From IMG/VR virus record IMGVR_UViG_2529293076_000030: a stretch of 20,824 bases of DNA. The stretch is one strand, 5' to 3'. The position numbers were made by a program, and so were the translations under genes. This document shows positions 1 through 20,824 of the stretch, one piece after another (the stretch's first letter is position 1; each line of letters opens with the position of its first letter). The notes beneath the pieces are model-generated. The model made no database searches and was not told where the DNA came from. It saw nothing but the letters and a program-made list of their open reading frames with translations. This DNA comes from a virus. Its lineage: Duplodnaviria; Heunggongvirae; Uroviricota; Caudoviricetes.

Positions 1-1143
1 CTATGCTGTTTTGATATCTACGATAATCCAGTCTTTACCACGATCATCATTGTATCGGTCGGTCATTTTTCTGGATTTATGACCTAACAACTTTTGCGTA
101 TCCAGACCCTGTTCCCGATATAACCGTTCTGACAGAGATCGCTGCTCATGAAATGTGGGCGCAGTTCCTTGCTCCCATTTTATGCCACATTTTTCCCTGG
201 CCTTTTTAAAAGCCGTTGTAAGAGTATTTGCAGACACCTGGTCTCCTCTGTTTGCTTGAGAGGTAGTGTGACGGTAATGGACCAGATATTTACTAACAAC
301 AGCATCCCTGCACTGAGATATAACTTCACGAAGGGTAATATTCAGAGCATCGCATTTCAGGTTAAGCGGAATAGCAAGTTTTGAACCGGTTTTTTCCTGA
401 GTAATGTGCAACATGTCGTCCCAGATATCAGAGAATTTCAAATTGCAGATATCGCTTAAACGTTGTCCAGTGACAAGAGCAAGTAGCATCCCGCATTTTA
501 AATAGGGCTGCCGTCTGCTTACGCTGTCAAATATTGCCTGCCATTCGGGCAGTGATAATCTTTGACGGTTTACTCGATTTCGCGGTTGTTTTGTTGCCTG
601 CGCTGGGTTAAATCCTGGCGGAACATGTCCTGCGTGTTGTGCTTCTTTGAAGACGTCGATCAACACCATTCTCACGACTTGCGCCATCCTGTTATGACCT
701 TCAGCCTTTACAGCATCAATTATTTCGGCAATATCAAGTGCGGTAATATCCTTGAGGTGTTGCATTCCACAATGCTCACGGAAAAGACGGATGGGTTTGC
801 CTTTTTGCCGATAGGAGTTGGGTCTTAGTTCATTATGTTGCAGCCTGTCCTCCTGGATAGAATTATATTTATCAAGCCATTCTGTCACCGTAATGTCTGA
901 GCGCCTGCCTTTCATTCTTTCCAGACGCTCATTGACGCTTAATATTTGTCGGGTACGTTGTTCAGCAATAATGGTATTTGCTTCAGTAGCAACTTGTTTT
1001 GCTTCATTCTCATCAGTTCCTAAGCTATGAAAACGACCGGATAGTGGATGTTTGTATTGCCAATATACCTTTCCGGTTCGCTTATCTAATTTGCAATATA
1101 AATTGGGTATAGAGATTTTGTGAGATCGGGGGCTAGCAGCCAT
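1..1143 (-). CDS. int: Lambda-family tyrosine integrase (380 aa); stop codon at window positions 1-3
   Basis: Complete minus-strand ORF. N-terminus (SPRSHK...PNLYCKLDKRTGKVYWQY) and C-terminus (PTFHEQRSLSERLY...LLGHKSRKMTDRYNDDRG) align by eye with lambda Int arm-binding and catalytic regions, including the box-II HxxR and catalytic Tyr context. Recognition from memory. Confidence 0.85.
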   Translation of the reverse strand: MAASPRSHKISIPNLYCKLDKRTGKVYWQYKHPLSGRFHSLGTDENEAKQVATEANTIIAEQRTRQILSVNERLERMKGRRSDITVTEWLDKYNSIQEDRLQHNELRPNSYRQKGKPIRLFREHCGMQHLKDITALDIAEIIDAVKAEGHNRMAQVVRMVLIDVFKEAQHAGHVPPGFNPAQATKQPRNRVNRQRLSLPEWQAIFDSVSRRQPYLKCGMLLALVTGQRLSDICNLKFSDIWDDMLHITQEKTGSKLAIPLNLKCDALNITLREVISQCRDAVVSKYLVHYRHTTSQANRGDQVSANTLTTAFKKAREKCGIKWEQGTAPTFHEQRSLSERLYREQGLDTQKLLGHKSRKMTDRYNDDRGKDWIIVDIKTA

Positions 1144-1369
1144 CAGCGATTATCCGTTGGAGTTTTGGGTTTGCGTTTATTGGGAGTTGCGGTTCTGCAA
1201 GCGTTCCTACAAAACGGGAATTTCGGTCAATCATCCAGTAGCGACCAACTTTTATAGCGGGTGGGGCCATCATTTTCCCTTGCGCGTATTTTTTCAGAAC
1301 TCGCTCACTTGGTGCTAAGTCCCCAAATTCTTCTTTAGCCCAGTCCCGTAAAGTGATTAGTCGAGACAT
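1133..1369 (-). CDS. xis: Excisionase-like small DNA-binding protein (78 aa)
   Basis: Small basic ORF immediately upstream of int, overlapping its start by 11 nt. Strong SD (GAGGAGG on minus strand, + coords 1371-1379) before the ATG. Position and size typical of lambdoid Xis. Confidence 0.6.
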   Translation of the reverse strand: MSRLITLRDWAKEEFGDLAPSERVLKKYAQGKMMAPPAIKVGRYWMIDRNSRFVGTLAEPQLPINANPKLQRIIADGC

Positions 1370-1472
1370 TTGTCCTCCTCTTAGCTGCTGAGGGAGTTTG
1401 TGACCGATATATCTGACATGATATTAAGCTCATGGCAGGTACATCTCTTGACTGGTCATAGAGATAAATTTA

Positions 1473-2297
1473 ATGCTGAGAAATGCAGTATTGAATTTAT
1501 CAATTTTTCACCAGCTTCTGGTCTTTCTGGCTGTCATGCGCAAAACATATGGCTTTAATAAAAAACTGGATTGGGTTAGCAACGAGCAACTTTCCGAATT
1601 AACCGGGATATTGCCGCACAAGTGTTCTGCTGCAAAAAGTGTTCTGGTAAAGCGTGGGATTTTTATTCAGAGCGGGCGGAATACCGGCATTAATAATGTG
1701 GTCAGTGAATGGTCAACATTACCCGAATCAGGTAAGAAAAATAAAGTTTACCTGAAAGAGGTAAATTTACCTGAATCAGGTAAAAAAAGTTTACCCAAAT
1801 CAGGTAAAGGCGTTTACCCGAATCAGGTAAACACAAAAGACAAACTAACAAAAGACAATATAAAACCTTTTTCGTCCGAGAATTCTGGCGAATCCTCTGA
1901 CCAACCAGAAAACGATCTTCCTGTGGTGAAACCGGATGCTGCAATTCAGAGCGGCAGCAAGTGGGGGACAGCAGAAGACCTGACCGCCGCAGAGTGGATG
2001 TTTGACATGGTGAAGACCATCGCGCCATCAGCCAGAAAACCGAATTTTGCAGGGTGGGCTAACGATATCCGCCTGATGCGTGAACGTGACGGACGTAACC
2101 ACCGCGACATGTGCGTGCTGTTCCGCTGGGCATGCCAGGACAACTTCTGGTCCGGTAACGTGCTAAGTCCGGCCAAACTCCGCGACAAGTGGACCCAGCT
2201 CGAAATCAACCGTAACAAGCAACAGGCAGGCATGATAGCCAGCAAACCAAAACTCGACCTGACAAACACTGACTGGATTTACGGGGTGGATTTATGA
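1473..2297 (+). CDS. O: Replication initiator O (274 aa); C-terminal two thirds near-identical to lambda O, N-terminal DNA-binding part divergent and about 36 aa shorter
   Basis: Residues from ~FSSENSGESSDQPENDL to the C-terminus (..TNTDWIYGVDL) match lambda O as I recall it. Central part encodes repeated LPESGKK peptides from the iterons. No SD before the ATG at 1473; the frame opens after a TGA at 1449-1451. Confidence 0.85.
   Translation: MLRNAVLNLSIFHQLLVFLAVMRKTYGFNKKLDWVSNEQLSELTGILPHKCSAAKSVLVKRGIFIQSGRNTGINNVVSEWSTLPESGKKNKVYLKEVNLPESGKKSLPKSGKGVYPNQVNTKDKLTKDNIKPFSSENSGESSDQPENDLPVVKPDAAIQSGSKWGTAEDLTAAEWMFDMVKTIAPSARKPNFAGWANDIRLMRERDGRNHRDMCVLFRWACQDNFWSGNVLSPAKLRDKWTQLEINRNKQQAGMIASKPKLDLTNTDWIYGVDL
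1719..1830. repeat. Replication origin iterons: five 17-bp near-palindromic repeats (TTACCYGAATCAGGTAA-like) inside the O gene, followed by an A-rich stretch (1831-1867)
   Basis: Repeats seen directly at 1719-1735, 1750-1766, 1767-1783, 1791-1807 and 1814-1830. Arrangement (iterons then AT-rich region within the O linker) matches the organisation of ori-lambda, but with five copies and a different repeat sequence. Confidence 0.75.
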
Positions 2298-2995
2298 AAA
2301 ACATCGCCGCACAGATGGTTAACTTTGACCGTGAGCAGATGCGTCGGATCGCCAACAACATGCCGGAACAGTACGACGAAAAGCCGCAGGTACAGCAGGT
2401 AGCGCAGATCATCAACGGTGTGTTCAGCCAGTTACTGGCAACTTTCCCGGCGAGTCTGGCTAACCGTGACCAGAACGAACTGAACGAAATCCGCCGCCAG
2501 TGGGTTCTGGCTTTCCGGGAAAACGGGATCACCACAATGGAACAGGTTAACGCAGGAATGCGCGTAGCCCGTCGGCAGAATCGACCATTTCTGCCATCAC
2601 CCGGGCAGTTTGTTGCATGGTGCCGGGAAGAAGCATCCGTTATCGCCGGACTGCCAAACGTCAGCGAGCTGGTTGATATGGTTTACGAGTATTGCCGGAA
2701 GCGTGGCCTGTATCCGGATGCAGAGTCTTATCCGTGGAAATCGAACGCGCATTACTGGTTGGTTACCAACTTGTACCAGAACATGCGGGCCAATGCGCTG
2801 ACTGACGCGGAATTACGGCGCAAGGCTGCCGATGAACTGACCTGTATGACAGCGCGAATTAACCGTGGTGAGACGATACCTGAACCAGTAAAACAACTTC
2901 CTGTTATGGGCGGTAGACCTCTAAATCGTGCACAGGCTCTGGCGAAGATCGCAGAAATTAAAGCTAAGTTCGGACTGAAAGGAGCAAGTGTATGA
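2294..2995 (+). CDS. P: Replication protein P (DnaB helicase loader), 233 aa
   Basis: Near-identical over full length to lambda P as recalled (MKNIAAQMVNFDREQMRRIANNMPEQYDEKPQ...AKFGLKGASV). ATGA overlap with O stop. Confidence 0.92.
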   Translation: MKNIAAQMVNFDREQMRRIANNMPEQYDEKPQVQQVAQIINGVFSQLLATFPASLANRDQNELNEIRRQWVLAFRENGITTMEQVNAGMRVARRQNRPFLPSPGQFVAWCREEASVIAGLPNVSELVDMVYEYCRKRGLYPDAESYPWKSNAHYWLVTNLYQNMRANALTDAELRRKAADELTCMTARINRGETIPEPVKQLPVMGGRPLNRAQALAKIAEIKAKFGLKGASV

Positions 2996-3294
2996 CGGGC
3001 AAAGAGGCAATTATTCATTACCTGGGGACGCATAAGAGCTTCTGTGCACAGGACGTTGCCGCGGTAACAGGTGCAACCGTAACCAGCATAAATCAGGCTG
3101 CGGCTAAAATGGCGCGGGCAGGAATCCTGGTCGTTGATGGTAAGGTCTGGCGAACGGTGTATTACCGGTTCGCTACCAGAGAAGAACGGGAAGGAAAGGT
3201 GAGCACGAATCTGATTTTTAAGGAGTGTCGCCAGAGTGCCGCGATGAAACGGGTATTGAGGGTATATAAAAGAACATCAATGGGTACACAATGA
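2992..3294 (+). CDS. ren: Ren protein (100 aa), C-terminal end differs from lambda Ren
   Basis: MTGKEAIIHYLGTHKSFCAQDVAAVTGATVTSINQAAAKMARAGILV... matches lambda Ren; the last ~10 residues diverge, consistent with a recombination junction at the 3' end. ATGA overlap with P. Confidence 0.8.
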   Translation: MTGKEAIIHYLGTHKSFCAQDVAAVTGATVTSINQAAAKMARAGILVVDGKVWRTVYYRFATREEREGKVSTNLIFKECRQSAAMKRVLRVYKRTSMGTQ

Positions 3295-3311
3295 TGAAAC
3301 AGGTGAGTTGA

Positions 3312-3346
3312 GTTCAAACTGTAGTACAATTCTCTCCAGTTTGAAC
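3312..3346 (+). promoter_or_regulatory. Perfect 10-bp inverted repeat (GTTCAAACTG / CAGTTTGAAC) with 15-nt loop, 15 nt upstream of emrE start; function unknown
   Basis: Seen directly. No U-tract follows, so not a canonical intrinsic terminator. An SD-like AGGAAAG (3347-3353) follows before the emrE ATG at 3362. Confidence 0.3.
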
Positions 3347-3361
3347 AGGAAAGAATATGTT

Positions 3362-3694
3362 ATGAACCCTTATATTTATCTTGGTGGTGCAATACTTGCA
3401 GAGGTCATTGGTACAACCTTAATGAAGTTTTCAGAAGGTTTTACACGGTTATGGCCATCTGTTGGTACAATTATTTGTTATTGTGCATCATTCTGGTTAT
3501 TAGCTCAGACGCTGGCTTATATTCCTACAGGGATTGCTTATGCTATCTGGTCAGGAGTCGGTATTGTCCTGATTAGCTTACTATCATGGGGGTTTTTCGG
3601 CCAACGGCTGGACCTGCCAGCCGTTATAGGCATGATGTTGATTTGTGCCGGTGTGTTGGTTATTAATTTATTGTCACGAAGCACACCACATTAA
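3362..3694 (+). CDS. emrE: Small multidrug resistance (SMR) efflux transporter EmrE, 110 aa
   Basis: MNPYIYLGGAILAEVIGTTLMKFSEGFTRLWPSVGTIICY... matches E. coli EmrE essentially full length, including the conserved membrane-embedded Glu (E14) context. The ORF-track start at 3308 is an upstream extension. Confidence 0.92.
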   Translation: MNPYIYLGGAILAEVIGTTLMKFSEGFTRLWPSVGTIICYCASFWLLAQTLAYIPTGIAYAIWSGVGIVLISLLSWGFFGQRLDLPAVIGMMLICAGVLVINLLSRSTPH

Positions 3695-3724
3695 AAATAA
3701 TTTCTTTTAAAAGACTGCAATATG

Positions 3725-3757
3725 GCGGTTCATATCTTTACATGGGCCGCTTTTGTT
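3725..3757 (+). terminator. Candidate intrinsic terminator downstream of emrE
   Basis: Imperfect 9-bp stem (3725-3733 / 3742-3750, two G-U pairs), 8-nt loop, then TTTTGTT. Confidence 0.4.
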
Positions 3758-3938
3758 AATGTTTTTAGTTTTTGTGTATTCTTTTGTGCCTTCAAGATTA
3801 TTGCGTAAGCAAATTGCAATACGATTATTGTTGTATATTCAAGATAGTGTGATCGTAATTGTCTTTTTAAATAAAAATTAAACAAAAATTATATCTCACC
3901 ACTAAGGTTTATAAAAGCATAAGTTAGCAGGTGTCACC

Positions 3939-5465
3939 ATGAAAAAAGCCATAGCATATATGCGATTTTCATCACCAGGTCAGATGTCTGGCGACTCATT
4001 AAACCGACAGAGAAGACTTATTGCTGAATGGTTAAAGGTAAATAGTGATTATTATCTTGATACCATAACATATGAAGATTTAGGATTAAGTGCATTCAAA
4101 GGAAAGCATGCACAATCAGGAGCTTTTTCGGAATTTTTAGATGCTATAGAGCATGGTTATATATTGCCAGGAACTACATTGTTAGTTGAAAGTCTGGACA
4201 GACTTTCAAGAGAAAAAGTCGGTGAAGCGATTGAACGTCTGAAATTGATTTTGAATCACGGTATTGATGTTATAACTCTTTGCGACAATACAGTCTATAA
4301 TATTGACTCTTTGAATGAGCCATATTCATTAATAAAAGCCATACTTATAGCACAAAGGGCAAATGAAGAAAGCGAGATAAAGTCAAGTCGGGTTAAATTA
4401 TCATGGAAGAAAAAACGGCAGGATGCACTGGAATCAGGTACGATTATGACGGCGTCTTGTCCGAGATGGCTCTCCTTAGATGACAAAAGAACGGCTTTTG
4501 TTCCAGACCCCGACAGGGTGAAAACTATTGAGCTAATTTTTAAACTCAGGATGGAAAGGCGCTCATTGAATGCAATAGCCAAGTATTTAAATGATCATGC
4601 TGTAAAGAATTTCTCAGGAAAAGAAAGTGCATGGGGGCCTTCTGTAATTGAAAAATTATTAGCGAATAAAGCTCTGATAGGTATATGCGTACCTTCATAT
4701 CGTGCAAGAGGGAAAGGGATAAGTGAAATCGCTGGCTATTATCCCAGAGTCATATCAGATGATTTGTTTTACGCTGTACAGGAAATTCGGTTGGCACCTT
4801 TTGGTATTAGCAATAGTAGCAAGAATCCTATGCTAATAAATCTACTTCGAACAGTTATGAAGTGTGAGGCTTGTGGTAATACCATGATTGTTCATGCGGT
4901 ATCTGGAAGTTTGCATGGCTATTATGTTTGTCCGATGAGAAGATTACATCGATGTGACAGGCCATCAATAAAGAGAGATTTGGTTGATTATAATATCATT
5001 AATGAATTGCTTTTTAATTGTAGCAAAATTCAACCAGTTGAAAACAAGAAAGATGCTAATGAAACTTTAGAGTTAAAAATTATTGAGCTTCAGATGAAAA
5101 TTAATAATTTAATCGTTGCATTGTCTGTCGCGCCTGAAGTTACCGCTATAGCAGAGAAAATAAGACTATTAGATAAGGAATTACGAAGAGCTTTGGTATC
5201 ATTGAAAACTTTGAAGAGTAAAGGTGTAAATTCATTCAGTGATTTTTATGCTATTGACTTAACCAGTAAAAATGGACGAGAGTTATGCCGTACACTTGCC
5301 TATAAAATATTCGAAAAAATCATAATTAATACGGATAATAAAACCTGTGATATCTATTTTATGAATGGCATTGTTTTTAAACACTATCCTTTAATGAAAG
5401 TAATATCCGCCCAGCAGGCGATAAGTGCTCTCAAATATATGGTTGATGGTGAGGTTTATTTTTGA
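3939..5465 (+). CDS. ybcK: Large serine recombinase (508 aa), DLP12 YbcK-like
   Basis: N-terminal resolvase-type catalytic motif (AYMRFSSPGQ, with the putative nucleophilic Ser) followed by a long recombinase domain and a Cys cluster (CEACGN...C...C) typical of large serine recombinases. Matches K-12 YbcK in length and position after emrE. AT-rich codon usage. Confidence 0.8.
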   Translation: MKKAIAYMRFSSPGQMSGDSLNRQRRLIAEWLKVNSDYYLDTITYEDLGLSAFKGKHAQSGAFSEFLDAIEHGYILPGTTLLVESLDRLSREKVGEAIERLKLILNHGIDVITLCDNTVYNIDSLNEPYSLIKAILIAQRANEESEIKSSRVKLSWKKKRQDALESGTIMTASCPRWLSLDDKRTAFVPDPDRVKTIELIFKLRMERRSLNAIAKYLNDHAVKNFSGKESAWGPSVIEKLLANKALIGICVPSYRARGKGISEIAGYYPRVISDDLFYAVQEIRLAPFGISNSSKNPMLINLLRTVMKCEACGNTMIVHAVSGSLHGYYVCPMRRLHRCDRPSIKRDLVDYNIINELLFNCSKIQPVENKKDANETLELKIIELQMKINNLIVALSVAPEVTAIAEKIRLLDKELRRALVSLKTLKSKGVNSFSDFYAIDLTSKNGRELCRTLAYKIFEKIIINTDNKTCDIYFMNGIVFKHYPLMKVISAQQAISALKYMVDGEVYF

Positions 5466-5584
5466 GTAATAATCACTTTTTCAACCGTGCTATGGTATGA
5501 AAGTAAAGTAACTACTATGATATTAACTATCGAGCAAGAATATCCCCAGGCACTCAACAGGGCGCAGGTCAACGTGAATCGGTC

Positions 5585-5776
5585 ATGACACGACACCGAT
5601 TTTGCGGAATCAATGTTGCTTATGAATACAACATCCCGCTTAGTACATGTTCAACACATCAGCAAATTTTGAACTGGGTGTGGCACTTAACTGAAAAAAC
5701 ATGGATGACACAAAATGTTACTCGTCGCTTCATTGAAGTAGCTTGTGGATATCACAAGCTAGACTATCGCCAATGA
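5585..5776 (+). CDS. Hypothetical 63-aa ORF; possibly a gene remnant rather than a real gene
   Basis: ORF only. No convincing SD. C-terminal ...RRFIEVACGYHKLDYRQ is faintly reminiscent of AraC-family C-termini; in K-12 the AraC-type gene ybcM lies at this position. Speculative. Confidence 0.2.
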   Translation: MTRHRFCGINVAYEYNIPLSTCSTHQQILNWVWHLTEKTWMTQNVTRRFIEVACGYHKLDYRQ

Positions 5777-5871
5777 TATTCAATTTTTGATTTTTTAGTA
5801 TCAACCTTCCATAATAATGTCACCGGAGCTTGAACAACTCCGGTGACTTCTGCGCATTTAAGGGGACTTAA

Positions 5872-5970
5872 ATGCGACCACAATCTGAACTCCTTACCTT
5901 GTCACAGATGCAGAAATGCACCTGCGATGTCTTGCATCCAGCGTTTGATCTCTGCGGAGGTGAAGCGTGA
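5872..5970 (+). CDS. ylcH: Small protein YlcH-like (32 aa)
   Basis: ATG 5872; translation [32 protein letters not shown]. Stop TGA overlaps the GTG start of the next gene (GTGA). Position immediately upstream of ybcN as in DLP12. Identity from memory is uncertain. Confidence 0.4.
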
Positions 5971-6422
5971 ACCTCCCACAAGATGGCATCAAATTACATC
6001 GCGGTAACTTCACCGCTGTCGGTCAGCAGATCCAGACTTATCTGGAAGACGGCAAATGCTTTCGCATGGTGCTTAAACCGTGGCGCGAGAGACGCAGTCT
6101 TTCCCAGAATGCACTCAGCCACATGTGGTACAGCGAAATCAGTGAATACCTCATCAGCAGGGGGAAATCGTTCGCTACTTCAGCATGGGTAAAAGATGCT
6201 CTCAAACACACATACCTCGGTTATGAAACCAAGGACCTGGTTGATGTCGTAACCGGCGAAATCACTACTATCCAGTCGTTACGCCATACCTCCGATCTTG
6301 GTACCGGAGAGATGTATGTCTTCCTGTGTAAGGTTGAAGCCTGGGCGATGAATATTGGCTGCCACCTGACTATTCCACAGAGCTGCGAGTTCCAGCTGCT
6401 GCGTGACAAGCAGGAGGCGTAA
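5967..6422 (+). CDS. ybcN: NinB-family protein YbcN (151 aa), GTG start
   Basis: [19 protein letters not shown]...[12 protein letters not shown] matches K-12 YbcN. SD GGAGG at 5956-5960. Confidence 0.85.
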
Positions 6423-6592
6423 TGGCTACACCGCTTATTCGTGTCATGAACGGACACATCTACAAAGTACCAAATCGTCGTAAGCGTAAACCTGAGCTGA
6501 AGCCATCCGAAATACCAACACTGCTCGGATATACCGCCAGCCTGGTTGATAAAAAATGGTTGCGACTGGCAGCAAGGAGGAATCATGGCTGA
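6422..6592 (+). CDS. ninE: NinE (56 aa)
   Basis: [56 protein letters not shown]. Not in the ORF track (<60 aa). ATG overlaps the ybcN stop (TAATG). Confidence 0.8.
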   Translation: MATPLIRVMNGHIYKVPNRRKRKPELKPSEIPTLLGYTASLVDKKWLRLAARRNHG

Positions 6593-6875
6593 TTTGAGAA
6601 AAGCAGCGCGTAGTCGGGAATGCCAAGTAAGAATCCCTGGCGTATGTAATGGCAACCCTGAAACGTCTGTACTGGCACATATCCGGCTGACTGGATTGTG
6701 CGGCACCGGTACCAAACCGCCAGACTTGATTGCCACCATTGCATGTTCTGCCTGCCACGACGAAATCGACCGCCGCACACATTTTGTCGATGCTGCATAT
6801 GCAAAAGAATGCGCGCTGGAAGGTATGGCGAGAACACAGGTTATCTGGCTGAAAGAGGGGGTTATTAAGGCGTGA
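6585..6875 (+). CDS. ybcO: YbcO (DUF1364 putative nuclease), 96 aa
   Basis: True start is ATG at 6585 ([23 protein letters not shown]...), overlapping the ninE 3' end by 8 nt. The ORF-track start at 6546 is an upstream extension. Cys/His-rich motif. Confidence 0.8.
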
Positions 6876-7234
6876 ATACCTACAGCATCACATTACCCTG
6901 GCCTCCGAGCAATAATCGCTACTACCGGCATAATCGCGGGCGCACGCACATCAGCGCAGAAGGGCAGGCATACCGTGATAACGTCGCCCGAATCATCAAA
7001 GGCTCCATGCTGGATATCGGCCTGGCTATGCCAGTGAAAATCCGTATTGAGTGCCACATGCCGGATCGCCGTCGCCGTGACCTGGATAATCTGCAAAAAG
7101 CCGCTTTTGACGCACTCACCAAAGCAGGTTTCTGGCTGGATGATGCTCAGGTCGTTGATTACCGTGTTGTGAAGATGCCCGTTACCAAAGGTGGGAAGCT
7201 GGAGCTGACCATCACCGAACTGGGGAATGAATGA
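6872..7234 (+). CDS. rusA: RusA Holliday-junction resolvase (120 aa), GTG start
   Basis: [25 protein letters not shown]...[30 protein letters not shown] matches E. coli RusA. GTGA overlap with ybcO. Confidence 0.9.
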
Positions 7235-7371
7235 TGTTTGAGTCTTATATGGCAGAACGTCTTCGCCACCGCTGGATGCGCCTGCGCTTATATCGTTTTC
7301 CTGGTTCTGTTTTGACCGATTACCGGATACTGAAGAATTACGCCAAAACACTGAAAGGAGCTGCCGCATGA
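7231..7371 (+). CDS. ylcG: YlcG-like small protein (46 aa)
   Basis: [46 protein letters not shown]. Overlaps rusA stop and Q start. Confidence 0.6.
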
Positions 7372-8057
7372 ATACCCAATATTTACAGTATGTCCGCGAG
7401 CAACTCATTGTGGCTACCGCTGATTTGAGCGGAGCAACGAAAGGACAGCTTGAAGCCTGGCTGGAGCATGCACAATTTGATACTGGTACATACAAACGAA
7501 AGAAGCCGCGCATTCTGGATGAGGTAACTGGCAGGATGATTACGCTGGATAATCCGCCGATTTCCGGTAAGCAGTCGTACGCAAAAGGTTCATCCATTGC
7601 ACTGGTCAGCCAGGTTGAGTTCTCAACCTCGTCATGGCGCCGCGCGGTTCTGTCTCTCGAAGAACATCAGAAAGCGTGGTTGCTGTGGAGTTACAGCGAA
7701 AGTGTTCGCTGGGAACATCAGGTCACCATAACGCAGTGGGCATGGAGCGAGTTTAAGACTCTGTTGGGTACCAGGAAAATTGCAGGTAAGACACTGGAAC
7801 GTTTGAAGAAGTTGATCTGGCTGGCGGCACAGGATGTGAAGAACGAGCTGGCAGGGCGTAAGACCTATGAATACCAGGAGCTGGCATCACTGGTGGGAGT
7901 GACATCAAAAAACTGGTCTGAGACATTTACTGAACGCTGGGTTGCAATGAAACACATTTTTCTACAGCTTGATAGCCAAGCTTTATTGCTTTTAACGAAA
8001 ACACGTTCAAAACAAAAGACCACATTTTCACAGCAAGATATTGCAAAACTGGATTAA
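7368..8057 (+). CDS. Putative late-gene antiterminator (Q-like), 229 aa; not lambda Q
   Basis: Assignment is mainly positional: after rusA/ylcG, before a strong promoter, two intrinsic terminators and the lysis cassette. Sequence lacks the Cys cluster of lambda Q and I do not recognise its family with certainty. Confidence 0.5.
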   Translation: MNTQYLQYVREQLIVATADLSGATKGQLEAWLEHAQFDTGTYKRKKPRILDEVTGRMITLDNPPISGKQSYAKGSSIALVSQVEFSTSSWRRAVLSLEEHQKAWLLWSYSESVRWEHQVTITQWAWSEFKTLLGTRKIAGKTLERLKKLIWLAAQDVKNELAGRKTYEYQELASLVGVTSKNWSETFTERWVAMKHIFLQLDSQALLLLTKTRSKQKTTFSQQDIAKLD

Positions 8058-8069
8058 AAATCATATATT
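8041..8069 (+). promoter_or_regulatory. Candidate sigma70 late promoter (pR'-like): -35 TTGCAA (8041-8046), 17-bp spacer, -10 TATATT (8064-8069)
   Basis: Hexamers and spacing read directly. Overlaps the last codons of the Q-like gene, as pR' does relative to Q in lambdoid phages. Confidence 0.4.
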
Positions 8070-8125
8070 TTATGTAAATCTGATATTTTGCCAATGTTGT
8101 ACGCACTGGCAGTAATCCAAATTCA

Positions 8126-8159
8126 AGCCCGAGGTTTAAAGCCTTGGGCTTTTCTGTTT
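8126..8159 (+). terminator. Intrinsic terminator hairpin plus T-tract
   Basis: Stem AGCCCGAGG / CCTTGGGCT, loop ~5 nt, followed by TTTTCTGTTT. Confidence 0.55.
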
Positions 8160-8238
8160 CTGAACGGTGAGTAGCCTTCCAACCTACCCCAGCCAGGGGG
8201 TCTTCAGCTGTTGAGTTGATATTGCTTAGCCCTCTGTT

Positions 8239-8264
8239 GCCAGCTACATGCTGGCTTTTTTATT
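8239..8264 (+). terminator. Intrinsic terminator (tR'-like)
   Basis: Perfect 6-bp GC-rich stem GCCAGC / GCTGGC, 5-nt loop, then TTTTTTATT. About 188 nt downstream of the candidate promoter start, similar to the ~194-nt lambda 6S RNA. Confidence 0.6.
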
Positions 8265-8378
8265 CCAGGCTTGTGGGGAGCATCAACTCCGTGCTTTGTC
8301 GTTAAATTACCCCGTGAGCCTGATTTCTGACATTTAACGTCCCGGCCTTTTGTCGGCGGCGAAACATTGGCTATTCAT

Positions 8379-8684
8379 ATGCACGAAAAAGAGAGCCTTG
8401 CCGGAGCGTTCTGGCTCGTTTTGCTGATCATCGCAGGTTGGGGCGGTCTGGTCCGCTACCTGATAGATGTGAAGCAGAGTAAAGCAACGTGGAGTTGGAT
8501 AAATGCTCTGGCTCAAATAGTGGTATCAGGATTCACCGGTGTTATTGGTGGCCTGATCAGCATCGAAAGTGGATTCAGTATTTACATGATTCTCGCGACA
8601 GCGGGGATTAGTGGTGCGATGGGTTCGGTTGCACTGACGTACTTCTGGGAACGACTGACAGGGGTGAAAAATGCAAAATCTTAA
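8379..8684 (+). CDS. Putative holin (101 aa from ATG 8379), three predicted transmembrane segments; not lambda S
   Basis: Three hydrophobic stretches (AGAFWLVLLIIAGWGGLV; INALAQIVVSGFTGVIGGLI; IYMILATAGISGAMGSVAL) and a short charged C-terminus. Overlaps the endolysin start by 14 nt, as S/R do in lambda. The ORF-track start at 8367 is a TTG. Confidence 0.6.
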   Translation: MHEKESLAGAFWLVLLIIAGWGGLVRYLIDVKQSKATWSWINALAQIVVSGFTGVIGGLISIESGFSIYMILATAGISGAMGSVALTYFWERLTGVKNAKS

Positions 8685-9147
8685 TCCTCAGCGTAAAGCC
8701 TTCCTCGATATGTTGGCGTGGTCAGAAGGAACGGATAACGGGCGACAACCGACACGTAACCACGGTTATGATGTTATTGTTGGCGGCGAACTGTTTACTG
8801 ATTACTCCGATCACCCTCGCAAACTTGTCACGCTACACCCCAAACTCAAATCAACAGCCGCCGGACGTTATCAGCTTCTTTCACGCTGGTGGGATGCTTA
8901 CCGTAAACAGCTTGGTTTGAAAGACTTCTCCCCCAAAAGCCAGGACGCAGTGGCATTGCAGCAGATTAAAGAGCGTGGTGCTTTACCTATGATTGATCGC
9001 GGTGATATCCGTCAGGCAATCGACCGTTGCAGTAATATCTGGGCTTCACTGCCGGGCGCTGGTTATGGTCAGTTCGAGCATAAGGCTGACAGCCTGATTG
9101 CAAAATTCAAAGAAGCTGGCGGAACGGTCAGAGAGAGTGAGGTATGA
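8671..9147 (+). CDS. R: Endolysin R, lambda-type lytic transglycosylase (158 aa)
   Basis: [47 protein letters not shown]... near-identical to lambda R as recalled. Confidence 0.92.
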
Positions 9148-9605
9148 GCAGAATAACCGCGATTATCTCCGCTCTGCTCATCTGCATCATCGTCTGCCTG
9201 TCATGGGCTGTTAATCATTACCGTGATAACGCCATTACCTACAAAGCCCAGCGCGACAAAAATGCCAGAGAACTGAAGCTGGCGAACGTGGCAATTACTG
9301 ACATGCAGATGCGTCAGCGTGATGTTGCTGCGCTCGATGCAAAATACACGAAGGAGTTAGCTGATGCGAAAGCTGAAAATGATGCTCTGCATGATGATGT
9401 TGCCGCTGGTCGTCGTCGGTTGCACATCAAAGCAGTCTGTCAGTCAGTGCGTGAAGCCACCACCGCCTCCGGCGTGGATAATGCAGCCTCCCCCCGACTG
9501 GCAGACACCGCTGAACGGGATTATTTCACCCTCAGAGAGAGGCTGATCACTATGCAAAAACAACTGGAAGGAACCCAGAAGTATATTAATGAGCAGTGCA
9601 GATAG
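9144..9605 (+). CDS. Rz: Rz inner-membrane spanin (153 aa)
   Basis: [60 protein letters not shown]... near-identical to lambda Rz. Confidence 0.9.
9364..9546 (+). CDS. Rz1: Rz1 outer-membrane lipoprotein spanin (60 aa), nested in the +1 frame of Rz
   Basis: [60 protein letters not shown]: lipobox LVVVGC and proline-rich stretch as in lambda Rz1. Confidence 0.85.
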
Positions 9606-9636
9606 AGCTGCCCATATCGATGGGCAGCTCATGCAA

Positions 9637-9930
9637 TTATTGTGAGCAATACACACGCGCTTCCAGCGGAGTATAAATGCCTAAAGTAATAAAACCGAGC
9701 AATCCATTTACGAATGTTTGCTGGGTTTCTGTTTTAACAACATTTTCTGCGCCGCCACAAATTTTAGCTGCATCGACAGTTTTCTTCTGCCCAATTCCAG
9801 AGACGAAGAAATGGTGGGTGATGGTTTCCTTTGGTGTTACTGCTGCCGGTTTGTTTTGAACAGTAAACGTCTGTTGGGCACATCCTGTAATAAGCAGGGC
9901 CAGCGCAGTAGCGAGTAGCATTTTTTTCAT
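9637..9930 (-). CDS. bor: Bor lipoprotein (serum-resistance moron), 97 aa
   Basis: MKKMLLATALALLITGCAQQTFTVQNKPAAVTPKETITHHFFVSGIGQKK... essentially identical to lambda Bor. Lipobox LITGC. Confidence 0.92.
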   Translation of the reverse strand: MKKMLLATALALLITGCAQQTFTVQNKPAAVTPKETITHHFFVSGIGQKKTVDAAKICGGAENVVKTETQQTFVNGLLGFITLGIYTPLEARVYCSQ

Positions 9931-10211
9931 GGTGTTATTCCCGATGCTTTTTAAAGTTCGCAGAATCGTATGTGTAGAAAATTAAACAAACCCTAAACAA
10001 TGAGTTGAAATCTCATATTGTTAATATTTATTAATGTATGTCAGATGCGAAGGATCGTCACTGTATTCCCGGATTAACTATGTCCGCAGCCCTGACAGGG
10101 AAACTCCTCTGCGGGAGTGTCCGGGAATAATTAATAACGATGCACACAGGGTTTAGCGCGTACACGTATTGAACCGCCCCGGTTTTCCTGGAGAGTGTTT
10201 TATCTGTGAAC

Positions 10212-11099
10212 TCAGGCTGCCAGATCATCGTTTCTGATGGAAGCATAATAAGCTTTTTCTGCTTCTGCCGGAGGGATATGACCCAGCCTTCCCAGCAATC
10301 GTCGATTGTTATACCAGTCCACCCACGTGAGTGTGGCCAGTTCCACTTCTGCACGGTTTTTCCAGCTCTTACGGTGTATTACCTCCGCTTTGTAAAGACC
10401 ATTGATGCTCTCCGCCATCGCGTTGTCATACGAGTCACCTGTACTCCCTGTTGATGCCAGCAGTTTTGCTTCTTTTAGTCGCTCCGTATAGGCCAGTGAT
10501 ATATACTGAGAACCTTTATCACTGTGATGGACTGTGCCGGACGGCCGACGGGCCCACAACGCCTGCTCCAGTGCATCCAGCACGAATGTCGTTTCCATAG
10601 ACGATGAGACTCGCCACCCCACGATACATCCGGCAAACACATCAATGATGAACGCCACATAGACGAAGCCCTGCCATGTGCTGACGTAAGTAAAATCAGC
10701 CACCCACAGCTGGTCAGGACGTTCTGCCACGAACTGACGGTTTACGCGGTCGCCTGCGGAAACGGCTTTCCGGCTGACGGTAGTACGGACCTTTTTACCC
10801 CGGAGAACACCGGCAAGTCCCATAACCGCCATGAGGCGCGCCACTGTACATCTGGCCACCCTGATACCTTCGCGTAACAACTGGCGCCAGACTTTACGCA
10901 CACCGTACACCTGATGATTTTCATCGTATACGCGCTGTATCTCTCTCTTCAGCCAGTCATCGCGCTGAGCACGGGCACTGCGTTTATCAGGATGATGTCG
11001 CTGTTGCTGACAGTGGTAATACGTTGACGGGGCAATATGCAGTTCACTGCATACCGGTCCGACCCCGTACTGCTCACGCAGCTTATCCAGCAGCGGCAT
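10212..11099 (-). CDS. IS629-type transposase OrfB (DDE integrase-like catalytic domain), 295 aa from first ATG; normally expressed as an OrfAB fusion by -1 frameshift
   Basis: Contains DDE-type motifs (WVADFTY..., HSDKGSQY..., YDNAMAESINGLYKAE) characteristic of IS3-family transposases. In the -1 frame relative to orfA. Confidence 0.85.
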   Translation of the reverse strand: MPLLDKLREQYGVGPVCSELHIAPSTYYHCQQQRHHPDKRSARAQRDDWLKREIQRVYDENHQVYGVRKVWRQLLREGIRVARCTVARLMAVMGLAGVLRGKKVRTTVSRKAVSAGDRVNRQFVAERPDQLWVADFTYVSTWQGFVYVAFIIDVFAGCIVGWRVSSSMETTFVLDALEQALWARRPSGTVHHSDKGSQYISLAYTERLKEAKLLASTGSTGDSYDNAMAESINGLYKAEVIHRKSWKNRAEVELATLTWVDWYNNRRLLGRLGHIPPAEAEKAYYASIRNDDLAA

Positions 11100-11425
11100 T
11101 ATTTTTTCCAGAGGCGGTCGAACTCCGCCTTCGCAAAATAAGCGGAAGCCTGGCGAAGGATATCGTTACTGCGGCGCAGTTCACGATTTTCACGTTCCAG
11201 CTCTTTCAGACGCTGACGTTCAGCGGTGGTGAGTCCACCATCACCACTCCCGGTATCCCGCTCATGCTGACGAACCCACACACGCAGAGTCTCTGGTGTA
11301 CAGCCAATCTTTGGGGCAATGGAACAAATTGCCGCCCATTGTGAGTCATATTCGCCCTGACTTTCCAGAACCATACGAACTGCTCGTTGACGGACCTCGG
11401 GGGAAAAACGTGTATTTTTAGTCAT
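11099..11425 (-). CDS. IS629-type transposase OrfA (108 aa, HTH/leucine-zipper part)
   Basis: [57 protein letters not shown]... typical IS3-family OrfA. Ends ...WKK* at an A6 run that overlaps the orfB start. Confidence 0.85.
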
Positions 11426-11534
11426 CCTGTTTACCTCTTTCTCAGGGAGTTTAGTCTCCAGGATTCCCGGGGCGGTTCATATTGCATTATGCCAACGCCC
11501 CGGTGCTGACACGGAAGAAACCGGACGTGATGAT

Positions 11535-11945
11535 TTAGCGTGGAAAGATTTGTGTAGTGTTCTGAATGCTCTCAGTAAATAGTAATGAATTATCAAAGGC
11601 ATAGTAATATCTTTTATGTTCGTGGATATTTGTAACCCATCGGAAAACTCCTGCTTTAGCAAGATTTTCCCTGTATTGCTGAAATGTGATTTCTCTTGAT
11701 TTCAACCTATCATAGGACGTTTCTATAAGATGCGTATTTCTTGAGAATTTAACATTCACAACCTTTTTAAGTCCTTTTATTAACACAGTGTTATCGTTTT
11801 CTAACACAATGTGAATATTATCTGTGGCTAGATAGTAAATATAATGTGAGACATTGTGACGTTTTAGTTCAGAATAAAACAATTCACAGTTTAAATCTTT
11901 TCGCACTTGATCGAATATTTCTTTAAAAATGGCAACCTGAGCCAT
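11535..11945 (-). CDS. ybcV: YbcV-like protein (homologue of lambda ORF p78, DUF1398-type), 136 aa from the SD-preceded ATG; the ORF extends to 12068 if the upstream ATG is used
   Basis: [43 protein letters not shown]... Position between bor and cos as in lambda. SD GGAAGG precedes the ATG at 11945; none precedes the ATG at 12068. AT-rich. Confidence 0.6.
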
Positions 11946-12230
11946 TGGTAAAACCTTCCATGTGATACGAGGGCGCGTAGTTTGCATTATCGTTTTTATC
12001 GTTTCAATCTGGTCTGACCTCTTTGTGTTTTGTTGATGATTTATGTCAAATATTAGGAATGTTTTCAATTAATAGTATTGGTTGCGTAACAAAGTGCGGT
12101 CCTGCTGGCATTCTGGAGGGAAATACAACCGACAGATGTATGTAAGGCCAACGTGCTCAAATCTTCATACAGAAAGATTTGAAGTAATATTTTAACCGCT
12201 AGATGAAGAGCAAGCGCATGGAGCGACAAA

Positions 12231-12437
12231 ATGAATAAAGAACAATCTGCTGATGATCCCTCCGTGGATCTGATTCGTGTAAAAAATATGCTTAATAGCA
12301 CCATTTCTATGAGTTACCCTGATGTTGTAATTGCATGTATAGAACATAAGGTGTCTCTGGAAGCATTCAGGGCAATTGAGGCAGCGTTGGTGAAGCACGA
12401 TAATAATATGAAGGATTATTCCCTGGTGGTTGACTGA
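12231..12437 (+). CDS. ybcW: YbcW-like small protein (68 aa; homologue of lambda ORF p79)
   Basis: [70 protein letters not shown]-like GGAGCG upstream. Confidence 0.6.
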
Positions 12438-12601
12438 TCACCATAACTGCTAATCATTCAAACTACTTAACCTGTGACAGAGCCAACACGCAGTCTGTCA
12501 CTGTCAGGAAAGTGGTAAAACTGCAACTCAATTACTGCAATGCCCTCGTAATTAAGTGAATTTACAATATCGTCCTGTTCGGAGGGAAGAACGCGGGATG
12601 T

Positions 12602-12796
12602 TCATTCTTCATCACTTTTAATTGATGTATATGCTCTCTTTTCTGACGTTAGCCTCCGACGGCAGGCTTCAATGACCCAGGCTGAGAAATTTCCGGACCC
12701 TTTTTGATCAAGAGCGATGTTAATTTGTTCAATCATTTGGTTAGGAAAGCGGATGTTGCGGGTTGTTGTTCTGCGGGTTCTGTTCTTCGTTGACAT
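12602..12796 (-). CDS. ylcI: YlcI-like small protein (DUF3950-type), 64 aa
   Basis: MSTKNRTRRTTTRNIRFPNQMIEQINIALDQKGSGNFSAWVIEACRRRLTSEKRAYTSIKSDEE. Basic N-terminus; position just upstream of cos as in DLP12. Weak SD. Confidence 0.5.
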   Translation of the reverse strand: MSTKNRTRRTTTRNIRFPNQMIEQINIALDQKGSGNFSAWVIEACRRRLTSEKRAYTSIKSDEE

Positions 12797-12939
12797 GAGG
12801 TTGCCCCGTATTCAGTGTCGCTGATTTGTATTGTCTGAAGTTGTTTTTACGTTAAGTTGATGCGGATCAATTAATACGATACCTGCGTCATAATTGATTA
12901 TTTGACGTGGTTTGATGGCGTAGATGCACGTTGTGACAT

Positions 12940-13184
12940 GTAGATGATAATTATTATCATTTTGCGGGTCCTTTCCGGCGATCCGACAGGTTACGGGGCG
13001 GCGACCTCGCGGTTTTTCACTATTTATGAAAATTTTCCGGTTTAAGGCGTTTCCGTTCTTCTTCGCCGTAACCTAATGTTTTTATTTAAAACACCCCCTG
13101 AAAAGAAAGGAAACGACAGGTGCTGAAAACGGGCTTTTTGGCCTCTGTCGTTTCCTTTCTCTGTTTTTGTCCGTGGAATGAACA
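12940..13184 (+). other. cos: Lambda-type cos site: cosQ/cosN/cosB, with the 12-nt cohesive-end sequence GGGCGGCGACCT at 12996-13007
   Basis: ...CCGACAGGTTACG GGGCGGCGACCT CGCGG... read directly, matching the lambda right end/left end junction from memory. Downstream region up to Nu1 matches the lambda cosB region. Confidence 0.85.
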
Positions 13185-13704
13185 ATGGAAGTCAACAAAA
13201 AGCAGCTGGCTGACATTTTCGGCGCGAGTATCCGTACCATTCAGAACTGGCAGGAGCAGGGAATGCCCGTTCTGCGGGGTGGTGGCAAGGGTAATGAGGT
13301 ACTTTATGACTCTGCCGCCGCCATAAAATGGTATGCCGAAAGGGATGCTGAAATTGAGAACGAAAAGCTGCGCCGGGAAGTTGAAGAACTGAGGCAGGAC
13401 AGCGAGACAGATCTCCAGCCAGGGACTATTGAGTACGAACGCCATCGACTTACGCGTGCGCAGGCCGACGCACAGGAACTGAAGAATGCCAGAGACTCAG
13501 CTGAAGTGGTGGAAACCGCATTCTGTACTTTCGTGCTGTCGCGGATCGCAGGTGAAATTGCCAGTATTCTCGACGGGATCCCCCTGTCGGTGCAGCGGCG
13601 TTTTCCGGAACTGGAAAACCGACATGTTGATTTCCTGAAACGGGATATCATCAAAGCCATGAACAAAGCAGCCGCGCTGGATGAACTGATACCGGGGTTG
13701 CTGA

Positions 13705-13730
<26 letters not shown>
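13185..13730 (+). CDS. nu1: Terminase small subunit Nu1 (181 aa)
   Basis: MEVNKKQLADIFGASIRTIQNWQEQGMPVLRGGGKGNEVLYDSAAAIKWYAERDAEIENEKLRREVEEL... near-identical to lambda gpNu1. Confidence 0.95.
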
Positions 13731-17411
<3,681 letters not shown>

Positions 17412-17431
<20 letters not shown>

Positions 17432-18731
17432 TCTCCCGCATATTGCCAGCATGGCTTTTAATGAGCCGCTGATGCTTGAACCCGCCTATGCGCGGGTTTT
17501 CTTTTGTGCGCTTGCAGGCCAGCTTGGGATCAGCCGCCTGACGGATGCAGTATCCGGCGACAGCCTGACTGCCGGAGAGGCACCCGCGGCGCTGGCGTTA
17601 TCCGGTGATGATGACGGACCACGACAGGCCCGGAGTTATCAGGTCATGAACGGCATCGCCGTGCTGCCGGTGTCCGGTACGCTGGTCAGCCGGACGCGGG
17701 CGCTGCAGCCGTATTCGGGAATGACCGGTTACAACGGCATTATCGCCCGTCTGCAACAGGCTGCCAGCGATCCGATGGTGGACGGCATTCTGCTCGATAT
17801 GGACACACCGGGCGGGATGGTGGCGGGAGCATTTGACTGTGCTGACATCATCGCCCGTGTGCGAGACATAAAACCGGTATGGGCGCTGGCCAACGACATG
17901 AACTGCAGTGCAGGTCAGCTGCTTGCCAGCGCCGCCTCCCGGCGTCTGGTCACGCAGACCGCCCGGACAGGCTCCATCGGCGTCATGATGGCTCACAGTA
18001 ATTACGGTGCTGCCCTGGAGAAACAGGGCGTGGAAATCACGCTGATTTACAGCGGCAGCCATAAGGTGGATGGCAACCCCTACAGCCATCTACCGGGTGA
18101 TGTCCGGGAAACACTGCAGTCCCGGATGGATGCAACCCGCCGGATGTTTGCGCAGAAGGTGTCGGCATATACCGGCCTGTCCGTGCAGGCTGTGCTGGAT
18201 ACCGAGGCTGCAGTGTACAGCGGTCAGGAGGCCATTGATGCCGGACTGGCTGATGAACTTGTCAACAGCACCGATGCGATCACCGTTATGCGTGATGCAC
18301 TGGATGCACGTAAATCCCGTCTCTCAGGAGGGCGAATGACCAAAGAGACTCAATCAACAACTGTTTCAGCCACTGCTTCGCAGGCTGACGTTACTGGCGT
18401 GGTGCCAGCGACGGAGGGCGAAAACGCCAGCGCGGCGCAGCCGGACGTGAACGCGCAGATCACCGCTGCGGTTGCGGCAGAAAACAGCCGCATTATGGGG
18501 ATCCTCAACTGTGAGGAGGCTCACGGACGCGAAGAACAGGCCCGCGTGCTGGCAGAAACCCCCGGTATGACCGTGGAAACGGCCCGCCGCATTCTGGCCG
18601 CAGCACCACAGAGTGCACAGGCGCGCAGTGATACTGCGCTGGATCGTCTGATGCAGGGGGCACCGGCACCGCTGGCTGCAGGTAACCCGGCATCTGATGC
18701 CGTTAACGATTTGCTGAACACACCAGTGTAA
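17412..18731 (+). CDS. C: Head maturation protease/scaffold C (439 aa), GTG start at 17412
   Basis: TAELRNLPHIASMAFNEPLMLEPAYARVFFCALAGQLGIS... matches lambda gpC. The ORF-track 17277 start is an in-frame upstream extension overlapping B. Confidence 0.9.
18126..18731 (+). CDS. nu3: Scaffold protein Nu3 (201 aa), nested in-frame in the 3' third of C
   Basis: In-frame ATG at 18126 (MDATRRMFAQKV...) corresponds to the lambda Nu3 internal start, judged from the conserved offset relative to the C stop (lambda 5132..5737). Confidence 0.7.
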   Translation: MDATRRMFAQKVSAYTGLSVQAVLDTEAAVYSGQEAIDAGLADELVNSTDAITVMRDALDARKSRLSGGRMTKETQSTTVSATASQADVTGVVPATEGENASAAQPDVNAQITAAVAAENSRIMGILNCEEAHGREEQARVLAETPGMTVETARRILAAAPQSAQARSDTALDRLMQGAPAPLAAGNPASDAVNDLLNTPV

Positions 18732-18740
18732 GGGATGTTT

Positions 18741-19073
18741 ATGACGAGCAAAGAAACCTTTACCCATTACCAGCCGCTGGGCAACAGTGACCCGGCTCAT
18801 ACCGCAACCGCGCCCGGCGGATTGAGTGCGAAAGCGCCTGCAATGACCCCGCTGATGCTGGACACCTCCAGCCGTAAGCTGGTTGCGTGGGATGGCACCA
18901 CCGACGGTGCTGCCGTTGGCATTCTTGCGGTTGCTGCTGACCAGACCAGCACCACGCTGACGTTCTACAAGTCCGGCACGTTCCGTTATGAGGATGTGCT
19001 CTGGCCGGAGGCTGCCAGCGACGAGACGAAAAAACGGACCGCGTTTGCCGGAACGGCAATCAGCATCGTTTAA
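18741..19073 (+). CDS. D: Head decoration protein D (110 aa)
   Basis: [52 protein letters not shown]... matches lambda gpD. SD AAGGGA at 18730-18735. Confidence 0.92.
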
Positions 19074-19093
19074 CCTGACCCTTCATCACTAAA

Positions 19094-19115
19094 GGCCGCC
19101 TGTGCGGCTTTTTTT
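19094..19115 (+). other. Short GC hairpin (GGCCGC / GCGGC) followed by T7, between D and E
   Basis: Seen directly. Terminator-like, but it lies inside the late operon, so more likely an RNA stability or attenuation element. Confidence 0.3.
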
Positions 19116-19128
19116 ACGGGATTTTTTT

Positions 19129-20154
19129 ATGTCGATGTACACAACCGCCCAACTGCTGGCGGCAAATGAGCAGAAATTTAAGTTTGATCCGCTGTTTCTG
19201 CGTCTCTTTTTCCGTGAGAGCTATCCCTTCACCACGGAGAAAGTCTATCTCTCACAAATTCCGGGACTGGTAAACATGGCGCTGTACGTTTCGCCGATTG
19301 TTTCTGGTGAGGTTATCCGTTCCCGTGGCGGCTCCACCTCTGAATTTACGCCGGGATATGTCAAGCCGAAGCATGAAGTGAATCCGCAGATGACCCTGCG
19401 TCGCCTGCCGGATGAAGATCCGCAGAATCTGGCGGACCCGGCTTACCGCCGCCGTCGCATCATCATGCAGAACATGCGTGACGAAGAGCTGGCCATTGCT
19501 CAGGTCGAAGAGATGCAGGCAGTTTCTGCCGTGCTCAAGGGCAAATACACCATGACCGGTGAAGCCTTCGATCCGGTTGAGGTGGATATGGGCCGCAGTG
19601 CGGCGAACAACATCACGCAGTCCGGCGGCACGGAGTGGAGCAAGCGTGACAAGTCCACGTATGACCCGACCGACGATATCGAAGCCTACGCGCTGAACGC
19701 CAGCGGCGTGGTGAATATCATCGTGTTTGACCCGAAAGGCTGGGCGCTGTTCCGTTCCTTCAAAGCCGTCAGGGAGAAGCTGGATACCCGTCGCGGCTCT
19801 CATTCCGAACTGGAGACAGCGGTAAAAGACCTGGGCAAAGCGGTGTCTTATAAGGGAATGTATGGCGATGTGGCCATCGTCGTGTATTCCGGACAGTACG
19901 TGGAAAACGGCGTCAAAAAGAACTTCCTGCCGGACAACACGATGGTGCTGGGGAACACTCAGGCACGCGGTCTGCGCACCTATGGCTGCATTCAGGATGC
20001 GGACGCACAGCGCGAAGGCATTAACGCCTCTGCCCGTTACCCGAAAAACTGGGTGACCACCGGCGATCCGGCGCGTGAGTTCACCATGATTCAGTCAGCA
20101 CCGCTGATGCTGCTGGCTGACCCTGATGAGTTCGTGTCCGTACAACTGGCGTAA
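19129..20154 (+). CDS. E: Major capsid protein E (341 aa)
   Basis: MSMYTTAQLLAANEQKFKFDPLFLRLFFRESYPFTTEKVYLSQIPGLVNMALYVSPIVSGEVIR... near-identical to lambda gpE. The ORF-track 19102 start is an extension. Confidence 0.95.
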   Translation: MSMYTTAQLLAANEQKFKFDPLFLRLFFRESYPFTTEKVYLSQIPGLVNMALYVSPIVSGEVIRSRGGSTSEFTPGYVKPKHEVNPQMTLRRLPDEDPQNLADPAYRRRRIIMQNMRDEELAIAQVEEMQAVSAVLKGKYTMTGEAFDPVEVDMGRSAANNITQSGGTEWSKRDKSTYDPTDDIEAYALNASGVVNIIVFDPKGWALFRSFKAVREKLDTRRGSHSELETAVKDLGKAVSYKGMYGDVAIVVYSGQYVENGVKKNFLPDNTMVLGNTQARGLRTYGCIQDADAQREGINASARYPKNWVTTGDPAREFTMIQSAPLMLLADPDEFVSVQLA

Positions 20155-20156
20155 TC

Positions 20157-20181
20157 ATGGCCCTTCGGGGCCATTGTTTTT
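20157..20181 (+). other. Hairpin with UUCG tetraloop (ATGGCCC-TTCG-GGGCCAT) followed by TGTTTTT, between E and FI
   Basis: Seen directly: perfect 7-bp stem and the very stable UUCG loop. Confidence 0.35.
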
Positions 20182-20195
20182 CTGTGGAGGAGTCC

Positions 20196-20594
20196 ATGAC
20201 GAAAGATGAACTGATTGCCCGTCTCCGCTCGCTGGGTGAACAACTGAACCGTGATGTCAGCCTGACGGGGACGAAAGAAGAACTGGCGCTCCGTGTGGCA
20301 GAGCTGGAAGAGGAGCTTGATGACACGGATGAAACTGCCGGTCAGGACACCCCTCTCAGCCGGGAAAATGTGCTGACCGGACATGAAAATGAGGTGGGAT
20401 CAGCGCAGCCGGATACCGTGATTCTGGATACGTCTGAACTGGTCACGGTCGTGGCACTGGTGAAGCTGCATACTGATGCACTTCACGTCACGCGGGATGA
20501 ACCTGTGGCATTTGTGCTGCCGGGAACGGCGTTTCGTGTCTCTGCCGGTGTGGCAGCCGAAATGACAGAGCGCGGCCTGGCCAGAATGCAATAA
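20196..20594 (+). CDS. FI: DNA-packaging protein FI (132 aa)
   Basis: MTKDELIARLRSLGEQLNRDVSLTGTKEELALRVAELEEELDDTDETAGQDTPLSRENVLTGHENEVG... matches lambda gpFI. The ORF-track 20157 start is an extension. Confidence 0.9.
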   Translation: MTKDELIARLRSLGEQLNRDVSLTGTKEELALRVAELEEELDDTDETAGQDTPLSRENVLTGHENEVGSAQPDTVILDTSELVTVVALVKLHTDALHVTRDEPVAFVLPGTAFRVSAGVAAEMTERGLARMQ

Positions 20595-20605
20595 CGGGAG
20601 GCGCT

Positions 20606-20824
20606 GTGGCTGATTTCGATAACCTGTTCGATGCTGCCATTGCCCGCGCCGATGAAACGATACGGGGGTACATGGGAACGTCAGCCACCATGACATCCGG
20701 TGAGCGGTCCGGCGCAGTAATACGTGGTGTTTTTGATGACCCTGAAAATATCAGCTATGCCGGACAGGGCGTGCGCGTTGAAGGCTCCAGCCCGTCCCTG
20801 TTTGTCCGGACTGATGATGTGCGG
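20606..20824 (+). CDS. FII: Head-tail connector FII, 5' partial (GTG start; runs off the window end)
   Basis: GTG at 20606 then ADFDNLFDAAIARADETIRGYMGTSATMTSGERSGAVIRGVFDDPENISYAGQGVRVEGSSPSLFVRTDDV... matches lambda gpFII N-terminus. Confidence 0.85.
   Translation, partial: MADFDNLFDAAIARADETIRGYMGTSATMTSGERSGAVIRGVFDDPENISYAGQGVRVEGSSPSLFVRTDDVR

Follow-up and report, generated by a model that had tools for sequence, protein, structure and literature searches.

The window analysed here, a 20,824-nt stretch of viral DNA (IMG/VR record IMGVR_UViG_2529293076_000030), begins with two genes on the minus strand. One encodes a full-length tyrosine integrase of the phage 21 type, which integrates at icd (1-1143; 380 aa), with full-length Arm-DNA-bind_1 and Phage_integrase domains in Pfam. 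The other encodes a 78-aa excisionase (1133-1369), which scores 24.1 bits against a cut-off of 23 for the Pfam Exc family and is annotated as an excisionase in both E. coli O157:H7 Sakai and phage 21. On the plus strand there follow the annotated replication gene O (ORF 1473-2297), a full-length P gene of lambda type (2294-2995; Pfam Phage_lambda_P positions 1-162/162, E = 9.5e-62), a ren homologue (2992-3294; so annotated in Sakai and LSU61) and a gene for an emrE-like SMR transporter (3362-3694; Pfam Multi_Drug_Res). The ORF table and the Pfam assignments agree with the original prediction that xis and the annotated O are only 103 bp apart on opposite strands, and that no repressor, Cro or recombination gene lies between them.

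To which element does this DNA belong? Bases 1-3000 find full-length, 100% matches by megablast in E. coli O157:H7 genomes, Sakai and EDL933 among them. When the whole window is compared directly with Sakai by BLAST, bases 1-10171 are 100% identical and bases 11480-20824 are 99.9% identical; the sole structural difference is 1,308 additional bases at 10172-11479. The Sakai counterpart runs from 1618350 on, is annotated as "prophage Sp8; lambda-like phage", and has icd immediately upstream. After icd, the Sakai gene order is integrase, excisionase, two "phage replication proteins", ren exclusion protein, SMR transporter, serine recombinase, nin-type genes, Q, lysis, terminase and head. Sequence identity, adjacency to icd, and the lack of any repressor, cro or general recombination gene identify the window as the left part of Sp8, the defective lambdoid prophage found at icd in typical E. 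coli O157:H7. The EDL933 copy is named CP-933X in the literature, and Sp8 and CP-933X are the same element as that in the window (Hayashi 2001; Asadulghani et al. 2009, PMC2669165). Shaaban et al. 2016 count SP8 among the "fixed" prophages conserved across O157 strains. No tRNA genes were found in the window.

The additional 1,308 bases are an IS3-family insertion of the IS629/IS1203 type, located between ybcV and bor and missing from both Sakai and LSU61. The element carries orfB (10212-11099) and orfA (11099-11425), both on the minus strand, and the ALIL frameshift pseudoknot of IS3 elements (11028-11144), which is the only Rfam family found in the window. The insertion lies in the path of the late transcript, some 240 bp upstream of the bor start. 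Its left junction, at 10172, has no match above 87% identity in 5,426 complete E. coli genomes, and the insertion looks strain-specific. A further feature of the element is a large serine recombinase gene of the ybcK type (3939-5465; 508 aa; Resolvase, Recombinase and Zn_ribbon_recom domains in Pfam), which lies in the nin region and comes in addition to the tyrosine integrase of the prophage.

Bases 1-1509 form an unbroken phage-21-type int-xis module, to which phage 21, ev017, 4A7 and others match at 98.7-99.5%; the DNA of the int-xis region is 98.7% identical to that of phage 21. Three features of a phage-21-type integration module are present, namely a full-length tyrosine integrase, an excisionase and, in Sakai, adjacency to icd. 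The module does not end at the start of xis. The DNA upstream of xis (1370-1509) continues the int-xis sequence without a break in phage 21, ev017, 493/89 and LSU61, and in intact relatives this stretch separates xis from the stop codon of a DUF4222 gene. A search of 1370-1509 for a hidden cI, cro or N, any of which would have spoken against the deletion proposed in the original prediction, found none, these bases being native intergenic sequence that belongs with int-xis.

Within this spacer, at 1463-1501 on the plus strand, lies a terminator-like hairpin of 16 pairs followed by AATTTTTC, and the local fold of 1440-1540 has a z-score of -3.8. The hairpin also occurs in undeleted LSU61 (L006 10207-10245) and is a native part of the int-xis module. 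It is AT-rich, with a T-run, it lies just past the DUF4222 stop codon, and it is conserved in the phage-21-type int-xis module. One possibility for its role in intact phages is that of a terminator against antisense read-through from icd.

Where, then, does the int-xis module end and the replication module begin? The phages that match the left half of the window are not those that match the right half: the matches to the left half end at 1509, and those to the right half begin there, bases 1509-3000 being about 98% identical to O-P-ren DNA of other lambdoid phages. A three-way alignment with base-by-base extension places the junction at 1509/1510, 37 nt into the ORF annotated as O. The join reads ...TTATCAATTTTTC followed directly by ACCAGCTTCTGG..., and the C at 1509 is the sole base common to both parents, a microhomology of 1 bp. 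Not one of 50,697 phage genomes has a record spanning the junction. In contrast, a 161-bp probe centred on the junction is matched end to end in 296 of 5,426 complete E. coli genomes, the remaining matches stopping or beginning at probe base 80 (window 1509). Every serotype-labelled carrier among the genomes listed is O157:H7. The original prediction had looked to alignment against other phages and DLP12 for the breakpoint, which it expected within 1370-1472. Alignment did locate the junction, though 37-139 bp to the right of that interval and inside O, and the scar in DLP12 proved to be an independent one. A sequence unique to the junction is, for example, TTATCAATTTTTCACCAGCTTCTGG.

The nature of the join becomes clear from two O157 strains, 493/89 (O157:H-, sorbitol-fermenting) and LSU61 (O157:H7), in which the same prophage lies undeleted at icd. 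By BLAST, the 493/89 prophage matches the left flank (1-1509) at 99.7%, with 4 mismatches and no gaps, and the right flank at 100% over 3,000 bp, and holds 5,747 bp more than the window between the two. For LSU61 the corresponding values are 99.0%, 99.9% over 8,663 bp, and 5,748 bp. The left flank of LSU61 (L006 about 8756-10253) aligns with window 1-1509 over 1,509 columns with a single gap, and is 11 bases shorter than both the window and 493/89. These early-branching O157 strains are sister lineages of the Sp8 carriers rather than proven ancestors; their sequence is of the ancestral type. The undeleted order int-xis...cI-cro-O-P is in fact widespread, being found in 1,198 of 5,426 E. coli genomes when at least 80% coverage of the LSU61 int-to-P segment is required.

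The segment present in 493/89 and LSU61 and missing from Sp8 is the early region. According to annotation, the ORF list and PHROG assignments, it includes genes for DUF4222, a TraR/DksA-like zinc-finger protein and three small conserved orfs, as well as exo, bet, gam and kil. It continues with a control region of approximately 600 bp, the pL and pR/operator regions, and genes for a cI-type repressor that has an S24 peptidase domain, for a cro-like regulator and for a cII-like activator (phrog_163), and also takes in 231 nt from the start of the ORF annotated as O. The immunity region proper (cI, cro, and divergent pL and pR with operators) is at L006 14140-15164 in the undeleted relative and is not in the window. 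The original prediction, that a defective lambdoid prophage has lost its immunity and early-left region at a deletion junction, is right at its core, and agrees both with the lack of any phage that spans the join and with the undeleted versions at icd.

In one respect that prediction went too far. It counted N among the genes lost, and N loss cannot be attributed to the Sp8 deletion, because the undeleted relatives themselves have no annotated or recognisable N gene; all they have is an arginine-rich ORF of 40 aa that matches no PHROG. In LSU61, the interval between kil and cI (L006 13538-14140) is only about 600 bp long, and contains this 40-aa ORF, with a KRTRERR motif, and palindromic operator-like repeats. 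An Rfam search (E <= 0.1) over the undeleted early region found no family, neither a nut/put-type nor an OOP-type RNA. Either antitermination in the LSU61-type phage is N-independent, or these "intact" relatives are themselves N-defective.

The reading that we prefer, and hold with high confidence, is that Sp8 has lost about 5.75 kb in a single illegitimate internal deletion, at a microhomology of only 1 bp, and that silencing of the element followed from it. The event joined a point just past the stop codon of DUF4222, the first early-left gene upstream of xis, to codon 48 of O.

What remains of O? The ORF at 1473-2297 encodes a chimeric, 5'-truncated protein of 274 aa, here called O', made of 12 fortuitous codons (MLRNAVLNLSIF, 1473-1508) joined to O residues 48-309. 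The 12 codons are read from the antisense of the spacer upstream of xis. When the Sp8 ORF is aligned with the O proteins of LSU61, PhiR70_1, lambda and ev017, the first 47 residues of O, which natively begins M(A/T)NTA..., are seen to have been replaced by these 12 unrelated ones. In lambda, the origin is bound by the N-terminal domain of O. The Pfam profile Phage_rep_O (PF04492) matches O' over positions 28-95 of 95, with 69.6 bits, and the intact O of PhiR70_1 over 1-95, with 115.6 bits; O' therefore has an incomplete origin-binding domain that lacks profile positions 1-27. From about residue 130 of the Sp8 ORF, in contrast, the C-terminal, P-interacting half hardly differs from its lambda counterpart. 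No solved structure for O was found by sequence. Thus the original prediction was right about P, which is of full length, and wrong in taking the replication genes as a whole to be intact, as O has been deprived of its native start and SD and of 47 codons at its 5' end.

The translation signals of O have been lost as well. The native O start, with a GGAGG SD (gcgGGAGGaattATG; GGAGGaattATG at L006 15851-15862), is within the deleted DNA. The lack of an SD before the ATG at 1473, pointed out in the original prediction, is readily explained, because this ATG is a fortuitous start, the native start and SD having been deleted; it lies, moreover, inside the stem of the hairpin. In principle a shorter O' that retains the HTH core could be made from an internal start, such as Met22 (ATG 1536).

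A promoter for O' had also been suggested, consisting of TTGACT (1448-1453) and, after a 17-bp spacer, TAATGC (1471-1476). The elements are indeed at these positions, and the -35 is a good one, but the proposed promoter is not credible: the -10 has no more than 2 of its 6 bases in common with TATAAT, and the pair is absent from our consensus scan. A transcript from it would start inside the ORF, because the -10 overlaps the ATG at 1473. The scan, in which the total of promoter-like sites was below the shuffled expectation, found no plus-strand promoter-like site from position 1 to 3671.

The replication origin inside O is intact (1719-1862). It consists of five palindromic iterons (TTACCYRAAWSAGGTAA; 1719-1830; repeat families D1/D2 and I1-I8), in the place of the lambda ori iterons, and an A-rich tract (1833-1862). 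From the missing part of the origin-binding domain we infer that O' is unable to bind these iterons. Besides O bound to the iterons, lambda-type origins need transcriptional activation from pR (PMC7466680).

Are O and P, and the genes beyond, expressed? This question, raised with the original prediction, is largely answered by published data, in which the region is essentially silent and the prophage neither excises nor replicates (PMC4048457, PMC2669165). Landstorfer et al. 2014 (PMC4048457, Table S4) carried out strand-specific RNA-seq of EDL933 under 11 conditions, with expression given as RPKM. The neighbouring icd gene has values of 25-1583 and int (Z1866) at most 1, while Z1867, the next ORF after int, is at 0 in all conditions and is among 144 silent genes. 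Values for O (Z1868) are 0-2 in nine conditions, 3 in faeces and 9 with antibiotics, and those for P (Z1869) 0-2, all of which could be affected by multi-mapping reads, as O and P have paralogues in other O157 prophages (a 3-kb query finds 3 places in Sakai). For Q (Z1874) the values are 0-7 and for the lysis genes 0-3. Rightward from the junction, clear expression is first seen in the emrE-like gene (Z1870), with 4-49 in 10 of 11 conditions and 0 with antibiotics, and bor (Z1878; about 9637-9930 in the window) reaches 0-221. These two are the only clearly expressed genes in this part of CP-933X (PMC4048457), and they behave as self-transcribed cargo genes.

As to the behaviour of the prophage, Asadulghani et al. 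2009 (PMC2669165) describe Sp8 as being without a repressor (CI/Cro), an anti-repressor and general recombination genes. Sp8 was predicted to be excisable, yet no circularization, replication or packaging was found, with or without mitomycin C (PMC2669165, Table 2). How might the deletion account for these published facts? The loss of pR would leave O', P, ren, the nin genes and Q without a promoter, and the late genes would then not be switched on from within the element. Similarly, with pL and the cII-like activator gone, int and xis would be unexpressed, and excision would not take place. An O' lacking part of its origin-binding domain, together with the absence of transcription across the origin, would mean that the intact iterons are not fired. 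By these causal links, which we infer, Sp8 would be locked in the chromosome and vertically inherited, with only the self-promoted cargo genes, such as the emrE-like gene and bor, expressed.

Other defects may contribute to the failure of Sp8 to excise. The int-xis region differs from that of 493/89 by 4 nucleotides, of which 3 are non-synonymous, and at all three positions phage 21 shares the 493/89 residue; the changes specific to Sp8 are R4S and G230S in Int and Q8R in Xis. These substitutions are compatible with relaxed constraint after silencing. A homology search of Sakai 1618000-1663500 and 1662000-1682000, which cover the annotated right end of Sp8 and 20 kb beyond it, turned up neither a further copy of the icd 3' end, the expected attR, nor one of the phage 21 att region. 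The attR of Sp8 may therefore have been lost. The right end carries ISEc8, ompT, IS1203 and a ypjA fragment, and is followed by minE. The potential loss of attR and the Int and Xis substitutions are possible extra causes of non-excision.

It is worth considering other ways in which int-xis might have come to lie beside O. Might some lambdoid phages simply be built in this order, with nothing having been deleted? Lambdoid genomes are mosaics, and the halves of the window do match different sets of phages. However, the check proposed with the original prediction, whether phages naturally place int-xis beside O, found no such arrangement spanning the join among the 50,697 genomes, all matches stopping or starting at 1509. 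The join also cuts O at codon 48, removing the start and SD, the same prophage is undeleted at the same site in 493/89 and LSU61, and the undeleted order occurs in 1,198 genomes. We give this natural mosaic hardly any probability at all. A recombination between prophages, in which int-xis at icd was joined illegitimately to the O-to-tail part of a different resident lambdoid prophage, deserves slightly more thought. O157 has many similar lambdoid prophages, which are known to recombine (PMC2669165), and in the comparison with LSU61 the left flank (99.0%) is somewhat more diverged than the right (99.9%). Yet both flanks are found in one prophage of 493/89, at 99.7% and 100%, and the four left-flank differences are point changes and not a module swap. 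Because the 493/89 flanks are collinear in one icd prophage, a single internal deletion suffices, and a second parental prophage seems very unlikely. One might also suspect a false join, since prophage paralogy can collapse assemblies, but an identical junction in 296 independently finished genomes leaves an assembly or sequencing artefact with no credibility.

A different kind of alternative accepts the join and questions the silence. Is Sp8 a satellite-like passenger, which co-resident prophages could activate in trans through their regulators, Q or O? The element keeps int, xis, ori, P, Q and the packaging and morphogenesis genes; its iterons are intact, and lambda-type O/P paralogues are present in other resident prophages. 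Complementation between prophages is documented in O157 (PMC2669165), and one paper names CP-933X as one of the prophages that have genes strongly induced by antibiotics, O being at RPKM 9 under that condition (PMC4048457). The antibiotic signal, however, may reflect cross-mapping from paralogues. Direct tests for circularization, replication and packaging of Sp8, with and without mitomycin C, found none (PMC2669165), and an attR copy was not detected. We think it extremely unlikely that Sp8 is such a helper-dependent element, and return to the single internal deletion and silencing as the reading that best fits the evidence.

Does the scar do anything for its host? If O' were made at a low level, with its P-binding half kept and its origin-binding domain crippled, then O' and the iterons might together act as a dominant-negative or titrating factor against superinfecting or co-resident lambda-type phages. 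Were this true, the scar would be a selected exclusion device and not the result of neutral decay; we consider the proposal a very long shot. An exclusion of lambda by origin titration, the "inhibition phenotype", is already known, and needs oop transcription and iterons on multicopy plasmids (PMC3349717). We rejected exclusion of that type for Sp8, in which the region upstream of O, where lambda oop lies, is deleted.

The loss of the early region from Sp8 is ordinary and was already published; our additions, which are minor, are the exact breakpoint, the size of 5,747-5,748 bp and the truncated, chimeric O. The deletion offers a simple cause for the published behaviour of a prophage that was predicted to be excisable and that neither excises nor replicates. 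The gene annotated everywhere as Sp8 "replication protein O" is a truncated chimera. The junction may also serve as a clean clade marker, as it is in 296 finished genomes and is missing from the early-branching 493/89 and LSU61. The practical value of the refinement is small.

How does Sp8 compare with better known phages and prophages? Close counterparts are the icd prophages of 493/89 and LSU61, which are 99.0-100% identical to Sp8 in what they share with it: the site, the int-xis module, O (codon 48 onward), P, ren, emrE, ybcK and the nin, Q, lysis and head genes. Unlike Sp8, they keep the 5.75-kb early region, that is, DUF4222, TraR, exo, bet, gam, kil, cI, cro, the cII-like gene and the 5' end of O. 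From Sakai Sp8 the window differs by the additional IS629/IS1203-type insertion at 10172-11479. Phage 21 and its relatives (ev017, 4A7 and others) have an int-xis module that, together with the 139 bp upstream of xis, is 98.7-99.5% identical, and they likewise have an attachment site in icd; unlike Sp8, these phages are complete, and some 8-11 kb of early-left and immunity genes separate their xis from O.

The comparison with lambda concerns O and ori. The C-terminal half of O is nearly the same in the two, and in both the origin lies inside O and is composed of iterons and an A/T-rich tract. The N-terminal specificity domain of Sp8 O is, however, of another type than that of lambda, the iterons number five rather than four, and the residues equivalent to lambda O 1-47 are missing. 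The earlier survey of the Sakai prophages scored the O and P of Sp8 as "apparently functional" (PMC2669165), a call that the 5'-truncated, chimeric O described here corrects.

DLP12, a cryptic prophage of K-12, offers a parallel. It has the same P'-ren-emrE-ybcK-ybcN-ninE-rusA-...-rzpD-bor-ybcV-nohD backbone as Sp8, at 94-99.5% identity, and bears a scar of the same kind, intD-xisD'-exoD' abutting a truncated peaD, a P fragment, with the immunity region gone. After peaD, the DLP12 renD gene is split by IS3 (L010 2359-3275 versus window 2684-3082). In other respects DLP12 differs from Sp8, having another integrase and another site, argU, and having wholly lost O and the origin as well as the morphogenesis genes. 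Its deletion is an independent one, with the right breakpoint inside P, at the equivalent of window 2684, and the left in exo. Taken together, Sp8 and the independent scar of DLP12 point to loss of the early control region as a recurrent route to prophage decay and domestication.

Follow-up and report, generated by a model that had tools for sequence, protein, structure and literature searches.

The reading frame at positions 1473-2297 (+ strand, 274 codons, ATG start) of the analyzed stretch of DNA (20,824 nucleotides, hereafter the window) is, with high confidence, the remnant of the replication initiator gene O of the lambdoid prophage Sp8 of E. coli O157:H7 together with its internal origin, belonging to a non-lambda class and truncated at the 5' end by a 7.1-kb deletion. 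A single deletion of this size fused the spacer beside xis to O codon 48; lost with it were the genes for recombination, the immunity region (cI/cro/YdaT) and its early promoters, the ribosome-binding site of O, and the first 47 O codons. The 274-codon frame is best read as a fusion artefact of 12 chance codons and O codons 48-309. The preliminary description had offered a distinct O/ori class and a truncation as alternatives; the evidence supports both at once, and the locus is a case of ordinary prophage decay.

Genomic context of the reading frame

Positions 1-10171 of the window were base-for-base identical to Sakai Sp8, and the window differs from it by a 1.3-kb IS insertion at approximately 10172-11479, absent from Sakai. 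The frame is Sakai ECs_1611, annotated there as an ordinary CDS, 'phage replication protein'. It is preceded on the minus strand by the integrase gene (1-1143, 380-aa ORF, annotated in TR01 and Sakai as a site-specific integrase lying downstream of icd) and the excisionase gene (1133-1369; Pfam PF07825 Exc, E 3.7e-5; annotated excisionase). The prophage is integrated next to icd: the int gene is identical in Sakai and TR01, and there icd is directly upstream of it. On the other side, an intact lambda-type P gene of 233 aa (2294-2995, + strand; Pfam PF06992, E 9.5e-62, full profile 1-162 of 162) starts in overlap with the O stop and is followed by ren (2992-3294, + strand; 'protein ren' in TR01, C1-057, and phages).

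Deletion junction

Homology to intact O begins at window position 1509, which is codon 13 of the frame and codon 48 of intact O. The stretch 1509-1900 had 100% DNA identity to an internal part of O in PhiR34_1, and the whole O' pseudogene (1509-2297, + strand; codons 48-309 of the 309-aa O initiator) showed two amino-acid differences from PhiR34_1 O across all 262 codons. Positions 1380-1509 matched, at 100% identity, the spacer next to xis of Lambda_2E9 and of many other phages; in intact phages, the left flank of the deletion (1370-1509) is the spacer from xis to a minus-strand DUF4222 gene. The first twelve codons of the frame (1473-1508, + strand; MLRNAVLNLSIF) are fortuitous, being read from spacer DNA, and by the alignments do not belong to O. 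The missing N-terminus is already known from PGAP, in which a pseudogene starts at 1509 with the note 'replication protein; incomplete; missing N-terminus'.

The junction was placed at 1509 by a three-way alignment and by BLAST break points against Lambda_4C10, with a 1-nt overlap in which one shared C is the microhomology. Window positions 1-1509 were 99.1% identical to Lambda_4C10 L009:2062-3570, and positions 1509-4343 mapped to L009:10656-13501. Relative to Lambda_4C10, 7,086 bp are missing, which amount to 15 genes, cI and cro among them, and O codons 1-47; the undeleted layout is int-xis-DUF4222...exo-recT-gam...cI-cro-ydaT-O-P-ren-emrE-ybcK. The suspected 5' truncation of O by a deletion was thus borne out. 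The frame had also been described as about 36 residues shorter than lambda O, which is right as a net figure (35), and the anatomy behind it is a loss of 47 O residues and a gain of 12 unrelated ones.

Of 5426 complete E. coli genomes, 296 covered the junction in full. That it arose as an artefact of assembly or sequencing can be dismissed outright, as the identical junction recurs across these independently assembled genomes. The junction carriers, among the matches listed, were all O157:H7 or unlabelled Shiga-toxin-type (VTEC) or cattle strains, and the other approximately 2400 genomes with any match had at most one half of the junction probe covered.

The lost N-terminus

Intact O has 309 aa from MANTAE in PhiR34_1, strain R10, and the O157:H7 strains Z570 and C1-057, and all four genes carry the same five iterons as the window, shifted by exactly 105 nt. 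In 14 of 16 aligned relatives, drawn from a search of 5.8 billion proteins, the start was MAN(T/I)AE(I/V); in the other two, this motif follows an upstream-called start. When same-iteron relatives were inspected for extra N-terminal residues, every intact one was found to start 47 residues upstream, at MANTAE(I/V), and none of the intact relatives started at the equivalent Met. A GGAGG Shine-Dalgarno sequence lies 4 nt upstream of the start in PhiR34_1, where it was checked; in Sp8, the true O start and its GGAGG fall within the deleted segment.

The Pfam Phage_rep_O (PF04492) match begins at residue 13 of the frame with the first 27 profile positions missing, and the rest of the origin-binding domain (1509-1718, + strand) covers positions 28-95 of 95. 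Unlike lambda O, the Sp8 copy is without codons 1-47, Shine-Dalgarno sequence, and pR: it has neither the complete N-terminal origin-binding domain of a lambda-type O nor a start codon of its own that is served by a ribosome-binding site and placed downstream of pR and the genes in the cro/cII position.

Residues 1-47 of intact O were at least 90% conserved at most positions among the aligned relatives. Within residues 21-47, 13 of 27 positions were identical in this class, Klebsiella phage GZ7, P22 gp18, and lambda O. The motif shared by the four, VA-LDDG--R--N-LLEA, reads VADLDDGY-R--N-LLEA in this class and is lost here. An AlphaFold model of an intact relative (P0001) was used for helix positions only, as it was based on 18 aligned sequences (shallow) and had a core pLDDT of 65-81 and a mean of 53. 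It predicts a helix at residues 28-42, which would be wholly lost in O', and helices at intact-O residues 47-61, 72-79, and 83-95 plus a wing, which would be kept in 1509-1718. Searching the PDB by sequence with the 309-aa intact O gave no match at E up to 1, and Foldseek of the model against the PDB gave nothing significant, the best hits (E ~0.65) being generic winged-helix regulators of the MarR/Lrp type.

The 274 open codons with an ATG start, the annotation of ECs_1611, and the presence of the exact 274-aa protein on approximately 1000 contigs would also suit an intact O of a distinct class with a naturally short N-terminus. We regard this as extremely unlikely: homology to intact O ends inside the frame, relatives with identical iterons extend N-terminally by 47 more conserved residues, codons 1-12 correspond to non-coding spacer of other phages, and the incomplete Pfam match and the PGAP pseudogene call point the same way. 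The junction alignment, the intact relatives, and the Lambda_4C10 layout together refute it. The 'short divergent N-terminus' noted earlier is not a class trait, the first 12 codons being unrelated DNA from beside xis.

The internal origin

Inside the truncated frame, the 17-nt near-palindrome TTACCYGAATCAGGTAA occurs in five direct copies within 1719-1830, all on the + strand: 1719-1735 (TTACCCGAATCAGGTAA, 0 mismatches to TTACCYGAATCAGGTAA), 1748-1764 (TTACCTGAAAGAGGTAA, 2 mismatches), 1767-1783 (TTACCTGAATCAGGTAA, 0 mismatches), 1791-1807 (TTACCCAAATCAGGTAA, 1 mismatch), and 1814-1830 (TTACCCGAATCAGGTAA, 0 mismatches). The start-to-start spacing is 29, 19, 24, and 23 nt. When both strands were scanned with up to 3 mismatches, 10 matches were obtained vs 0.07 expected from shuffles, and 10 was reached by no shuffle. 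Once one flanking base is added per side, four of the five iterons form a 19-nt unit, TTTACC-N7-GGTAAA; the exception is iteron 1 (1719), with ATTACC on its left side. In translation, the iterons are LPESGKK-type linker repeats between the two halves of O. Directly 3' of iteron 5 lies an A-rich tract, ACACAAAAGACAAACTAACAAAAGACAATATAAAACC, with ACAAAAGACAA repeats (1831-1870, + strand), which probably is the DNA-unwinding region of the origin; it is homologous to the tract after lambda iteron 4 and to those in P22 and Klebsiella phage GZ7. Both the five embedded near-palindromes and the A-rich stretch of the preliminary description were thus recovered.

With at least four direct inverted-repeat iterons of ~19 bp and an A/T-rich tract to the right of the last one, the array is, to judge from its sequence, the same kind of origin as ori-lambda. 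It is of another specificity class, because the iteron is TTTACCYGAATCAGGTAAA here and ATCCCTCAAAACGAGGGA in lambda. An ori-lambda-type origin has its cognate initiator encoded in cis and is transcribed rightward from pR; here both are missing, the deletion having taken the start of O as well as the entire immunity and pR region. The iteron array and the A-rich tract are intact, but because the initiator and the activating transcription are missing, the origin would be orphaned and silent unless a cognate O comes in trans. This agrees with the earlier suggestion of a possibly orphaned origin.

No description of the TTTACC-N7-GGTAAA iteron sequence was found in the searchable literature. Searches there for a name of this origin class, including phage 82 and ori82, yielded nothing useful, and protein clusters supplied only 'replication protein' as a class name. 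ori82 has five repeats, and the DLP12-like module here might be of the phage 82 type.

Relatives of the O/ori class

The sequence comparisons indicate that this O/ori belongs to a real and common non-lambda specificity class, made up of a winged-helix-like N-domain (MANTAE...), five TTTACC-N7-GGTAAA iterons, the A-rich tract, a lambda-type C-terminal half, and a lambda-type P. In many intact phages and prophages, the N-domain is accompanied by its own iterons, as expected of the different specificity type proposed earlier. The N-terminal coding piece deleted here was found in 2284 of 5426 complete E. coli genomes (42%) and in at least 15 sequenced phages, and this O class may be the commonest in E. 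coli. Intact 309-aa O genes with 97-100% DNA identity to window 1509-1900 are carried by the temperate phages PhiR34_1, 4A7, Lambda_4C10, Perceval, 1W, and 3W, and by E. coli prophages. Where the iterons were checked, in PhiR34_1 and three E. coli prophages, the same five are present with unchanged relative placement. Lambda_4C10 has int-xis and P-ren-emrE-ybcK as neighbours in common with the window, and the intact relatives differ from Sp8 in keeping the 47 N-terminal codons, the GGAGG site (checked in PhiR34_1), and the upstream cI-cro-ydaT.

The class resembles lambda O/ori in its PF04492 N-domain, in having inverted-repeat iterons embedded in the coding sequence and an A-rich tract next to them, and in its C-terminal half, which overlaps the P gene that follows. 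The C-terminal half (1871-2297, + strand) is of lambda type by DNA identity: in the 3' half of the gene, starting near gene position 540, blocks of 60 nt showed 95-100% identity to lambda O, so the C-terminal part had been correctly described as lambda-like. The C-terminal part of lambda O is the one that interacts with P. Lambda O differs in having 299 aa and four iterons, ATCCCTCAAAACGAGGGA, vs five of TTTACC-N7-GGTAAA here, and the N-domain is ~41% identical to that of lambda O over a query of 168 N-terminal residues (47% over residues 1-120).

In its N-domain, the class is nearer to P22 gp18 (54-57% identity) than to lambda O. The P22 origin has four annotated repeats, also with TTTACC...GGTAAA half-sites, followed by the same ACAAAAGACAAT repeats. 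These repeats, however, have a 5-nt centre vs 7 nt here and occur in four copies vs five, and the C-terminal half of gp18 pairs with a DnaB-type helicase (gene 12), not with lambda P. The locus is thus outside the P22 gene 18/origin class, given its 7-nt centre and its C-terminal half and downstream gene of lambda O/P type. A further group of 'replication proteins', 284-294 aa long, comes from prophages of E. coli and Salmonella (e.g. P0012 and P0068); it has a 73-88% identical N-domain and the same LPESGKK linker, i.e. the iteron read as protein, but beyond the A-rich tract the C-terminal half is different and non-lambda-like. In the Salmonella members, LPESGKKS is repeated two more times, implying seven iterons. 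The class is a good natural system for co-variation of initiator domain and iterons, although the biology is of a known kind.

Expression and possible function of O'

In a consensus scan, no sigma-70-like promoter was found in 1100-2400, and no Shine-Dalgarno sequence was found before the ATG at 1473. This ATG is enclosed in a 16-bp hairpin, an inverted repeat followed by a T run and terminator-like (1463-1501, + strand); the RNA fold of 1440-1530 was -22.9 kcal/mol (z -2.76). The fusion frame is probably not expressed, to go by these signals, and weak or read-through expression of the 274-aa product may nevertheless occur. The product, if made, would be without a conserved part of the origin-binding domain, and, as the predicted winged-helix core (three helices and wing) is kept, it may still have residual DNA binding.

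It is very unlikely that O' is still made and works as the initiator of its own origin, with the 47 residues dispensable. Such a function could draw on the retained predicted helices and wing, the iteron-encoded linker, the lambda-type C-terminal half, and the intact P. The lost segment, however, contains the motif that is best conserved across lambda O, P22 gp18, and this class, and within the class most of its positions are conserved to at least 90%; in addition, there is no promoter-like site or Shine-Dalgarno sequence, the ATG is buried in a hairpin, pR is deleted, and Sp8 did not replicate on induction (PMC2669165).

State of Sp8

After mitomycin C, Sp8, which is without cI and cro, neither circularised nor replicated, and it was not packaged (PMC2669165). 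The in-silico table of the same study (Asadulghani et al. 2009) scored the Sp8 replication genes as conserved, '+' (PMC2669165). The Sakai annotation and that study treat the O of Sp8 as conserved, whereas PGAP and the present analysis find a 5'-truncated pseudogene. Under the truncation reading, Sp8 neither replicates nor circularises on induction because O lacks 47 conserved residues and cI, cro, and pR are lost. The value of the finding is mostly the correction of the ECs_1611 annotation and the in-silico table, and the locus makes a tidy example.

Possible action of the origin in trans

Lambda-type origins need transcription nearby. It is unlikely that the orphan origin acts in trans, with a cognate O either firing it and amplifying Sp8/icd or being titrated or handcuffed, damping the other phage. 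By analogy with lambda, the loss of pR would weigh against firing. Replication of lambda is blocked by multicopy ori-lambda fragments (PMC3349717, PMC4488673), but the published inhibition needs multicopy plasmids, and the origin here is in one chromosomal copy. Inhibition in one of the studies also needs oop and its promoter pO, which by position on lambda's map would lie within the deleted segment; an exclusion like the ori-lambda inhibition phenotype is unlikely on both counts. Regional replication amplifies neighbouring prophages in Sakai, yet Sp8 itself was unamplified there, the weight of this depending on Sakai holding a cognate O (PMC2669165).

The broader idea that the origin is not inert, binding the O of a co-resident or superinfecting phage and firing or serving as a decoy or handcuff, possibly with a dominant-negative O' product, seems quite improbable. 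If it were true, the Sp8/icd region might be amplified in place, or the replication of the other phage damped; the O' product, keeping the lambda-type C-terminal half, could add the dominant-negative effect. Action in trans is favoured by the presence of the class in 42% of complete E. coli genomes and by strain C1-057 (O157:H7), where the Sp8 pseudogene and its origin (1574267-1575055) coexist with an intact O whose iterons are identical (2910607-2911626).

Truncation of the O gene

Four independent lines of evidence show that the ORF at 1473-2297 (274 codons) is a 5'-truncated O gene joined to unrelated DNA. The Pfam Phage_rep_O match (E 3.3e-19) started at ORF residue 13 and spanned profile positions 28-95 of 95; the ORF thus has nothing that corresponds to profile positions 1-27. 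When compared with phage genomes by megablast, the region was broken at a single base. Positions 1509-1900 matched the interior of the PhiR34_1 O gene at 100% identity and were 97-98% identical to 4A7, Lambda_4C10, Perceval, 1W, 3W, and others, while 1380-1509 matched another locus at 100% identity in many phages of the lambda type, namely the spacer separating xis from DUF4222, the PGAP name of a small minus-strand gene beyond that spacer. The junction was placed at 1509 by three-way alignment, with one shared C. From codon 48 on, the window and PhiR34_1 O differ in two residues only, and in TR01 and C1-057 PGAP labels the sequence equivalent to 1509-2297 "replication protein; incomplete; missing N-terminus".

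The O proteins of PhiR34_1, strain R10, and the O157:H7 strains Z570 and C1-057 have 309 aa, counted from MANTAEIFNF. This start is preceded by GGAGG four bases 5' of the Met (checked in PhiR34_1), and is also the PGAP start in Z570 and that of related 284-294-aa proteins; some records annotate 339 aa from an upstream ATG. All four genes contain the five origin iterons of the window, shifted by exactly 105 nt, which equals 47 codons lost minus 12 gained. The preliminary description had proposed looking for extra N-terminal residues in relatives with the same iterons, and these 309-aa genes contain them. It had left open whether the gene was truncated or of a separate O/ori specificity type; both apply at once. 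The feature is a prophage pseudogene that was already known; its orphaned origin belongs to a common class other than that of lambda.

Two relatives, P0139 (269 aa) and P0141 (283 aa), are other 5'-truncated forms of the same O class in other E. coli genomes; one such form begins MLAGLTQHQ and another is a different fusion, MCLTSIANELL. From these, joint loss of the O 5' end and the immunity region seems to recur in decaying prophages.

Extent and distribution of the deletion

The undeleted order in phage Lambda_4C10 (record L009) is int, xis, DUF4222, small genes, exo, recT, gam, further genes, a cI-like repressor, a cro-like gene, a YdaT-domain gene in the cII position, O, P, ren, emrE, and a ybcK-like recombinase. 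L009:2062-3570 aligned with window 1-1509 (99.1% identity) and L009:10656-13501 with 1509-4343 (96.1%). The 7,086 bp missing relative to Lambda_4C10 hold 15 annotated genes and the O 5' end. The left break point (window 1509; L002:2630; L009:3570), with 1 nt of microhomology, is the final base of the DUF4222 stop codon. This is probably a coincidence, but the end of DUF4222 could be a phage module boundary.

Of 5426 complete E. coli genomes, 296 covered a 141-nt junction-spanning probe over its whole length, which argues against an assembly error as the cause of the junction. Among the names shown, the positive genomes were O157:H7 or unlabelled VTEC/cattle strains; in the approximately 2400 other matching genomes, coverage never exceeded one half of the probe. 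This distribution points to a single deletion event fixed in a lineage.

Residues lost from the initiator

When the window ORF was aligned with 17 relatives, the majority of positions 1-47 showed at least 90% conservation, and nothing aligned with the first 12 residues of the ORF. Four divergent intact initiators (those of the O class of the window, Klebsiella phage GZ7, P22, as gp18, and lambda, as O) share 13 identical residues among the 27 at positions 21-47; the resulting motif, VA-LDDG--R--N-LLEA, is better conserved than any other part of the N-domain. The AlphaFold model of an intact relative had a core pLDDT of 65-81 and a mean of 53, low because of a disordered linker. It predicted helices at 28-42, 47-61, 72-79, and 83-95, with a short wing after them; the deletion takes out the whole of predicted helix 28-42, together with the residue at which the next one begins. 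The model gave no significant match against the PDB and no solved homologue of O was found by sequence, so any structural role of the lost helix is a matter of prediction.

Origin repeats and specificity class

Five direct copies of a 17-nt near-palindrome (consensus TTACCYGAATCAGGTAA) start at 1719, 1748, 1767, 1791, and 1814 (spacing 29, 19, 24, and 23 nt), with 0, 2, 0, 1, and 0 mismatches, respectively. Since each near-palindromic copy also matches the minus strand, the total was 10 matches; dinucleotide-preserving shuffles gave an expectation of 0.07. Extended by one base per side, all copies but one take the form TTTACC-N7-GGTAAA; the exception, at 1719, has ATTACC on the left. The A-rich tract at 1831-1870 follows directly and contains two ACAAAAGACAA repeats. 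The five repeats and A-rich stretch described previously were thus confirmed, at 1719-1830 and 1831-1870; both are intact and match those of working phages exactly. The iteron sequence was not found in the searchable literature.

The lambda-like C-terminal part of O noted earlier was also borne out, the 3' half of the gene being 95-100% identical to lambda O DNA. Read as protein, the iteron is the LPESGKK linker. The N-domain and this linker are paired with either of two C-terminal halves: the lambda type, as in the window, or a non-lambda type, which occurs in E. coli and Salmonella proteins of 284-294 aa. The mosaic junction falls immediately past the A-rich tract. Iteron number varies within the class; two Salmonella proteins (P0039 and P0068, 294 aa) have two extra LPESGKKS repeats in the alignment, implying seven iterons. 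The 141 nt coding for the lost N-terminus occurred, at an identity of at least 95%, in 2284 of 5426 complete E. coli genomes, and the protein cluster of intact O has 7,825 members.

The N-domain of Klebsiella phage GZ7 is 82% identical to the window class, and its iterons have the same TTACC...GGTAA half-sites, two being identical to the window consensus. That of P22 gp18 is 54-57% identical. The P22 origin (L010:1001-1087) has four annotated repeats with half-sites TTTACC/GGTAAA, as in 1719-1830, followed by the same ACAAAAGACAAT repeats, but its repeat centre is 5 nt rather than 7 nt, which would make the two a convenient natural comparison for studying the recognition of half-site spacing. 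Lambda O is more distant (approximately 41% identity over a 168-residue N-terminal query, and 47% when the first 120 residues were aligned); its four iterons have a different sequence, ATCCCTCAAAACGAGGGA, and unrelated half-sites, whereas the A-rich tract after them is homologous. By sequence, the specificity class is real, distinct from that of lambda, related to that of P22, and joined to a lambda-type P-interaction module; such joining is ordinary lambdoid mosaicism. The class might be the phage 82 origin type.

Expression signals and state of the origin

The P gene is intact; the O 5' end and the entire immunity/early-promoter region are absent, and the pR region and the genuine ribosome-binding site both lie within the deleted segment. 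Upstream, int and xis are on the strand opposite to the ORF. No sigma-70-like promoter was found on either strand of 1100-2400 (1.3 expected by chance), and no Shine-Dalgarno sequence precedes the substitute ATG at 1473. This ATG is enclosed by a plus-strand 16-bp AT-rich hairpin followed by a T run (1463-1501; -22.9 kcal/mol, z -2.76), which ends at the junction. In intact phages the hairpin lies between xis and the DUF4222 gene, and its terminator-like direction is antisense to the leftward early operon.

The lambda origin requires rightward transcription for activation. Here such transcription would be absent and no cognate initiator would be made in cis; O', the fusion product, if made, would lack a conserved part of the DNA-binding domain. 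With neither initiator nor transcription, we infer that the origin is a silent orphan.

A cognate initiator can co-occur with the orphan origin in one cell: C1-057 has the Sp8 pseudogene (1574267-1575055) and also, at a distance of 1.3 Mb, an intact O whose five iterons are the same. An effect of the single chromosomal copy in trans is nevertheless unlikely, since the published inhibition of lambda by ectopic copies of ori-lambda depended on multicopy plasmids, and one study required oop with its promoter pO as well (PMC3349717, PMC4488673). In the second prophage of C1-057 and Z570, which carries the intact O, a SIR2-family gene adjoins the repressor upstream of that O, and a YdaS-family gene in the cro position is frameshifted.

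Correspondence with prophage Sp8

Positions 1-10171 are identical to prophage Sp8 of O157:H7 Sakai, integrated beside icd, in which the ORF is ECs_1611, annotated "phage replication protein". Sp8 lacks cI and cro, and its circularisation, replication, and packaging were all not found (Asadulghani et al. 2009, PMC2669165). The O truncation is consistent with this negative induction result and corrects the in-silico score of the Sp8 replication genes, which were listed as conserved (PMC2669165). This correction to the Sp8 annotation and literature, along with the description of the iteron class, is worth keeping.

Downstream of ren are emrE (3362-3694) and a 508-aa serine-recombinase-like, ybcK-like gene (3939-5465), which is intact in the window and Sakai and marked frameshifted in TR01. 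The same order in the free phages PhiR34_1 and Lambda_4C10 shows emrE to travel as phage cargo. Relative to Sakai, an insertion of approximately 1.31 kb at 10172-11479 has terminal inverted repeats (TGAACCGCCCCGG...), its ends being ambiguous by a few bases because of target duplication and terminal repeats. Its two ORFs (295 and 108 aa, both on the minus strand) are typical of the IS3 family, and it resembles IS629. The window matches Sakai on both flanks, with 5 mismatches over the 6,485 bases that follow.

Follow-up and report, generated by a model that had tools for sequence, protein, structure and literature searches.

The orphan large serine recombinase gene ybcK in the ren–nin cargo compartment of lambdoid prophages of Escherichia coli

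The AT-rich stretch at positions 3295–5871 of the window (the whole 20,824-nt piece of DNA analysed here) is the accessory-gene (moron) compartment of a defective lambda-like prophage at icd of Escherichia coli O157:H7. In the 99.98%-identical region of strain 115, RefSeq annotates a tyrosine integrase (1–1143, minus strand) and an excisionase (1133–1369, minus strand) in the order icd, site-specific integrase, excisionase; in the window prophage, the DNA from xis to mid-O has been lost. Upstream of the compartment lies ren (2992–3294, plus strand), encoding a 100-aa Ren-like exclusion protein (PHROG 142, E = 6e-42). G+C content is 36.4% across 3295–5871, with a minimum of ~30% among 300-nt windows of the stretch, compared with 49.5% for the whole window, 49.9% for O-P-ren and 49.6% for nin to Q, which bears out the sharp drop in base composition reported in the first-pass annotation. 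The gene content given there, emrE together with ybcK, an intact gene for a 508-aa large serine recombinase, also agrees with our Pfam and NCBIfam assignments. The view that this is cargo gained horizontally and placed between ren and the nin genes is correct as well.

Comparison of the ren-to-ybcN interval across prophages, a check proposed in the same annotation, located breakpoints at 3258/3285, 3702/3703, 5504/5531 and 5785 and split the region into three independently assorting modules. The island had been placed roughly correctly, but its exact ends differ from those first assigned. The left break lies inside the 3′ end of ren at 3259–3285, within the last 10–36 nt of the gene: the match to a ren-bearing phage with other cargo (L002) ends at 3258, and the match to the emrE copy at the fliE locus begins at 3285. 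The right break lies at 5784/5785 and not at 5871, with 5785–5871 already belonging to the conserved nin block.

Module 1 (3285–3702, plus strand) consists of emrE with a 77-nt leader. The coding sequence (3362–3694, plus strand) specifies a multidrug efflux pump of 110 aa from the proton-coupled SMR type, of which emrE is the textbook example. The predicted protein matches the NCBIfam model SMR_efflux_EmrE (NF042984) over its full length (positions 1–110 of 110) with 240 bits, above the curated cut-off of 226, and Pfam Multi_Drug_Res (PF00893) with E = 2e-35, as expected of an EmrE-type SMR multidrug efflux transporter. An Rfam scan of the leader found no riboswitch or other RNA, and its hairpin folding was no better than that of shuffled sequences (z = −0.28). 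At the fliE locus, a copy of the module with 91.6% identity stands without ybcK, and dN/dS between the two emrE copies is 0.02. Spread-sampled genomes without a prophage copy retain emrE-ybcL-ybcM beside fliE and have no ybcK there. These data show emrE to be phage cargo with movements separate from those of ybcK, persisting also as a fixed fliE-adjacent remnant.

Module 2 (3703–5531, plus strand; 34.6% G+C) comprises a 236-nt leader, the ybcK coding sequence (3939–5465, plus strand) and a 3′ flank of at most 66 nt. Downstream of emrE, at the start of this module, a terminator scan detected an intrinsic-terminator-like hairpin on the plus strand (3724–3751) with a 10-pair stem followed by the T-run TTTGTTAATG; K-12 has an equivalent hairpin in the same place. 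The leader also contains an annotated ylcJ-like small ORF of 40 aa (3759–3881) and a conserved 30-nt patch (3815–3844, π = 0.006) that could be a binding site rather than a promoter, a point against the reading favoured below. The 3′ flank is hypervariable (π = 0.16–0.25), and the right edge of the module falls variously at 5474, 5504 or 5531, similarity between ybcK-bearing prophages stopping at 5504 (K-12 type) or 5531. The K-12 counterpart of the module is a 2083-bp segment; at the fliE locus, emrE is followed by ybcL with exactly this segment missing.

Module 3 (5532–5784, plus strand) is an O157-lineage-specific piece of 253 bp containing a 63-aa ORF (5585–5776, plus strand) of a phage protein family of unknown function (PHROG 2559, E = 4e-51). 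Of 5426 genomes, 310 contain it, with an identity of at least 99% in 308, and a relative with 76% identity lies directly after ren in L020, a prophage with unrelated cargo. The conserved nin block starts at 5785 (5785–6422, plus strand), where similarity resumes at 5785–5786 in the six directly compared ren/nin-bearing prophage loci whatever their cargo, and at 5785–5787 in all IMG/VR loci but one (5811). The block opens with a hairpin with a 12-bp stem found by the terminator scan (5819–5847) and includes ybcN (5967–6422, plus strand), a member of the NinB/Orf family (NCBIfam PRK09741, 272 bits). A search of PADLOC-DB 2.0 returned no match for YbcK, EmrE, the 63-aa ORF, Ren, YbcN or the small leader ORF.

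The domain composition of YbcK is that of a large serine recombinase, as judged by profile searches. The catalytic domain (residues 4–161) matches Pfam Resolvase (PF00239; E = 5e-19, profile positions 1–141 of 145), the recombinase domain (191–284) matches PF07508 (E = 2e-14) and the zinc ribbon (302–357) matches Zn_ribbon_recom (PF13408; E = 8e-8); a predicted coiled coil (~368–426) and a β-rich C-terminal end follow. Among phage families, the protein matches the PHROG 95 integrases with E = 7e-120 and, through the catalytic domain that it has in common with small serine invertases, PHROG 125 with E = 2e-21. The catalytic motif YMRFSSPGQ, which had been described as intact-looking, occupies residues 7–15, and the C-terminal Cys cluster noted with it corresponds to the zinc-ribbon residues Cys309, Cys312, Cys331 and Cys339, which are invariant in 22 orthologues. 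Arg9, Ser11, Asp87, Arg88, Arg91 and Glu92 do not vary among these orthologues or among 35 protein variants from E. coli, and the DRLSR segment aligns with Asp67, Arg68 and Arg71 of γδ resolvase.

The AF2 model of YbcK (pLDDT 79) predicts long helices at residues 368–397 and 402–426. Foldseek searches of the PDB with this model retrieved, as top hits, 9dxd (E = 2e-18), 9iu2 (Bxb1, E = 2.5e-14), 9tep (PhiC31, E = 2e-14) and 4kis (E = 3e-10), with alignments of ~520–600 columns to the full-length serine integrase entries; the TM scores of 0.2–0.4 are low, as expected of flexible multi-domain proteins. The model thus matches solved serine integrases in structure over the full length. By sequence, phmmer found no match for YbcK in the PDB, and the family profile gave only spurious matches of its Cys-rich region to RING fingers. 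Few large serine recombinases of full length are native to E. coli, K-12 included, and YbcK is among them. We found no report of recombination activity in the literature mentioning ybcK. No recombination substrate was identified, and catalytic activity is predicted from conservation only.

As measured by coding substitutions, ybcK is kept under strong purifying selection, with a dN/dS of 0.06–0.09 over a dS of ~0.13–0.15 and π by codon position of 0.0135/0.0052/0.0469. Loss of the catalytic Ser and Arg residues, and with it pseudogene status, had been named as an outcome that would overturn the initial reading, and ybcK is no pseudogene: these residues and the catalytic Asp are invariant, and 79 of 80 sampled copies are intact. 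A silent, non-functional relic decaying into a pseudogene might nevertheless be seen in the remaining copy, which has a premature stop, in an internal emrE–ybcK deletion at one locus (L006), in one IS1-mediated deletion and in the silencing of ybcK in K-12 by a Rho/NusG-dependent terminator in the leader and by Hfq/polyphosphate binding (PMC4150792, PMC10954037). The selection data already contradict such a relic, as do the full-length orthologues at 40–61% identity across genera and the fact that sequenced lambdoid phages carry ybcK, with virion production established for at least Perceval (PMC9928086); we regard it as extremely improbable.

Across complete E. coli genomes, ybcK is present in 1426 of 5426 (26%), at one or two places per genome and nearly always directly after emrE; it is also carried by sequenced lambdoid phages equipped with a tyrosine integrase of their own. 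The order ren-emrE-ybcK is collinear in 83 of 86 E. coli loci. Two of the remaining loci are interrupted where a contig ends; in the third, emrE has been truncated by a rearrangement upstream but still adjoins ybcK. The DNA downstream of ybcK takes at least eight forms, among them ybcL-ybcM, an esterase gene, and an Ant-like ORF of 107 aa with either BstA (PADLOC, E = 4e-121) or one of four unknown PHROGs behind it. The ren–nin slot is hypervariable, and elsewhere it is filled by other cargo, namely two unrelated ORFs in L002, and a PHROG-12459-type ORF, a P22AR-domain gene and holE-like genes in L020. The island is therefore not uniformly present with identical boundaries, the second outcome that had been named as refuting. 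One locus (H104) was considered as an empty site containing only ylcJ and was rejected as an IS1-mediated deletion. BstA, found in this slot of other prophages, does match a PADLOC defence model.

These distributions do not support the suggestion that emrE and the recombinase form a single nested mobile cassette or its remnant: the two genes are distributed separately, no repeats bound them, the downstream DNA has its many forms, and ybcK is fixed after emrE. The reported absence of flanking direct or inverted repeats held in our scan of the window, where the only matches bounding the island or its modules were AT-rich and at chance level, and in 22 orthologue loci, where the best upstream/downstream inverted or direct match was 8–11, compared with 9.0 ± 1.1 (maximum 13) for mismatched control pairs. 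No att-like, inverted or target-duplication repeat was found at the borders of any module. Serine integrases act on cognate att sites of 40–50 bp, one of them usually next to the gene. Such a pair for YbcK was sought as a dyad or flanking repeat, none of which exceeded chance, upstream of ybcK included, where no attP-like dyad was found; weak half-site symmetry may escape a sequence search.

The ybcK module, with or without its neighbours, could still be or have been a small integrative or transposable element with YbcK as its integrase or transposase. Between emrE and ybcL, the 2083-bp ybcK-only segment is either there or missing exactly, with AATAAT(T/A) at both of its junctions and once in the empty site, and this exact presence and absence could still be a site-specific event. 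In 35% G+C DNA, however, an AT-only repeat of 6–7 bp is expected by chance, and in E. coli the gene occupies one position only, after emrE. Pfam also shows no extra domain in YbcK of the kind present in the TnpX and TndX transposases.

Beyond E. coli, YbcK orthologues of 502–523 aa occur across Enterobacterales, each encoded by a lone gene whose surroundings are often unrelated: behind tail-fibre genes, in the slot between replication genes and nin/Q, or on large plasmids. A Pfam scan of three genes on each side at 16 loci, together with clustering of all nearby ORFs, gave no family-wide neighbour that could be a partner gene or RDF candidate, and no flanking DNA is conserved among orthologues beyond 40–130 nt upstream in two close pairs. 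This variety of contexts would suit a mobile element, as would a two-gene pair that lies upstream of the recombinase gene in three prophages and downstream in a fourth, indicating that the recombinase gene was placed independently. At 4 of 36 loci, moreover, diverged partial copies of a neighbouring gene bracket the recombinase gene and cargo, and the genes called or scanned at these loci include no further recombinase. The best of these cases (L014) was rejected as an att scar, as a mosaic junction accounts for its duplication: all 80 related DUF1367 phages lack the recombinase gene, several have the native order DinI-DUF1367, and the left flank of the L014 fragment is collinear with them. 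Similar bracketing duplications occur in L015, L038 and L039. A role as an invertase beside tail-fibre or PilV-like genes was likewise discarded, with no inverted repeats or mirrored gene fragments found there and the L015 duplication being direct. Neutral decay of the flanks would by itself make similarity stop at the gene edges when copies of 77% identity are compared. Taken together, a discrete mobile element appears unlikely.

The relation of YbcK to phage integration can be judged from gene positions. YbcK is not the integrase of its carrier, because the prophage at icd has its own tyrosine Int and Xis; ybcK lies internally, between ren and the nin genes and ~2.8 kb from the icd-proximal prophage end. 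The same holds for two further carriers, DLP12 at tRNA-Arg with IntD and phage Perceval with its own tyrosine Int/Xis, and a Pantoea prophage with a YbcK orthologue also has a tyrosine integrase. The family might instead be the true integrases of other enterobacterial phages, with the E. coli copy a captured second route for integration or excision. The strong PHROG 95 match and the complete serine integrase fold would be explained in this way. In several genera other than Escherichia, the orthologue lies last or nearly last in front of the host DNA. In prophages of Atlantibacter, Erwinia, Yersinia and Ewingella it stands at the end of the prophage, behind the tail-fibre genes. The Atlantibacter gene is convergent with an intact ssrA at a distance of 540 bp, a place typical of integrases, so that the orthologue could be a true phage integrase there. 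Against this, two other genes separate the recombinase gene from host DNA in Erwinia, no E. coli prophage is permuted with ybcK at the prophage–chromosome junction, and among the carriers examined, those that reach a prophage or phage end encode a tyrosine integrase that suits the site in question (icd, tRNA-Arg, Perceval). The hypervariable DNA 3′ of ybcK and the lack of an attP-like dyad upstream also argue against it, and we hold a captured integrase to be improbable.

The reading we favour, with a probability of roughly 0.65, is that of a mosaic cargo slot housing an orphan recombinase that is intact and distinct from the integrase of its carrier. The slot itself is the accessory compartment of DLP12/Perceval-type lambdoid phages between ren and the nin recombination genes. 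The three modules (emrE, ybcK and the O157 piece) would have been inherited separately and joined by ordinary phage–phage recombination; the pattern fits mosaic exchange among lambdoid phages at a hot spot for cargo, and YbcK would then not have inserted the stretch as a cassette. When expressed, YbcK would probably act like other serine integrases, with Ser11 as the nucleophile making 2-bp staggered double-strand cuts in two short sites, followed by subunit rotation and religation. It may do so in trans, on sites that are not beside ybcK, although this trans-acting role is much less certain.

A gene that is intact under strong constraint in a quarter of E. coli genomes and in several lambdoid phages must do something. 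YbcK probably travels as a solitary one-gene module through cargo and defence hot spots in enterobacterial phages and plasmids, and its benefit therefore most likely lies in dealings between mobile elements rather than in integrating its carrier; a part in conflict between such elements is a guess from this context. Candidate roles include integrating, excising or breaking other DNA, or providing a second integration route. That YbcK-type proteins form a clade of solitary large serine recombinases, retained by selection in such hot spots for a task other than integrating their carrier and acting on other mobile elements in conflict or exclusion, or promoting the exchange of cargo at the hypervariable 3′ junction in a manner loosely like an integron integrase, is a tentative proposal to which we assign a low likelihood. 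If true, a conflict or cargo-swapping role would be a new biological use of the serine-integrase fold, in a gene of K-12 itself. Its att sites, once found, would offer a new orthogonal recombinase for E. coli engineering and could show what use a temperate phage makes of a second recombinase that is not an integrase.

Several known systems resemble YbcK in part. The invertases PinE, PinQ, PinR, Gin and Cin have the serine-recombinase catalytic domain in common with it, and some YbcK orthologues adjoin tail-fibre genes; however, the invertases are proteins of ~190 aa with a C-terminal HTH_7 domain, whereas the 508-aa YbcK has recombinase and zinc-ribbon domains and no inverted repeats or mirrored tail-fibre segments nearby. 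TnpX of Tn4451, TndX of Tn5397 and CcrAB of SCCmec serve elements with defined ends, a shared dinucleotide and several sites or a circular form. There, as here with emrE, a large serine recombinase gene adjoins a resistance-type gene, and these elements make no target-site duplication, so that missing repeats alone do not exclude such a model. In contrast to them, emrE and ybcK assort separately, and the ybcK region has one E. coli location, a variable right edge and no terminal repeats.

The serine integrases of SPbeta-type (9dxd), Bxb1 (9iu2), PhiC31 (9tep) and Listeria LI/A118 (4kis) have the same domain order, fold and catalytic Ser and Arg as YbcK, with a catalytic domain, a long helix E, a recombinase domain and a zinc ribbon with a coiled-coil insert, but are only 14–20% identical to it. 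Each is the sole integrase of its phage and is encoded beside attP, unlike the internally placed ybcK with no recognisable att site. The layout ren-emrE-ybcK-...-ybcN recurs in the sequenced lambdoid phages Perceval (OV696612, from E. coli LF82), 4A7, D2, 1W, 3W, Turner, PhiR34_1 and others, and their YbcK, labelled 'Large serine recombinase' in Perceval, is 97.8–99.6% identical. Perceval differs in that the phage is complete, its early regions are full and ybcK is followed by an esterase gene; its virion production has been shown, and its EmrE is reported to be a moron induced in DMEM (PMC9928086). Closest is DLP12 of K-12, in which b0544 is the same gene, with 7 of 1527 nt differing and three amino-acid changes (Nei-Gojobori), within the same order ren-emrE-ylcJ-ybcK; RefSeq labels both 'ybcK: recombinase family protein'. 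DLP12 diverges 39 nt past the ybcK stop, where ybcL-ybcM stand in place of the 253-bp piece with the 63-aa ORF, and it lies at tRNA-Arg rather than icd, with a different integrase and Q gene. The emrE–ybcK region, already annotated in DLP12 and Perceval, is a real feature and not a discrete nested element.

The AT-rich stretch between ren and the nin genes (window 3295–5871) has a G+C content of 36.4%, against 49.9% and 49.6% for the phage genes on its two sides, and 300-nt windows range from 30 to 42% between ~3300 and ~5700. It carries emrE (3362–3694), which passes the EmrE-specific NCBIfam model, and ybcK (3939–5465), whose 508-aa product has three Pfam domains typical of a large serine recombinase (LSR). 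A search of the window for direct or inverted repeats bounding the region returned only AT-rich chance matches. The first-pass annotation, which had reported a sharp compositional drop, an efflux pump gene next to a large serine recombinase gene and a lack of flanking repeats, is therefore correct in its description. The region that it delimited also stands, but not its exact ends: the left break falls within the final 10–36 nt of ren (3259–3285) and the right break at 5784/5785, ahead of a strong hairpin (5819–5847). This perfect 12-bp-stem hairpin (GTCACCGGAG..CTCCGGTGAC) opens the conserved nin block 35 nt beyond the end of the cargo slot, and its position suggests a tR2-like terminator; all of the cargo would therefore be located upstream of the terminator on the pR transcript.

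Pairwise comparison of the stretch with other E. coli prophages defined three modules, comprising emrE (3285–3702), ybcK (3703–5531) and an O157 piece (5532–5784). In spread-sampled E. coli genomes without a prophage copy, an emrE with 91.6% identity adjoins fliE and is followed directly by ybcL-ybcM and then by an nmpC-like porin gene; this locus resembles the window over 3285–3702 only. Exactly 2083 bp of K-12 DLP12, covering ylcJ, ybcK and a further 310 bp on the downstream side, are missing from the fliE locus, where the flanks of this segment are separated by only 4 nt. The sole string common to the junctions, AATAAT(T/A), carries no weight because the DNA is so AT-rich. In E. coli THO-006 (locus L007, 6001–9521), the remnant between fliE and yedK consists of emrE-ybcL-ybcM, a trace of the region upstream of ybcN and the nmpC-like porin gene, and it is fixed in those spread-sampled genomes in which a DLP12-type prophage is absent. 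It has the appearance of a leftover from an old DLP12-like prophage lacking ybcK, and its emrE differs from the phage copy by a dS of ~0.38 with a dN/dS of 0.02.

The third module is replaced separately. In the 86 loci that carry ybcK, the match to the window stops at 5504 (K-12 type), 5531 or occasionally 5474, and it restarts at 5785–5787 in all but one locus. At least eight forms of DNA lie between the end of ybcK and the nin block, including ybcL-ybcM, an esterase gene in reverse orientation, an Ant-like ORF of 107 aa with either BstA (PADLOC E=4e-121) or one of four PHROGs of unknown function behind it, and the O157 type of 253 bp with a 63-aa ORF (PHROG 2559), which is present in 310 genomes, nearly all of them O157. 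The ren-to-ybcN interval, which the first-pass annotation had proposed to compare across prophages, is thus not uniform, and two loci with the same ren and nin genes (L002 and L020) contain quite different cargo and neither emrE nor ybcK. In a related phage of another genus (L014), the equivalent slot holds a 646-aa SIR2-domain protein (5755–7695) that matches PADLOC candidate systems. Since the modules differ separately and other cargo fills the same ren-nin slot, the AT-rich stretch behaves as a mosaic cargo hot spot, and the ren-nin interval is a hot spot for defence genes and morons. The pairing of a transporter with an orphan recombinase had suggested a nested mobile cassette, but the comparison resolves it into three modules, with an emrE at fliE that lacks ybcK and a variable 3′ piece, and a nested cassette now appears unlikely. 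The abortive-infection gene bstA (PHROG 6287; 6213–7142 in locus L004, and also in the L162 class of IMG/VR loci) lies 3′ of ybcK and an Ant-like pseudogene in the ren-nin slot of some E. coli prophages. Decay of the emrE-ybcK region is rare; in one lineage, that of E. coli FDAARGOS_401 (L006, 3463–4435), an in-frame-looking internal deletion of window 3552–4679 joins 5′ emrE sequence to 3′ ybcK sequence, and RefSeq annotates two pseudogenes.

The coding sequence of ybcK is under clear constraint. Divergent E. coli alleles show a dN/dS of 0.06–0.09 at a dS of ~0.13–0.15, and diversity at the three codon positions is 0.0135, 0.0052 and 0.0469. The gene is intact in 79 of 80 copies from IMG/VR prophages, and R9, S11, D87, R88, R91 and the four zinc cysteines show no variation; the DRLSR motif lines up with D67/R68/R71 of gamma-delta resolvase. 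Orthologues of 502–523 aa with 40–61% identity are present in Atlantibacter, Yersinia, Erwinia, Pantoea, Kluyvera, Ewingella and Citrobacter; they include those of Atlantibacter (DHIB01000016), Erwinia rhapontici (JAGGMP010000001) and Yersinia enterocolitica. The AlphaFold model (pLDDT 79) resembles full-length serine integrases in the PDB (SPbeta-type, Bxb1 and PhiC31) as well as partial structures such as a Listeria LI integrase fragment. Because of the low dN/dS, the intact copies, the invariant catalytic and zinc residues, the orthologues and the fold, ybcK is a real, constrained gene and not a pseudogene, and the alternative of a decaying relic is effectively excluded.

In E. coli, ybcK is present in 1426 of 5426 complete genomes, in one or two places each, and at least 12 records of sequenced lambdoid phages contain it as well. 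The gene keeps its collinear order with ren and emrE in 83 of the 86 loci having enough sequence; two of the remaining three end at contig ends and one is rearranged upstream. Its carriers occupy different integration sites, each with a tyrosine integrase to match: the window prophage at icd, DLP12 at tRNA-Arg with IntD, and phage Perceval, for which virion production has been shown (PMC9928086), with its own tyrosine integrase and excisionase. YbcK is therefore neither the integrase of the prophage nor visibly mobile in E. coli, and it is improbable that the gene represents a captured integrase, despite the fold that it shares with such enzymes.

The region of interest is 100% identical to E. 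coli O157:H7 chromosomes. The near-identical strain 115 is annotated with the order icd, tyrosine integrase, excisionase, replication protein O without its N-terminus, P, ren, emrE, a small ORF, ybcK, ybcN, ninE, ybcO, rusA, Q, lysis genes, bor, and terminase and portal genes, which identifies the window as a defective lambdoid prophage integrated at icd. The prophage retains its own tyrosine integration module (1–1369) but has lost the whole stretch from xis to mid-O; the truncated O gene follows the excisionase gene almost directly (1370–1480; RefSeq note). By comparison with the complete phage Perceval, the early-left arm and immunity region (exo/bet/gam, N, cI, cro and cII) are gone. Just upstream of the ybcV region, an IS3-family insertion sequence (10172–11479, minus strand; ORFs 11099–11425 and 10212–11099) contains an ALIL pseudoknot for programmed frameshifting (11028–11144; Rfam RF01497, 121 bits). 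It is missing from strain 115, which is otherwise 99.98% identical to its left and 99.5% to its right, and the two flanks overlap by 5 bp, suggesting a short target duplication.

Outside E. coli, the orthologues are solitary in every case and occupy three settings: 3′ of tail-fibre or tail-fibre-assembly genes at a prophage end (Yersinia, Atlantibacter, Erwinia, Ewingella and several IMG/VR contigs; the Atlantibacter gene is 540 bp from an intact ssrA), between replication genes and NinG/Q as in E. coli (the left end of one such Pantoea prophage carries a tyrosine integrase), and between unrelated gene blocks on large Erwiniaceae plasmids. Scans of neighbours revealed no conserved partner gene, and no conserved att-like element was found in any flank. 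Because a two-gene pair lies upstream of the LSR gene in three prophages and downstream in a fourth, the gene must have been placed on its own, as a single unit.

At four loci, diverged partial copies of a neighbouring gene flank the LSR and its cargo on both sides. For L014, an integration scar was considered and rejected: the LSR is absent from all 80 related phages, several of these have the downstream arrangement, DinI-DUF1367, as their native order and the left flank of the fragment is collinear with them, so an ordinary mosaic junction accounts for the locus. The other three, from outside E. coli, share this layout (L015, 8145–13573; L038, 9241–12634; L039, 9306–16362). In these, an orthologue with 1.4–5 kb of cargo has diverged partial copies of a neighbouring gene, in direct orientation, on either side (a PilV/shufflon-like gene, lambda P and DUF2280), and no other recombinase was found among the bracketed genes scanned.

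In E. coli, no part of the region varies more than the 66 nt that follow the ybcK stop codon (pi 0.16–0.25). In 55 distinct sequences of the aligned ren-to-ybcK segment, a 30-nt leader patch (3815–3844; tgcaatacgattattgttgtatattcaaga) has a pi of 0.006, compared with 0.02–0.07 in nearby non-coding DNA and 0.047 at ybcK third codon positions; judged by this conservation, it may serve as a promoter, belong to the reported Rho-loading region or bind a protein. A Rho/NusG-dependent terminator in the untranslated leader keeps K-12 ybcK off (PMC4150792), and Hfq binds ybcK DNA in a polyphosphate-dependent manner (PMC10954037). Sabinene tolerance of BL21 rises with ybcK overexpression and falls with its knock-out (PMC7181518), and Perceval EmrE is induced in DMEM (PMC9928086).

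The stretch is best read as a mosaic cargo slot holding a selected, silenced and apparently competent large serine recombinase, which would act in trans on other sites. We found no report of recombination by YbcK in papers mentioning ybcK; recent studies linking prophage serine recombinases to defence deal with small invertases, PinQ for example, and not with YbcK. Which sites YbcK recombines is a tractable question. The finding is genuine and corresponds to the known emrE-ybcK segment of DLP12/Perceval-type phages, with no sign of a novel type of system.

What the first reader, a model, noticed from the sequence alone, without database searches (positions are those of the whole stretch)
7368..8684. 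Mosaic late-control/lysis module: non-lambda Q-like gene and non-lambda holin joined to lambda-type R, Rz/Rz1 and bor
From R onward (8671 through the head genes) the sequence is lambda-like at the protein level. The 229-aa Q-position protein and the 3-TM holin are not lambda Q or S. A recombination joint therefore lies in or near the holin/R overlap. The Q-like protein lacks the zinc-binding Cys cluster of lambda Q, so its antiterminator role is only positional inference.
Basis: partly seen in the sequence, partly recalled or inferred. Interest (0 to 1): 0.4.

Follow-up and report, generated by a model that had tools for sequence, protein, structure and literature searches.

The report
Ordinary lambdoid late-control and lysis mosaic
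This is a normal, already-annotated patchwork in an E. coli O157:H7 lambda-like prophage: a phage-82-type Q antiterminator with its own late promoter and a P1-LydA-type holin sit directly in front of near-lambda R, Rz/Rz1 and bor genes.

Summary

- **Q gene.** The 229-aa ORF (7368-8057) is a full-length member of Pfam PF06323 (E 1e-94). The literature equates PF06323 with the Q82 family, one of three known Q antiterminator families. The protein has no Cys and no similarity to lambda Q.
- **Late promoter.** A conserved late-promoter/qut block (8041-8086) overlaps the 3' end of Q. In 107 of 109 viral contigs it lies downstream of a Q82-family gene. Two intrinsic terminators follow it.
- **Holin.** The holin (8367/8379-8684) is a LydA-type (PF16083) protein with three hydrophobic segments. 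It is unrelated to lambda S by BLASTP.
- **Joint with lambda.** Lambda nucleotide similarity (about 95%) starts at 8676-8688. That is inside the holin/R overlap, at the base that follows the lambda S stop.
- **Lambda-like genes.** R, Rz, Rz1 and Bor are 94-99% identical to lambda at the protein level.

The whole window is 100% identical to E. coli O157:H7 chromosomes (a defective prophage next to icd). 830 complete E. coli genomes carry the module, and RefSeq already names the genes. This is textbook lambdoid mosaicism and is already known.

One side note: the short promoter-to-terminator leader (8073-8152) is a sub-threshold relative of the Salmonella Gifsy-1 sRNA IsrJ.

The parts
7231..7371 (+). 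ylcG-like 46-aa ORF. It is a conserved linker shared with DLP12, phage 434 and Gifsy-1. Its stop overlaps the Q start (ATGA).
   Evidence: PHROG 2705, E 9e-23. RefSeq names it 'YlcG family protein'. DLP12 similarity ends at 7372 and phage 434 similarity begins at 7217.
7368..8057 (+). Q82-family late-gene antiterminator (229 aa, no Cys).
   Evidence: PF06323, E 1.4e-94. PHROG 304 'anti-termination protein Q-like', E 1.5e-108. PF06323 is the Q82 family. 87% aa identity to phage 434 Q. The exact sequence occurs on at least 1000 contigs and is named antitermination protein Q.
8041..8086 (+). Conserved late promoter/qut block. It holds the -35 TTGCAA (8041-8046), a 17-nt spacer, the -10 TATATT (8064-8069), an inferred start near 8073-8076, and an extended -10-like TGnTATTTT (8081-8089) as the putative sigma-dependent pause element.
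   Evidence: Promoter scan, 9 of 12 matches. The block is conserved in phage 434, PPompW and Gifsy-1 while the flanks diverge. 107 of 109 IMG/VR loci with the motif have a Q82-family gene upstream on the same strand; in 16 of these the block is separated from Q by 31-1500 bp. Assignment of the pause element is inference.
8073..8163 (+). Short leader RNA (about 80-90 nt) ending at the first intrinsic terminator. It is related to IsrJ below threshold and is the analogue of lambda 6S RNA and StxS.
   Evidence: Rfam isrJ RF01393: 30.4 bits against a gathering score of 37, E 6e-4 to 1e-3, full model length. Fold z-score is -3.5. The true isrJ in Gifsy-1 lies directly downstream of the same promoter block.
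8125..8163 (+). First intrinsic terminator (tR'-like): a 12-bp stem followed by TTTTCTGTTTCT.
   Evidence: Terminator scan. Phage 434, PPompW and Gifsy-1 all have a hairpin plus T-run at the equivalent place. Phage 434 curators annotate a terminator there.
8239..8265 (+). Second intrinsic terminator: GCCAGC-loop-GCTGGC followed by TTTTTTATTC.
   Evidence: Terminator scan and RNA fold.
8367..8684 (+). LydA-type holin with three hydrophobic segments. The ORF opens at TTG 8367 (105 aa); RefSeq starts it at ATG 8379 (101 aa).
   Evidence: PF16083, E 8e-22, 77.6 bits against a cut-off of 28.4. PHROG 785 holin, E 5.5e-40. Hydropathy. 74% aa identity to gp13 of Salmonella phages ST64T, L and PS3, and 85-88% to Klebsiella prophage holins. 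No similarity to lambda S.
8671..8688 (+). Mosaic joint between the holin allele and lambda-type DNA. It covers the first 6 codons of R, which overlap the holin 3' end.
   Evidence: blastn similarity to lambda starts at 8676 and megablast at 8688 = lambda 45510. Alignment. The R N-terminus reads MQNLNP here and MVEINN in lambda.
8671..9147 (+). Lambda R-type endolysin (158 aa).
   Evidence: 94% aa identity to lambda R. PHROG 90 endolysin, E 1.6e-63.
9144..9605 (+). Rz i-spanin, with the embedded Rz1 o-spanin at 9364-9546.
   Evidence: 97% aa identity to lambda Rz and to lambda Rz1. PF03245, E 5e-53.
9637..9930 (-). bor lipoprotein gene.
   Evidence: 99% aa identity to lambda Bor. PF06291.

Best explanation
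The region is the late-control and lysis cassette of a lambda-like prophage of E. coli O157:H7, assembled from interchangeable modules as is usual for lambdoid phages.

Module 1 (about 7217/7365 to 8090-8111) is a Q82-family antiterminator gene together with its own late promoter and Q-utilisation site. By analogy with phage 82 Q, RNA polymerase starts at the constitutive promoter near 8073-8076. It then pauses through sigma-70 rebinding an extended -10-like element at 8081-8089. In the absence of Q it terminates at 8125-8163, with a back-up terminator at 8239-8265, releasing a leader RNA of about 80-90 nt. When Q is made it binds the promoter-proximal DNA, loads onto the paused polymerase and lets it read through both terminators into the lysis genes.

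Module 2 (about 8334-8684) is a LydA-type holin with three predicted transmembrane segments. It should permeabilise the inner membrane at a programmed time.

Module 3 (from 8676-8688) is lambda-type. R degrades the murein, the Rz/Rz1 spanin disrupts the outer membrane, and bor is a lysogenic-conversion gene on the opposite strand.

Shown here: the family memberships, the module boundaries, conservation of the cis block, and its co-occurrence with Q82-family genes. Inferred: Q binding, the pause position, antitermination and holin function.
For: - Pfam, PHROG and literature assignment of Q to the Q82 family, supported by the curated phage 434 and Gifsy-1 annotations.
- A conserved promoter/initial-transcript block that stays with Q82-family genes even where other DNA has been inserted between them.
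- Terminators downstream of the block in all four phages compared.
- In Gifsy-1 the homologous block drives IsrJ, reported as a ~74-nt RNA highly transcribed in lysogens. This fits a constitutive late promoter plus terminator.
- Holin family match and hydropathy.
- R, Rz, Rz1 and Bor are 94-99% identical to lambda.
- Breakpoints map against lambda, DLP12, phage 434 and IMG/VR contigs at gene borders: 7217/7365, 8086-8111, 8334, 8676-8688 and 9144.
- The same module is present in 830 complete E. coli genomes and, at 97% nucleotide identity, in the record Escherichia phage PhiR47_2.
Against: - No direct comparison with the phage 82 Q sequence itself was possible. Membership rests on the Pfam model, two papers that equate it with Q82, and other curators' notes.
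- No solved structure exists for this family, and my AlphaFold model was unusable (pLDDT 41). The way Q82-type proteins act on RNA polymerase is not established, and PMC9388147 states this is open.
- In this host the prophage has lost everything between xis and mid-O, including N, cI, cro and cII. Q therefore has no normal early promoter and the cassette may never fire on its own.
- The transcription start, pause site and Q-binding site are inferred from sequence only.
Confidence: 0.9

Rival explanations
1. The cassette is a silent remnant. The genes are intact, but because the prophage has lost its immunity and early region the cassette is never expressed autonomously. It matters only as recombination stock, or if it is trans-activated by a Q82-type protein from another resident prophage. 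This concerns activity in this host, not identity, so it can be true alongside the best explanation.
For: int-xis is followed directly by a 5'-truncated O pseudogene, with no N, cI, cro or cII. An IS3-family element has inserted downstream of bor. O157:H7 carries a second Q82-family paralogue, in prophage CP-933K, in the cluster that is 87% identical to this Q.
Against: All ORFs from Q to Rz1 are intact. The region is 100% conserved across many O157:H7 genomes. A near-identical module (97% nucleotide identity) is present in the record Escherichia phage PhiR47_2, whose listed host is E. coli C.
Confidence: 0.35
2. The 229-aa protein is not a late-gene antiterminator. It would be some other DNA-binding or regulatory protein that merely occupies the Q position.
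For: There is no sequence or Zn-finger similarity to lambda Q, no PDB relative and no NCBIfam model hit. Only a sub-threshold helix-turn-helix hint was found (HTH_Crp_2, E 0.046).
Against: The protein matches the Q82-family profile over its full length at 316 bits. The cognate promoter-terminator arrangement is conserved. The Gifsy-1 homologue AntQ was reported to interfere with transcription termination when expressed.
Confidence: 0.03
3. The holin/R junction is not a discrete exchange with a lambda-like phage. It would instead be an old, stable pairing, so 'joint' only describes divergence from lambda S.
For: In IMG/VR loci, all 17 with a lambda-R-type gene downstream of the motif also have this holin. 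The block 8334-9300 travels as one unit at 96-97% identity.
Against: Similarity to lambda switches abruptly from none to about 85-95% within some 15 nt, exactly at the lambda S stop and R start. 7 of 24 loci pair this holin with something other than a lambda-type R. The holin also occurs next to a gene annotated as a glycoside hydrolase family 19 protein and next to P22-like gene 19. An exchange at this border therefore happened at some time, though not necessarily recently.
Confidence: 0.15

Closest known systems
Phage 82 Q / Q82 family (Pfam PF06323), including phage 434 Q and Gifsy-1 AntQ
   Same: Full-length profile match. Same position after rusA-ylcG. Same conserved promoter block overlapping the gene's 3' end, followed by an intrinsic terminator. 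87% aa identity to phage 434 Q and about 70% to Gifsy-1 AntQ.
   Different: An allele at 75-87% identity to the named phage proteins. It sits in a defective prophage without an early region. What follows the qut block (the terminators and the holin type) differs from phage 434, PPompW and Gifsy-1.
Lambda late region (Q - pR' - 6S RNA/tR' - S - R - Rz/Rz1 - bor)
   Same: Same gene order and logic. R, Rz, Rz1 and bor are 94-99% identical in protein and about 95% in DNA. The holin/endolysin overlap is kept (14 nt here, 17 nt in lambda).
   Different: Q belongs to a different, unrelated family with no Zn-finger cysteines. The holin belongs to a different Pfam family. The leader is about 80-90 nt with two terminators, rather than lambda's longer 6S RNA (about 194 nt from my own knowledge, not checked here). 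There is no orf-64.
DLP12 cryptic prophage of E. coli K-12
   Same: The nin-region backbone (renD, emrE, ybcK, ybcN, ninE, ybcO, rusA, ylcG) and the rzpD-borD-ybcV-nohD side are 93-99% identical.
   Different: DLP12 carries quuD, nmpC, essD and rrrD where this window has the Q82-type Q, the LydA-type holin and lambda R (7373-9144).
P1 LydA holin family (PF16083); gp13 of Salmonella phages ST64T, L and PS3
   Same: Pfam match above threshold, about 100 aa, three hydrophobic segments, located immediately upstream of and overlapping the endolysin gene.
   Different: 74% identity to the Salmonella gp13 alleles. Here it is paired with a lambda-type R. No lydB-like antiholin gene was seen, and a dual-start motif is not evident.
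IsrJ sRNA of Salmonella Gifsy-1 (Rfam RF01393); lambda 6S RNA and StxS as functional analogues
   Same: The 5' 14 nt are identical. There is a small first hairpin and a terminator hairpin, and the RNA is transcribed from the same conserved promoter block.
   Different: It scores 30.4 bits, below the family's gathering score of 37, and the middle part is unrelated. No expression or Hfq-binding data exist for this locus.

Membership tests
Q82 family of Q antiterminators (PF06323) | Sequence match to the family profile above the curated cut-off, over the full length | tested here: met
   316.3 bits against a cut-off of 25, profile positions 1-217 of 220. PF06323 is equated with the Q82 family in PMC9388147 and PMC7171158.
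Q82 family of Q antiterminators (PF06323) | Gene lies at the end of the nin region, just upstream of the late promoter and lysis genes | tested here: met
   Gene order is ybcN-ninE-ybcO-rusA-ylcG-Q-promoter/terminators-holin-R.
Q82 family of Q antiterminators (PF06323) | Cognate late promoter with a promoter-proximal sigma-dependent pause element, followed by an intrinsic terminator | tested here: inconclusive
   Promoter-like hexamers, a conserved 46-bp block, an extended -10-like TGnTATnnT and terminators are present and co-occur with Q82-family genes. Pausing itself cannot be shown from sequence.
Q82 family of Q antiterminators (PF06323) | Q-dependent read-through of terminators by RNA polymerase | not testable with these tools
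   This needs in vitro transcription or a reporter assay. Only indirect support exists, from Gifsy-1 AntQ.
Q82 family of Q antiterminators (PF06323) | Direct similarity to the phage 82 Q protein itself | not tested
   The phage 82 sequence was not retrievable here. The only evidence is indirect: the Gifsy-1 record cites REGQ_BP82 and the phage 434 record says 'Q82-like'.
Q-lambda family (PF03589) | Profile match and a Zn-binding cysteine cluster | tested here: not met
   No Pfam hit other than PF06323, even at E up to 10. BLASTP against lambda Q gives E 3.9. The protein has 0 Cys against 7 in lambda Q.
Q21 family (PF06530) | Profile match or similarity to a solved Q21 structure | tested here: not met
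   No PF06530 hit. No PDB sequence hit at E up to 1. That the PDB holds Q21 structures is taken from the literature.
LydA-type holin (PF16083, holin superfamily III) | Profile match above the cut-off | tested here: met
   77.6 bits against a cut-off of 28.4. PHROG 785 holin, E 5.5e-40.
LydA-type holin (PF16083, holin superfamily III) | Small membrane protein with multiple transmembrane segments and a charged C-terminus, adjacent to the endolysin gene | tested here: met
   Three hydrophobic stretches at about residues 11-35, 44-68 and 69-93. The C-terminus is [11 protein letters not shown]. The gene overlaps R by 14 nt.
LydA-type holin (PF16083, holin superfamily III) | Timed membrane hole formation that releases the endolysin | not testable with these tools
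   This requires a lysis assay.
Lambda S holin family | Sequence similarity to lambda S, with its MKM dual-start motif | tested here: not met
   BLASTP gives E 8.6. The only significant Pfam hit is PF16083. The N-terminus is M-A-I-H-M-H-E-K, with no Lys or Arg between the two possible starts.
Lambda R / Rz / Rz1 / Bor | High identity to the lambda proteins in the lambda order | tested here: met
   94%, 97%, 97% and 99% aa identity, about 95% nucleotide identity, same order and strands.
IsrJ sRNA (Rfam RF01393) | Covariance-model score at or above the gathering threshold | tested here: not met
   30.4 bits against 37. Gifsy-1 scores 100.3 bits.

The most novel reading that the evidence does not exclude
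The short leader made from the Q82-type late promoter (8073 to about 8160) may be produced constitutively from this defective O157:H7 prophage and act as an Hfq-binding trans-acting sRNA, as reported for StxS and for its Salmonella relative IsrJ. More generally, IsrJ would then be the prematurely terminated late-operon leader of Gifsy-1, that is, a by-product of the Q82-type qut site. I did not find that link stated in the papers I could read.
Probability: 0.15. Interest if true: 0.35.

Novelty: already known. Interest (0 to 1): 0.1.

Why it matters
It matters little beyond correct annotation. The result illustrates the textbook modular exchange of lambdoid phages at gene borders. It also shows that the gene in the Q position is a genuine Q82-family antiterminator, not an unknown. 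Two things may be of minor use to specialists:
- The Q82 family is the only Q family with no solved structure and an unsettled mechanism. Its cis element, conserved over 46 bp across many contigs, defines a clean template for such work.
- The late-promoter leader here is related to the Salmonella sRNA IsrJ, which hints at where that sRNA comes from.

Tried and rejected
- **PDB sequence search** with the Q protein found nothing at E up to 1.
- **AlphaFold2** on a 24-sequence alignment (75-96% identity) gave pLDDT 41 and pTM 0.21. That is too poor for any fold search, so none was run.
- **NCBIfam** has no model hit for Q, the holin or R. Pfam also gives no hit for R, so its identity rests on 94% identity to lambda R and on PHROG 90.
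- **Full-text search** for the promoter sequence, to find the published phage 82 pR' sequence, returned nothing. The inferred start and pause positions therefore could not be checked against phage 82.
- **paQ-like cII box.** A box TTGC-N6-TTGC lies at 8033-8046 on the minus strand, at the same place where phage 434 curators annotate paQ. However, the pattern occurs in the window no more often than chance: 4 found against 4.9 expected. I did not count it as a part.
- **Minus-strand promoter-like site** at 8094-8067 (10 of 12 matches) was not pursued.
- **Dual-start holin/antiholin motif** was considered (TTG 8367 and ATG 8379). I rejected it as unsupported: there is no basic residue in the 4-aa extension, and RefSeq uses the ATG.
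- **tRNA scan and Rfam** at gathering thresholds found nothing in 7368-8684.
Full report
**Where the window comes from.** Window 1-10171 is 100% identical to the chromosome of E. coli O157:H7 strain PA20, and 11480-20824 is 99.9% identical. The region is a prophage inserted next to icd. The stretch 7231-9200 is 100% identical in many O157:H7 genomes. 830 of 5426 complete E. coli genomes carry at least 80% of it. RefSeq already names the genes 'YlcG family protein', 'bacteriophage antitermination protein Q', 'phage holin family protein', 'glycoside hydrolase family protein', 'RzpD' and 'Bor'. The exact 229-aa sequence occurs on at least 1000 contigs in the protein collection. The record Escherichia phage PhiR47_2 carries the whole Q-to-bor module at 97% nucleotide identity.

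**Checking the observation.**
- a 229-aa ORF at 7368-8057;
- a 105-aa ORF at 8367-8684 (TTG start), which is 101 aa from the ATG at 8379 that RefSeq uses;
- R at 8671-9147, overlapping the holin by 14 nt;
- Rz at 9144-9605 with embedded Rz1 at 9364-9546;
- bor at 9637-9930 on the minus strand.

R, Rz, Rz1 and Bor are 94%, 97%, 97% and 99% identical to the lambda proteins. BLASTP finds nothing between the 229-aa protein and lambda Q, or between the holin and lambda S. The 229-aa protein has no cysteine, while lambda Q has seven. Hydropathy gives three hydrophobic stretches in the holin.

**Placing the joints.** blastn of the window against lambda gives four blocks:

| Window | Lambda | Content | Identity |
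|---|---|---|---|
| 1831-3267 | 39119-40555 | 3' part of O, P, ren | 94.5% |
| 8676-10171 | 45500-46991 | R to beyond bor | 94.9% |
| 11480-12995 | 46987-48502 | to the right end of the lambda map | 98.2% |
| 12996-20824 | 1-7830 | nu1 to FII | 97.8% |

- The non-lambda segment is therefore 3268-8675, larger than the finding's coordinates.
- Megablast starts lambda similarity at window 8688 = lambda 45510, the base after the lambda S stop at 45509. In the alignment, identity jumps from noise to 85-95% within about 15 nt. This matches the different first six residues of R, MQNLNP here and MVEINN in lambda.
- Against DLP12 of K-12, the window matches at 2684-7372 and again from 9145. Relative to DLP12 the replaced segment is thus 7373-9144, where DLP12 has quuD, nmpC, essD and rrrD.
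- Against phage 434, only 7217-8090 matches, at 88%.
- Among 120 IMG/VR contigs, the recurrent alignment ends are 7217 or 7365, 8086-8111, 8334 and 9144.

All joints lie at gene or signal borders. That is the standard pattern of lambdoid mosaicism.

**What the Q-position protein is.**
- It matches Pfam PF06323 at E 1.4e-94 (316 bits, cut-off 25) over 217 of 220 profile positions, and PHROG 304 'anti-termination protein Q-like' at E 1.5e-108.
- Two papers state that Q proteins fall into three unrelated families and give PF06323 as the Q82 family, PF03589 as Q-lambda and PF06530 as Q21.
- It is 87% identical to phage 434 Q, whose curators call it 'Q82-like'.
- It is about 70% identical to Gifsy-1 Q, whose record cites REGQ_BP82. 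That protein was studied as AntQ and reported to interfere with termination when expressed.
- More distant relatives include the Q proteins annotated in N15, PY54, phiKO2 and VP882.
- No PDB chain matches. PMC9388147 notes that the mechanism of the Q82 family is still open.
- My AlphaFold model from a shallow alignment was unusable, with pLDDT 41.

**The cis elements.** The last codons of Q contain TTGCAA (8041-8046). Seventeen bases later comes TATATT (8064-8069).
- The block 8041-8086 is conserved in phage 434, PPompW and Gifsy-1, while the sequence beyond about 8090-8110 is unrelated.
- In Gifsy-1 the block lies about 840 bp downstream of Q, beyond an inserted isrK-anrP module, and is still 91% identical over 47 bp.
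- A degenerate pattern of the block found 120 IMG/VR loci. Of the 109 with at least 800 bp upstream, 107 have a Q82-family gene upstream on the same strand, and in 16 of these it is separated from the block by 31-1500 bp. The adjacency cases are partly trivial, because the pattern overlaps the Q stop. The separated cases are the informative ones.
- Within the block, TGATATTTT (8081-8089; TGGTATGTT in 434, TGATATCGT in Gifsy-1) looks like an extended -10. I take it, by inference, to be the sigma-dependent pause element.
- All four phages then have a hairpin plus T-run. Here it is at 8125-8151 plus TTTTCTGTTTCT, with a second terminator at 8239-8255 plus TTTTTTATTC.

This is the architecture expected for a late promoter, qut site and tR'.

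**The leader RNA.** Rfam's isrJ model matches 8073-8152 over its full length at 30.4 bits, below the gathering score of 37, with E about 1e-3. The authentic isrJ of Gifsy-1 scores 100 bits and starts immediately after the conserved promoter block. IsrJ is reported as a ~74-nt RNA highly transcribed in lysogens under all conditions tested. A PNAS paper on StxS describes short, prematurely terminated late-promoter RNAs as a general source of sRNAs, naming phages lambda, 21, phi80, 82 and P22. Taken together, IsrJ appears to be the late-operon leader of Gifsy-1, and the window encodes a diverged counterpart. This is a side observation, not part of the finding.

**The holin.**
- It matches PF16083 (LydA holin, holin superfamily III) at 77.6 bits against a cut-off of 28.4, and PHROG 785 'holin' at E 5.5e-40.
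- Relatives are gp13 of Salmonella phages ST64T, L, PS3 and ST160 (74% identity) and many Klebsiella prophage holins (85-88%).
- Among IMG/VR loci with enough downstream sequence, 24 of 95 have this holin. 17 of those 24 pair it with a lambda-type R, and 7 do not.
- I found no support for a lambda-like dual start.

**How it most likely works, and the caveat.** The module should behave like any lambdoid late switch. The late promoter is constitutive and transcription terminates early unless Q is present. Q loads at the promoter-proximal pause and carries RNA polymerase through the terminators. The holin, the R transglycosylase and the Rz/Rz1 spanin then lyse the cell. In this particular prophage, int-xis is followed directly by a 5'-truncated O gene, so N, cI, cro and cII are missing. 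Q then has no normal route to expression. The cassette may be silent, or may be reachable only in trans through another Q82-type prophage. O157:H7 has a paralogue in CP-933K, in the cluster 87% identical to this Q.

**Verdict.** The finding is real and correctly interpreted, but it is ordinary and already annotated. It is a Q82-family Q with its cognate qut site and a LydA-type holin joined, at the holin/R border, to lambda-type R-Rz/Rz1-bor.

Noticed in passing
window 8073-8152 (+); L006 (Gifsy-1) 4514-4621: The Salmonella sRNA IsrJ (Rfam RF01393) lies immediately downstream of the same conserved Q82-type late promoter block. The window's leader is a sub-threshold relative (30.4 bits against 37). 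IsrJ therefore looks like the prematurely terminated late-operon leader of Gifsy-1, an analogue of lambda 6S RNA and StxS. I did not see this link stated in the papers I read.
   Followed up: partly
window 10170-11479 (-): A 1310-bp IS3-family insertion sequence. It has 22/25 inverted repeats (TGAACCGCCCCGG...), a 3-bp TAT target duplication, orfA at 11099-11425, orfB at 10212-11099 and an ALIL frameshift pseudoknot at 11028-11144. It is inserted between bor and the lambdap78/ybcV-homologous region and is absent from strain PA20, so it is polymorphic. From memory it resembles IS629/IS1203; I did not verify this.
   Followed up: partly
window 1-3300: The prophage is defective. int (1-1143, minus strand) and xis (1133-1369, minus strand) are followed directly by a 5'-truncated O pseudogene (1509-2297), then P and ren. 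The whole recombination, N, immunity and cII region is missing.
   Followed up: partly
window 3362-5465: emrE (an SMR multidrug efflux gene) and a ybcK-type serine recombinase sit between ren and the nin genes, as in DLP12 of K-12 (97% nucleotide identity). ybcL and ybcM of DLP12 are absent here.
   Followed up: no
window 8033-8046 (-): TTGCAATATCTTGC fits the cII-box consensus TTGC-N6-TTGC. It lies at the same place inside the 3' end of Q where phage 434 curators annotate paQ, and it overlaps the -35 of the late promoter on the other strand. The pattern is no more frequent in the window than chance (4 found against 4.9 expected), and this prophage has no cII.
   Followed up: partly
window 12995/12996: Lambda coordinates 48502 and 1 abut here, so the lambda map ends are joined at the prophage-internal position. 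nu1, A, W, B, C, D, E and FI follow at about 98% nucleotide identity to lambda.
   Followed up: no
L006 (Gifsy-1) 3698-3896: Between Gifsy-1 Q and its displaced late promoter lies a P1-like c4 antisense RNA/target module. Rfam c4-a1b1, isrK and C4 hits precede the anti-repressor gene. IsrK therefore appears to be part of a c4/ant-type immunity module inserted between Q and its qut site.
   Followed up: no

Follow-up and report, generated by a model that had tools for sequence, protein, structure and literature searches.

What controls the late genes of a lambdoid prophage from which the immunity region has been lost, and why should two transcription terminators stand in tandem ahead of its lysis genes? 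These questions are raised by the short stretch 3′ of the Q-like gene in the DNA considered here. The window (the whole stretch of 20,824 nt that was analysed) was found to be a lambdoid prophage located beside icd in E. coli O157:H7, collinear with Sp8 of strain Sakai; adding 1618349 to a window coordinate gives the position in NC_002695.2. The gene order is int, xis, replication genes, ren, a recombinase, ninB and ninE, followed by ybcO, rusA, ylcG, Q, holin, endolysin, Rz, bor and the head genes. The gene content of the window includes none of cI, cro, cII, N and pR, so that the original remark that the prophage has no repressor holds. Because cI, cro and N are absent, the usual route to Q expression is missing, and a Q82-type protein could instead be supplied in trans by another prophage. 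The original prediction placed a late leader of the pR′/qut/tR′ architecture directly 3′ of the Q-like gene. The features of the region, all on the plus strand, are as follows.

7368-8057, plus strand: Q antiterminator gene of the phage 82 type, 229 aa (PF06323, E = 1.4e-94; 98.3% amino acid identity to phage 82 Q).
8041-8046, plus strand: -35 hexamer TTGCAA of pR′ (-35 to -30), lying within the Q coding sequence.
8047-8063, plus strand: promoter spacer AAACTGGATTAAAAATC, 17 bp, the probable Q-binding element (QBE) from its position and conservation.
8064-8069, plus strand: -10 hexamer TATATT (-12 to -7).
8076-8078, plus strand: predicted transcription start, +1 = 8076, with initial AAA (from published 82 pR′ landmarks).
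8081-8092, plus strand: predicted sigma70-dependent pause element, extended -10-like (+6 to +14), plus discriminator, fitting the description of the 82 pR′ (PMC5001585).
8088-8112, plus strand: leader hairpin 1 (UGCCA...UGGCA with an inner 3-bp stem), -8.5 kcal/mol, corresponding to the first helix of isrJ.
8100-8101, plus strand: putative promoter-proximal pause site, +25/+26.
8125-8163, plus strand: terminator 1, the tR′ of an 82-type leader, with its stem at 8125-8151 and an interrupted U-tract (UUUUCUGUUUCUG), corresponding to the second helix of isrJ.
8163-8186, plus strand: remnant of a tRNA-Arg(UCU) gene, 24 nt, with 12-nt and 36-nt deletions, recognised by collinearity with the IMG/VR contig L030.
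8194-8236, plus strand: structured spacer between the tRNA remnant and terminator 2, -16.4 kcal/mol, conserved in L030.
8239-8264, plus strand: terminator 2, GCCAGC-UACAU-GCUGGC followed by U6, just 5′ of the lysis module.
8379-8684, plus strand: holin gene (LydA type; PF16083 and RefSeq annotation), the first late gene, with endolysin and Rz next.

The open reading frame at 7368-8057 matches PF06323 over its full length. This Pfam entry represents the Q82 family, and the three families of Q proteins have no obvious mutual sequence similarity (PMC9388147). The phage 82 record used in the comparison of Q proteins (X92588.1) stops at the Q stop codon. Since the two Q proteins are 98.3% identical, a late promoter of the phage 82 type would be expected in the DNA 3′ of the gene. 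The phage 82 late promoter has itself long been used as a model for sigma70-dependent pausing and Q loading.

The hexamers TTGCAA and TATATT, separated by 17 bp, are present at 8041-8069 just as originally described. They had also been called near-consensus, a description that did not survive a hexamer scan: the promoter matches only 9/12 consensus positions, and the scanned 3.5 kb contained four sites as good as this one, compared with 3.8 expected from shuffled sequences. By itself, the consensus match is no better than chance, and the significance of the promoter comes from homology and conservation, not from its consensus score. Terminator-like sites in the same scan numbered 7, compared with 3.7 ± 2.1 expected.

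Comparison with the phage 82 promoter was made through textual landmarks in the literature and not by direct sequence alignment. The wild-type 82 pR′ has an initial AAA and a GCC discriminator at +15-17, and its -10-like pause element is nearer to consensus than that of lambda and carries an extended -10; pausing occurs at +25/+26, with U at +25 in the wild type, and a 1-nt insertion at +18 places a G at the pause end (PMC5001585), from which it follows that +24 of the 82 pR′ is G. In the window, TG is found at 8081-8082, TATTTT at 8084-8089 (+9 to +14) and GCC at 8090-8092. Setting this GCC at +15 to +17 puts +1 at 8076, and nucleotides 8076-8078 are then AAA; position 8099 is G (+24), and position 8100 is T (U at +25). 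All five published landmarks (AAA, extended -10-like element, GCC, G at +24 and U at +25) fit a start at 8076, which is where the original prediction had expected transcription to begin. The QBE of phage 82 was mapped between the -35 and -10 elements, inside the interval from -31 to +30 (PMC4914094), a location that corresponds to 8047-8063 in the window. This spacer is therefore proposed only as the probable QBE, with binding of Q suggested by the correspondence. The -35 hexamer and the spacer overlap the 3′ codons of Q, and the Q stop codon (8055-8057) is located inside the spacer.

Evidence that this arrangement is maintained came from an alignment of 11 phages of Escherichia, Salmonella, Klebsiella, Enterobacter and Cronobacter, the Q proteins of which are 48-99% identical. 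All 11 have in common TTGCAAAA, parts of the spacer, the -10, the start region and TG.TAT; the TTG of the -35 and the AAAA that comes next are invariant, and a hairpin with a T-tract follows the promoter in each. Gifsy-1 is 91.5% identical to the window over 8040-8086, and its promoter motif is found about 0.8 kb 3′ of Q, from which it is separated by the isrK-orf45-anrP insertion; no Q coding sequence overlaps it there. Since Gifsy-1 preserves the spacer in non-coding DNA, this stretch is conserved as a DNA element in its own right, beyond its place at the 3′ end of the Q reading frame.

From the invariant positions, a degenerate motif of 46 nt was built that spans the region from the -35 to the pause element. 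The window contains it once, compared with 0.00 occurrences expected. A scan of IMG/VR with this motif, combined with further related loci, yielded at least 104 distinct promoter-plus-leader sequences. Among the matches listed, a Q82-like open reading frame (45-99% identity) is located upstream in 102 of the 104 distinct leaders, overlapping the -35 in 98 and standing apart from it, as in Gifsy-1, in 4; the remaining 2/104 run off the end of their contigs. In bacterial assemblies sampled at one genome per species, the motif was found in 39 species, all of them Enterobacteriaceae save for one 795-bp scaffold labelled Kocuria, which is probably a contamination. The motif is a near-perfect marker of Q82-type late operons in the Enterobacteriaceae.

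Both intrinsic terminators that had been placed at 8126-8159 and 8239-8264 were found, with stems at 8125-8151 and 8239-8255. The RNAs predicted to run from 8076 to these sites, about 81-85 nt and 187-189 nt, agree with the lengths of about 85 and 190 nt given originally. Terminator 1 consists of 12 pairs (-17.8 kcal/mol) with the tail UUCUGUUUCU. Among the matches listed, a terminator-like site is present within 300 nt in 81 of 103 related leaders, and the end of the first terminator is found at a median of +75, mostly between +70 and +79; it is at +76 here. The basal pairs of the terminator covary across 35 leaders: pair 57-81 is GC in 21, AU in 10 and GU in 4, and pair 58-80 is CG in 23 and AU in 8. 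The 84-nt RNA from 8076 to 8159 folds into two hairpins with a free energy of -27.6 kcal/mol (z = -4.0).

Hairpin 1 is less uniform. Equivalents with other sequences (GUCG/CGAC, UGCUGCC/GGCGGCA) are found in other leader classes, and class-by-class folding showed that the hairpin is absent from the short 434 and phiES15 classes. A consensus fold of the 35 leaders recovered the terminator alone, with hairpin 1 out of register between classes, and the median z in class-by-class folding was only -0.9, so that support for hairpin 1 is moderate. It is probably useful yet not essential. The interval 8058-8378 was also considered as coding DNA and rejected, as none of its small open reading frames exceeds 29 aa and none has support.

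The leader also bears a relation to a known RNA family. Positions 1-75 of the Rfam isrJ model (RF01393) align over their full length to 8073-8152 with a score of 30.4 bits (E = 9.6e-4), below the Rfam gathering score of 37. In Enterobacter and Klebsiella phages, and at the isrJ locus of Gifsy-1, this model reaches 57-100 bits. The accepted matches in four related leaders (L005, L008, L009 and L011) begin 16 nt past the Q stop codon, and the offset in the window is the same. Judged by synteny and structure, the predicted leader RNA of about 82 nt is thus a diverged member of the IsrJ family. IsrJ, for its part, is situated on a late promoter of the 82 type, and its simplest interpretation is that of the terminated leader RNA of the Gifsy-1 late promoter. 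High transcription of IsrJ in lysogens, whatever the condition, has been described (10.1101/787010) and would be expected of a constitutive pR′. No statement that IsrJ is a late-promoter leader RNA was found in the literature searched; such an identity would matter for the interpretation of its regulation and of the virulence phenotype reported for it. No known RNA family reached its curated threshold in the region; weak matches to trpB, rseX, MicC and other families were dismissed as chance level. At the corresponding coordinates of strain Sakai, an Hfq crosslinking catalogue contains neither an sRNA nor an Hfq-CRAC peak.

The origin of terminator 2 was revealed by L030, a sequence collinear with that of the window between the start site and the holin gene; in L030, an intact tRNA-Arg(tct) separates tR′ from the second terminator. 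ARAGORN detected no tRNA in the window, and the remnant at 8163-8186 was recognised only through this collinearity. In the structured spacer that follows, the inner stem shows paired changes between the two sequences, CAGCUGUUGAGUUG versus CAGCCGCAGAGCUG. Terminator 2 itself has 6 pairs, 5 of them G-C (-10.7 kcal/mol), and the tail UUUUUUAUU. Three different G+C-rich stems occupy its position in the window, in L030 and in phage mEp237, and all three share the TTTTTTATT tract after the stem and then the same block of about 70 nt before the lysis genes. In mEp237, this junction is preceded by a different Q and by an inserted, unrelated gene; the junction is also present in Salmonella phage UPF_BP1. 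The shared tract and block, together with the differing stems and the different Q of mEp237, argue that terminator 2 belongs to the junction of the tRNA-Arg cassette with the lysis module, and not to the Q-pR′ module. Tandem terminators also appear not to be a family property, because a second terminator-like site within 300 nt is found in only 22 of 103 related leaders among the matches listed. Terminator 2 is a real, selected terminator that here backs up tR′ by happenstance, and the tandem arrangement is an evolutionary leftover, as the tRNA of the cassette was destroyed by two deletions. A designed double insulator was not borne out by these comparisons.

A related reading retains a selective role for the pair: terminator 1 would be leaky, and terminator 2 would have been kept because read-through into the holin and endolysin genes would be lethal where the prophage lacks repressor control. 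The interrupted U-tract of terminator 1 is consistent with leakage, as is the behaviour of t500, a phage 82 terminator with a GC-containing, imperfect U-tract that gave 31-68% termination in vitro (10.1101/453969, PMC6978380). The survival of terminator 2 while the neighbouring tRNA decayed, and the presence of three different stems before the same U-tract, also point to selection at this position. However, the rarity of a second site among the related leaders listed (22/103) and the fact that terminator 2 accompanies the tRNA cassette and the lysis junction, rather than Q and pR′, argue against this reading. The same layout is moreover found in PhiR47_2, a complete phage genome record, and is thus not peculiar to repressor-less prophages, and the derivation of t500 from terminator 1 is presumptive. 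We regard a selected double insulator as doubtful, and the data can be explained in its absence. Still less probable, in our estimate, is that the RNA of about 82 nt is itself the selected product, a trans-acting regulatory sRNA that would be made constitutively from the cryptic prophage and, by analogy with StxS and IsrJ, would act on host or prophage mRNAs; promoter and terminator would operate no differently under this reading. Its homology to IsrJ would be in keeping with such a role, since IsrJ was reported to be necessary for efficient Salmonella invasion (as cited in 10.1101/787010), and StxS, an RNA that runs from pR′ to tR′, has sRNA function (PMC7547250). Hairpin 1 is maintained in several sequence versions, and the unit is intact although the prophage lost its immunity region; 872 of 5426 complete E. 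coli genomes carry the unit. On the other hand, no Hfq-bound RNA is catalogued at this site in Sakai, the single-stranded parts of the leader are highly variable, the short 434 and phiES15 classes are without hairpin 1, and the DNA pause element already accounts for the conserved 5′ 17 nt. It is likewise improbable, as a combined proposition, that IsrJ-family RNAs are terminated 82-type late leaders across the Enterobacteriaceae and that the form in Sp8 is a StxS-like trans-acting sRNA, which would explain the retention of the unit. If it were true, retention for the sake of the sRNA would account for an intact unit in a prophage without an immunity region.

The promoter could also face the other way. 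Hexamers on the minus strand, TTGGCA-16-TAAAAT (8094 to 8067), match 10/12 consensus positions, more than the 9/12 of the plus-strand promoter in the same AT-rich stretch, and the annotation of phage 434 shows a CII site and paQ at the corresponding location. The functional promoter might be the minus-strand one, or else a paQ-like promoter activated by CII, and its RNA would be antisense to the 3′ end of Q. However, the minus-strand hexamers vary in relatives (TGCCAA to TCGCCA, ATTTTA to ATTTCA). The CII-type repeat TTGCN6TTGC (8046 to 8033, minus strand) occurs once in the window, compared with 1.77 expected by chance, and is missing from most relatives; the prophage, in addition, has no cII. 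Neither element being conserved, and the repeat not exceeding chance, both were judged to be probably fortuitous. That the functional promoter faces the minus strand is very unlikely, and a promoter there would be compatible with the plus-strand unit in any case.

The region from 8041 to 8163 is thus very probably the unit that controls the late genes in Sp8, a lambdoid prophage of the phage 82 type, and would work as in phage 82. The sequence identities, the conservation, the covariation of the terminator and the collinearity with relatives were observed directly. A cognate Q82-family gene is located directly upstream of the leader, and the sequence contains a promoter with its predicted start, a putative pause element and a terminator ahead of the late genes, as expected of an 82-type late unit. 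The original assignment of a pR′/qut/tR′ late leader is upheld by the PF06323 Q and by the 82 landmarks.

The mechanism that this reading implies takes its start site, pause and Q loading by analogy from the published biochemistry of phage 82. Host sigma70 RNA polymerase would initiate constitutively at 8076 from TTGCAA/TATATT. Sigma70 would then re-bind the extended -10-like element (+6 to +14), and the polymerase would pause at +25/+26 (8100-8101). Q would bind the spacer DNA between the -35 and -10 elements and load onto the paused polymerase, which would become resistant to terminators, so that transcription in the presence of Q would pass both terminators into holin, endolysin, Rz and the head genes. 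Without Q, most transcripts would stop at terminator 1 (about +81 to +85), giving the two-hairpin IsrJ homologue of about 82 nt. Polymerases that leak through would reach terminator 2 at about +187, and a minor species of about 188 nt may form. For this prophage, we infer the RNA ends and the leak-through, as well as the activity of the unit in Sp8 itself, from these correspondences.

The late-control element is already known, both as a type (phage 82) and through the prophage that carries it, and it is not novel; the understanding of Q antitermination is unchanged by these findings. The additions are modest and consist of exact coordinates, the connection with IsrJ and the origin of terminator 2 in a tRNA cassette. 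The late promoter, its start, the pause, tR′, the tRNA pseudogene and terminator 2 can now be assigned coordinates in Sp8 and its relatives, where all of them are currently unannotated.

Among known systems, the IsrJ locus of Gifsy-1 shares with the window the promoter/pause motif (91.5% over 8040-8086), a two-hairpin RNA that ends at a terminator, and an upstream gene of the Q82 family. It differs in the sequences of both hairpins, the window copy scoring 30.4 bits, and in the insertion of about 0.8 kb (isrK-orf45-anrP) between Q and the promoter. StxS of the Stx phages Sp5 and Sp15 is likewise a short RNA from an antiterminated late promoter in O157 lysogens (PMC7547250), whereas its promoter and leader are different, and Hfq binding and targets have been shown for StxS; the sequence searches that were run gave no match to it.

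The pR′-qut-tR′ region of lambda follows the same logic, with a constitutive promoter, a sigma70-dependent pause, Q loading from a site between the -35 and -10 elements, and a short RNA that stops at a terminator ahead of the lysis genes. In contrast, lambda Q belongs to PF03589, which is unrelated to the PF06323 family found here, the lambda pause is at +16/17 rather than at +25, and lambda has a single terminator at +194, whereas tR′ here is at about +80. The unit in the window is therefore a functional analogue only of lambda 6S/pR′, and its defining features are not those of the lambda type. The comparison of the longer RNA, of about 190 nt, with lambda 6S RNA stands as far as length is concerned; this RNA is not conserved, the conserved species being the one of about 82 nt, and the two Q families are unrelated.

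The U-tract of terminator 1 is interrupted by GC, as described for phage 82 t500. The t500 terminator, which has been called a mutant terminator, differs from it in having a 7-bp, all-GC stem, compared with the 12-bp mixed stem of terminator 1. The sequence of t500, which we take to be CAAAGCCCGCCGAAAGGCGGGCTTTTCTGT, shares AAGCCCG...GGGCTTTTCTGT with terminator 1, from which t500 was presumably derived. The sequence CAAAGCCCGCCGAAAGGCGGGCTTTTCTGT was also found, unlabelled, in a primer of PMC7072734; a literature search for a ‘t82’ terminator gave no useful match.

The closest counterpart is the pR′ of phage 82 itself, the model of the Roberts and Nickels laboratories. The two have Q proteins that are 98.3% identical, and they share the initial AAA, the extended -10-like element, the GCC, the G at +24, the U at +25 and, probably, the position of the QBE within the spacer. 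Compared by these textual landmarks, the promoter and pause of the Sp8 unit show no detectable difference from those of phage 82.

In the early region of the prophage (window 1-7368), int and xis are followed directly by the genes for replication. No immunity region (cI, cro, cII, N, pL, and pR) is present, so the usual route to Q expression is missing, and some strains, such as PV15-279, have lost all of the DNA between xis and ylcG. The following features were identified around the late promoter and further downstream:

8033-8046, minus strand: TTGCAATATCTTGC, a match to the CII-binding consensus TTGCN6TTGC
8067-8094, minus strand: promoter-like site TTGGCA-16-TAAAAT (10/12 match)
8163-8186: tRNA-Arg(UCU) gene remnant, lying between terminators 1 and 2
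8256-8330: conserved block of ~70 nt, beginning at the T-tract of terminator 2, ahead of the lysis genes
about 10000-11450: IS3-family element, inserted between bor and ybcV
11028-11144, minus strand: ALIL frameshift pseudoknot, part of the IS3-family element

The minus-strand promoter-like site is directed into the 3′ end of Q. The site lacks conservation among relatives and is probably fortuitous in AT-rich DNA. The site equivalent to the CII-like match was marked paQ by the annotators of phage 434. This match is the only one in the whole window, compared with 1.77 expected by chance, and the prophage that carries it lacks cII.

The tRNA remnant was recognized by collinearity with the IMG/VR contig L030, which carries an intact tRNA at the same position; relative to L030, the window copy has suffered deletions of 12 nt and 36 nt. 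In the Klebsiella phages L009 and L011, the slot filled by tRNA genes in other relatives is occupied by the Rfam sRNA STnc100 (2366-2558 and 2364-2558, respectively), with the isrJ-type leader ~80 nt upstream. The block that begins at terminator 2 is ~80% conserved upstream of the lysis genes in mEp237, L030, and UPF_BP1, which differ in their Q modules and terminator stems, and contains a weak hairpin (8272-8293) followed by CUUUGUCGUU. Farther downstream, the IS3-family element is annotated as IS1203 in matching genomes; unlike the window, Sakai Sp8 has no insertion between bor and ybcV.

The enterobacterial 82-type promoter motif is also present on a 795-bp scaffold of an actinobacterial assembly (Kocuria sabuli, L137), which probably reflects contamination. 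In Salmonella Gifsy-1 (L003), the isrK-orf45-anrP insertion sits between the Q gene (antQ) and the sRNA gene isrJ (2501-2608). No statement that IsrJ is the terminated late-leader RNA of Gifsy-1 was found in the literature searched. Because isrJ begins at the position where a phage 82-type late promoter, with its pause element intact, initiates transcription, IsrJ looks like such an RNA.

Follow-up and report, generated by a model that had tools for sequence, protein, structure and literature searches.

The bor-ybcV spacer of a DLP12-like lambdoid prophage has very probably (a probability of about 95%) received, by transposition, an intact IS629 (IS3 family) that belongs to the second sequence subtype found in E. 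coli O157:H7. The element is a complete IS629-type insertion sequence of 1310 bp at positions 10170-11479 of the window, which is the whole 20,824-nucleotide stretch of DNA that was analysed; its transposase genes are on the minus strand, and it is bordered on each side by a TAT trinucleotide (left copy, 10167-10169; right copy, 11480-11482) that represents a 3-bp target-site duplication. IS629 itself is a well-known and ordinary element found here in a typical location; the novelty is the exact insertion site only. A sequence-only reading of the window had described a complete IS629-type element at 10167-11482, TAT copies included, with both terminal inverted repeats and both transposase ORFs intact; the boundaries, the IS629 identity and the integrity of these parts all withstood comparison with known copies.

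The Host Prophage

The prophage is the O157:H7 counterpart of DLP12, with genes arranged as int, xis, truncated O, P, ren, emrE, ybcK, ybcN, ninE, ybcO, rusA, ylcG, Q, S, R, Rz, bor, the IS, ybcV, ybcW, ylcI and nohD, followed by the terminase and head genes. For the regions 1509-2297 and 3362-3694, annotation transferred from near-identical genomes gives a 5'-truncated O pseudogene beside an intact P, and the multidrug efflux gene emrE, as in the DLP12 prophage of K-12. Because O is truncated, the prophage is probably defective for replication despite its intact head genes. In O157:H7, 62% of IS629 sites are located in prophages (Rump et al. 2011, PMC3271280).

Boundaries, Terminal Repeats and Identity of the Element

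Of the two terminal inverted repeats, the orfB-distal one, IRR, occupies 10170-10194, toward bor, and coincides in its 25-nt position with the IRR given in the AP000422 annotation; the orfA-proximal repeat, IRL, occupies 11455-11479, toward the 3' end of ybcV. Each repeat is 25 nt long and the two match at 22 of 25 positions (88% complementary), with the first 13 nt, TGAACCGCCCCGG, the same in both. The exact 13-mer is found in the window at the two IS ends only, with one further match elsewhere that contains two mismatches; in the window scan, none of 100 shuffles gave at least three matches. The junctions between the IS and its flanks read GCGCGTACACGTAT/TGAACCGCCCCGG and CCGGGGCGGTTCA/TATTGCATTATGCC. 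A length of approximately 1310 bp and imperfect 25-bp inverted repeats starting with TGAACCGCCCCGG, both characteristic of IS629, are therefore features of the window element.

High nucleotide identity to reference copies extends over the full length of the element: 95.4% to the annotated IS629 of phage VT2-Sakai (60 mismatches in 1310 positions, no gaps), 99.5% to the IS629 of the O55:H7 phage JLK-2012 (seven mismatches), and 100%, across all 1310 bp, both to the phage PA28 copy and to those that many O157:H7 genomes, among them EC4115, TW14359 and SS17, carry at unrelated loci. In ISfinder usage, an identity of about 95% or more denotes an isoform. The second-subtype copies of EC4115, TW14359 and PA28 differ from the copy in the window by insertion site alone; identical copies are labelled by PGAP as 'IS3 family transposase, programmed frameshift'.

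The VT2-Sakai copy (AP000422, 24900-26209) is an IS1203/IS1203v isoform and represents sub-type I of Rump et al. (2011). It shares with the window element the length of 1310 bp, the positions of the 25-nt repeats, an orfA that starts at element position 55, an orfB that ends at element position 1268, and the same slippery motifs and pseudoknot region; the two are separated by 60 substitutions, and one position of IRL differs (GGGAAT in VT2-Sakai, GGAAAT in the window). O157:H7 carries two IS629 sub-types that differ by 4-5%, one of which is IS1203-like (Rump et al. 2011, PMC3271280); the two IS types seen here fit these two sub-types, matched by description.

Transposase Genes and Frameshift Signal

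Both transposase genes are open on the minus strand. The first, orfA (11099-11425), starts at element position 55, as in annotated IS629, and encodes a 108 aa DNA-binding protein identified as an ORF with a Pfam HTH_Tnp_1 match; the exact protein sequence is present in a public collection, on 851 contigs. The second, orfB (10212-11099), encodes a 295 aa protein with HTH_21, rve and rve_3 (integrase core) domains, and lies in the -1 frame relative to orfA with an overlap of 1 nt (TAATG). The organization of IS629, in which an orfA product of about 108 aa with a helix-turn-helix is followed in the -1 frame, across a short overlap, by an orfB product of about 296 aa, is the organization seen here. 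The DD(35)E signature of the IS3 family can be read off the OrfB sequence inside the Pfam rve/rve_3 matches: D135 (WVADFTY), D194 (HHSDKGSQY) and E230 (NAMAESINGLYK), the last two separated by 35 residues, and a lysine, K237, at the position seven residues past the glutamate where the family displays K or R. D135, D194 and E230 are putative catalytic residues on the basis of this motif.

Read in the direction of the element, the overlap region is GCT TAT TTT GCG AAG GCG GAG TTC GAC CGC CTC TGG AAA AAA TAA TG, and two candidate -1 slippery sites are present on this strand. The T_TTT_G motif (11134-11138, minus strand) is located 5 nt upstream of stem-loop I of the ALIL frameshift-stimulating pseudoknot and falls within the 5' stretch that the ALIL model leaves unpaired; the second candidate, an A_AAA_AAT run (11101-11107, minus strand), abuts the orfA stop codon TAA. 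The pseudoknot itself (Rfam RF01497; 11028-11144, minus strand) scored 120.9 bits (gathering score 50) over model positions 1-117 of 117 and without truncation; ALIL has been described as a -1 frameshift stimulator in no fewer than 27 IS elements besides IS3411 (PMC5009743). The -1 signal of the IS3 family, a slippery motif with a downstream RNA structure, is thus predicted from the sequence of the window element. A -1 fusion at T_TTT_G or at A_AAA_AAT would in either case yield a 404 aa OrfAB; both fusion sequences are present in public databases as annotated 'IS3 family transposase', the A_AAA_AAT version in NCBI. The T_TTT_G fusion matches the NCBIfam profile NF033516 (IS3 transposase) with 369.2 bits (cutoff 160) across profile positions 1-369 of 369, a full-length match to the family profile. 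With two slippery motifs, a 404 aa product from either, and a full-length ALIL, the orfA/orfB frameshift window was found to be intact.

In IS629/IS1203v, orfA and orfB are in the 0 and -1 frames and OrfAB is the transposase (bioRxiv 10.1101/2023.06.07.543989; PMC9943667). By analogy with the family, the active transposase of the window copy would be the 404 aa OrfAB, produced by programmed -1 frameshifting under ALIL stimulation, and transposition would be expected to proceed by copy-out-paste-in through a circular intermediate, as for other IS3-family members. In O157:H7, IEE promotes transposase-dependent excision of IS629 as well as adjacent deletions (bioRxiv 10.1101/2023.06.07.543989; PMC9943667), and could help to excise the window copy in an O157 host.

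It is very improbable that the window copy is a defective relic, complete in appearance but unable to transpose. Such a view could draw on the stop codon of orfA, which is TAA in the window subtype and TGA in the IS1203 subtype, VT2-Sakai included; as a result of this change the first ATG of orfB is lost, so that orfB starts one codon later and encodes 295 aa instead of 296 aa, and the base following the A-run differs likewise (AAAAAAT-A in the window subtype, AAAAAAT-G in the IS1203 subtype). However, strains 272 and 3-5-1 have the TAA variant in their copies, as does the JLK-2012 element, and it is therefore not considered a lesion; the reading frames, inverted repeats, slippery motifs and pseudoknot are all intact. 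Furthermore, other genomes carry 100% identical copies at several different loci, which points to recent transposition of exactly this sequence and is indirect evidence of activity; an intact IS629 is the preferred reading.

Target Duplication and Empty Site

Target duplications of IS629 are 3-4 bp in length (Rump et al. 2011, PMC3271280); the window element is flanked by TAT on both sides, and a single TAT is found in the empty sites. The TAT match taken by itself is weak evidence, since a 3-nt agreement between the flanks has a chance of about 0.02 under the local composition; comparison with the empty site is decisive and proves the target duplication. If the IS and one TAT (1313 bp) are removed from the window, 19,511 bp remain, which is the exact length of the matching stretch in O157:H7 strain 17B6-2; the IS-removed window and this IS-free prophage (L003) differ at two positions over 19.5 kb, window 16695 and 17125, both in the portal protein gene and both more than 5 kb from the IS. 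The flanks are otherwise unchanged from the IS-free prophage. The reconstructed empty site of 335 bp is 100% identical in many O157:H7 genomes and is covered to at least 80% in 948 of 5,426 complete E. coli genomes; phages lambda and HK630 feature the same sequence uninterrupted, with 96% identity overall and an invariant stretch of tens of bases on each side of the single TAT. The TAT duplication had been taken by the sequence-only reading to indicate a simple insertion without later rearrangement, and this is borne out by the single TAT and contiguous flanks of IS-free O157:H7 prophages, lambda and HK630. Staggered cleavage and repair turned the single TAT target into the 3-bp direct repeats around the IS.

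The site is rare amongst sequenced genomes. The IS junction of the window was present in none of the 5,426 complete E. coli genomes, for which an 87-nt left-junction query returned no record at a coverage of at least 80%, and the exact left-junction 33-mer had no match in species-representative genome contigs or metagenome contigs; a 2.5-kb query spanning the IS was covered to at least 80% only by strain 272 among the complete E. coli genomes, with a different junction. There is weak negative evidence that the site is not among the 47 IS629 sites catalogued by Rump et al. (2011), as none of their 63 flanking primers maps to the window with one mismatch or fewer; the primer that matches is IS-internal (10439-10458).

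This rarity could be expected if the IS position were an assembly artefact, or a rearrangement junction with a coincidental TAT/TAT, and the chance of about 2% for a 3-nt match leaves some room for such a coincidence; nevertheless, the likelihood of this explanation is considered negligible. Both junctions are located exactly at the IS termini, and deletion of the IS with one TAT restores the IS-free prophage except for the two distant SNPs; a precise target duplication is not made by mis-assembly of repeats, and collinear flanks are not left by rearrangement. Transposition of IS629 into the spacer is the reading retained.

Inverted-repeat-like targeting has been described for some IS3-family members. 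In the right flank, positions 11491-11503 read GCCAACGCCCCGG, which resembles the IS629 terminal repeat TGAACCGCCCCGG at 9 of 13 positions, includes the exact 8-mer CGCCCCGG, and is located 11 bp from IRL. Insertion directed to an inverted repeat through GCCAACGCCCCGG was rejected, as the match is 9/13 only, was spotted after the fact, and falls short of significance in a simple count.

The bor-ybcV Spacer

The IS had been placed 240 bp upstream of bor, in the spacer between bor and ybcV, the latter equated with lambda p78; the distance from the IS end to the bor ATG is 239 nt, and ybcV does correspond to lambda p78. The serum-resistance lipoprotein gene bor (9637-9930; Lambda_Bor, 1e-30), the transposase genes and ybcV (11535-11945; DUF1398, 2e-46) are all on the minus strand, and transposase transcription runs toward bor, which lies downstream of the IS; the ybcV stop codon begins at 11537, and the gap between ybcV and the IS is 55 nt (52 nt to the right TAT).

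The portion of the spacer between the IS and bor (10050-10169, minus strand) is predicted from inverted repeats and RNA folding to be structured, with two hairpins and a minus-strand RNA fold of -43.9 kcal/mol (z = -3.4). One hairpin, terminator-like, spans 10165-10140, and the other, which is larger, spans 10064-10129; the inverted repeats that the earlier reading noted in the spacer, for example at 10063-10140, include perfect 10-nt arms at 10064-10073 and 10120-10129. Both hairpins are conserved from the O157 prophage to phage lambda; an Rfam search of the empty site by E-value returned no family for the spacer and a single chance miRNA match (E = 0.8). Upstream of bor, a promoter-like match at 10044-10017 is not above chance, and the count of promoter-like matches in the region is below the shuffle mean; the promoter annotated by the HK630 authors corresponds to approximately 10086-10060 of the window.

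The spacer has received a second, independent IS629-family insertion, of the IS1203 type, with target AAC at window-equivalent positions 10076-10078 (L002 10079-11388), which is found in 25 of the 5,426 complete genomes (strain 28RC1 and 24 others) and interrupts the large hairpin and the HK630-annotated promoter. The 28RC1 insertion and that of the window are in the same prophage and spacer, and both feature a 3-bp duplication and a complete 1310-bp element; the 28RC1 insertion, in contrast, is 91 bp nearer to bor, targets AAC, has the opposite orientation, and belongs to the other subtype (61 mismatches).

Effect on bor and ybcV

The window insertion probably has little effect on bor, since 239 nt of native DNA remain upstream of the gene, with both hairpins and the predicted promoters in place. 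It is suggested that bor retains its own control region, shielded by the hairpins from transcription reading out of the IS; this model draws on predicted hairpins and on promoter-like matches that do not exceed chance. The native downstream hairpins of ybcV, by contrast, now lie beyond the IS, and read-through transcription from ybcV would enter orfA in the sense direction, with the transposase genes in its path.

A regulatory effect of the IS on bor or ybcV, whether through read-out from the transposase genes, a hybrid promoter facing outward or the loss of control from upstream, for which the insertion would have been retained, appears unlikely. Some features would accommodate it: the transposase genes point toward bor, with no terminator-like site found from the orfB stop (10212) to the end of the IS; ybcV is now separated by the IS from its native downstream hairpins; and the IS1203 insertion at the AAC site, inside the HK630-annotated promoter, is fixed in 25 complete genomes, which suggests that the spacer tolerates IS insertions, or that these may be under selection. 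However, no outward or hybrid promoter is reported at the IS ends and no consensus-like promoter spans the IS-flank junction; the IS is separated from bor by two hairpins, one of them terminator-like; the retained upstream sequence of bor includes both the promoter-like match and the HK630-annotated promoter region; and the window insertion is found in no other genome, giving no sign of spread or selection. An insertion with little consequence for bor is the favored reading.

Further IS Events in the Prophage

In strain 3-5-1 the prophage contains two IS copies that differ in subtype (L004 6432-7741 and 11393-12702), one at ybcN/ninE, the other at the AAC site; the ybcN/ninE copy is preceded by CAC and followed by ACAC. 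Strain 7.1_Anguil displays an IS1203 copy in rusA (L005 7221-8530) with a target duplication of AAC. In strain 272 the ybcN-side IS629 (L001 6001-7310), which has no mismatches to the 3-5-1 copy, directly adjoins window-equivalent position 10078, and ninE, ybcO, rusA, ylcG, Q, the holin, lysozyme and Rz genes, and bor are deleted; the deletion ends 2 bp into the right-hand copy of the target duplication at the AAC site. This has the appearance of an IS-adjacent deletion, possibly of the IEE type. Strain 272, where IS629 bounds the ninE-bor deletion in the same prophage, thus offers an example of what the earlier reading proposed, namely that an IS at this place can serve as a substrate for rearrangement of the prophage.

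A related prophage in strain 98E11 (L010, approximately 2130-3440) contains an IS3-family, IS629-like element about 300 bp upstream of iss, a homologue of bor, followed directly by ylcI; ybcV and ybcW are absent. A further IS-associated deletion in the corresponding region may account for this arrangement.

The bor-ybcV spacer appears from these cases to have been hit repeatedly by IS629-family events. It could further be proposed that this conserved, hairpin-rich spacer of lambdoid prophages is a preferred regional target of IS629-family elements, and that insertions tune expression of the serum-resistance lipoprotein Bor/Iss between near-identical O157 strains; the events that prompt this idea are the TAT site of the window, the AAC site 91 bp away in 25 genomes, the deletion endpoint within 2 bp of the AAC site, and the IS near iss in 98E11, and the idea is regarded as quite doubtful.

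Implications

The insertion teaches nothing new on IS biology. If the insertion did change bor expression, this would have a modest bearing on how serum resistance differs between strains, but nothing here points to such a change. As a strain-specific IS629 site, the insertion is a possible typing or lineage marker, comparable to those used in IS-printing; it is also one further example of the build-up of IS629 in O157:H7 prophages, where the element seeds deletions.

Follow-up and report, generated by a model that had tools for sequence, protein, structure and literature searches.

Three small genes, ybcV, ybcW and ylcI, lie at positions 11535-12796 of the window (the whole 20,824-nucleotide stretch of phage DNA that was analyzed). 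ybcV, the equivalent of lambda p78, occupies 11535..11945 on the minus strand, encodes a DUF1398 protein of 136 aa and is oriented against the phage late operon. ybcW, the equivalent of lambda p79, is found at 12231..12437 on the plus strand, which is that of the late operon, and encodes an acidic protein of 68 aa (pI 4.9). ylcI (12602..12796, minus strand) encodes a basic DUF3950 protein of 64 aa (pI 10.5), points away from cos and opposes the late operon. A divergent control region of 285 bp (11946..12230) separates ybcV from ybcW, and a convergent spacer of 164 bp (12438..12601) separates ybcW from ylcI. To the right of ylcI are cosQ (GGGTCCT, 12966-12972, plus strand, with the coordinate transferred from the phage 434 annotation) and cosN (GGGCGGCGACCT, 12996-13007, plus strand, identified by sequence), which together form the right end of the lambda map, followed by the cosB R-site repeats (CGTTTCC, 13048-13160, found by repeat search) and by Nu1, which starts at 13185.

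The window segment is 100% identical to many E. coli O157:H7 genomes, in which the three genes carry the RefSeq names ybcV (DUF1398), ybcW and ylcI (YlcI/YnfO family), and the corresponding PHROGs families are 413, 657 and 949, respectively. The coordinates of the three ORFs were exactly those of the initial annotation, and the RefSeq, Pfam and PHROGs assignments agreed with it, as did the divergent arrangement of ybcV (minus) and ybcW (plus). The segment also matches positions 47,007-48,502 of phage lambda with 98.1% identity, which is the p78/p79 position from bor to cos. Lambda p78/p79 and ybcV-ybcW-ylcI of the DLP12 prophage of E. coli K-12 are the same genes in the same order, orientation and bor-cos position, and amino acid identities to the lambda copies are 98.5% for YbcV, 100% for YbcW (68/68 residues of lambdap79) and 98.4% for YlcI. 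The lambda p78/p79 position that had been claimed for the genes is thus upheld by the lambda match, but direct adjacency to bor is not, since an IS629/IS1203-type element of the IS3 family (10170..11479, minus strand, 1310 bp) intervenes between bor and ybcV, 55 bp downstream of the ybcV stop codon. This element contains HTH_Tnp_1 and rve ORFs and an ALIL frameshift pseudoknot (120.9 bits), is bounded by terminal repeats TGAACCGCCCC and a TAT duplication of 3 bp, and is absent from the corresponding point of lambda. It belongs to the context and lies outside the gene set of ybcV, ybcW and ylcI; its insertion may change expression locally.

The AT-richness noted initially was confirmed, with 38.1% GC over 11535-12796 (ybcV 32.1%, ybcW 39.6%) compared with 52.6-54.2% in Nu1/A and 57.0% over 13185-20824 on the packaging and head side, and within the region the AT content is highest in the ybcV-ybcW pair. 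All three genes occur together in 1359 of 5426 complete E. coli genomes. They are already known, conserved and ordinary lambda-type right-end genes, carried as annotated genes by thousands of E. coli genomes, and ybcV and ybcW are present in the lambda annotation as well.

The divergent ybcV-ybcW pair

The start of ybcV was assigned to the ATG at 11945 because of the conserved N-terminus (all YbcV/YdfO/YcgX homologues start with M[AD]QV there) and the GGAAGG Shine-Dalgarno sequence. The TTG at 12068, on which the 177-aa lambdap78 model is based, was rejected, as it has no Shine-Dalgarno sequence and no support from homologues, and phage Chlobot carries a frameshift in the N-terminal extension of this model; the extension, 41 codons long in the p78 entry of the lambda reference, is not supported by comparison. 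The shared control region of 160 bp described in the initial annotation needs the TTG start and has to be replaced by a ybcV-ybcW spacer of 285 bp (11946-12230). The corrected start and spacer are a useful outcome of the analysis.

YbcV matches Pfam PF07166 (DUF1398) over the entire profile (positions 1-119 of 119) with 157 bits against a cut-off of 22 (3e-46), and matches PDB entry 2HH8 (YdfO) with a phmmer E-value of 1.6e-70 (2hh8_A). When its AF2 model (pLDDT 87) was superposed on 2HH8, the TM score was 0.85-0.90 and the rmsd 1.7 A. YbcV, a basic DUF1398 protein of 16 kDa, has the YdfO fold, which consists of two alpha-alpha-beta-beta-beta repeats. A fold search of the PDB and BFVD returned no relative beyond YdfO, all other matches having an rmsd above 7 A; the structure and remote-homology comparison proposed initially therefore recovered the YdfO fold for YbcV but no informative fold relatives in these two databases. 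Lenient Pfam, NCBIfam and PADLOC scans of YbcV, YbcW and YlcI gave only noise beyond the assigned families. One published claim about YdfO may reflect a confusion with yfdO. This claim, that over-expression of YdfO protects from oxidative stress (PMC4077768), was set aside as a suspected mix-up.

The control region contains a PdhR box (ATCTGGTCTGACCTCTT, 12007-12023) identical in sequence to the K-12 site, and a repeat search detected a 9-bp tandem (TTATCGTTT x2, 11987-12004) and an inverted repeat (12157-12182). The DLP12 site of K-12 was identified by SELEX, and RT-qPCR gave mRNA levels 10- and 9-fold lower in a pdhR mutant (PMC7660256). Disturbed H-NS silencing induced the K-12/BL21 copies of ybcV-ybcW more than 1000-fold (PMC7827196). 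All of the available expression data were obtained with K-12/BL21 prophages or lambda rather than with the present O157 prophage. In E. coli K-12, the control region of ybcV-ybcW is silenced by H-NS and activated by PdhR. A simple scan, which performed no better than chance, found no consensus sigma-70 promoter for ybcV, ybcW or ylcI. Scanning of the ybcW-ylcI spacer (12438..12601) yielded no intrinsic terminator, folding of this spacer was no better than that of shuffles (z = -0.78), and an Rfam scan of 11400-13250 gave no RNA family, only noise at the cosB hairpin. In K-12, ybcW-ylcI has been listed as a convergent excludon by RNA-seq (PMC12288877).

Comparison with phage 434 separates the pair from ylcI. 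In 434, bor is followed by a 288-bp filler and then by ylcI, the filler replacing the ybcV-ybcW segment of about 1.3 kb, and the homology of the window with 434 breaks at 12585, 17 bp past the ylcI stop. Both lambda p78 and p79 have been listed as dispensable (PMC10695390). With the bor/lom-type lambdoid morons as defined by Hendrix and Juhala, ybcV-ybcW shares presence/absence polymorphism between otherwise collinear phages, deviant base composition, a regulated promoter region, dispensability and, for ybcV, an orientation opposing the late operon. Unlike those morons, ybcW is co-oriented with the late operon and no flanking terminator was found by scan. As to a promoter and terminator of its own, no consensus elements were found here by scan, and the K-12/BL21 copies show PdhR-dependent, H-NS-sensitive transcription (PMC7660256, PMC7827196). 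We propose that ybcV-ybcW would be a dispensable AT-rich cassette, a moron in the sense of Hendrix, with its own divergent control region, in which ybcV, being leftward and opposed to the late operon, could be expressed from the prophage. The initial description of all three genes as moron-like accessory genes thus fits ybcV-ybcW, which is absent from 434, AT-rich, regulated and dispensable, but not ylcI. Grouping of ylcI with the other two did not hold, since ylcI is kept at the cos/terminase junction in 434, Stx phages and other lambdoids that lack both, and is predicted to be a DNA-binding regulator rather than cargo. ylcI would accordingly be assigned to the cos-proximal junction, outside the cassette.

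YbcW and the Vulcan defence

The functions of the three genes had been described as unknown, which is outdated for ybcW; for YbcV, a homologue has a solved structure. The protein lambdap79 has been reported as an activator of the Vulcan NADase defence in a single preprint of September 2026 (bioRxiv 10.64898/2026.09.04.749371), in which the trigger was lost through recombination with Qin. Such a loss fits the map of Qin, where ynfO and ydfO are adjacent without ybcW. ybcW is preceded by a GGAG Shine-Dalgarno sequence and lies on the late strand, so that Q-dependent late transcription would have to traverse it in lytic growth. CRISPRi knock-down of ybcW had an effect despite the dispensability of the gene, which in our reading of PMC10695390 is the outcome expected of polarity on the late transcript. 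The small acidic YbcW is dispensable for the phage and would activate the Vulcan NADase abortive-infection system, and Vulcan-type NADase systems are expected to sense an O157 prophage that encodes this same protein.

YbcW could also be a phage counter-defence or other host-takeover protein and be detected by Vulcan for that reason, as it is a small, acidic and dispensable protein whose gene is on the lytic-cycle strand, an abortive-infection system senses it, and anti-defence proteins account for several of the known triggers of such systems. We consider this role unlikely, because YbcW has no Pfam family and no significant PDB or PADLOC match, it is very narrowly distributed (40 phage records in total, each a lambdoid coliphage or lambda itself) and there is no experimental hint of a target.

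ylcI and the junction with the packaging genes

YlcI matches Pfam PF13132 (DUF3950) with 71.4 bits (cut-off 25, 5e-20) and NCBIfam NF041551 with 36.6 bits (cut-off 30), and carries the family motif NFSAWVIEAC (NFS and V-I-E-A motifs). The sequence follows a beta-alpha-alpha pattern in which the turn reads G-x-x-N-F-S, and residues I15, R16, F37 and V41 are invariant. In the AF2 model, for which pLDDT is only 69, an extended segment (12-18) is followed by a helix (19-32), the turn GSGN (33-36) and a second helix (37-61), so that the strand-helix-turn-helix layout with a Gly-containing turn of ribbon-helix-helix (RHH) proteins is present. No strand was called in the monomer model, as expected, since RHH proteins form their sheet only as dimers. 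The top Foldseek matches were nearly all RHH proteins (StnY/CopG, NikR, HicB, MazE9, Arc, ParD, CopA and MatP), with an rmsd of 1.6-2.0 A over about 40 residues and TM scores of up to 0.74 on the target, but with E-values of at least 0.88. Profile comparisons pointed to the same class in the correct register, although weakly: the CopG-family entry 9kkd in the PDB (E=1.1), a HicB-like PHROG (E=0.016) and, by hhalign, a hand-made alignment of six RHH proteins (P=0.0018, probability 15%). A sequence search against the PDB gave nothing significant, and no single sequence or structure test gave YlcI a significant E-value for the RHH superfamily. The structure and remote-homology comparison of YlcI hence produced an RHH-like layout and RHH top matches, but no significant E-value.

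With RHH repressors (CopG, Arc/Mnt of P22, the NikR N-domain, ParD and the HicB C-domain), YlcI shares the predicted layout, size, basic N-terminal arm and Gly-containing turn before helix B, and its best structural matches are all of the RHH class; unlike established RHH repressors, it has no statistically significant sequence or structure match. The tests being concordant and individually weak, YlcI is probably a small CopG/Arc-type RHH protein, an assignment that is moderately supported. We infer that YlcI binds DNA, regulates its own gene and links the expression of ylcI and ybcV. A YlcI dimer would most likely bind DNA via the N-terminal strand (conserved K/R-x-I-R-F-P) and would repress its own leftward promoter, hence also leftward transcription running antisense through ybcW towards ybcV; YlcI is probably an autoregulating repressor. 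Taken together, the right-end region is read here as a ybcV-ybcW moron cassette, with a Vulcan-activating YbcW, plus a junction gene, ylcI, encoding a predicted RHH autorepressor, and we assign this reading a probability of about 0.6. No description of DUF3950 as RHH was found in the literature and database sources searched. The only new leads obtained are the RHH assignment and the counter-oriented position of DUF3950 genes, which is strikingly conserved and extends to satellites; together they offer a hypothesis on one y-gene family that can be tested at little cost.

An inverted repeat (ATCAATTAATACG-N7-CGTCATAATTGAT, 12866..12898), located 70-100 bp upstream of the ylcI start and conserved in lambda, 434, DLP12, Qin and Chlobot, was considered as a candidate operator only. 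Its assignment as the YlcI operator is weak and was not upheld, the left arm being lost in the more distant L206. Point 'mutations' of ylcI in PMC12844343 and PMC4330922 were judged uninformative and may be due to mis-mapping of paralogues.

The position of DUF3950 genes is shared among phages with different packaging modules. In lambda-type (Nu1/A), other GpA-type and HNH/Terminase_2-type phages alike, they are found in opposite orientation between the lysis genes and terminase. In two divergent family members, DUF3950 is fused to the N-terminal HTH of the Terminase_2 small subunit, both domains scoring above the Pfam gathering scores; these two fusions and many other DUF3950 genes are located in PICI-type satellites that parasitise lambdoid phages. 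The satellite genes adjoin alpA and int, away from packaging genes, and the inverted repeats upstream of them are only slightly longer than those of shuffles (6.6 vs 5.3 nt). Tentatively, and with considerable doubt, DUF3950 (YlcI/YnfO) could represent an unrecognised class of small RHH regulators that mark and control the lambdoid lysis-to-packaging junction, always opposing the late operon, with satellite relatives between alpA/int and primase, some of them fused to the small-terminase HTH, and with a role in the control of late/packaging transcription or in helper-satellite cross-talk.

The same distribution might suggest that YlcI is a DNA-packaging or cos-region accessory factor, or a player in satellite packaging conflicts, instead of a transcription regulator: DUF3950 lies directly beside terminase genes or cos in three types of packaging module, is fused to the Terminase_2 HTH and occurs in PICI-type satellites. 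This proposal appears distinctly unlikely. The strand of ylcI opposes the late/packaging operon, which implies no co-expression with terminase; nothing beyond cosQ-cosN-cosB, terminase and IHF is required for the packaging of lambda in vitro or of cosmids; the satellite copies are next to alpA/int and not to packaging genes; and the lysis-terminase junction is also a common site of cargo genes, which makes position alone weak evidence.

The Qin prophage carries paralogues of two of the genes, ynfO and ydfO, which are likewise located next to cos and nohA. Sequence identity is 79% between YdfO and YbcV and, over 64 aligned residues, 81% between YnfO and YlcI. In Qin, ynfO-ydfO forms a tandem operon without ybcW in between, and YnfO is longer (77 aa) with a different C-terminal tail. 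YlcI and YbcV might on this basis be a regulator/effector or toxin-antitoxin-like pair, comprising an RHH antitoxin with a variable C-terminal tail and a DUF1398 toxin, that was split in lambda-type phages by the inserted ybcW. In Qin, Chlobot, E. albertii and others, a DUF1398 gene follows the 77-aa YnfO form after 42-57 bp on the same strand; YnfO and YdfO are joined in frame in a fusion protein, P0442, with 761 member sequences; and, as in RHH antitoxins, a conserved RHH core is combined with a C-terminal tail that differs among haplotypes. This pairing seems improbable to us all the same, because chromosomal DUF1398 genes occur without an RHH neighbour (ycgX next to bluR; Klebsiella and Salmonella loci), DUF3950 occurs alone in phage 434, Stx phages and satellites, ybcV and ylcI are 656 bp apart here with the opposing ybcW between them, and no toxicity of YbcV or YdfO was found in the literature searched. 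ybcV also has its own PdhR-dependent control region (PMC7660256). In the window, ylcI and ybcV do not form an adjacent, co-oriented two-gene operon; each is widespread without the other, and their adjacency is confined to Qin-type prophages.

Conservation of the three frames

Conservation of the genes as intact frames in related prophages, on which the initial annotation depended, was borne out. Intact frames of ybcV, ybcW and ylcI were found in 124, 107 and 104 related loci, respectively, that is in almost all relatives, and broken copies come from error-prone contaminant contigs. Two of the three large protein searches were dominated by error-ridden copies of lambda control DNA and yielded no diversity, and a genome scan for DUF1398 returned mostly lambda contamination within unrelated assemblies. 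For clearly diverged alleles, pairwise dN/dS values were 0.15-0.39 for ybcV and 0.10-0.51 for ylcI, and the pairwise value for ybcW was 0.41, all well below 1. As judged from these allele comparisons, the three frames are under purifying selection. Their shortness, AT-richness and lack of consensus promoters by simple scan, together with the cryptic-prophage-like setting with an IS element, might suggest spurious frames or genes in decay within AT-rich spacer DNA, but such a reading is already contradicted by the strong family matches, the more than 100 intact loci per gene, these dN/dS values, the solved structure of a homologue and the published transcription and phenotype data. The lambda reference annotation omits ylcI, although an intact copy is present at lambda 48112-48303 and the gene is under selection.

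Gene content and conservation between bor and cos

The window was found to carry, on its + strand, the late region of a lambda-type prophage (Q, holin, lysozyme, Rz/Rz1, cos, Nu1, A and head genes), and its segment 9600-13300 is 100% identical to many E. coli O157:H7 chromosomes, an insertion sequence excepted. ORF calls, RefSeq and the lambda alignment agreed with the initial annotation on the coordinates, names and bor-cos position of three small genes and on the divergent orientation of ybcV and ybcW. These genes are ybcV (11535-11945, - strand), ybcW (12231-12437, + strand) and ylcI (12602-12796, - strand), annotated by RefSeq in the identical O157:H7 genomes as DUF1398 domain-containing protein, protein YbcW and YlcI/YnfO family protein, respectively. 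They are followed by cosQ (GGGTCCT, 12966-12972), cosN (GGGCGGCGACCT, 12996-13007), the cosB repeats and Nu1 from 13185. The segment 11500-13010 matches phage lambda 47,007-48,502 at 98.1% identity, with amino acid identities of 98.5% for YbcV (lambdap78), 100% for YbcW (lambdap79) and 98.4% for YlcI, whose intact DUF3950 homologue in lambda lies at 48112-48303 (- strand), adjoining cosQ. The lambda record NC_001416.1 annotates nothing past p79 and so has no ylcI, and the neighbouring ybcW, too, is without a feature in J02459. The region is AT-rich as claimed, with a GC content of 38.1% over 11535-12796 and 32.1% in ybcV versus 52.6-54.2% in Nu1/A and 57.0% over 13185-20824.

Intact frames were recovered from the related loci fetched (124 copies of ybcV, 107 of ybcW and 104 of ylcI), the few broken copies being nanopore-derived contaminant contigs or alignments not beginning at residue 1. 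Pairwise Nei-Gojobori dN/dS against diverged alleles was 0.15-0.39 for ybcV (alleles with 44-79% amino acid identity), 0.10-0.51 for most full-length ylcI alleles (up to 0.71 for a few pairs that were short or very distant) and 0.41 for ybcW, which has one usefully diverged allele only (79% identity). Because the frames are intact in relatives and there is published evidence of expression from the copies in K-12/BL21 and lambda, the three ORFs are not regarded as unexpressed or decayed. Of 5426 complete E. coli genomes, 1359 have all three genes and 4086 have parts of the segment. Lambda right-end DNA also appears in contig or "plasmid" records assigned to unrelated organisms (e.g., S. aureus, Acinetobacter, Arcanobacterium, Brevibacillus, Kitasatospora, Stenotrophomonas and "Campylobacter phage CJLB-4"), either as the whole 48.5-kb lambda or as ~3.5-kb pieces, which we take to be the nanopore control strand, and error-ridden lambda clusters are present by the thousand in protein databases.

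In phage 434, bor is followed directly by ylcI and cos, and homology between the window and 434 stops at 9987 on the left and restarts at 12585, 17 bp past the ylcI stop. ybcV-ybcW is therefore a replaceable cassette and ylcI part of a cos-proximal block, so that the proposal of moron-like accessory genes suits the cassette and does not extend to ylcI, which is kept in 434. The order ylcI (64 aa), opposed ybcW and ybcV is shared by lambda, DLP12 and O157; Qin, Chlobot, ev099 and E. albertii have a 77-aa ynfO with a DUF1398 gene 42-57 bp later and without ybcW; 434 has ylcI by itself; and Stx phages have a lone 75-aa DUF3950 gene, divergent from the HNH gene and the genes of both terminase subunits. 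A 233-aa in-frame YnfO-YdfO fusion (761 member sequences), with Trp in place of the ynfO stop, was also found; the tandem ynfO-ydfO operon therefore became one ORF in some E. coli lineages.

The genes had further been described as lying next to bor. The order stands, but an IS629/IS1203-type IS3 element of 1310 bp (10170-11479; terminal repeats TGAACCGCCCC, 3-bp TAT duplication) separates bor from ybcV. It holds an ALIL frameshift pseudoknot (11028-11144, 120.9 bits) and lies where late transcription has to pass. O157 strain 28RC1 has a 95%-identical copy 92 bp further left in opposite orientation; the short bor-ybcV spacer was therefore hit independently.

YlcI as a predicted ribbon-helix-helix protein

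The three genes themselves are known, YbcV belonging to DUF1398 and YlcI to DUF3950, and the sole lead beyond existing knowledge is DUF3950 as a ribbon-helix-helix (RHH) family, a superfamily in which YlcI probably belongs. The family is small, with 141 clusters (50% identity) in 1.84 billion proteins, many of them lambda sequencing-error variants. The true divergent members have in common K/R-x-I-R-F-P, a helix, a G-x-x-N-F-S turn and a second helix A-W-V-x-E/D-A-C, a layout that, at the level of sequence, is the CopG/Arc-type RHH pattern. The AF2 model (pLDDT 69) has an extended segment, a helix at 19-32, a tight turn and a helix at 37-61, and its best Foldseek matches in the PDB were nearly all RHH proteins (StnY/CopG, NikR, HicB, MazE9, Arc, ParD, CopA and MatP), with rmsd 1.6-2.0 A over ~40 residues but E-values of at least 0.88. 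The family profile matched CopG-family 9kkd in the PDB weakly (E=1.1), a HicB-like family was hit in PHROGs (E=0.016), and hhalign against a hand-made set of six RHH sequences gave the expected register (P=0.0018, probability 15%). These tests are individually weak and concordant, and together suggest, with a probability of roughly 0.8, that YlcI is an RHH protein.

The most natural role of YlcI would be that of a dimer repressing its own leftward promoter. No such promoter was definable by promoter scan; the sole candidate operator upstream of ylcI, the inverted repeat 12866-12898, is kept in close relatives and not in a more distant one. In the curated phage 434 record, + strand matches to the CII-binding consensus (TTGYN6TTGY) are marked inside and just upstream of ylcI (2672-2685 and 2747-2760 in the coordinates of the 434 locus L003), the first of which (TTGCGGGTTGTTGT) is conserved in the window at 12756-12769; they may be chance pattern matches.

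DUF3950 genes in phages and satellites

In every phage context examined, the DUF3950 gene separates the lysis genes from the terminase genes and has the opposite orientation to both, namely beside lambda Nu1/A, in other GpA-type modules (lysozyme, Rz, DUF3950, small genes, GpA) and in HNH/Terminase_2 modules. A divergent branch is counter-oriented in PICI-type satellites (28 non-redundant IMG/VR loci, AlpA in 17), where it separates primases from alpA, int or antirepressor-like genes. Two members (P0376 and P0316) are fused to the N-terminal HTH of the Terminase_2 small subunit, both Pfam cut-offs being exceeded, and P0376 is encoded in an island interrupting a lambdoid prophage late region just past the small-terminase gene. 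A literature search found no paper tying DUF3950 to the RHH fold or giving it a function. We consider it unlikely that DUF3950 forms a class of RHH regulators of such junctions and satellites; its position could merely be a permissive site for cargo. A role of YlcI as a packaging factor is disfavoured, since the strand of ylcI and the known function of lambda cos both speak against it.

In satellite loci L087/L088 (5641-7881), the integrase end meets the prophage small-terminase gene after a 93-aa ORF, and the large terminase, next in related Stx phages, is absent there. This layout and the P0376 island resemble the published "helper-embedded PICI" (PMC10111431). In satellites such as L087 (4590-5363) and L091 (4714-5103), a single DUF3950 gene or a pair of them runs opposite to the remainder of the island. 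Upstream regions in L087 contain the palindromes GGTACGTACC (twice, around TATAAT) and GTTTAACAC (four times), and satellite loci L143-L177 have ACACCT/AGGTGT or AACACTT/AAGTGTT inverted repeats ~90-100 bp and ~17 bp upstream of DUF3950 starts. Compared with shuffles, the satellite upstream repeats showed a small enrichment (6.6 vs 5.3 nt), for which shared ancestry may account.

YbcV, YbcW and their spacer

YbcV is a DUF1398 protein (157 bits, Pfam) close to YdfO (NMR structure 2HH8); its AF2 model (pLDDT 87) superposes on 2HH8 with TM 0.85-0.90 and has two alpha-alpha-beta-beta-beta repeats. Nothing similar besides YdfO was found in the PDB and BFVD by fold search, searches with Pfam, NCBIfam and defence models gave no further match, and no evidence supporting the labels "head protein" (PHROG 413) and "putative envelope protein" was found. 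Distant DUF1398 genes are solitary in chromosomes (ycgX beside bluR; Klebsiella and Salmonella loci), which speaks against a toxin dependent on a cognate antitoxin, and YlcI and YbcV as a toxin-antitoxin pair also fail the co-occurrence test.

The 160-bp control region initially assigned to ybcV and ybcW requires the 177-aa p78 model of lambda with a TTG start at 12068. The spacer is instead 285 bp, because an M[AD]QV N-terminus occupies the position of ATG 11945 in every YbcV/YdfO/YcgX homologue, Pfam and PHROG profile starts coincide with this ATG, the Shine-Dalgarno GGAAGG precedes it while none precedes TTG 12068, and in phage Chlobot the upstream p78 "extension" is out of frame. The lambda reference p78 thus bears an unsupported 41-codon N-terminal extension. 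The 285-bp spacer includes a 17-bp PdhR box (12007-12023), identical to the K-12 site, through which the long p78 ORF would translate. In a K-12 pdhR mutant, ybcV mRNA was down 10-fold and ybcW 8.9-fold, with a PdhR SELEX site between both genes (PMC7660256); both are up >1000-fold once T4 MotB disturbs H-NS silencing (PMC7827196), and ybcW/ylcI are listed as a convergent excludon by RNA-seq (PMC12288877).

YbcW (68 aa, pI 4.9) is acidic, lacks a Pfam family, is encoded on the late-operon strand and was found in lambdoid coliphage records only (n=40). In a CRISPRi screen, targeting of p79 reduced plating, though p79 is known to be dispensable (PMC10695390); our interpretation is polarity on the late transcript. 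The description of ybcW as of unknown function no longer applies, as the YbcW of the window is identical to p79, a published activator of the NIR-NADase Vulcan, an abortive-infection defence. In a September 2026 preprint (bioRxiv 10.64898/2026.09.04.749371), this conclusion was drawn because lambdap79 was deleted in all seven lambda-vir escapers and co-expression of Vulcan and p79 was toxic. By the same preprint, lambda evades Vulcan through loss of p79 by recombination with Qin, a route explained by the Qin map, which has ynfO-ydfO without ybcW.
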